The notes below the pieces were generated by a model. The model worked only from the letters and a program-made list of their open reading frames with translations. It searched no databases and was not told where the DNA came from. Of a stretch of DNA of 39,350 bases, positions 1 to 39,350 are shown piece by piece. Position 1 is the first letter of the stretch; each line of letters opens with the position of its first letter. This DNA is from Welwitschia mirabilis (Eukaryota). The position numbers were made by a program, and so were the translations under genes. The stretch spans positions 41,405,467 through 41,444,816 of the forward strand of contig JBOZIK010000001.1 in the NCBI GenBank assembly GCA_051453625.1. Reading direction: 5' to 3'.

Positions 1-691
1 TATCAAATTCTCAAAATCAAAATGATCGATTTAGAAATTCCATTAATGAATTATGAAAATATGAAAATCTTATTAATGATCTTTAACAAACTATGCTTGG
101 AAATCAATGACCATAATAATTCCTCATAATACAACCTTCACCATATCCTAATGAATTAAGAGAATATTATAATGTTATGACAAGAAATGAAAATGAAATA
201 ACACCTCATACCCATAAGGCTTTAACTTCTTAAAATGATAAGAATGATGAAGAAAAAGAGGATATTAAAATCTTAGATAATCATACTTTCCCTTCTTCTT
301 TAAGTGATAAGCTTAAAAATAAAAATTCTTTTCAAGATAAAGGTAAAAAACCTACTACCCCTTGGCTTAATAAATTAAATATCAATCCTACTTTGATGAT
401 TATATTAAAGCCTTAATACAAGATGTAAGAATAAATTTACCATTTTATAAACTCTTGCAAGAAAATCCTAAATATTTTAAATTGTGAAAAGACATAATTA
501 GAAAGAAATAAAAATATATTATAATTAGTAAAGTATTCCTAGCCTAATCTCTACCAACTTAGTTTTGTAAAAATATTTAAAATTTAAGGATCCAGGGGCA
601 GCAATAGTTCATGTCACATTAGAAGAAAATAAAAGAATAAAGAAAGCCTTAATCAATATAGGATCAAGTGTAAACATTATGCTTTTATACA
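1..691 (+). pseudogene. Gypsy gag C-terminus / aspartic protease N-half (degenerate)
   Basis: Translates as KFKDPGAAIVHVTL...IRKALINIGSSVNIMLLY, matching the ALxDLGxSVNxMP protease motif. Colinear with the second copy at ~23600-24120. Confidence 0.85.
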
Positions 692-1976
692 TGAAACATG
701 GATTGATCCTAGAGGGGGGGTGAATAGGTCATTATAAAATATTCATCCACCTTGAATACCTACAAATAAAAAGCAAATACATCACCAAAAGATCATAGAA
801 TGCTTTAATGGTGGATGGTCATTATCCTTTAGCTCTTAGACACCAAGTCTCTAGCTAGAATAAATTAATCTCAATGGTTAGTTTTTATGCTTGCTAAAAA
901 CCTATACAATTACTAGTGTATTTTGGGCATAATCACAATCACAGAAGAATGGATTTTACCTAGATGTACAAATGCACAGTTATGATCCATAGGTACAAAT
1001 GCAAAGCAAGCTCTTATAGACTATGTAATAAGAAGAACGAAAGCACAAGAGAAATCCAATCTTACAATCTTTTAAGCATAGTTCATACAGAACATGTAAC
1101 AGTGATAATGTATTTTGTATATCAAAATCTATCACATTCATTGATAAAAAGAAGGTCTTTAAATAGAGTAGTTAAAGATAGCCATTCAAAATGCCTAAAT
1201 GATTGTTAAAAATTGGTTCTACCTATTTTTGGTAAATTGTGAAAATGCAATGGCTATATTTAAAACATGTTGGATTAACCTCACAAGAATCTTGGTGCCC
1301 TAGTATTTGTTTCCCTTTAATAAATATTAGATTTCCCTTGATCAGTTTAGTTTAGTTTTTGATAGTCTACTTATTTGTTCATCCTTATGGAATCATTAGA
1401 TCACCTGTTTCTATTTCAGTTTTAACATTATTACTTCTAAACATTTAGTTATCCTAATAAAGAAAAGGGATTGACCTTATATAAGGTCACCAAAACTTTA
1501 ATGATTTGGTTAACCTCTTTTTGTCTATTTGCAGCTAGAAATTAGTCACCAGTGCATGTGTCATTAATTGCCATTACTATTAGTTAATTTGAAAATTTTT
1601 GAAAGAGATTTGGTCGCTCTTTAACATTAGTGGTCATTCAGCCACTTATTCCTTACTATATATTAGGTTTAGTCATGTAGTCACTCCACCTATGATAAAA
1701 GGTCACCCACATTGGAACCAGTCTCTAGCTAGCTAGTAGTTCGGTTACCTCATCTTGAAAACACATTCATTTGAGCCTAAAGCAATTTAATCTTACTGAC
1801 AATCCAGTTACTTGGGTTTTACCTTCTGATATTCCTCATGTTACTCAGTGTATGCTCATATGTCTGTTTAATCACCCATATATCTAGAGTGGTTGCCCAG
1901 TTCTAGAAAATCTCTACAAAATAACTATCTCAATAAAAACTCGTTAATTGATTAATGATAATAGGTTCTTTTAACA
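692..1976 (-). repeat. 3' LTR of the Sirevirus
   Basis: Begins TGAAAC and ends TTAACA on the + strand. Aligns end to end with 8807-10086. Confidence 0.92.
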
Positions 1977-1991
1977 AACTCGTCCTTTGTC
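1977..1991 (-). other. Degenerate polypurine tract of the Sirevirus
   Basis: - strand reads GACAAAGGACGAGTT|TGTTAA immediately before the 3' LTR, resembling the canonical AAAGGGGGAGATT PPT. Confidence 0.65.
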
Positions 1992-2329
1992 ATTGATTAA
2001 GAAAAATAATATTTTAAATTGCATGCTCATCTTTAATTAAATAATTTGGTAACCAATTCATATTATCATGAGTTTTCCTAGAGAAATAGAGGTATAAATG
2101 GTTTAGTCAAAAAACATTTCCATTTTCATAAAGAAAACATGATTTCCATTAACCAAAAGATGTGAAACATTGATACATCCAAAGAAGTATAATCTAGTCA
2201 TTAAATTTTATAAAATATATTTGACAAGCACATATTTCTTTTCCATTTTGATGAAATCAAGGAGAGGGAGTATAAAAAGAAAAAGAGACAACAAAAATCA
2301 TTTAGAATCAAAAGATTTTTTTAAAAACT

Positions 2330-3250
2330 AGTCACCCTTGCTCTGAGAAGTATTAGCTATAGGAGTACCACTAGCAATGAGTGTAGCCTTACTGTGCCAA
2401 GTGAGAGAGTCAAGGCAGTGCAACAGGTGAAGAACTCTACAATATAAAAGGCCTTGATCTTAAGCCTAGAAGAAGCAGCAGGTTCCTCAAAGATGTGCAT
2501 CCTAGATAGCATGGCATGATCAATAGGTCTCATGGGCTTCTGAACCTCATACCAAAAAAGATTCAGAATGCTAAAGTGACAACAAATTCAAGTAATAATA
2601 AATGGATATGATAACAGATACATCTTATAAAGCTAAAACTGGTTAACCATGTGTTTGAGCATAATGCTAGGAGCATTGATATTGCATATTCAATTCAATG
2701 AATAAAGAAGGAACACTTGGTAGTTGAAGATTTCATCTTTATGCTTGGGAACAGGAAGGAAATTATATGAAAGAATTAAATGTAAAAGATGAAACTTGCA
2801 AAGAAGTTAAGAAGCTTTAAGATTCTTTTTCCAGGTAATGAATATGCCACACACATGCTGAGTGGCAGCTTTCTTCTCTTTGAAAGATTCAGCTGTGGGC
2901 CAATATTCTCTCATATTCCCTTAAGGCAACCTAGTAAGGGAAGCTATTAGATCAGTAATGATGTGTATCTCATAGACAAAAATAAATGTAATGACTGTGG
3001 AATAAGTAGCATCAAAATAGGCATTTGAGTAAAATAACCTGGTGACCAAGGAATAGCATGTTCTTAAGATATGAAGAAAGTAACTCTAGTTTACCTTCTT
3101 AAGTAGGGTCTAGACTTTAATCAGACTAAGGAACTACACAGGTTTACAGGAACTTTTAATGGCAATGGAACTAGACTAAAAATTCATCTCATAGTGCTCT
3201 ATTTGCTCTAATCTCGTTCTTGTAAAAATGTAATTATAAGGTTTGATAGC
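2330..3250 (-). pseudogene. Sirevirus env-like / extra ORF remnant
   Basis: Manual translation gives CYSLVTRLFYSNAYF...EIHIITDLIASLTRLP and FHLLHLILSYNFLPVPKHKDEIFNYQVFLLYSL...INAPSIMLKHM, motifs typical of plant retroelement env-like ORFs. Lies between pol and the 3' LTR; many stops. Boundaries approximate. Confidence 0.65.
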
Positions 3251-3889
3251 AGACTCCTTTCTTTACTTTCTGAAATCCTCTCCAGACTATTAAAAAGCCA
3301 TTTAAAGACCCAATTCAAAGTTAAAAAGCTTGATAGAGGAAAAGAGTGGGCCACAGGAGCTAGAGAAAATGATAACCTTGAATAGAACAAATGAGGATTT
3401 GAAAAGAACATGCAAATTTAAAAACCATTGCATACCACCTTAAACTTAGGTGACCAAATAAATGGTCGGTCAATCCATGTGAGGTTTTAAAAATTAAATA
3501 GTAATGTGGTAGTTGACCATATACAAAATGTAGTCAACCTTATAAGAAGAAAATTTGATAGAAAAAACTGAGCTAATGTTGATCAACCCTAAGAAAAAAA
3601 GTGGTCGACCAGATTTAATAATAAGCTTAAAGAGGTTGACCTGATATGTAGGATTGATCAATCCATTAAAAAGAAAGTTAACAAGAAAAACTAAGATAAA
3701 TGAGGTTGACTTGATTAAGAAGGCTGATTGACCCAAAGTGAAGAGAAGTTTAAAAAGAAAAACTGAAAGACAAAAGGTCATCCCATAATACTAATAAGGT
3801 CGATTAGGGTTCATAGGAATATAATAAGGAAAGTTTTAAATCCACTAGTGGAACTCTAATTTTCAGCTAAGGCTAGGTTTTATAGGTCT

Positions 3890-6800
3890 TTCTTAGACAT
3901 GATACACAGAAAGTAATGAAGTACAGCAAAACAATCAGACAATAAAGATTTTGTAGAAATATCTACCAATTGATCTTAAGTACAAACATATTAAAATATG
4001 ATAATTTTCTTCTCTACCAAGTCTCAGATAAAATGATACCTGAGATTAATGTATTTTTTGTAAGTGTGTTGAACTATATTATGTATAATTTGAATAGCAC
4101 TGGAGTTTTCACATAGAATAATAACTTTAGAGATGGCTAGGCCATAGTCTTTTAAAGTTTCTTTCATCCATAGCATCTGAATGCAGTGAGTTCCAATAGC
4201 TATGTGCTCAGCTTCTGTTATAGATAGAGATATGGAACATTACTTCTTGTTGTACCTAGTGATAAAATTATCAAAGAAAAAAGCATTCACCACTTATGTT
4301 CTTTTGATCACCTTTTCATCCAACCCAGTCCACATCACTATAACCTATTAAACTTAGAGAAGTATTACTTAAATATCATAGATTAAAATCAAGAGTACTT
4401 TAACATAGTAAAGTATCCTCTTTGTAGTAGATAAATATGATTCTTTTGATTTACTTTGATACTTGGCACATAAACTAACACTCAGTGCTATGTAAGGATG
4501 ACTAGCTATTAGATACAATAGACTTTCAATAATTCTATGGTATATCTTTTGAACCACATCCTTTCTTTCTTCATCAAGAGAAAGTTTGACATTAATAGCC
4601 ATTAGAGAGTCCATACTTTTGGCATTTTTAAGTCTAAATTTTTTGATGAGATCTAAAGAGTATTTCTTCTAATTTATGAAGATACCATTTTTATGTTGTT
4701 GGATTTGAATATCTAAAAATATGTCAACTAGTCTAATCATACTCATTTTGAACTCAAATCTTATTAGAGTTATAAAATCATTTGATAAGCTTTCATTTGT
4801 TAATCTAAAAAATAATGTCATCTACATATATTTGAACANNNNNNNNNNNNNNNNNNNNNNNNNNNNNNNNNNNNNNNNNNNNNNNNNNNNNNNNNNNNNN
4901 NNNNNNNNNNNNNNNNNACAAGAAAAGTTTCTCATACCAAGCTCAAGGATATTGTTTTAACCCATACAAATCCTTGTTAAGTTTGTAGACATATTTTGGT
5001 TTTTGAGGATCAGAAAAGCCTTGTGGTTGTTTTACATAAATGTCTTTCTCAATGTGACCATCTAGAAAAGTACTCTTTACATCCATCTAAAAAACTTTGA
5101 ATTTTTTATAATAAGAAAAAGATAGAAACATTCTTATATACTCAAGTCTAATAGTAGGAGCAAAAGTGTCATCACAATCTACTCCTTATATTTGAGAGTA
5201 CACTTCAGCTACAAGCCTATCTTTCTTCTTAGTAATCTCATGTTTTTCATTTACTTTATTTCTAAAAATCCATTTTATGCTTATATCATTTTTTTCAGCT
5301 AGATTAGGAATAAGATACCACACCTAATTTTGAGAGAATTATTTAAGTTCTTCTTTCATTACATTTATTCAACATGGATCAGATTTAGCCTCCTTAAAAA
5401 TTCTTAGTTTCATCTAAGATAATAGAGAAATATAGGCATTAAAATCCTTAAGAGAGTTTCTAGTAACTATACCTTATTTCACATTTCCAATGATTGAATC
5501 CAAAGGATGATTCTTAGGCTCTTTAATTTCTGGTGCTAGGTTATCTTTTGAAACATCTCTATTTTAGTAAAAAGAAGAAAGAACTACATCATCATCTAGT
5601 TTAGAGGATTTTGTTGAATCAGGTACATCATGAATTTTAACATTCATAGATTCTTCCATATAAAAAATGTGTTTGTTAAACATTTTATAAGCTCTACTTA
5701 ATTAAGAGTATCCTAAGAAGATTCTTTTATTAGATTTAGAATAAAATTTAACCAGAGCCTCTCAATCTCTTAGGATGAAGCACTTACTTCCAAAGGTTTT
5801 CAAATAGGATATATTGGGCTTCTTCTCTTTCTAGAGTTTGTAAGGAGCTATGGAAATACCTAGTCGCAAATAAACTCTATTTGAAATATGATAAGCTGTG
5901 TTTACTACTTTAAATCAAAATCATTTTGACATATCTTTATCATTTAGCATAACTCTTGTCATGTCTAATAAAGTATGATTTTTTCTTTTAGCTATTCCAT
6001 TTTGTTGAGGAGTCTTTAGGGCTCAAAATTCATGGTCAATTCCATTTGAGTTGCAATAATATTCAAATATTTAATTCTTGAATTCTCTGTCATAATTACT
6101 ACAAATTTTCTTAATGACATACTGCTTTTTAGTTTGGAGTTTTTTGTAAATTCTAACAAAGTTGTCATAAGCATCGGACTTTGCATGAAGAAAGACTATT
6201 GGGGAAAATCTAGAAAAATCATCAACCATGACTAAAAAATATCTTTTTCCAGATAAGCTTATTGTTTGAATAGGGTAATCAAATCCATGTGAATTAAATC
6301 TAAAGGCTTGCTAATATTAATATCACTTATTCCTTTATGAGAAGCTTTGGTTTATTCCCCTCTTAGGCAAGCATTACATAAGTCTTTATGAGTAATAGAA
6401 AGTTTTAGAAGATCTCTTACAATCTTAACACAACATATTTTCTNNNNNNNNNNNNNNNNNNNNNNNNNNNNNNNNNNNNNNNNNNNNNNNNNNNNNNNNN
6501 NNNNNNNNNNNNNNNNNNNNNNNNNNNNNNNNNNNNNNNNNNNACCCAAGAGAATCTAGAAAAATCATCAACCATGACTAAAAAATATCTTTTTTTAGAT
6601 AATCTTATCATTTAAATAGGGCCAACCAAATTTATATGAATTAAACCTAAAGGCTTGCTAGTATTGATATTACTTATTTCTTTATGAGAAGCTCTAGTTT
6701 GTTTTCCTTTTTGACAAGCATCACATAAGCCTTTGTAAATAATAGAAAGTTTTGGAATACCTCTTACAATCTCACTATGATATATTTTCTTTAAATTTTT

Positions 6801-8742
6801 AAAGCTAATGTGATCTAACTTTTAATGCCAAAGAACATTCTCTTGAACATGAAAAGAAAAATAGAATTGCTTAACTAATTTACATAATAAACATTTTCAT
6901 GTCTTTTTGCTACTAATAATAGCTGATTAATCTTATCATGTTTGATTGTATACTTATTTTTATTAAAAGACACTTTATAACCTTTATTACATATTTGATT
7001 AATACTTAATAGATTATGCTTTAAACCATTTTAAAATAATACATCATGAATATTTGGTAAATTACCTTCACCATTGCTTCCAATTCCTTCAATGTGGGGT
7101 TTTTTATTATTACTAACTGTTACTTCTCCTCCATTACATTTCTTGAATTTATAAAGTTGGACTTGTTACCTATCATATGTCTAGAATAACCACCATTAAG
7201 ATACCAACAAAAATGATTAGTTGCCTTTAAAGCCATTTGAATTAATAGGCTTTTATTTGAAGATTCTGGAATCCACTTCATGCATTTGTTTTTTATTGTA
7301 TTTTGATTGGATATTGCAGAAAACGTAAATTTAGAACCTAGTATGGAATGGGGAAACCATTTTTTATGAAAAATACAATCAATCTTTGAATGTCTCTTAC
7401 TGTTATAATAATGATAGATAATATTTACTAATGAGTATTTGAAATTTTCTTTATTTAAGGGTTTGAGTGAAGAGATATTATTTGATAAAATGTACAAGAA
7501 TCTTTTAGAACCTTTATTAATCAAAGTTTCTTTAGATAGAGTTGATTTTGATTCAAGTTTGTTTTTTTTTAAAGTATAATCTCCCTTTGTCTATCTCCTA
7601 ATTTTACCAAGAGTATTTTGTTTTATTTCTTTAGATTGTTAACTCTAAGGACTATATTTTGCCATTCCATATATAGTTCTACTTTTATTTCAGTAAGCAT
7701 ATCTTCATTATCAAAGAAATTAACAGTAGGTTTGAAGCATACCTTTTCATCCACAATAGCCATGAGAGAGATTCTACCTCTTTTTGAATTTGAATTTGAT
7801 TCACTTTCACTTTCTTCGTAATTCCATGTTGCTGACATAACATTCCTTCCTTTTCTTTTATCATTCTTTTTATTTTTAAGCAGACATTAGGTGTGTAACT
7901 AAAATGTTTACAAGAATAGCATTGGATGTCTCATCGTCCTTCTTCTTTTCTTCTTGGTAATCTTCTGGATTAACCTCCATTTTGTCTTTTTTGCATAAAG
8001 CATCTAAATCTTTTAGCTAGAAGAGTTACTTCATCCTCACTTTCCAATTCTTAGTCATATCTTTCTTTGATATTGATATTTTCATAAGCAACTGTCAATA
8101 CTGTACTTTTCTTTTCTGTTTTCCAAATTTTAGTTTAAACATGCAAAGATTTCCTTGGAGATCATCCATATTCATGATATTCAGCTTCTTGCTTTCTTTG
8201 ATGGTAGTTACTTTAGACTTAAATCTCTTAAGAAGGGATTTTAATTCCTTGTGTACTACTCTTAACTCTTAGATGAGTTCATCTAGGCCACACATAGAAT
8301 TAATAATATCTCTTATTTTTATAAAAAAATCATTTATACCTTCATCCTCTTCCATTTTAAGATCTTTGAACTGAGTAATAAGCATTTGAAGCTTAACCTA
8401 ATTCACTAGGCTTATTCCTTCATAAACGATCTGCAAAATATCCCATGCTTCCTTAGTTGTAGTAAAATTTACTAGTTATTGAAAAATTCCAGACCTACGA
8501 CACAGAAGATTGCATTCAAACCTTTGAAGTTACATGATGTTATCATCTTTCTGTTAGGTATCCACTTGTATTTACTATTTAAAGATGTTATCTTGGTTAT
8601 CGGATCTTGCACACTAAAAAGGCAGTAGTCATTAGTAATAGATTCCCATATTTTAAGGTCTATTCTCCTTCCAATAATTATAGTTGGTTTAATCAAAGAA
8701 GGGAGGCCTTATAGTAGAATTTCCTTTTGATAGATAACTCAT
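3890..8742 (-). pseudogene. Copia gag-pol polyprotein (gag, protease, integrase, RT, RNase H), heavily disrupted
   Basis: ATG at 8742 followed by a STIRPPFFD-like gag start. Protease WYLNGGYSRHMIG (~7170-7208). Integrase RYFLVMVDDFSRFSW. RT IIESLLYLIASHPYIALSVSLCAKYQ. RNase H end DQLVDISTKSL. Confidence 0.9.
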
Positions 8743-8792
8743 TTTTTAGGATAGATGGAGTAGAGATCTATTAGGATCTATTGCTCAATCTC

Positions 8793-8804
8793 GTTCTGAT
8801 ATCA
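8793..8804 (-). other. Primer binding site (tRNA-iMet), degenerate
   Basis: - strand TGATATCAGAAC versus canonical TGGTATCAGAGC, 2 nt inside the 5' LTR boundary. Confidence 0.85.
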
Positions 8805-8806
8805 AT

Positions 8807-10086
8807 TAAAACATAGATCGACCCTAGAGTGAGGTGAATAGGCTATTATAAAATATTCATCCACCTTGAAGACCTATAAATAAAAAGCGAATACACTACC
8901 AAAAATTCACATGATGTTTTAATCATGGATAGTTACCACCCTTCAACTCTTAGACACCAAGTCTCTAGCTAGCATAGATTAACCTCAATGATTAATTTTC
9001 AGACTCACCAAAAACTTGTATAATTACCAATGGATTTTGGAACTAATCCACAACCACAGAAGAATGGATTTAAGCTAGATGCACAAATGCATAGTTATGA
9101 ACCATATGTACAAATGCAAAGTAAGCTCTGATAAGTTAGATAAGAAGAAGATATAAAATGTAAGAGAAATCTGATCTTATAATCTTTTAAGCACAATGCA
9201 TACAGAACATGTAACAGTGATAGATGTTTTTTATATATCAAAAGCTATGATCTTCATTGAAAATAAAGGTCTTTAAATAGAGCAATTAAAGATAGCCATT
9301 CAAAGGGCAAAAATGGCTATTGCAAATTGGTTTTGCCTATTTCTGATAAATTGTGAAAGTGTACCAGCTATATTATAAATGGATTGATTTGACCTCACAA
9401 GAATCTTGGTCATCCTAGTATTCATTTGCCTTTAACAAAATATTAGGTTGCCCTTAATTGATTCAATTTTTGATAATCTGCTTATTCAATCACCCTTATG
9501 GAACCATTAGGTTTTTTGTTCCTATTTTAGTTTTAATAGTATTACTACTAAACTTCGGTCACCTTCACAAAGAAAAGGGGTTAACCTTATATGACGTTAC
9601 CCAAACTTTAACAGTTCAATCAACCTTTTAATGGCTATTTCTTGCATATAAATCAATCTCCTATGCATGTGTCATTAATCATCCTTACTATTAGTTAATT
9701 TGAAAATTTCCAAAAGAGGTTCAGTCACCCTTGTCATTAGTAGTCGATTGCCCACTTATTTCTTAGTCTGTACTAGCTTTAATCATGTGGTTGTTCCACC
9801 TGTGATATAAGGTCACCCATGTTGAAACTGGCGTCTAGCTGACTAGTAGTTTAGTTGCCCCATCTTGAAAACACAATTGTCTGACCCTAAAGCAGTTTGA
9901 TATTACTGATAGTCCGGTCACCCAGGTTTTGCCTTTTGGCCACCCTCATATTACTCAATATATATTCATATGTTTGTTTGATCACCTGTGTATCTGGAGC
10001 AGTCGTTAAGTTCTAGAAAATCTCTGCAAAATAACTATATCCACAAAAACTCATTAATTAATCAATGACAATAGGTTTTTTCAATA
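8807..10086 (-). repeat. 5' LTR of the Sirevirus
   Basis: Homologous to 692-1976. Both terminal dinucleotides have decayed (TG>TA, CA>TA). Followed by TSD ATACA. Confidence 0.92.
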
Positions 10087-11447
10087 ATACATTTGTTAAC
10101 AACTTGGTTTAGAAAGTAGAATTAAGCCTACATCTATTATCTTAGAATTGGTAAATACATTAGTAAGAAACCTTTAGGAATAATAAAAGATTTGGGAATT
10201 TTAATTAATGAAGCTTTCTATCCAATAGATGTGGTTGTAATTGAAGTTGAACATAATAAAGATTATCCCTACTTCTAGGTAGATAATTTTGTGTAATAGC
10301 CTATTGTATTATTAATACAAAAACTGGAATGATGGAATGTCACTTAGGAAATAAAAAGTTTACCCTTAGAGTTTTTGATGCTACTAAAAAAAATCCTAGG
10401 TAATGAGTTCAATATTGAAGGAGAAATTAAGCCAACACTATTTTAATAACATCATCCACTTAAAGAAAGATGGTTAATGTTTTATGAGCTTATCTTATTT
10501 GATAATCCACTTAAAGTAAAAACTTAAAAGCTTTAAAAGATTATCAACTTAACTATGAGCATTTAGATACTAACTATTTTGATTAAAAGACTAAAATAAC
10601 TAAAACTACAATCTATGAAGAAGCACAACATCTAAAAACAACTAAAATTTCATATTTTTATGGAGGTCATTCGTCCTAATCATTCAAATGAGGTTCTGAG
10701 ATGACAGTCAACTTTGATTAAAAAATTAACAAAAACTAAAAATTTGAATTTAAATTTGAAACCTTTACTGAGTGGATTAAAATATATCTTTTTATGTGAT
10801 GATCAAAATAAATCATTGATACTAAATAAGAATCTTTTTCCTTAAAAAGAACCAATTTTAATCTCACTTTTGAATTCTAAGGTAAATGCATTTTTTTGGA
10901 ACCATAAAGATTTAACAGCCATTCCAACTTTCACTATTTAACATAAAATTCACCTTGAAAATAGTATAAAACCTATTAGTTAACTCCAATGTAGACTAAA
11001 TCTAGCCCTTCAACAAGTCATAAAGGATGAAATTATTAAATTAATAAATGTTGGAATTAAGAAAGGTGGAAGTGGAGAATGTGTATTGATTTTAGAAAGA
11101 TAAACAAAGTAATGAAAATAGACCATTGTCCTTTACCTTGTCTTAACCAAATACTTGATAGAATCTAAACACATGTATTTTATTGCTTTCTTAATGGGTA
11201 TAGTGGTTATAATGAGGTTTGTATCACTAGTGAGGATCAAGCTAAAATAACTTTTACTTCACCTTTTAGAACTTTTGTCTTTAGATATATGTCTTTTATA
11301 CTTTGTAATGCTCTTGGCAATTTTCAATGTGTAATGATAAGTATCTTTCTTAATATGTTAGAGGATCAAATTTAAATTTTTATGGAAGACTTCTTAATCT
11401 ATGGTGGAAACTTTGAACAAATCTTACAAATGTTAGAGAAAGTCCTT
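10087..11447 (+). pseudogene. Gypsy protease C-half and reverse transcriptase N-part (degenerate)
   Basis: Continues YIC*QLGLESRIKPTSIILELVN from 691. RT motifs WRMCIDFRK, DHCPLPCLNQILDR, YCFLNGYSGYNEV, LCNALGNFQCVM and IFMEDFLIYG. Confidence 0.9.
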
Positions 11448-11745
11448 CACTATAAGAAATATAGAACTTTAAAGCATTTTTAAAATTCCTTAAAAGTCTA
11501 TAAAAAATGCCTTTAGGGCTTTTAAGGAATTTCATCAAAAAATGCCTTTCAAAGCATCACCTTAAAACCCTAGATGATTTTAAGGCATTTTTAAGGTGTT
11601 TAATAAAAATCCCTTAAAAGATCTTTTAAGGCATTTTTTGTAAAGACACCTGGCAAGCCTTTTAAGGCACTTTTTATAATAAATGCCTCAAAAGGCTTTT
11701 CAAGTGTTTATTCGTTTAACCAAATAAATACCTCAAGAGGTATCA
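11448..11745. repeat. CACTA TIR plus subterminal repeat array (putative TnpA binding sites)
   Basis: Many direct and inverted copies of TTTTAAGGCATTT / AAATGCCTTAAAA variants. Confidence 0.85.
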
Positions 11746-13449
11746 CTTAGGTAAAAAGAAAATTACCATATAAAATGGTGGTTTTCTTTGAAAGATATAT
11801 GTCATTCGCATTTGCAAAAGTCATTATGATTTCTTTACAAATGTGATATGCAAGAACATATATCAGAGGAATTATTTTTATAAATTCTTAAATCTTACAT
11901 ACCATTGATTCATCTCCATTTTCTCTAGTCCGCTTCTACTCCTAACAAGCCAAATCCTTCTGTTCTACCCACATTAGGCACATAGAAAATTTTCCATTAA
12001 AAAAATGCAAAAACTAAAATGTTTTATGGCCAAACAAAAGTGAGAAAAATGTAGGAAGAGCAAACCCAATAAATTCAAAATCTTTAAAATTAATGCAAAG
12101 GTGTGAAACCTATAAAATTATCAAAAATCATCATCATATGCCTGGCTATGGTCCTTCCTCATTTGCATGATCACTGCTCTACCTGTTGATCTAGCTGACA
12201 TCAGTAAGAAGGCCATGCCTTGAGATCCAAAGTCAAGTTGGGTGTACATAAATATTATTCTTTTTTTTTAAAAGTATCTAGCGAACCCCTCTTAATGTCA
12301 AATTCCTAAACGCATGAATTTAACACTAGAATTATTGGAACATGCCTCTAGCATAGCATGATAAGACTTGAGACAAATTTTTCAAAGGATATGAAAGACA
12401 TTATCAAGAATAATAAGGAGCTTTATGAAAGACAATAATAAGGGACCAAACTTAAAATGAAACTTGGGATAATAATTTGAAGACCACTGCAATAAGAGAG
12501 ACATCTCAAGCTTTAAATATATTCAGCATTCCAACCTACCTTTCATTAAAAGTTTATCTCCTTTTACTTGGTGATATTTCGTTGTGGCAATCTTCAGCTT
12601 TTTCATTTCCAAAGCAAGACAACTTCTGCTTTTAATGGTTCTTCATAGGCTTCCCCACTTAAAACTCTCGTTTAGTGCCTCTATGTTACTGCTTATACAA
12701 GATGCTTCACGTTAATCTATTGAGATTGCCTCGAAGTGTAACTTCCTTTCCTTGAATCCTCTATATCACGTGATGGATGAAGATCAATGAGATGAGGGCA
12801 AGATGATGCTGTAGCACTCCTTCAAAAAATCCATCACAAGAGTTTTGTTGTTCAATCAAGCGGGTTAGATGCTCTTCAATGCATCTTTCACTATAGAGAA
12901 CTTAAAAGAAGGATCATGAGATCAAATCTACCATTCAAAGATGAAAATCGCTCTACAACTCAATTTTTATAGAGTATTTTTTATTATGTTACAACAAGAT
13001 ATGTATTTGTTTGAGTTTTGAGAAAGTTTTAAGCCTCTAATCCAATCACTATTTTCAAGGATTCCTTACATGATAGCCATCGCTCCTTCTCCAGCAAATA
13101 ATAATAATATTCTTTTCAAATTGCGTATTTGGAAAAGGCATGCTGAGCCTCATAAATTATACAACCCAACAAGGGATAAGAAAGTGAAGTTATAGAATTT
13201 GAACAACACATCACTCATGTCATAAATACATATGTCATACATCTAAAGAGATATCCCATCAAATTTCAATCGATGATAATTTTTTTATGCTATCAGTCCA
13301 CTAACAAGATGTCTTTACAATACTTAAATGAAATAAATTAAATAAAAGAGATTAGTATGACAAACAATGGATACAAAATTGTCACTTATTGATAATATTA
13401 GCAAGATCCAAGAATAGTTCATTATAACTAAACACCTCTTTATTAGTGT

Positions 13450-13915
13450 TCAAATAGAAATCAAGTTACCCAATGGAAATCAAGCAATAATGCCACATCC
13501 CGCTGTTAGGTCAAATTGTCTTAGATACATGATTACTTCTGGAATTGGAAGATAGACATAGTGTGTGTTACAGATTCCCACTATAATACCACTGAAACCA
13601 GTAAAAGCTCCATAGACAGCATTTTGTCCAAGGACTTTGTAGACTATTCCATCAGATGTATTAGTGTGAATTGCATGTATCATGCAGGTAAGATCAATGT
13701 ACTTAACATCTGCAGGCATGCTAATTCACTTGAAGTGTTTCTTGGCCTGCTGCTAAAAGTGAATACTAATATCATTTAGAATAGGATTTCTTGAAGGATC
13801 TGTTGCGTTTTTTTTTTTTTTTTTTTCAAACAACTCCCATCCTGCTCCTTTGTTAACACAGATAACTACAAATCCTTTTGATCTTAATAAATTCTCAAAA
13901 TGCATTAGCAACCTC
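13450..13915 (-). pseudogene. PFK5: Captured fragment: C-terminal part of ATP-dependent 6-phosphofructokinase, PFK5-like
   Basis: LLMHFENLLRSKGFVVICVNKGAG...NATDPSRNPILNDI...ADVKYIDLTCMIHA...VLGQNAVYGAFTGFSGIIVGICNTHYVYLPIPEVI matches the plant PFK5 C-terminus (DVKYIDPTYMIRA...VLGQNAVHGAFAGFSGITVGICNTHYVYLPIPEVI). Has stops and frameshifts; no intron seen. Confidence 0.88.
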
Positions 13916-14234
13916 ATCAAAGTTCATTAGTGTACTAAAGTATTCATAATATCATTAGGATGCTCATCAGTCTGCTCACTAGTTTGTCCTGCTTCTCCAC
14001 GTCTAGTGAATCAAGAGTATCGTCAGAAAGTAAGATGTAGTTATCACGGCCTGGAAAGTTATTTATAGTTGTTGCCTGAATGTCACTATCTTATGCATAG
14101 TTTGCTAAGAAGTGAAAAAGAGAAAAAAAAAATACAAGATGGGCTATAAGCCAAATACAGAGATCACAAAATGATTGAAGAGGAAAAATATTGCAACTGA
14201 GCTAAGAAAACAGAGGATGCGAAGGAAGGAAACG

Positions 14235-15030
14235 ATGGAGGTTGAAATTGTGAAGTTACTGAATGACAAACAAGAATACAAGACGATAGTTCTTTCAAAC
14301 TACTTGAAGATCCTTCTTATCAGTGATCCTAAAATGGATACGGCTGCTACAACTACGAATGTATCTACTAGGGCATTTAGTGATCCAGATTCTTAGAAGG
14401 CTTGGCTCACTTCCTAGAACATGTGTTTTTTCTATGCAAGTGAGAAATATCTTTTGGAAGATAACTACATAAAATATCTTACAAAGCATGGAGGGAAATC
14501 AAATGCATTCATTGATGGTTGATGACTAAATCAGTTGTAAAAACATCTGATTTTAGTAGATCATACCTATCACAAATTTAGTACAAGAAACTTGGAAAGT
14601 CTCGATGTTCATGCTCGAGAAAGAGGGTTAGATATTAGACATGAGCTGCTTAAGTTCTACAATGATCATTACTCAACAAATCTTATGCACCTTGTAGTAT
14701 ATGGGAAATAGAGCATTGAAAAACTTGAAATAATGATGGACTCCAAGTTTAGTGCAATAAAAAAAAAATACTTAGAAGTCTTATTTATATTTTATGAGGA
14801 AACCTTGTCATGATGAACATATACAGATCTTGGTAAAATGTGTTCCTATGAGGGAGAAGCATACCCTGAGCATTTTATGGTCTATCACTCCTAAGCCAAA
14901 ATTCTCAAAGGAAGGGCCTTCAAAACATCTTGGCCATCTTATTGGACATGAAGCAGAAGGATCCTTATTTCCTTTGCTTAAAAGCCTTGATTGGGTAAGC
15001 AGCTTGAGTGTAGGAAAAACAGGAGAATAA
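14235..15030 (+). pseudogene. Captured fragment: N-terminal part of insulin-degrading enzyme-like M16 metallopeptidase (PXM16/IDE-like), intronless
   Basis: MEVEIVKLLNDKQEYKTIVLSNYLKILLISDP...LEGLAHFLEHVFFYASEKY (HxxEH at 14408-14422)...HKFSTRNLESL...NLMHLVVYGK...HLGHLIGHEAEGSLF. Has frameshifts, stops and an internal deletion at ~14513. Confidence 0.92.
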
Positions 15031-15780
15031 TAGGGAAGTTCATAAACTTACACTTGTATTAAACATGCTCAATCAGTGCATTATTTACTCAATTTTGTCT
15101 TCACTAATTATGGAATGTACATGTTAATGTGCTATTGCCTTATTTTGGATTGAGTTTGTATGAGAAGTATACTAGTGTTGGAAAGAATTACAACCTTTAT
15201 CAAGAATTCCAAGTGATGGAAATATTGATATTTCAAGTCGTTTGATACATTAAAAGCAAACACATGCTCATCTCATGCATTAATAAGAAAGCTTTAGGAT
15301 GCCAAAAAGATCAAAATGAAGATAAAAACTTTAAAGAAAACATGTTCATCCTGAGAAAGCCCCAAGGTTTTATCATCCTGAGAGTCATAACATTGCCTAG
15401 ATGTTCCTTTTGGAAGTACTACTACATTTTCAAATTGTTAGTCACACTGTTGAACTACATTGTGTAGGCTAAAACATGTCGATTAATTGAGATAATTCTT
15501 TTAAAGAGTAATTTCAGATTAACTTCTCCATATTGATAAAATGTGCAAGATTCATTATATTTAGGTGTGGCTGTACTAATCAAGATTTTAGTTTCTTTGT
15601 AGAATTCTCCTTCTCTATTATCTACACATAATGGCAAAGTCAGCGAATTAGTATGTGGTAGTATTTTCAAAAATGAGCAAAGCACTAGAGCTTAAAATAA
15701 TTGAAGGCTTTAAATTTAGTGGAGTAAATAGCTTCTACTATAGGTAGAAAGTTAATGCATGACACTTGTTGGATCATTAC

Positions 15781-15979
15781 TTGCATCCAATTTAAATTAC
15801 CTTCTTTAGCTTCTTGATAGATGTACATGACAAGCTAATTGATCTTTCCCTATTGAGAAATCACAAGAGGAGAACAAATCCCACTGCATCCATCACTTGG
15901 CTGAGAATCAATAGAAATACCAGTAAAATCATATCCTCTGTATTCTAATCTCTTCAAACCATTAAACAACCTCTAGAAT
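15781..15979 (-). pseudogene. GFAT: Captured fragment: N-terminal glutaminase domain of glutamine:fructose-6-phosphate amidotransferase
   Basis: Manual translation ILEV/FNGLKRLEYRGYDFTGISID...PLVISQ*GKIN*LV matches the GlmS/GFAT motif GLxRLEYRGYDSAGI. Not in the ORF track. Confidence 0.85.
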
Positions 15980-17574
15980 GTGCTTCTTGTTGATGATAAG
16001 AGCTTTGGCAAATTCTGTCTTAAAAATGCCTTGTCTATGCTTGAAGAATATAAGCAAGCATTTTCTTCCTCTAACTCCTCAAGTAAAGCCACTATTTGAA
16101 TTATTATGCACATGCACATCCTTAAAACCTTTTCATTCTTTAATATATGTTAGGACTATATCTAAAGAAGTAACTCGAAACATTCTTAACTAGACTTTAC
16201 TTGGGCATAACTAAACAACTCATGCTATCATTAAGGAATGAACTTAAGAGCGAGCAAAGATGGCAATAATCCAACTAATGGCACTAGCAGTGACATTATT
16301 AAGTAGCATCTCAAAGAGAAGGGACAGAACAGTTTCTAGAAAGCCATTTAATTTGTTATTTGAAATGTTTACTCTATGGAGATGATTTAGTAATGACACA
16401 GATCAAGAAATTGAACAAATGTTTTCATTTTTTTTTTTTTTTTGTTGGACAAGCTAGTTCCTCTCTTGCCCAATGAATTGATTGTACTACCATCTAAGAA
16501 GGAAGAAAAATTAGATATCCAACAATAGCATGGTCAATACTCAGATGAAGGAAATAATAATCTTGGACATAAGAAATTCCCCATAAATTTTTCATCTTCT
16601 ATAAATGTATTCAAATTTTAGGTAGTTTTATGGGAATCATTTTCACCATCACCACACTCTTTATTTTGGTTGTTTCTATTGCAATCCCATTAAACAAGAA
16701 GTAGGATTCATCTGCATGCCATCAGATCTATTCTTTCAATACTCAAAAGAAAAACTTATAAAAGCTCAGGTTGGATCATTTTGTAATAAAAAACCTTAGG
16801 ATGTCAAAACTGTACTATTATTACATGGCTTGGATCCCAATTCCTTCTTCTTTCTAAGAGTTCTCATTGAAATTGCTGTTAAGGGCCTTCATACTATGGC
16901 CCTTGATTTGTTAACTTTGATTTTTCAGATAAAATGGGTTTCTACAGGGACGAGAGATGTGATGAACTCATTAGAAGAATTTGAAATGATTATCTATAGA
17001 TCAAAGAAAAGAGAATTTTCTACAGCTTTGAACATATTTTAGAAACTAAATAATGTGATATGTGAAGGCACAAGGTTTTAAGGTAAATATGAACTGATAT
17101 CCATTGGATCGCAGTGCCAGTGAATTAAGCTAGAACTTAGAATAAGTCAATGAAATATTCCCAGTTTGGTTCCTCAAGTTGTCTTAAGTTTCTTTCTTTG
17201 CTTTAAACTTGAAAGTAAAGTCAGATTTGAAGTATTCAATGAGAAAATTCAAAGGAAACGTAAGCTCCAAGAGCTAAAAAAAGAATTGTGCCATTTTGTT
17301 TAGCTTCTCTGACCTGCACTCTAGTATGCTAAATCCAATGATCTACTAAAACAAGGAAAGTAATCACAGATTGGCTAATGAAAATTTACACAACTTAGTA
17401 ATTTTCATCACCATAAGAAATTAGGAGATCTACAAAAACTAGGGTTCTTTGTAATCAAAAGAACAGTGAACATACTATATAAAAACAAATAATAACTAAT
17501 AAAGCACATCCAATGTTTAGCTAAATCTTTAAGCATAGAAGAACTTGCAGCTCATGCACTATGTATACCTTAGC

Positions 17575-17745
17575 TGATTCGCGATGCATAAAAGTAAAAA
17601 GACCTTCACCAATCCTTAAAGCAAAAAGACCTTGACCAATTCGTGATGCACAGAAGTAAAAAGACCTTGGTCGATTCTCTGATTCTTGACAAACAAAAGC
17701 AAAAGACCTAATCGATTCTCTGATTATTGACACACAGAAGCAACC
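17575..17745. repeat. Degenerate short tandem repeats (~27-41 bp units, core AAAAGACCT) inside the Pack-CACTA
   Basis: Four to five imperfect units of the form GATTC...AAGYAAAAAGACCTT. Confidence 0.6.
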
Positions 17746-17979
17746 CGTGTATTATGTTTTTGAAGGAATGCGCATGAAGACCTTATTAGGACACACACCG
17801 CCAAATACCCAATGCAAAAATGCATGGCCACCTTTGCCACTGGTCTCTCATTTGCAACTAGCCATGTCGCTTGTTCTTAATACACAAAAGCATCCTATGC
17901 ATTATGTTTTCAAAGAAATGCACACGATGATTCTATTTTTATTTTTGGCAATGCTTTTACTTTTGTGTTTGCTATAATA

Positions 17980-18217
17980 CGGTGTTTTTAAGGCATTTAT
18001 CCTATCATTGTAAGGCGTTTTTAAGATCAAACTTAGCGTTTAAGGCCTTTTTCTTATTAAATTCCTTAAACGATCAATCAATTTGATTTGGCAAAAGGCC
18101 TTCAAAAGAGCATCATTGTTTTTATTCAAGGTTTTTATTAAAATAAATGCCTTAGAAATCTTTTAATTAAAGCGTTTATTTTAATAAATGCCTTAAAAGC
18201 CTATTTTTCTTGCTTTC
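17980..18217. repeat. CACTA subterminal repeats and damaged right TIR
   Basis: TTTTAAGGCATTT / AAATGCCTTAAAA copies ending in CTATTTTTCTTG (18201-18212), the near reverse complement of the left TIR. Confidence 0.82.
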
Positions 18218-20265
18218 CTTGATAGATGTATTAAGAGTGGCTTACATTTGAGTTGGGAGAAGAGTTTATTTTTAGTTGATAATAGAATTATCTTAAGTCA
18301 TTACCTTTCTAGTAAATAAGTTAGGATGAATCCCAAAAATGTATTATTAAAAACCTAACTCCTTAAACAAATGTAAAACAAGTTCAATCTTTCCTTGGTT
18401 ATTGTGATTTTTATTATCATTTTATTCAATATTATGCTAAAATTTATAAATGCTTTCACTTGTTACTTGAAAAAGAATCTAAATTTGAATGGAACAATTA
18501 TTGTTAGCTTGCTTTTGAAACAATTAAAGATAAAATCTCTTCCACACCTATTGTAATAGGACATAATTGGAATAAAGATTTTGAATTAATATGTGATGCT
18601 AGTAATATTGTCATGGATATGGTTCTTGAACAAAAATATAAAAACGATTTTAAAGTTATATCTTATCATCGCAAAACTTTATCTAAAGCTCAATCAAATT
18701 ACACTACTAGTGAGAAAGAAATATTAGTAATAATCTTTTACCTTATATACTTAAACACTATCTTTTAGGCTTTCATATAAATGTTTATACCAATCATGCA
18801 GCTATTAGATACCTTATAATCAAGAAATATTTTAGTGCTACACTCATTAGATGGATCCTCTTCATGCAAAAATCTAATATTACCATAATTGATAAAGCAA
18901 GGAAGCATAACAGTGTAGTAGATCATTTGTTATGTCTTTCTTCTTCTCTTGATGATCTTGTGATTGATGATTCTTTTCTGAATGAATAACCTTTTTCCAT
19001 ATCTTCTACTCATCCTCATAACCTTTTTCCATATCTTCTACTCATCCTCCTCCTTGATATGCTAACATATTTAATTATCTTATTACTATGAAAACATCAC
19101 AACATTGGACTTATAATCAGAGAAAATCATTTCTTCATAGAATCACTAATTATGAATAGAGCCACATCTTTACTGTAGGTGCAAAGACCAAATCATGAAA
19201 AAATATATATGCTCAAATCAAAAAAATTAGACATCCTTAATCTTTGCTATGGTGGTGTTTATAAAGGTCATTTAAGTCGATAGAAAATAATATTAAATAT
19301 TCTTTACTCTGTTTTTTATTGGCCTAGTCTTTTTTGGAGTTTTTTTTATTTTGCTAGAAGGTGTGATATCTGTCAATGTTATGATAACCATATTCATTTT
19401 CATGATATGTTTCTTAAATTTATTCTTGAAGGTAAACCTTTTAATTATAGGCCCTATTACACCACCTTATAATCATAAGAATTACATTTTAGTGTTTGTT
19501 GATTATGTTACTAAATGGATTGAATCTATTTCTACCTTTATGAATGATGCCCGAACTATTTATACTTCTATTAAAACTCATATTTTTCAATGTTTTGATT
19601 TTCCTAGAATTATCATTATGATCAAAGAACTCATTTTATTAATTAACTTTTAAGGAGACTTCTTTTATCCATTGGAATTGAACAGAGAATAGCTTATGCT
19701 TATCATCCACAAACTAATGGTCAAGCAAAAAATGCAAATAGAGAAATATAGAAAATGCTATAAAAACTTTATCTCTATTAATAAGAAATCTTGAGCTTCT
19801 AGTCTTAATGATGTTCTTTTAGCTTACCATGCTACTTGGCATAATTTTCTTGGTTTTTCACCTTATGAACTTATGTACAAAAAAGTTTGTGTTTTACTAC
19901 TTAATGTGTGTTATATCGTTCTTCTTATCAACTTAATCTTTAGATCTTCATAAAAATATTAAAAATAGATTATTCCAACTTACTTACTTAAATGAAAAAT
20001 GTACTCATGATATACATTGTCAACTCATTCACAAAATCTAATCTAGATTCAAACATGAGAAAAAGTTTCTTTATTAAAAGTTTGAGTAGGGTCAACTTGT
20101 TCTTTAATACAACGTTAGAGTACATATTTTACATAATAAGTTTACCTCTAAATGATTAGATCCTTATCTTATAAAGCAAGTACATTCTAATGGCTCTGTT
20201 AAGATTACTGACTTAGACACTAATAAGATTCAGAAAGTTAATGGATAAAGGTTGAAAATATATGA
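18218..20265 (+). pseudogene. Gypsy RT C-part, RNase H and integrase (degenerate)
   Basis: LSWEK, VQSFLGYCDFY, FELICDASN, NYTTSEKEILVI, YILVFVDYVTKWIESI, AYHPQTNGQAKNANREI and KVNG*RLKIY. Confidence 0.92.
18986..19049. repeat. Perfect 32-bp tandem duplication
   Basis: ATAACCTTTTTCCATATCTTCTACTCATCCTC twice. Confidence 0.9.
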
Positions 20266-21892
20266 AAAGCCTTTTGATGCAATTTTGAACATGATTGAAG
20301 CAATTGTTTTGGAGGTTCCCCTCAATGGTAAAGACTTCCTCTCTACCATTATTTGAATTTTCTTTTATCTTATTCCTTTGATGAATGTTATGATATTATT
20401 CGATCATCTTTAACTTGACTCATGGATTTTTTTCTCATGAAGTTTCTATGACTAGCATTTGTACCTAGGCATTTTTATATTAATAAGATTAGATTCACCT
20501 AATCTTGAGAGATTTACATGTCTATAAACTTCATTTTGAAGGAAGATGTCTTGGTTCTTGTGCTTTTTTTTTTTAATGGTGTGAGATCTTTAGTTATTTA
20601 AGTGTATTCTTTTCTATTTTTGATCTTACTTCTTCACTTTAATTTTTTTTAAAGTATGTGATCATGTAAGAATTATTCATATATAAAAAAAAAGAATAAT
20701 GATTATAATATATTGTATCTATGCTAAAATACATGATCACCATGATGTCCTATTACACTAAGGTAAATTTTTCTAAAAGGAACCTTTAGTAGTTTTGATA
20801 GCTATAGGAACTCCACTGGGGGGATCAATTAGCCATGCTTCACAGATCCTCTCTTCTTTGACTATGATTGCACTCCCTTCATTATGGAAATTAGTAACAA
20901 AAATTTAAGGGTATGGAATTAATGGTGTTCCTTATATCATTAAAAGCATTGCCTATTTTTTAGACTCTCAGTATTTCCACATGTTTTGAGATGTGAAAAA
21001 ATGAGTTCATTTCTAAAAAGCTTTTGATCTTATCATTCATTTATTTGATCACATAATCTTTGGTATCATTATAATCACTACCTTTTCAAGTGAAATTTTA
21101 TGGAGTTAATATGTTTTATTATGTATCTTTACTTAGGTGGATTTATGATGTCTTTTGAGAGGGTTTGCTAGGTTAGAATTTAGGGTAGTTAAGCTATCTC
21201 CTTCATGGTCCTTATGTTCATTTTCGTTCTCTTTTTCTTTGGTTCTTTAGTTTGTTATTTTAAAATCATTTCATACTTTTTCATCATTAACTAAAACCTT
21301 ATCATTTCATATTTTTCTTATTATTATTTTCATTTTTACTTGTTTCATTTTATCTATAAAAAATTAACTTCCTTTTATTAGTTTAATTAAATGATCTTCT
21401 CTTCTTCTTAGATGAATTTTTCATGATTTTTTAATGAGGTTCCTTTGAGTCTTATTTGGAGTTTTACGTATTTTCATGATCATTTTTAAGATTGGATATA
21501 TTTATTTAGTTTTCTTTGTCAGGCTTCCTCTTCCTTTGTATATTTTCATTGCCCTGTCTTTTGATTTCTTTGAGTATCCTTGTTCTTCATGATTCTTCAC
21601 TGTTTTCTATTTTTTGAGTTTTTTAATACATTCTGCTACCTTCACGTTGATATCTAAGCCTAACTTGTTTGGCTAATATTTTCATTTTTCTAAAAATTTT
21701 CAAAGTTCCATCATTAATCAGCTCATCCATATGACATGAAGGATAATAGCTGAGATTTTTCTAAGAGCTTTCCTAAGGCTATTGTCCAAATGATAGGACT
21801 AGACAATAGTGTGATAAAACCATGGATTTCTTTTTTACCCCTCATTTTTCTTTCATTCTCTATCATTTTCATCCATTTCTATGAGAGAGTAC

Positions 21893-22977
21893 TCTTGTGC
21901 TACCAATTTGTGGTTATTTGATGGGGTTTTATGAGCTATTTTATAAGACTTTTATATAGGTTTAGGTGAAATCTTGAGGATTTTGATGAAATGATAGAAG
22001 ATCTTAAAAATGTGAAATTATTACCTAGATTTGATGCATTTAAGATACATTCTGATGCACAAAACTCTAGAGGAATATTACTGATAAAAATGCTAAGTTT
22101 TCCTCAACAAAATGATTAAATAAGACCATTTTTCTCTCTATTTTTCCCATGATAGGTAGGATGATGACACCACTACTTGCTGATGTAGATTACTAAATCA
22201 TTGCCGAGTTATCACTCTAAGTCATCATTTATAAGGAGTTGTTGTTTCCTTTATTGTCTGGACAATAGCTGGGATGACATTGACATGTAACCGACTCTAA
22301 TGACTGACCCTTGATCATTTTATCCATTTCATATCTCTAATAAACACATCTTATCATGCCTTCTGTCTATCATTTTCTACTATAAGTTGTTACAAAAAGT
22401 TCTCCTTTGACTTTTCTTCTCACCTTTATTGCATTAGAAATTCTTGTGTCAAGAGATCAAAGGGCAGAAGATCCACCTCGAGTATTGCAGAAAGACATTT
22501 CCTCAGTGAAGGGCTATATATCCTCTATTAAGGCTCAGCTATTTTGTAACCTAGATGTTGTTACTCCTCTTAATACAAAACCTTTTTATTTTCTTTATTG
22601 CATATTATATTGTCTAATGACCCTTATGTTTTATGATTGCCTTGATCTGGTGATAATTTATTGGGTGATATAAATTATTAAGAGTAGACTTTATTAAGGC
22701 TAAAAGGAAGTAGCTTAAAATTATTTGCATTTGCATTTAGATCAGATTACATTTTTATTTGCATTTTATATTTACTTTTCTGCATTATTTTTTATTGTTG
22801 ATTCCTATTTATTTTTGAAAAGAAATCCAAGTCTCATCTTATAGTCTTCAACAAGAATATAATATTTGGGTTAATTTCCAACTATAGTAGTGTGATGTAT
22901 TGTGTAAGATATCTATTTTGGTTGTAAGTAATAAAATATTTTTTAGTATAACACTTGTATAAATACATAGCGCAATA
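21893..22977 (+). repeat. 5' LTR of nested Athila-type element
   Basis: Aligns with 26950-28023. Followed by the PBS. Confidence 0.85.
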
Positions 22978-22980
22978 AAT

Positions 22981-22998
22981 TAGCATCATTATCGAGGA
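22981..22998 (+). other. Primer binding site (tRNA-Asp type), degenerate
   Basis: TAGCATCATTATCGAGGA versus the Athila-type TGGCGCCGTTGCCGGGGA. All 7 differences are G>A or C>T. Confidence 0.75.
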
Positions 22999-23162
22999 AA
23001 ACTACTAAGGCATACAAGGGTTGTTATCATTCAGGTGAGTATATCGGACCTCTGTTTAGTTATTTATCTATAGTGATATTATATTTTATTAGGACCTATA
23101 TGTTTTCTATTTTCAGATATTTTTAGTTTTGGTTGTTTAGTATTTCTATAAAAAAATAGTGG

Positions 23163-24715
23163 TTGTCCTTGGAGACGTATATAGAAATGATTTTAGATGT
23201 CAAATCTGCAAGCAAGAGAAATGTTATGCCAACTTGTGATTTATGTGAGGACAATTATCACATCACCAAAAACGGTCCTCTATCATTAACATATAAACAA
23301 AGAATATGTGAAGAAATTTACACTTTTAACCAAACATCTCAAAACTTTAGAAAGTAAAATCAGAGATGGCCTAGGTTGAATACTCATTTTAAAAATAATT
23401 TTTGACCTTTTAGAAACTGATTTGAAAACTTAAACTCTCAACAAGGACCATTAAACTTCAAACATCCAAATGATCAACTCACAAACCTTATGAATGAAAA
23501 TTAGAAAATCAAATACCAACATGGAAGACCCACTAAACATCCTTCAACAAATAATATTGGCAAACTAAAGACCTCAAGGAATATTAGCTATACAACCTTT
23601 ATTAAATCACAATGAGATGAGAAAAGATTATAACATTGTGGCAAGAAGTGGACAAGAAACAAATACTCTTCCATGTAAACCTTCATCTTCCCAAAATGAT
23701 TTTAGAAATAATGAAGAAAAAGAGGAAGAGGACATTAAAATATTAGAATATTATAATTTCCCTTCTCTTGGTAACAAGAAAAAGAAAAATTCTTCTCATG
23801 ATAATCTTAATAACAATTCAACCTTCAATGAACATCTTAAAGCCTTGAGGAAAAACATGAGCATAAACTTATCCTTTTGGAAACTCTTACACCAAAATCT
23901 GGGGTACTCCAAACTTTAAAAATATGTAATAAGAAAACAAAAATGAGTCATCCCTAGCAAAGTCTTTCTAGCATAGTCCCTCACAAATTTAGTGTTACAA
24001 AAATCACCAAAATTTAAAGATTCAAGAGCAACAATGGTGAATGTTACTTTAGAGGGAAACAAAAAGATTAGAAAAGACTTAATAGACATTAAAGCAAGTG
24101 TTAATATTATTCCACTTTATATTTGTAAATAACTTGATTTGAAGGATAGGATAGAGCCTCCTTTAGTTGTCTTAGAATTAGCAAACACTTTAGTTAAGAA
24201 ACCATTAGGTATCATGAAAGACTTGGTAATACAAATTAAAGAGGTTTGCTACCTAATAGATGTGATTATTATAGAAGTTAAATATAATGGAGGTTATCCT
24301 TTACTTCTAAGACAAGTCTTTTATGAAATAACCCACTGCATCATTAATACAAGAGCAAGAACAATGAAATATCACTTTGGAAATAGAATTTTTATGATTA
24401 GAGTTTTTGATGCAACTAAAAAAGATTTTTTTAATGATGAAATAAACTTAAAAGATAACATTAAACCAACTTTATTCCTGTAACATCACCCACTCAAAGA
24501 AAGTGAGATGAAATCACATGAGCCTATGCTTCATGATAATCCACTTGAAATTGAAAATAAAGAAGAAATCAAACCTTATAATATAAGAAAGTTCAACTTT
24601 TAAACTCACACCTTGAGGGAGATTGTCCATTACATAAACTAATTAAAAATCATAATTTAAATTTGAATCTTAAAAACCTTTCTAATGGACTTGAATATGA
24701 TGTTTTTTGTAATAT
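23163..24715 (+). pseudogene. Truncated gag (zinc knuckle remnant) and aspartic protease of nested element
   Basis: CDLCEDNYH knuckle-like motif, DLIDIKASVNIIPLY, and LELANTLVKKPLGIMKDLVIQI...YPLLLRQVF. Confidence 0.8.
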
Positions 24716-26949
24716 NNNNNNNNNNATAGAAATCTTTCAACCAATAAAAATCTTTTACCAAAGTTACCATTAATCTTTTCTTTAACTTTCAAAATTTTTA
24801 CTTTAATGTGGTCTCATAGAGTGTTTCCATTATCCCTCTTTCCATCCAATTGATTTTACTTGAAAATAATTGTACATGTTTTATGTTTTATCAATTGGTA
24901 AATTTTTGGTTTGGAATTTATTTCTCTAAAAGAATGCAATATCTTGAGACCAAAATAGATTCTTAAATTTTTCTTCGTTCTCTTCAATAAAAGTGTGATT
25001 AGACTTTTAGGATTTAAGTAAAATTTGCTTGCTTTGATATTTATTTTTTGGCTTTCATGGTTCTTTTAATTATGCATTTTCAGCTTTCTATTTTGATAGT
25101 CTCTATTTTTATCTTTCTGATTTTAGTTTTTGTTTCTATTTGTAGTTTGTATTTTTGTTTTTATAATAATAATCTATCATCTTCTCTATTGTTCTCATGA
25201 CAAACAAGGCAATAGTCATCTTTTTATTATCTATTTAAGTTTTCTATGTTCTATTTCTATTATATCTATATGTCGTCCTCTTTCTCATCTAGACAACTAG
25301 TAGGATGATAGTTGTTAATAAATCATTTTTATTTTCTATTATTTTAAATAAAATACATTTTTATATCTCTATTGAGATTTTTGACTTAACTACTTAAGAT
25401 TTCAGGAAGTAAACGGGTGAATTTTAAAATTATTTGAACACACCATTTGAATTTTCTCTTATCTTTTTGGTTTAGAGATTATTATGGTATTACTTGATCA
25501 TTTTCAAACCTGACTTATGTATTTGTCTCCATGATTAATATTTTGACTTTGGCATTTTAGTGGTAATATTGGATTCCCCTAATCTTAGGCCATCACACAT
25601 TAATGAACTTCATTTTGAAGGAAAATTCTTTATTTTTCACTAGTAGAAAGGTCTTAGATTATTTAAAAAGTGTTCTTTTCTATCTTTATTTTACAACTTT
25701 CACCTTTATATTTTGGGATGTTTAGTTATGTGGAATGTGTTTTATGCAAAAAAAAAAAAAAATCAAAGAATGAAATAAGACCATGATGTTTTTCATTTAT
25801 AATATTTCGAAAACATGGTTGCTATGATATCTTACCATAAGTACAAAAGGCAAATATTTATGAGAGGAGCCTTTAGCAGTTTAATATAGTAGCTATGTGA
25901 ACTCCACTAGGAGGTCAGTTAGCCATGCTTCACAGGTCCTTACTTCTCTAGTGATAGCTACACTCCCATCATCATGGACAATAAATTTGTAATAAAAACC
26001 TTGAGCCTATGGGAGTAGTGATATTCCTAGTATCATCAGAGCATTACTTATTTCCTAGACTCTTATTCCTTCCACATGCTCATTTCATTTCATGATATTT
26101 GGGTGTTAGTTTTGAGATAAGGGTAGGAGAGTTCAATTTTGAGCAATTCTTTGGTTTGATCATTCTTTTTATCTTCAACGTTATCATAATCACTATCTTA
26201 TCAAATGAAATTTTTTTATACTTCAAGTCATGCATTTTCATATTAAGTGATGTTATCATTTCTTTCATAGAGTATGCTAGATTAAAATCTTAGATAGATG
26301 GACTATCTTTTGATTCTATTATGCCCATTTTGTTTGTCTTCATTTGTGGTCTAATTAGTTATTTTAAAGTAATTACATATTTTCTTATCATGTTTTTCTT
26401 ATTCAGTTTTTAATAGAAGTAGATTTCTTGCTTAGTTAAGTTTTCTTAATAAATTTTATGATGTTTGTTTTTAGATTTTTTGTGTTATAAGAACTGTTCT
26501 TAATCATTTTTGTAATGAAACATTTTTATTATCCACTTTTTTTTTTTTTTACTCGTTAGAATATTTCATAGATCTATATTTTTCAAATCTAACATTACTT
26601 AGCTTTGCACTTTATTTAGAAAGTTATTCTTTTTTATCTGCCTTCTCACTCCTATTTATTTTCTTTGCTCTACTTTCCAATACAAGATGTATTACTTTTC
26701 TTTGAGGAAGATAAGCACACATTTTCATGGCTTATTTTCAAAATTTTTAACTTAATTTAGATCTTTCATGAGATAAAATTTTCAAATTTTTATACACATT
26801 ATACATTACTTGTTATTTATCTATGTGATGTATTTTATTAGCCTATTTTATAATTTCCAAATTTATCTTTTGAAAAAAACAAATTGGCTCGCAATTATGG
26901 TTTTTCGCTTGGTTTTGTTAAGGAGTGACAAAGGCTAAGTAGAGGGCTA

Positions 26950-28023
26950 TGTTGCACTGCTAATTTATAGTTATTTTATGGGGTTTTATAAGCTATTTTG
27001 TAGTACTTTTATATAGATTTAGATGCAATTTTGAGGATTTTGGTGAAATGATAGAAGATCTTAGAAACATGCAATTATTACTGAGATTTGATGCATCTAA
27101 GGCACATTCTAATGCAAAGAATTTTGGAGGAAGATTCCTAATAAAAATGCTAAGTTTCTCCTTAACAAAATGATTAAAGAAGATCATCGTTCCCTTTATT
27201 GTCCCCGTGATAAGCACAACCATGATACCACTACTTGCTAACATGGATTGTTGAATCACTACTAAGTCATAATTCTGAGTCATCTTTTATAATGAATTGT
27301 TGCCCCTTTCATTGTCTAGATGACATCCGGGACAATACTGACATGTAGCCAACTTTAATAGCCAACTCTTAATCATTCTGTCTATTTTTTATCTATAATA
27401 AGTGCATCTGATCATGTCTTGTGTCCATCGTTTTCGACTGTGAGTTGTTATAGATAAGTTTCCCTTTTCCTCTCCTTCTCATCCTTATTACACTAGAAAA
27501 TCATATGATATGAGATCGAATGGTGAGAGATTCATCTTAAGTATTGCAAAAGGACATTCTATTGATGGAGGGTTGTGTATCCTTTATTGAGGCTCAGCTA
27601 TTTTGTAACTCATATGTTGTTACTCTTCTTAATACAAAACTTATTTTTTTATTTATTACATATTATATTATCTGATGAACCTTATGGTTTGTGATTGCCC
27701 TTGATCTAGTAACAATTTCTTAGGTGATATAGATCATTAATGGAAATCTTTGTTAAGGCTAAAAGGAAGTAGCTTAGGATCATTTGCATTTGCATTTAGA
27801 TTAAATGCATTGCATATTTACTTTCCTACATTGTTTTTTATTTACAGTTTCTATTTACCTTTGAAAAGCAATGCAAGTCTCATCTGATAGTCTTCAACAA
27901 GAATACGATAATTAGCTTAACTTTTAATGATATTAGTGTGATGTATTATGTAAGATATCTATTTTAATTATAAGTAATAGGATAATTTTAAGTATAATAC
28001 TTACAAAAATACACACTACAATG
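26950..28023 (+). repeat. 3' LTR of nested Athila-type element
   Basis: Starts TGTTGCACTG right after the purine-rich AAGTAGAGGG (PPT). Ends CACTACAATG, a decayed inverted terminus. Confidence 0.85.
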
Positions 28024-28646
28024 AGGACAATCATTTTAGTCCCTCTGATGTCTTCTCCACTAGATTAATGTTCAAATTGCGAATTTTCAGCAAATTTTAC
28101 AAAATGAGGAATGATTTTTTCTCCCTTGTTACTTCAATTTTTTCTCCTATTTTATAGCCTTTTAATGTACAGTTTTCATGTATATCATTTAGTTTTTCAT
28201 GCTCTTCAATTTGGGAATTATAGATCTGATTTTCACTATGTATTTTATAAGATATCTTGAATTATGTACTTTATGAGGTAGAATTGGGCTTTTTACTTTA
28301 AAACTCATTTTCTCAAAAAATATAAGTTAAAATGTAGTGTTCCTTTAGGGAAAATTAATAAGTACGATGTGCTCTATGATTCTACTAACTATATTTTTTA
28401 TTGGAGCACTTTTATTTTTAACCTTATGTGGGGCTCACTAGTTTTGCGCATTCCAACTTTTTCTTGTGTTTTGAATTTTTCTTTACATGATTATGTAATA
28501 CAGGACATATTGATATTCTTAAGAGATGAAAGAATATATTTATATGATTTTTACACAATAAAAAGAAAATTATGGGGCCATCTTGAGATTCCAAGTGATA
28601 CATTTTAGTTATCTCCATTTGACCTCATGTGATGTGTTTCGTGTTT

Positions 28647-29865
28647 ATGCCTGACTAGGCCACACACACATAAAGTGGAATTGGGCAAAGGCCAAGGTAG
28701 TAAAGTAGGAGACAGGTCCATTGGCACCACTGGAGGTTAATCGAGTAGAGGCAGTAGATCCTCCACCACACCAAGCTAAGTCTTTCTTAATTCAAATAGC
28801 CACCATCTGTGTGAAGAGACATTTTGGGGAATTCATAAGATACTTAGAGATAGGGATGAATCAAAGACTGATAGATCTATAGCTCTCATGGATTATATAT
28901 GCATAAGGAGCATGTTACATTTTAGAGACCAGAGAGTTTTATAATATTATACATGTAGAGTAACGTTTGATGTTCATGGCTAACTGGTTAATATAATCCT
29001 AGCTGCCATTCACACCCATGAAATAAAAATTATTTCAAATTAAATTATTATTGTTACTGATTTAGATAATATCAAGAGGATTCATACCCATTCGGCTAAT
29101 AGTACAGAGAAGCAATGTGCTTATATCATAGCATTAGACATTCCAGCTAACCTGATCACTAATACGCAAGGAGTTTTGATTACACAGTTATCGCCTACCT
29201 ATTGGATTTCAATAGAGAACTACTTCATAACATCATCCTATGCATCCATGATACTCATGCTATAATAGCACACCTTTAGATATTAGTAGTATTCAGGTAG
29301 AGGAAGTAGATGGATCTATCAACCTTCATTTGAAGAAGACATAGGAGTATGATTATGGCACAATAGCTACAAACTCTTGAATATTCTTTCCTCCTCTTAG
29401 CCATGTTCAAATGCTTTGGTATACTTGAGCCTATGGATGAGCAGAGATTTATACATATTCAAACTTCAACTCGTTACCTACTGTATATGGGCATTCAAAT
29501 ACCAACAGAGGCAGAGAGGCCTTAGGTGTAAAGACCTATGGTCAGCATCATCTTTGATTAGATTTAGGCTCTCCTATTAGAGATCATAGAGGGCATCAGA
29601 GAGATAGTACATCAATGCATCACTACTCTTAAATAGTCAATCTCTATGATTAAGAGGAGAGTACAGCATACCCAAGAGCAGTTGGTTGATGTGCATTAGT
29701 GCATCTTACATATTGAGCATGAGGTGATAATTCACCTCCTAGAGGCAATTAAAGTACAAGGAGATGACATAGCACATTCCATTACAACATCACTAGACCA
29801 TCATTTCTCTGTAGACCCTAAGCATCCTCCTTCTTCTTCACCTACACCTAAGCCTGTTGCATAGC
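28647..29865 (+). pseudogene. Athila env-like ORF remnant of the backbone element
   Basis: Locally more GC-rich, coding-like stretch with a CYILETREFYN motif (~28914-28945) and a Pro/Ser-rich tail, located between pol and the 3' LTR. Heavily degenerate; boundaries approximate. Confidence 0.5.
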
Positions 29866-30432
29866 AATATTTCATCATAACACAACAAGGGAAGTAATTT
29901 GCTATGATTGTATTATGTATTTTCCCTACGTGAATTGTATAAAAACTGATGATTTATATACACATATGATTTTCTATGTATCATCATGGTATACATCTTT
30001 ATTATAGTATTTTATGCATATCTCTTACATATCATTTTTTGACACTTTATGATGAGAATTTTTTTTGTTATACATAATTATTTTTCAGTATCTATTATAC
30101 ACCTGATGGAGGGCTATTAATATTAATGCATTTTATTATTTGTCTTTTGGAAATATTTTTCATATGCTTATATTTTTAAGACTAATTTTTAAGCCTGTCA
30201 TCCCCTCCATCATCGAGACGACCACTAGGATGATAGTCCGGCCACTTACATTACATATGTGAAACATTTAGTTATCTATTTTTGACATTTTTATTTTACA
30301 TTCTAAGATTTTTGAGATTATTTTTGAGTATACTTCATAGTTTCCTAGTTAATTTATTATTGGTCAATTAGCTCACAATTATGGTTGTTCACTTGGTTTT
30401 GTTAAGGATTAATAAGGTTAAGTAAAGAACTT

Positions 30433-31697
30433 TTTTTCACTGCCAAATTATATGTATTTGATAGGGTGTTTTGAGTAGTTTTGTAGGCCATTAAATAAGT
30501 TTATGCTAAGTTTCAATGAGAATGGAGAGCTAAGGAACATATCATGAAAACGTACAATCGTCATTACATTTGATAGCATTTAAATAAATCATAATACTTC
30601 TAATCTAAAGAAATAATCTTGTAATTAAAGAGGCTAATCTGATGCAAGAAACATCCTTATAAAGCCCATTATCCACCTCATCATTCGAACGACTATACAA
30701 ATGACAAAAGTATTTTTGCTGATAAGAACACTTACTAGACTAGTCTAGCAGCTAATGTGAAACCTATATGATGTGGTGCCATCTCCTATGATGTCCAGAT
30801 AACCAATAAGATGACACCTAAAAATAATGCTTTGTTAAACTTCACCAAACTCTCGTCATATATCTTCTACCTTCTTGTATAGCTATTACAGTTTTTACCA
30901 CATCTATTAGTATTTGTTGTTTTTAGACTTTGTTTTATAATAGATATCTTATTTACTCTTAACTTTGATTTTATCTTCTTTAACATTAAAAATTCTCATG
31001 ACATGAGATTAAAGGGTAATAGGTCCATTCCTAATTACTGTAGAAAAGCATTTTTTTTCTTATGTTGGTTGTATATACTTCATTGAGATACTGCTACTTT
31101 GTAACATAGACGTTAGTTTAACACAATCAGAACTCTATTTTTCTTTTTATATCTTTTGTTATGTGCATCTCCCTTATGGTTTATGTTACTTTTGATTTTG
31201 TGACAACTTCATTTGTGATATAGATCGCAAAGGTAATCTTTGTTAAGATTTGCATTATTAGTTTAGATGCATTGCATTTTATTTTTTAGATTAACTTTGC
31301 ATGATTTTATATCTTGTTTGACACACCTAATAGCTTAAATTGTTTTTACTTTGGTGATCACTTTCCTTGATTGATCTAGATTACACATGACTAATTTCTA
31401 AAATAGGTTAATTTGGTAATTGGATAGATGTTTTATTTAAAAATAAAAGTTGCATCTCATTTGCATAGTGTATTTATTTGCATTATTATTTTGCATTGTT
31501 ATTATTCTACTAAGAGATTACATAAGTATTTCATTTTGAAATTAATTCACTTTCTTCTCACTTGTGCCTTCAATAGAATTATAACATTTGGGTCACTCCC
31601 ATCTATATAAGTATATCATGTTGTGTAATATATATATTTTAGTAATTTTCAAGATTTGTTTGAGGACATAACATTTATATAAATATGTACTACAATA
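30433..31697 (+). repeat. 3' LTR of backbone Athila-type element
   Basis: The pre-LTR sequence (GCTCACAATTATGGTTGTTCACTTGGTTTTGTTAAGGA...AAGGTTAAGTA) matches 26887-26941. More diverged but colinear with the inner LTRs. Ends TACTACAATA, with no PBS after it. Confidence 0.75.
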
Positions 31698-31721
31698 GTT
31701 ACATTCATTTCAATTTTGATT

Positions 31722-32085
31722 TACTATAAGAAATATAGGATTTTAAGGCATTTCTAAAATGCCTTAAAAATGCTTTAGTTCTTTTAAGGTGTTTCTTCAA
31801 AACACGCTTTAAAAAACATCTCCTTAAAATCCTACATGCTTTTAAGCCATTTCTAATGCTTTTAAGCCATTTCTAATGCTTTTAAGGCATTTCTAAGATG
31901 TTTTTATTAAAACACATTAAAAGACCTTTTAAGGTGTTTTTATGAGAAACGCCTCAAACATCTTTTAAGGTATTTCTTGCAATCAAAAGGCTTTTGAGGC
32001 ATTTCTCACAAAAAATGCCTCAAACACCTTTTAAGGTGCCTCGTAAGGCTTTTGAGGTAGTTTATTATATAAAAACCTTAAATCC
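31722..32085. repeat. CACTA TIR and subterminal repeats, including a 20-bp x3 tandem at 31836-31896
   Basis: TTTTAAGGCATTT-type repeats; ATGCTTTTAAGSCATTTCTA three times. Confidence 0.85.
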
Positions 32086-32860
32086 TTTCCCATGGATGAA
32101 AAAGAAAAAATCAAAGCTATGATTTACAATAATAGAATCTATAGACTAGTAACAGAACCTACACTACAATGTATACATTACATTTCTCAAAAATCAAATC
32201 TGTGATTTACAATAATAAAATCTATAGACTAATAATTTTGTTTAAAACATTTTCATAGCACACATTCTTTCATAACCAACAACAAATTCATAAACTTGAA
32301 AACTAAGATTGTGAAAAAAGTAAAGGAGCAGGTAACGCCTTAATCATGGAATGTGGAATTAAGAAGACATCTTGATGTACATTCTTAGAAGTATCACTAA
32401 CAAAAACTGTAAAAAGAAAATGTACTCATAATCAAATTCATAGACATATCTAACAACATCTATGTGGAGAAAATCTACATCACATAGGAATTTGAAACCA
32501 AAATATGAAGTATAAGTAGCACATTATGGAGTTGTATCACACAAATTTTACAATAAATGATACCATAGCATAATTGAATTTGAGCTACCATACACAATTT
32601 GCATATAATCATGTGATGATCAATTTATATCATCAATGGCATAGTATTTCCTACTTCAATACCTCAAACCATCTTTAATAAATTTTAATCAATGGATGCA
32701 TTTATGAATTAAATTTATGCATCTATGGAAAAAAAACTCAATTTTCACATTAGCCAATGACCCAAGACACAAGTCTTGCATAGTTTCAATATTTTAGAAA
32801 TTCTTAACAAAGAGTACACTTTCACATAAAATATTGAATGACTACAGTATATTTTCGTAG

Positions 32861-35145
32861 CTAAGATGTAATGCCACTAACCTCCACATCAGCAAGAGTC
32901 ATTACAAAACTTATCTTGTAAAACAACTCAGTGCTAGAAATTGTAATAACTTCTAATTTAACTTTATAAGCATGGTTGCCAAGTAGTGCATGATGAATCA
33001 ATAATGTAGGATTATCTGAAAGTATTCTTGCAATAGATATAGTATTGCATGGATCATCCTTTAGAATGCATTGTTTATTCAATGATGATGATGGTACTTT
33101 TGGTGATCCATTCATATGCTACATATGATTAACAAATATAATGACAAACGCGAAAATTTAATGCTATCTGAGTTATTAAACATAAAATGATATTTAGATA
33201 CCTCCTTAGCATATTGTAAAGGCCATGCAATAACCTCTCCTTTTACCTCCTTTAATGTGGCCATATCCTTTGCTTATACTATTAATGATGTTCTAGGATT
33301 TTTTACTACTTTCATAAAAACTACAAGAAATCCTTCTTTTAAAATTTCATTATTAAGCATAAATTTGGAATCCCTCCCTATAATTACTCCTTTTGCTATG
33401 ACTTTATTGTACATATTTAGGAACTGACAAGGTGATACAGTGTCATCCTAGAAAAAGAAGAAATACTTTAGTGATGTAATAAATAACTTAAACCATTACT
33501 TAAATAAGGTAATATATGTTCAAATCTTTCGACTATCAATTTGCTTTGAACCAATTGATCTATTTAGAATTAAAATCATATTTATTTCCACATTTCCAAC
33601 TTTACTTTCAGACGATTCACCTTCATTGGACTAGAAAAACATGAAATTTATAAATGAATTTATTTATTTTTAATTCACTAAAGTACGTGGAGAAGAATAT
33701 GTATTTATCTATTATGTACCTTCATTGAGACATTGTTTTGTATCATGGGAGAATTCACATTGTCAAATTGGAGTGTGTCTAAGATAATTCCATTCTATAA
33801 TTTAAAAACCATGTTAACTCATGATAAAAACTATATTGGCATTACAAAAAAATAAGTTGCATTATTACCATAGGGCTCGCTTGTTGTAACATATTCATAA
33901 TTTTAGAAATTTTTTCTTCCATTACTTGATTATTTCTTTTAAGTTTCTCGTTCTCCTTTTTACGTTTATTTAAATTATGAACAAATTGAGATGAGCTCAT
34001 AGAAGTGTTTTCTTTGGAAAGAAACTTTTCATTATTACAGGGTCACCGACAACATGAACTCTACCAAGATACTTAGGACCTAACACATGTGCAATGTAAT
34101 CATCTTTAGTAGTTGACATGCTATTTGAGTCCTCTTCAGTTACTTTATTTACTTTCTCTTATATTAAATGACACAAGATTTATTTAAACAATATAAGTTT
34201 AGAGTATTATAAATTAAGTAATTAATAATTACAATAATTTTAATATCTTCTGGTGTAGTTGTTGATCCATCTGGCCTAATGTATGCCTTTTTCCATACAT
34301 CCACATGATCTTGTATTGTTGATAAATCACCTATCTCAAGTTTTTGTAATAATAAATATTTTTAACATTAGAAACAACACATTGACAAAACATTTGTTCT
34401 TATTAATTCAACACTTTATACCATATCATCTTCTATTTGTTTTATAGGTTTTCATCCATTGATATGATGTAAAACTTGTTGCCTCTCATATCTTTTATTT
34501 CTTTGTCTTAATTCCTATTAACATATAGCAAAATTTTACTTTAAAAAGAACTTTGCAATTCTTTTAGAATGCATTCTATATTAAGACTCTTAAAATGTAT
34601 CTTACATACCTACCATTCATTTGAACTGAAGTATGTCACCATATCTTACCATTGTTGTGGTTGAAACCCCTCAGAAACATGTGAAAGTCTATCTGCATTA
34701 TTATTATAATCATTATAGAAATCCCTTACCACTTCATTTTTTCATTCACACCATTACCTACCCATCTTTTTGAATACGAAGTTCTTATTCTCTCTAGACA
34801 CTTTAAATTTTTGCTATATAATTAACATGTATCAAAATGGAATGTAATAATCACAAGTTATGTTTTTAGAATAATTATTAAATAATAACATACCTTAACT
34901 ATCTCCCATAAACTAATTTTAAAATTCTCATGTGATGCCCTCCACTTTTTATAATTTTTTGGTGTAATTCTATTATCCATTACTATTTTCCCTAAGTAGG
35001 ATGGTAATTTTTCTCTATTTGGACCAACCACTTGGCCTTTTTCACTTCATCTTAGTTGTATCTTCTTATTAAGCTAAATTTTAGCTAGATCAAGCATTTT
35101 GATTTCTCTTTTTTTATGTAATTTGATCTATCACCACCTTCTCCT
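32861..35145 (-). pseudogene. CACTA TnpA/ORF2-like multi-exon gene remnant
   Basis: Exon translations GQVVGPNREKLPSYLGKIV, DVWKKAYIRPDGS, DDYIAHVLGPKYLGRVHVVG (Ptta/En/Spm-type motif) and TLKEVKGEVIAWP, separated by short AT-rich GT-AG-type introns. Confidence 0.75.
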
Positions 35146-35761
35146 ACACATTATAAAATATCCAATTAATAAAAACCAAAAAAGTAATGGAAAGCCTACT
35201 CTTAAACATCTATCCATTATTACCTAGAATAGTATCAAATATTCTTTGCTCTTGTCATGTAGAATCATTAACATTCTTAAAACTTTAAGAGAAAGAACTA
35301 TTTATGAGTCAATGACATTCCAAAACAAAACTTAGTTTTAATACATGTACATGTAAAATATAGTAATAAAACAATATGCTTATTGGTAAATCATGTAATG
35401 TTAAAAGTTTCCATGTTNNNNNNNNNNCCTCTCTCTTTTGTACTTATAAGAAGACTCTTATCCCTCGACATATGCAATGCAGATGTTTGTACTTAGAAGA
35501 TACCTAAAAAAAAAATAAATCTATATCAAGAAGGTTATATTAATTACTACAATTAAATCAACTAAGAGTAGCATGTACTAATTATTCAAAACATATAAAG
35601 AACGTGATGATGGTTTTCAAAATTATCCAATATAATATGATTTGCTAACTTATATTTTCAATTACAACCTATATTTTCATAATTCAATTCTACAAAGTGA
35701 TGTAAAAATAAATACTATGATGTATTAAAAAATGATTTAGCAACTTGCCCANNNNNNNNNN

Positions 35762-38700
35762 AGTAAAATGGAAACAAAGACAAGTATGCACCACCTCTAA
35801 TGTTCTTTTTACTTTTGACAACATAGCCACATGTAGTATTCACCTAAATCAATATCATAACATAAAATATAAATGAAAACTATATTAATTATGTAATATT
35901 TTTAGTGTAAATAAACATATAATCTCTTATAACATGCATATTGTAAACACTCTAGAGTTTGTAAATTTAAAGCATCAATAATGGTGTCATATAAATCTAT
36001 TCAAGTCCACTTCATGTTTTTAACTTTAGCATCATTCTCCTTATTAAGAAGGTAACTATGGTGTNNNNNNNNNNNNNNNNNNNNNNNNNNNNNNNNNNNN
36101 NNNNNNNNNNNNNNNNNNNNNNNNNNNNNNNNNNNNNNNNNNNNNNNNNNNNNNNNNNNNNNNNNNNNNNNNNNNNNNNNNNNNNNNNNNNNNNNNNNNN
36201 NNNNNNNNNNNNNNNNNNNNNNNNNNNNNNNNNNNNNNNNNNNNNNNNNNNNNNNNNNNNNNNNNNNNNNNNNNNNNNNNNNNNNNNNNNNNNNNNNNNN
36301 NNNNNNNNNNNNNNNNNNNNNNNNNNNNNNNNNNNNNNNNNNNNNNNNNNNNNNNNNNNNNNNNNNNNNNNNNNNNNNNNNNNNNNNNNNNNNNNNNNNN
36401 NNNNNNNNNNNNNNNNNNNNNNNNNNNNNNNNNNNNNNNNNNNNNNNNNNNNNNNNNNNNNNNNNNNNNNNNNNNNNNNNNNNNNNNNNNNNNNNNNNNN
36501 NNNNNNNNNNNNNNNNNNNNNNNNNNNNNNNNNNNNNNNNNNNNNNNNNNNNNNNNNNNNNNNNNNNNNNNNNNNNNNNNNNNNNNNNNNNNNNNNNNNN
36601 NNNNNNNNNNNNNNNNNNNNNNNNNNNNNNNNNNNNNNNNNNNNNNNNNNNNNNNNNNNNNNNNNNNNNNNNNNNNNNNNNNNNNNNNNNNNNNNNNNNN
36701 NNNNNNNNNNNNNNNNNNNNNNNNNNNNNNNNNNNNNNNNNNNNNNNNNNNNNNNNNNNNNNNNNNNNNNNNNNNNNNNNNNNNNNNNNNNNNNNNNNNN
36801 NNNNNNNNNNNNNNNNNNNNNNNNNNNNNNNNNNNNNNNNNNNNNNNNNNNNNNNNNNNNNNNNNNNNNNNNNNNNNNNNNNNNNNNNNNNNNNNNNNNN
36901 NNNNNNNNNNNNNNNNNNNNNNNNNNNNNNNNNNNNNNNNNNNNNNNNNNNNNNNNNNNNNNNNNNNNNNNNNNNNNNNTTGATATACATGAAGTACTTG
37001 CAATTATAGAAACTCCACTATTTTGACATGTTAACTCTACATCTCTCTTCTTTACATGAAACCTATACCCATTAATTGGGCATATCTTATACCTTTGTGC
37101 ATGTCTACTTGGAGGATGTGACAACCCTTTTACTTCTTTTTTTTTGGTTCTTTATTAAGCATGCCCTTTACTCTTAACTTGTAAATCTAAAACATCAAAA
37201 AATTTATATGCATACATATTATAAATATCATGATTGCATGGCCATTAATAACATTATATAGAAAGTATTATACATTACATGTTCTTCAAACTAAGTAGTA
37301 AAGCAATCTCTATGTATTTAAAGCTATGAAGAATTTGTCATTCATGAAAAGCCTCTACGAATTTCTTGTAGGTGTTGACCATACACATAATATAATTAAG
37401 GATGTATACAATAACAATAAAATAATGAAATTATGATTAACTTATGTCAAATATAATTTAATGCATAGGGTGTTAAACAACACATATCTATGTGCCTGTT
37501 TAATTTCTATGTCATTTGATATCTTTCTATCTACAACACCTAGTAATCTTCCTTTTAGATGTATAGTTGATTCATTGGAACTAGTTTTAATAACTTCCTT
37601 ACGCTGTAATGGATTTTCAAATGTATTGATATTTATCATGTACTTAGTGCAAAAACTTAATGCTTTCTCTATAAGAAAAGCTTCTAAAATACATCCCTCT
37701 AGCTTTTCTCTTGTTTTTGACATATCTTTTTAAAACTTTCAAGAACCTATATGGTAGATACATTAAAAATTTATAGTTAATTCATAAGTATTAACAAGCT
37801 ACATTTATAATAAAAGAAAAAAATTATGCTTATTATCTTTCTATAGGATACATCCATCGATATTACATAGGGCCACAAAACCTAATCTCCCTTACCAAAT
37901 GGATAGCTAAATACATTATGACATCAAAGAAAGATGAAGAAAATATTCTCTCAAGATCACAAAGTATGATAATAGTTCTNNNNNNNNNNNNNNNNNNNNN
38001 NNNNNNNNNNNNNNNNNNNNNNNNNNNNNNNNNNNNNNNNNNNNNNNNNNNNNNNNNNNNNNNNNNNNNNNNNNNNNNNNNNNNNNNNNNNNNNNNNNNN
38101 NNNNNNNNNNNNNNNNNNNNNNNNNNNNNNNNNNNNNNNNNNNNNNNNNNNNNNNNNNNNNNNNNNNNNNNNNNNNNNNNNNNNNTATTTGTCATGTACT
38201 TATGCTTCCTCTATAAGAAAAGCTTCTAAAATGCTTCCCTCTATTTTGTTCTTGTTTCTGACATACCCTTTTAAAACTTTCAAGAACCTAAATGATATAC
38301 ATGTCAAAACTTTACAATTAATTCTTAATTATTAACAAGCTACATTATGGCCAAAAAAAAGTATTCTTATTACCTTTCTATAGGATATATCCATTGATAT
38401 TACACAAGCCTGTAAAACCTAACCTCCCTTTTCAAATGAATAGGTAAAGGCATAATTATATCGAAGAAGGGTAAAGAACATATTTTCTCAAGATCACAAA
38501 GTATGATAACAATTCTTGATTTTNNNNNNNNNNNNNNNNNNNNNNNNNNNNNNNNNNNNNNNNNNNNNNNNNNNNNNNNNNNNNNNNNNNNNNNNNNNNN
38601 NNNNNNNNNNNNNNNNNNNNNNNNNNNNNNNNNNNNNNNNNNNNNNNNNNNNNNNNNNNNNNNNNNNNNNNNNNNNNNNNNNNNNNNNNNNNNNNNNNNN

Positions 38701-39350
38701 NNNNNNNNNNNNNNNNNNTGAGTATTTGATGCATGCCCATCTGGAAGTGTCAACTCTAATAACATATTGAGACAAGAATTCTTTTCTTGTACTAACATCA
38801 CAAAACTAGCAGGTGGAAGGAATGCCTTTTTATCATCACTTATCATAATGGATGAAAGATCATCTCTGATACCTAGCTCTTTTAGATAAAATTGTGCTTC
38901 AAGCTTATCCTTTGATTTTCCTTTAATATTTAGGATAGTGCTGAGCAAGCTCTCACAGACAGTTATTTCAATATGCATAACATCCAAATTATGTCGAACA
39001 TCATTTTCCTATGTACATCTTNNNNNNNNNNNNNNNNNNNNNNNNNNNNNNNNNNNNNNNNNNNNNNNNNNNNNNNNNNNNNNNNNNNNNNNNNNNNNNN
39101 NNNNNNNNNNNNNNNNNNNNNTTCCTTTAATATTTAGGATAGTGCTGAGCAAGCTCTCACAGACAGTTTTTTCAATATGCATAACATCCAAATTATGTCG
39201 AACATCATGTTCCTATGTACATCTTAAAAATGAAAAAGGTATTAACTGAAATCATAAGAAAGAAAAATAATTTATTACTAAACTATTTTATAAACTTTTA
39301 TTACCTCCTAATATGTGAGATTAAATAGTATTTATCTCTTTTTCAATCTA
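35762..39350 (-). pseudogene. CACTA TnpD transposase remnant (C-terminal half), multi-exon, broken by assembly gaps
   Basis: VRHNLDVMHIEKTVCESLLSTILNIKGKSKD, LPDGHASN, LCDLERIFSSSFFDVIMYLAIHLVRE...RWMYPIER (DUF4218-type), EGCILEAFLIEKALSFC, and INGYRFH...QNSGV. Confidence 0.9.

Follow-up and report, generated by a model that had tools for sequence, protein, structure and literature searches.

How do pieces of unrelated host enzyme genes come to lie between the ends of a DNA transposon that itself sits inside a retrotransposon? The question is raised by a locus of Welwitschia mirabilis, in a window of 39,350 nt (the whole stretch of DNA that was analysed). At positions 11448-18217, a 6.8-kb CACTA element, recognised by its terminal inverted repeats (TIRs) and subterminal repeats and by a target site duplication (TSD), interrupts an old gypsy retrotransposon and carries fragments of PFK5, IDE-like and GFAT genes.

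Insertion site and element ends

The part of the Ty3/gypsy reverse transcriptase (RT) that lies 5' of the insertion (11040-11447, + strand) matched the Ty3 RT 4ol8 in a phmmer search (E 1.4e-13) and RVT_1 in Pfam at a level under the curated cutoff (E 7.8e-4). Behind the element, gypsy pol resumes with the end of RT, followed by RNase H (18221-18986, + strand; Pfam RT_RNaseH_2, E 3.2e-17 at 18508-18765, and RT_RNaseH, E 6.6e-6 at 18714-18986). CTT is found on the left (11445-11447) and, in the sequence at the 3' junction, on the right (18218-18220); a 5-nt duplication, TCCTT from 11443, fits as well as the 3-bp CTT. TSDs of CACTA elements are given as 5 nt in rice and maize (PMC8903248) and as 3 bp in Arabidopsis (PMC6379663). 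Other copies of the gypsy element possess a single TCCTT, and their contigs continue through the insertion point, with TTAGAGAAAG directly followed by TCCTTGATAGATG. The empty site was also visible as loose ends (22 reads at 11447; 30 and 21 reads at 18216). The preliminary description had stated that the gypsy RT frame rejoins across the element, and this was confirmed: host frame and TSD rejoin exactly, and other gypsy copies are uninterrupted there. The host is a highly repeated, dead retrotransposon.

The 5' end of the element, CACTATAAGAAATATAG, begins at 11448 and is a CACTA-type terminus. Its TIR, CACTATAAGAAAT, is identical to that of En1 (CACTACAAGAAAA) at 11 of 13 positions and to that of Tgm1 (CACTATTAGAAAA) likewise at 11 of 13, as the latter two are listed in Table 2 of PMC3193017. 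From position 7 to position 40, the two ends of the element are complementary at 26 of 34 positions, a value reached by none of 20,000 random 34-mers from the window; at the outermost tip (positions 1-6), one of six is complementary. A subterminal motif, AATGCCTTAAAAG, was matched 23 times in the window with up to 2 mismatches (3.29 expected; none of 100 shuffles reached 23). Of these matches, 7 fall in the terminal 300 nt at the 5' side of the element and 5 in those at the 3' side, and the 6170-nt interior holds none. Inverted pairs I2-I5 are present, and short subterminal repeats are clustered in both orientations at both ends. Direct and tandem repeats (D2-D4 and D9; a 41-nt unit repeated 2.0 times) at 17567-17940 adjoin the 3' subterminal region, and depth at 17425-17681 was 84-121.

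The 3' subterminal repeats and 3' inverted repeat occupy 17940-18217 (+ strand). This copy ends with the non-canonical tip GCTTTC (18212-18217, + strand), not with the inverted complement ending in TAGTG. Other family members have ATAGTG at this place: at a loose end at 18211 in X9, 19 reads continued with ATAGTG and then with varied flanks. We read GCTTTC as damage to this copy and as no evidence against membership of the CACTA family. Because this tip has taken the place of ATAGTG, the copy is probably immobile, excision having probably become impossible. Of the boundaries first proposed for the element (TIRs, subterminal repeats and a CTT TSD), the 5' end, the repeats and the TSD therefore stand, whereas the 3' tip departs from the expected form.

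No transposase family was found among 59 stop-to-stop ORFs of at least 40 aa (Pfam searches of single ORFs, E up to 0.1). Such searches yielded nothing beyond weak M16_C matches; PFK, GFAT and RT escaped them. The lack of a transposase match agrees with the earlier statement that no transposase is recognisable, and we regard the element as non-autonomous on this basis.

Copy number and relatives

In reads, the termini of the element were 100-1000 times deeper than the interior. Depth in X1 was 680-5077 at the 5' terminus and 5' subterminal repeats (11448-11750, + strand) and 3393 at the 3' subterminal and inverted repeats, compared to about 5 in the interior. The segment at 11771-12284, for which no protein match was found, appeared at moderate copy number (depth 148 and 64 in X1, 203 and 111 in X5). 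The joints 11601>18178, 11609>18179 and 11704>18186 point to short members within the family to which this element belongs. A related second 5' end, identical at 34 of 40 positions, is located at 31722. That second element has only about 270 nt in common with the first, at 71%; no Pfam family was found in its 20 ORFs, and its 3' end lies outside the window.

The PFK/IDE part of the interior showed the read depth of unique sequence, so that a family sharing this cargo is not apparent. In contrast, the segment 15112-16650 was at 2-6 times interior depth, a sign that other copies may hold this portion as well. The proposal of an undescribed multi-gene capture family was not upheld, because the PFK/IDE cargo is at unique depth and multi-gene capture by CACTA elements has already been published.

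Two sets of weak matches were set aside. An ORF at 12124-12267 (- strand) had been considered as a fourth gene fragment; its sole match among 1.84 billion representative proteins was a bacterial FG-GAP repeat protein (E 2.2e-4), aligned through repeats, and was taken as chance. Metagenome matches to the 17-nt TIR were also read as chance, with no family member among them: in a scan with at least 115 TIR loci, 114 of those listed had no subterminal motif in the 400 nt behind the match and one had a single motif. Judged by title, no transposon paper was found with the TIR string in the literature.

Gene fragments in the interior

The interior had been described as holding three host gene fragments in mixed orientations. 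Protein searches bore this out, identifying PFK5 (- strand; E 1.2e-25 against plant PFK5 proteins), IDE (+ strand; E 5.4e-34 against P0001) and GFAT (- strand; E 3.8e-5 against residues 22-73 of human GFAT1 in the PDB).

The PFK5 fragment (13454-13911, - strand) corresponds without interruption to residues 391-540 of the Cryptomeria PFK P0003 (tblastn, E 4e-51, 67.9% over 134 aa); it contains 4 stops and, near 13510-13525, a single frameshift. It also matched the PDB (E 1.5e-4), and its matches are named ATP-dependent 6-phosphofructokinase 5, chloroplastic. It represents the C-terminal third of PFK5 (the coding 3' end is included, the 5' part is not) and is by similarity nearest to conifers. 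Over 402 nt (13911-13510), the PFK coding sequence runs without a break across two positions, after GAGQ and before TKK, between which the same 30-aa block is dropped in gene models P0060 of Camellia, P0089 of Fragaria and P0106 of Glycine. Judged from these three angiosperm gene models, the two positions would behave as exon junctions. A tentative upstream PFK piece (14016-14045, - strand) reads DNYILLSDDT, compared to DNDILLMDKT at residues 312-321 of P0003. The match is weak (identity at 7 of 10 residues; a small targeted search gave E 0.1), and what speaks for it is only its collinearity and common strand with the main piece. The 104 nt between this piece and 13911 fit better with loss of a 39-aa block (90 nt expected) than with its retention (207 nt expected); the same block is likewise dropped in P0066.

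The IDE-like M16 peptidase fragment (14235-15021, + strand) joins residues 1-92 of P0001 directly to residues 147-315 (tblastn, E 4e-84); it bears 7 stops, and the frame slips by 1 nt at 14763. It matched human IDE in the PDB (E 3.2e-12) and Peptidase_M16_C in Pfam (E 1.7e-6). Its 783 nt of coding sequence are uninterrupted and are made up of 276, 249 and 258 nt for P0001 residues 1-92, 148-230 and 230-315. One 54-aa block (residues 93-146) is lacking, and it starts exactly where 15 parent RNA reads go on with TGSEHTNFHF (at 14511). Homology to IDE stops after ACAG at 15021.

The GFAT fragment (15793-16045, - strand) covers approximately residues 3-80 at the N-terminus, with a frameshift near 15968-15972 and at least 2 stops. 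Its upstream frame contains GIFKTEF followed by KKHILEV, and an extra AA follows 15967 in contigs of X1 and X5. A 40-aa GFAT ORF had no match at E <=0.001 in a set of 5.8 billion proteins. Based on depth in RNA run X17 (bins 15883-16396), the adjacent stretch 16046-16248 (- strand) is collinear with the GFAT parent transcript 5' of the start codon, and the break with the parent mRNA at 16248 is marked by a loose end (6 reads, agreement 0.99). Further on, there is a T run on the + strand, hence an A run on the - strand (16424-16443), and reads were cut at 16417-16453; the run is possibly the poly(A) remnant of a minus-strand piece.

In X17, a single RNA run of which about a quarter was read, 136 of 144 reads were 90-95% alike to the window, 105 of 144 lay only partly on the stretch, and one was at least 99% alike. 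Reads of 90-95% likeness that continue into sequence absent here derive from the parent genes. The window has A/T where the RNA has G/C at 58 places, and the reverse at 22. The cargo is thus decayed by about 8-10%, with a bias from G/C to A/T, and there was no sign in the X17 reads of expression of its own; it would have no function of its own. Ends of DNA contigs were rejected as markers of parent-gene introns, because they may reflect divergence or short contigs.

Origin of the cargo

We consider it probable that an old, non-autonomous Pack-type CACTA element moved as one unit into the gypsy RT with RNA-derived cargo already aboard. It would have inserted into the Ty3/gypsy RT region with a short target duplication, depending on an autonomous relative for its mobility, and its 3' tip would have been altered thereafter. 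The cargo would have been built into the element before transposition, and its sources would most likely be processed pseudogenes or transcripts that had been reverse-transcribed. It could plausibly have come aboard through repair synthesis of the filler or template-switch type, or when DNA between two neighbouring insertions was mobilised. The cargo appears cDNA-like because the IDE and PFK fragments are collinear with spliced mRNA, are intronless, and each apparently lacks an exon-sized block. IDE-type genes are generally multi-exonic. The parent genes of this organism presumably have introns at the places in question, as suggested for IDE by this general structure and for PFK by the angiosperm isoforms.

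The preliminary description had called the element a Pack-CACTA. This holds in the operational sense of packFinder, in which a Pack-CACTA has a TIR plus TSD, no transposase and a coding-gene match (PMC8903248): here there are TIRs and a TSD, no match to transposase and significant matches to coding genes. It probably does not hold in the sense of ordinary DNA-level capture from resident genes. Capture of genomic fragments from resident PFK5, IDE and GFAT loci would agree with the operational definition and with the existence of expressed parent genes, seen in the RNA reads at 90-95%; ACAG at 15021 is compatible with an exon end, beyond which the sequence could be intron, and the GFAT piece, taken singly, would fit within one exon. 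However, no intron interrupts the coding sequence of IDE over 783 nt or that of PFK over 402 nt, the PFK piece crosses both exon-junction-like positions, and the retained introns that are usual in DNA-level Pack-CACTAs, and are kept by the fragments of Tgm-Express1 (PMC1947982), are missing from IDE and PFK if the parental introns lie as supposed. With intronless IDE and PFK, DNA-level capture is not the best reading and appears quite improbable. That the interior was misjoined in assembly between CACTA ends of different copies is extremely improbable. Both termini are highly repeated, nine N runs occur elsewhere in the window, and among the contigs listed none bridges the 3' junction or spans the entire element, the X1 pieces tiling 11412-18141 with gaps between them. 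Nevertheless, there is no N run within 11448-18217; contigs of X1, which may be the source sample, cross the 5' junction (11412-11799, 36 flank letters, no differences) and cover 11996-14672 (2693 nt); pieces from X5 (organism B) and X9 (another study) match the interior; and the exact rejoining of host frame and TSD argues against a misjoin.

Alternatively, a plain non-autonomous CACTA element may have entered the gypsy RT, and the gene pieces, as processed pseudogenes or other DNA, were inserted or repaired into the resident element later and never carried anywhere by it. Such late arrival would account for intronless cargo, which Pack-TIR pipelines discard as retroduplication (PMC8277862), for PFK/IDE at single depth between highly repeated termini, for a PFK piece that holds the coding 3' end as 5'-truncated retrocopies do, and for the A/T runs at 16424-16443 and 12262-12271. 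It would, however, require at least three independent events within 3 kb; IDE and GFAT are 5' transcript parts without 3' ends, unlike target-primed retrocopies; inspection by eye showed no flanking duplications, and clear poly(A) tails were not found; and the depth of 15112-16650 suggests that other copies hold this portion too. We regard late arrival as rather unlikely. The likeness to processed pseudogenes or chimeric retrocopies lies in the intronless IDE and PFK and in the PFK piece, the only 3'-anchored one, which lacks its 5' part; the A/T runs are short or ambiguous. The set differs from such copies in its mixed orientations, in the lack of 3' ends in IDE and GFAT, in the lack of clear poly(A) tails and of target duplications around single fragments (none by eye), and in being bounded by DNA-transposon ends. 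The mixed orientations and the lack of 3' ends are a poor fit to LINE-type retrocopies, and these features, together with the missing tails and single-fragment duplications, also count against the reading that we prefer.

The element is an En/Spm (CACTA) element of Pack type, a further case of a kind known in soybean, Arabidopsis, maize, rice and wheat. In its published description (PMC1947982), the soybean Tgm-Express1 of Zabala and Vodkin is likewise a non-autonomous CACTA element without transposase (5.7 kb, compared to 6.8 kb here) with several unrelated host enzyme gene fragments, five in number, inside its ends. Its cargo is exonic and intronic, and a host transcript takes up the fragments by splicing, as cassette exons, whereas here IDE and PFK are intronless, no expression of the cargo's own was seen and the element sits in a dead retrotransposon. 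Arabidopsis Pack-CACTA1a and its relatives (Catoni et al.) share CACTA termini, a 3-bp TSD, the lack of transposase and chromosomal cargo; aberrant excision leaves immobilised copies with damaged termini, resembling the altered 3' tip here, but these Arabidopsis elements move in epigenetic recombinant lines, and both exons and introns are found among their cargo (PMC6379663). Taken alone, the route proposed for them, mobilised DNA between two neighbouring insertions (PMC6379663), would leave the lack of introns in the present cargo unexplained. On wheat chromosome 3B, 140 captures by CACTA elements are recorded (PMC4290129), and distinct loci are most numerous in the Pack-CACTAs of maize (PMC8903248). 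Gene fragments in the wheat, maize and rice elements also come often from several loci, and captured copies are mostly pseudogenes; these studies are genome-wide grass catalogues, in the accessible parts of which intron status is unaddressed (PMC4290129, PMC8903248). Supplementary tables of Pack-TYPE papers may list intronless cargo. packFinder drops singletons as possible false positives (PMC8903248); the present element has highly repeated termini, short members and the related end at 31722, with PFK/IDE cargo at unique depth.

Since Pack-CACTAs with several gene fragments have been described in many plants, this one adds little as such. What is unusual is that its fragments look like spliced RNA copies with exon-sized gaps and not like genomic DNA. 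Beyond the probable transposition with RNA-derived cargo aboard, we raise tentatively, as doubtful, that RNA may be a source of cargo for this CACTA family, a break or gap being repaired by template-switching on spliced transcripts or cDNAs; the templates would be partly exon-skipped and copied in either orientation. A single decayed copy cannot settle how widely DNA transposons carry cargo of this sort, and it offers a concrete test case. In conifers, nearest by the PFK piece, gene-fragment capture appears in available accounts to have been catalogued in bulk, not element by element, and at least one Pack-TIR pipeline discards intronless cargo (PMC8277862). Should many DNA transposons bear intronless cargo, the contribution of these elements to the movement of processed sequences would be underestimated. 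If loading from RNA is true, intronless exon mosaics would travel on a cut-and-paste DNA transposon, and exons would be shuffled by a route apart from DNA-level transduplication and LINE-type retroposition.

Termini of the element and its insertion site

The element occupies positions 11448-18217 and starts with CACTATAAGAAATATAG. From position 7 inward, its two ends are complementary at 26 of 34 positions, a value equalled by none of 20000 random 34-mers from the window. Its terminal inverted repeat is identical at 11 of 13 positions to that of En1 and, to the same extent, to that of Tgm1 (sequences as tabulated in PMC3193017). Allowing up to 2 mismatches, we found 23 matches to a 13-nt subterminal motif, AATGCCTTAAAAG, in the window, compared to 3.29 expected (0 of 100 shuffles reached 23); the terminal 300-nt stretches of the element hold 7 (5' side) and 5 (3' side) of these matches, and the 6170 nt separating them hold none. 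The inverted repeat pairs found across the element (I2-I5) are the same subterminal repeats. No transposase family was found among the element's 59 ORFs of at least 40 aa.

The outermost six bases at the 3' end, GCTTTC, are complementary to the 5' tip at 1 of 6 positions. In DNA read run X9, 19 reads exit the window at 18211 and continue with ATAGTG followed by varied sequence. The normal 3' end of this CACTA family is therefore ...TTTCTTATAGTG, and the element's own 3' tip is altered. By analogy, the altered tip resembles the terminal damage of Arabidopsis Pack-CACTAs, which are reported to be immobilised when aberrant excision damages a terminus (PMC6379663).

CTT is present on either side of the element, and the 5-nt TCCTT is duplicated too. 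The flanking DNA is the pol gene of a Ty3/gypsy element, with the reverse transcriptase at 11040-11447 (stops read through; match to 4ol8, E 1.4e-13) and RNase H at 18508-18986 (E 3.2e-17 and 6.6e-6). As proposed in the preliminary description, the reverse transcriptase frame rejoins across the element: it is continuous when the duplicated bases are counted once, and read contigs of other gypsy copies agree. In run X1, 22 reads of other gypsy copies exit the window at 11447 and continue with GATAGATGCATTAAAAG..., and such copies enter it at 18216 from ...TTAGAGAAAG (30 reads in X1 and 21 in X9). From these breaks, the uninterrupted target reads ...GAAAGTCCTTGATAG..., with the duplicated bases present once. 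Exact rejoining of the host frame, together with the single duplication, shows that whatever these ends enclosed came in as one insertion; on the simplest reading, it already contained the cargo. Copies of the host gypsy element are extremely numerous: word depth is at least 10^4 at 11000-11447 and 18218-18700 in all three DNA runs (X1, X5 and X9), compared to about 5 for unique sequence.

The assembled element was compared with read contigs. Those of X1, possibly the source sample itself, tile the stretch 11412-18141 without any base difference, leaving 11800-11995, 15838-16065 and 17432-17627 uncovered among the contigs listed; the exceptions are two indels, namely 16 nt following 13129 and 22 gap letters in the 11412-11799 contig. 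The latter contig spans the 5' junction with 36 letters of flank. Eight pieces from X5 (organism B, another study) also showed 0 base differences, and one of them (11418-11628) includes 30 letters of flank, one fewer than needed to count as crossing a junction. X9 adds further matching pieces, and none of the pieces listed crosses the 3' junction. The 16 nt at 13129, present in X1 and X5 contigs and missing from the window, are a tandem duplication of neighbouring bases, an indel difference between assembly and reads. The window contains nine runs of N (4839-4917, 6444-6543, 24716-24725, 35418-35427, 35752-35761, 36065-36979, 37980-38185, 38524-38718 and 39022-39121), none of them in the element.

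Identity and decay of the gene fragments

Protein alignments confirmed all three host gene fragments named in the preliminary description. The PFK piece (13911-13510, minus strand) aligns with residues 391-521 of the Cryptomeria protein P0003 (67.9% over 134 aa), and its C-terminus goes on to 13454 past a frameshift; named matches are ATP-dependent 6-phosphofructokinase 5, chloroplastic. Among 120 PFK proteins compared, the two closest came from conifers (Cryptomeria at 67.9% and Araucaria at 66.4%), and the remaining 28 of the top 30 were at or below 61.9%; by this measure the host is probably a gymnosperm related closely to conifers. The IDE piece (14235-15021, plus strand) covers residues 1-92 and 147-315 of P0001, a 1005-aa protein with four M16 domains (E 4e-84), and its best solved relative is human IDE (E 3.2e-12). 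The GFAT piece (15972-15793, minus strand) matches residues 22-73 of human GFAT1 (E 3.8e-5), with preceding residues in another frame up to 16045. Stop codons (7 for IDE, 4 for PFK and at least 2 for GFAT) and frameshifts mark all three fragments as pseudogenes. A run of 19 T at 13808-13826, inside the PFK coding piece, reads KKKKK where relatives have one or two lysines; the extra codons indicate that the A-run has grown by slippage in a dead copy.

The RNA run X17 placed 144 reads on the stretch: 136 at 90-95% identity, 7 at 95-99% and 1 at 99% or above, with 105 of the 144 aligned only in part. All three gene pieces are covered by these reads, which then run into sequence absent from the element, so the RNA stems from the parent genes. 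The window differs from the RNA at 15 positions in 152 nt of IDE (14599-14750) and 11 in 132 nt of PFK (13523-13654), both counts being lower bounds. At 58 places the window has A/T where the RNA has G/C, versus 22 in the reverse direction, a bias expected of a silenced, methylated copy.

Missing introns and candidate routes of acquisition

In the IDE piece, coding parts of 276, 249 and 258 nt follow one another directly, and a single block of 54 residues (93-146) is missing in frame. Precisely at this gap (14511), 15 reads from the parent gene exit the window and go on with codons for TGSEHTNFHF, the opening residues of the missing block. For PFK, exon junctions were judged from isoforms among the collected proteins. 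A 30-residue block that lies between ...GAGQ and TKK... is absent from the gene models of Camellia (P0060), Fragaria (P0089) and Glycine (P0106) alike. P0066 is without a block of 39 residues (341-379 of P0003), and P0024 and P0075 are without the block preceding the latter; the simplest interpretation of the edges of these blocks is that they mark exon junctions. The PFK piece of the element is unbroken across the GAGQ and TKK positions. Upstream of the main piece there is a weak match, DNYILLSDDT, at a distance of 104 nt; this spacing agrees better with the 90 nt expected if the 39-residue block was lost than with the 207 nt expected if it was retained. The host's parent genes would contain introns at the IDE and PFK positions concerned. 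Given its small size, the GFAT piece carries no information on introns.

Repair that used cDNA or RNA, by filler synthesis or template switching, could have put intronless pieces in mixed orientations between the ends; a processed-pseudogene patch lying between two neighbouring insertions might also have been captured, as in the Catoni model. Later insertion of the cargo into an already resident element is disfavoured because the IDE and GFAT pieces lack 3' ends.

Relatives of the element and comparison with known Pack-CACTAs

Word depth, used as a contrast only and not as copy number, was 10^4 in the gypsy flanks, 680-5077 over 11257-11770 (X1), 3393 over 17939-18195 and about 5-10 over 12542-15111. 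Joints 11601>18178, 11609>18179 and 11704>18186 recur in two or three runs and resemble short family members with the two subterminal regions directly fused. A second, related 5' end at 31722, TACTATAAGAAATATAGG, is identical to that of the element at 34 of 40 positions at the tip. At this CACTA-like end (31722-32090) the subterminal motif is densely clustered as well, and about 270 nt are shared with the main element, at 71% only; no 3' partner was found in the window, nor any Pfam family among its 20 ORFs. The short-member joints, the ATAGTG ends in X9 and the second 5' end point to a repeated family. Over 15112-16650, read depth in X1 and X5 exceeded that of the PFK/IDE part by a factor of 2-6; the anonymous spacer and the GFAT piece are therefore probably present in a few other copies. 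An X9 contig of 400 nt (14809-15196), about 97% alike, spans the end of the IDE piece.

The preliminary description suggested that this may be an undescribed multi-gene capture family in this genome. Multi-gene capture by CACTA elements is already well described. Soybean Tgm-Express1 (5.7 kb) carries five gene fragments with introns present (PMC1947982); Pack-CACTAs with several unrelated gene fragments are reported from Arabidopsis (PMC6379663), maize and rice (PMC8903248), 140 CACTA capture events from wheat chromosome 3B (PMC4290129), and bulk capture of gene fragments by transposable elements from gymnosperms (PMC13477047). The present element therefore adds one more of an established type. 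In the passages covered by our literature search, no description of a CACTA with intronless cargo was found, and one pipeline is described as deliberately removing such cases (PMC8277862). Intronless cargo is the sole departure of this element from a textbook Pack-CACTA.

Follow-up and report, generated by a model that had tools for sequence, protein, structure and literature searches.

An intron-free patchwork of three host-gene fragments in a putative CACTA-like element of Welwitschia mirabilis

Can a plant DNA transposon carry host-gene sequence that was copied from spliced mRNA? The question is raised by a stretch of Welwitschia mirabilis DNA of 39,350 nucleotides (referred to as the window and numbered from its first letter), in which an intron-free fragment of a gene for an insulin-degrading enzyme (IDE, peptidase M16) lies between ends of CACTA type. 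How Pack-type DNA transposons gain host sequence is debated, and the printed models are set at the DNA level. The capture model for Pack-CACTA elements is of this kind (PMC6379663, in part; papers so marked are cited for the part of their text that was accessible). The locus analysed here provides a concrete case where cDNA, not chromosomal DNA, may be the captured material of a CACTA-like element, and the hypothesis is testable across many copies in a repeat-rich genome. Its significance is mechanistic and modest.

Anatomy of the patchwork and its putative host element

The window consists of AT-rich repeat DNA of a seed plant (29.5% G+C), and its best protein matches are to gymnosperms. The features involved are as follows.

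11448..18217, plus strand: putative non-autonomous CACTA-like element, 6.8 kb, containing all three gene fragments.
13100..13911, minus strand: 3' part of a gene for ATP-dependent 6-phosphofructokinase (PFK5-like); the stretch from codon 391 through the stop occupies 13911-13454 and is followed by about 350 nt of 3'UTR.
13808..13826, plus strand: T19 run, which reads as A on the coding strand of PFK and forms an expanded Lys/Asn stretch in the PFK frame.
13914..14150, minus strand: piece of a gene for an AP2/ERF transcription factor, corresponding to about residues 297-372 of protein P0242, in the C-terminal region and not in the AP2 domain.
14151..14197, no strand: linker of 47 nt between the ERF and IDE fragments, to which the IDE 5'UTR consensus has no significant alignment.
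14198..15022, plus strand: IDE (peptidase M16) mRNA-derived fragment, intron-free (tblastn and frame-aware alignment).
14508..14513, plus strand: junction of a 54-codon gap in the IDE fragment (tblastn and frame-aware alignment), junction codon ATT.

The IDE fragment was delimited by tblastn with P0001, a 1005-aa plant IDE-type peptidase from a transcriptome in which PF00675, PF05193, PF16187 and PF22456 are all present. Residues 1-230 of this query match 14235-14762 and residues 230-315 match 14764-15021 (65/86 identical), with a joint E-value of 4e-84, whereas residues 316-1005 have no match anywhere in the 39-kb window. The fragment comprises 37 nt of 5'UTR, the ATG at 14235, codons 1-315 and the first base of codon 316. 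The earlier note on this DNA had described about 800 nt of IDE-like sequence running without an intron from an ATG through HFLEH to GHLIGHE, and both the tblastn match and the motif coordinates agree with that description: HFLEH, the HxxEH zinc-binding motif, is at 14408-14422, in a frame that differs from that of the ATG, and GHLIGHE is at 14932-14952.

The limits of the fragment were compared with parent transcripts. Two DNA-contig runs (X1 and X5) and two raw RNA runs (X14 and X17) were aligned to 12900-15600 at 80% likeness. Likeness to the parent IDE mRNA starts at 14198, where 42 X14 reads continue unlike the window, and stops at 15022, beyond which 22 X17 reads continue; in our translation the read consensus past 15022 gives residues 316-325 of P0001. 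Past 15022 the parent mRNA did not align with the window. On the other side, the parent 5'UTR consensus against 14151-14197 obtained a score that was reached by 227/300 shuffles (0.07 in an anchored test). Since there is no significant alignment before 14198 or past 15022, the IDE piece is internal to the mRNA at both ends.

The ERF fragment was recognised through a 48-aa minus-strand ORF matched by P0242, an AP2-domain protein carrying PF00847, in a library-wide phmmer search (E 5e-7, 78% identity). By tblastn, aa 310-354 of P0242 correspond to 14111-13983 (34/45 identical) and aa 353-371 to 13989-13933; read-consensus likeness extends to 13914 and 14150 (0/300 shuffles each). The stretch 13942-14197 had been a candidate for IDE 5'UTR and was rejected, as phmmer, tblastn and the read consensus all identify it as the AP2/ERF fragment on the opposite strand. 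At window position 14057, parent ERF transcripts carry 3 additional nt (GTT, 23/77 X14 reads) or 6 (GTTGTT, 13/77), either a length-variable Asn run in the coding strand or the trace of two paralogs.

The PFK fragment was identified via an 81-aa minus-strand ORF for which 304 of 324 candidates reached E<=0.01, PF00365 being present in 119 of the 120 listed. The conifer PFK P0003 matches by tblastn (E 4e-51) from aa 391-521 at 13911-13510 (91/134 identical) and, within the same match, from aa 517-540 at 13525-13454. RNA coverage of the piece runs from about 13100 to 13809, and the 3' limit of about 13100 was taken from 90-nt depth bins and from one contig end at 13100. No poly(A) remnant was found at the 3'UTR end near 13100, so that the PFK piece is 3'-anchored and tailless. 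Two distinct consensus sequences of loose PFK-read ends occur at 13509-13532 (81 and 79 X14 reads), which suggests two expressed PFK paralogs resembling the fragment.

No poly(A) tail was found around the IDE fragment either, as the earlier note had already remarked; the only nearby long A/T run, the T19 run at 13808-13826, was rejected as a tail because it is within the PFK reading frame. An A-rich spot near 13285 was likewise rejected, since parent RNA reads cross it. Loose ends at 13441, 13509, 13532, 13752, 13942 and 14113 were not retained as ends of homology: read-consensus alignment and comparison by eye indicate alignment breaks in decayed sequence.

The ERF and PFK fragments meet head to tail without a linker (13911-13914, within 3 nt), both in sense orientation on the minus strand; the IDE fragment is on the opposite strand, 47 nt from the ERF fragment. 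An IDE 5' part, an internal ERF part and a PFK 3' part are thus assembled into a patchwork of about 2 kb made of three host-gene fragments.

This patchwork is located between CACTA-type ends. The 5' end of the putative element, at 11448, reads CACTATAAGAAATATAG, and the 13-nt subterminal motif TTTTAAGGCATTT has 31 matches in the window versus 6.25 expected, a number reached by 0/100 shuffles. These matches are clustered, with ten at 11467-11693, seven at 17986-18198, ten at 31741-32025 and four elsewhere; at both element ends (11467-11693 and 17986-18198) they are found on both strands. The first and third clusters begin with CACTATAAGAAATATAG or TACTATAAG and align in the same direction at 71% over 273 nt. 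An inverted 3' end lies at 18183-18211: the reverse complement of 18186-18211 agrees at 24/26 positions with the terminal region of the copy at 31722, and the inverted end aligns with the 5'-type end at 75% over 53 nt (blastn), matching from the 7th base inward. Its outermost 6 nt, GCTTTC, mismatch CACTAT. If the element ends at 18217, it is flanked on both sides by CTT (11445-7 and 18218-20), an agreement expected by chance in about 1 of 64 cases. Taken by itself, the terminal 17-mer lacks significance: 12/100 shuffles give at least two matches.

The earlier note had placed the IDE fragment inside a DNA transposon, and it does lie between these ends, with no transposase found between them by Pfam on ORFs, a weak negative since the decayed PFK ORF also escapes Pfam. 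In 11700-18000, no Pfam family reached E<=0.01 in the 11 ORFs of at least 70 aa, nor did any credible family reach E<=0.05 in the 43 scanned ORFs of at least 38 aa, where the sole hit was DUF4806 (E 0.045, below its cutoff). Self-comparison detected no LTR-like direct repeats in 10-20 kb; its five hits in 10000-20000 are 44-75 nt long, four of them palindromes in the subterminal clusters and one a short direct repeat. Apart from the ends, the interior of the element has no similarity to the rest of the window. On these sequence grounds 11448-18217 is a putative non-autonomous CACTA element with a replaced interior, with about one chance in four that it is not, a doubt to which the imperfect 3' tip contributes.

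At 31722-32040 there is another CACTA-like 5' end, oriented like the one at 11448. Beyond it lies a DUF4218 remnant at 37445-37729 on the minus strand (PF13960, E 4e-6, at cutoff), a domain that occurs in plant CACTA transposases. The window also contains retroelement debris. Direct repeats at 719-1924 and 8833-10034 (about 76-84% alike, about 8.1 kb apart) enclose an integrase-core (rve) remnant at 6074-6310 on the minus strand, and together they are probably an old LTR retrotransposon. A further pair at 21884-22976 and 26941-28022 (73-83% alike, spacing about 5.06 kb) is either an LTR pair or a tandem duplication. A Ty3/gypsy-type RT-RNase H remnant at 18508-18986 on the plus strand (PF17919, E 3e-17; PF17917) begins about 290 nt past the putative CACTA-like 3' end. 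Nine N runs totalling 1625 bases are mostly in the last 4 kb (e.g. 4839-4917, 6444-6543 and 36065-36979 over the whole window), where the assembly has gaps.

Decay and further copies

The IDE piece is a dead, decayed pseudogene fragment, a putative transposon passenger without functional weight. In the frame-aware alignment 275 codons are paired with P0001 and 200 are identical; the final 15 pairs lie beyond the point where homology stops. The reading frame is interrupted by three frameshifts (one of -1 nt at 14391, one of +1 at 14426/7 and one of +4 at 14759-62) and by five in-frame stops (codons 150, 151, 156, 213 and 233), and 54 codons (T93-L146) are absent in frame at 14510/14511. The full four-domain IDE (PF00675, PF05193, PF16187, PF22456) is absent in open frame; only residues 1-315 minus the 54 codons are represented, and the stop-free pieces fall below Pfam cutoffs. 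At the gap, the codon ATT could be composed of the first base of Thr and the last two bases of Val, as phase-1 exon skipping gives.

The same three indels are revealed by RNA reads of the same species label: a G follows 14391 in 33/42 X14 reads, and the 4 nt at 14759 are left out in 29/65 RNA reads. A contig of X5 (record 10) has 0 differences over 13836-14672. Junctions and defects are therefore present in reads too and are not errors of this assembly alone, although X5 may be the source sample. Differences of X14 RNA from the window are one-sided, with A>G 100 and T>C 97 versus G>A 27 and C>T 31, and only 7 CpG are left in the 825 nt of the IDE piece; taken together these are a sign of long silencing by cytosine methylation. 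For annotators this comes as a warning, as scraps with an ATG, HFLEH and GHLIGHE may pass for gene models.

Several DNA contigs carry the patchwork or its borders. X5 contigs with 0 differences cover the patchwork region. A 1191-nt contig of X5 (record 9), about 85% alike, is collinear with the window from 14320 to 13171 and includes the IDE start, linker, ERF and PFK at equal spacing; X1 record 4 is its shorter counterpart. The flanks are shared as well. X1 record 6 covers 14781-15113, with the IDE end and its flank, and picks up again at 15445; X1 record 1 covers 12921-13200, with the 3' end of PFK and its flank; and site 14881 is covered by 3 other contigs in X1 and 4 in X5. The listing behind this evidence comprises 16 of the 130 contig pieces and 24 of the 170 loose ends. 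Contigs about 85% alike with identical junctions indicate that the patchwork is multi-copy and old, and the collinearity of copies including their flanks indicates that it was assembled once and then multiplied with its flanks. Judged from these alignments, the copies have diverged by about 15% since multiplication.

The 331-nt segment 15114-15444, absent from another copy, contains a small high-copy repeat at 15356-15400, a stretch of about 45 nt that is bordered left and right by loose ends and recurs in many contigs (at 15363, 9 from X1 and 12 from X5).

Transcription of the patchwork copy was not detectable in the two RNA runs X14 and X17. RNA reads at least 99% alike to the window number 0/1148 in X14 and 1/470 in X17, and most reads are below 90%. 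Being 80-95% alike, they come from the parent genes and not from the window copy. Beyond what the earlier note had reported, the fragment is thus decayed, carries a 54-codon gap, is one of three host fragments and has further, diverged copies.

The intron question

Plant IDE and PFK genes typically carry many introns. AP2/ERF genes of the kind found here are usually single-exon, so the ERF piece is uninformative on intron absence. No description of plant IDE gene structure was found in open-access literature searched by title and beginning of abstract. Within the 315 codons of the IDE match, tblastn and frame-aware alignment detected no intron-sized insert, and the PFK piece is also intron-free from codon 391 through the stop and the 3'UTR.

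Intron sites were obtained by scanning metagenome contigs, the query being aligned N-termini of four plant IDEs. The scan returned 599 pattern matches, 423 of which encode relatives, and the best 80 of these 423 were examined. They are full-length intron-free matches (prokaryotes and spliced transcripts), together with three partly spliced plant transcripts; seven of the 80 are 66-74% identical to P0001 and were taken as plant transcripts. No genomic plant IDE locus was present among the best 80 of the 423 relatives. In one of the partly spliced transcripts, L067, codon 172 is split behind its first base by an intron (G|GTAAGA), of which at least 272 nt are retained. In L006 codon 213 is likewise split behind its first base, by a GT..AG intron of 94 nt, and L007 has a GT..AG intron at the same site. 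The three are taken to be partly spliced IDE transcripts of other plants, so that the intron sites are not this species' own. All three retained introns are in phase 1. The window is uninterrupted at both places, codon 172 (14586-8) and codon 213 (14709-11).

A 640-nt genomic contig of the same species label (X1 record 5) bears on the structure of the parent gene. It matches 14589-14880, and 346 further letters match no listed piece. The match breaks off 2 nt from where the codon-172 intron sits, which suggests that this genome has an IDE locus with introns. Against this, the contig passes codon 213 unbroken: either this species lacks the intron at that site, or the contig itself represents a processed copy. 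Further exon-end signals may lie in contig pieces and loose ends beyond those listed.

The right-hand flank was also considered as the next IDE intron. This is disfavoured, as the window after 15022 reads GA, not GT, which makes the flank unlike an intron start, and shows no similarity to the parent mRNA onward. A LINE-type retrocopy of IDE is excluded because the 5' part is kept and there is no tail; such a pseudogene would be anchored at the 3' end and finish in poly(A), and the piece lacks both residues 316-1005 and poly(A). The proposal of the earlier note that the template was spliced RNA gains support from the uninterrupted codons 172 and 213, where other plants have introns, and is retained as the best reading at a middling level of confidence.

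Proposed origin, rival explanations and known systems

The preferred explanation, in which moderate confidence is placed, is that a DNA transposon came to carry reverse-transcribed pieces of host mRNA. For IDE and PFK the template would have been spliced mRNA, and the reverse transcriptase would have come from the genome's retroelements. Direct sense-sense joints of chimeric retrocopies arise through template switching, and the sense-to-sense ERF-PFK joint, with PFK reaching the mRNA 3' end, may be the product of such a switch. The inverted IDE piece and the 47-nt linker would result from end joining of a separate cDNA as filler; the opposite IDE orientation does not follow from a simple series of template switches and counts against the proposal. 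The patchwork could have been put in as filler when a break or excision gap was repaired, or the element could have taken it in as a chimeric retrocopy that was integrated beforehand. It would then have been multiplied together with its flanks, we infer by the CACTA element, and afterwards have decayed, chiefly by C-to-T and G-to-A changes. A more specific version is tentative: a CACTA family would have taken reverse-transcribed mRNA pieces as repair filler, and the 54-codon gap would be a frozen exon-skipped IDE splice form. If true, a retroelement reverse transcriptase and a DNA transposase would jointly constitute an exon-shuffling route missed by standard Pack-element screens. One such screen removes intronless captures by design (PMC8277862).

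The same anatomy is also accounted for if a CACTA element captured pre-existing IDE, ERF and PFK retrocopies, or a single chimeric one, as genomic DNA in the Pack-type manner, for instance between neighbouring insertions after aberrant excisions. Capture of DNA between close insertions is the model for Arabidopsis Pack-CACTA (PMC6379663, in part), and for bat Helitrons both the retroposition of new retrogenes into the element and the capture of existing ones have been described (PMC4224331, in part). Nevertheless, such a capture presupposes a source site at which three pieces, retro-derived or intronless, were already adjacent, and it is regarded as doubtful. The patchwork might otherwise be a retroelement or chimeric retrocopy that landed in a CACTA remnant, its copies being due to retrotransposition or segmental duplication. 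Sense-fused intron-free pieces of several genes are typical of retroelement-borne captures, retroelement debris is nearby (rve at 6074-6310, RT_RNaseH at 18508-18986), and LTR elements dominate gymnosperm genomes, in which captured exons occur in all major superfamilies (PMC13477047, in part). However, 10-20 kb is devoid of LTR-like direct repeats, 11700-18000 contains no retroelement domain, no poly(A) tail is present and the flanks common to other copies (12921-13200; 15023-15113 and 15445 onward) are without retroelement features, so this explanation is unlikely.

Capture of the gene itself at the DNA level is unlikely unless the parent is without introns. Ordinary genomic capture would suffice if the parent IDE (and PFK) gene of this lineage were naturally intron-free over the captured stretch, and the unbroken passage of X1 record 5 through codon 213 means that at least one intron known from other plants may be missing from a genomic locus of this species. 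This is judged improbable in view of the two intron sites in IDE transcripts of other plants, one of them common to two different plants, of the position 2 nt from the codon-172 site beyond which the same contig has no listed match, and of the IDE ends, both of which are inside the mRNA, with a flank after 15022 that begins GA. Introns could also have been captured and lost later, if the element recombined with cDNA of its own spliced transcripts. For CACTA transposase genes, a loss of introns through reverse transcriptase has been argued (PMC4158355, in part) and the captured fragments of soybean Tgm-Express1 are spliced (PMC1947982, in part), but IDE and PFK lie on opposite strands, so that spliced transcripts from both strands would be needed, and no intron-bearing copy was seen among the 16 of 130 contig pieces listed. 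This last explanation is considered highly improbable.

Gymnosperm genomes contain on average about 400,000 captured coding fragments each, preferentially from exons one and two, and at least two fragments are present in 13.68% of host elements on average (PMC13477047, in part). In the accessible text of that survey, intron-free multi-exon captures in DNA transposons are not separated out. Searches of the open-access literature, main texts only, yielded no earlier account of a plant CACTA element with an intron-free patchwork of several genes.

Among known systems, maize Bs1 and template-switched chimeric retrocopies reportedly contain intron-free pieces of several genes fused in sense, like the ERF-PFK joint. 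Unlike Bs1, the patchwork described here has no LTRs, retroelement genes or poly(A), and its third piece is inverted. The putative element resembles Tgm-Express1 of soybean (PMC1947982, in part) and Pack-CACTA of Arabidopsis (PMC6379663, in part) in being non-autonomous, with CACTA-type ends and subterminal repeats, and in having its interior replaced by several unrelated host-gene fragments in mixed orientation. In contrast with both, two multi-exon regions are intron-free here, the 3' tip is imperfect and the element is putative. Bat Helitrons differ in being rolling-circle elements of mammals, whose nested cases are 5'-truncated, with poly(A) and L1-type target duplications (PMC4224331, in part), whereas the IDE piece is a 5' part and tailless. 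Their likeness to the present case lies in the intron-free, mRNA-derived host sequence that they hold within a DNA transposon and that is amplified with it (PMC4224331, in part).
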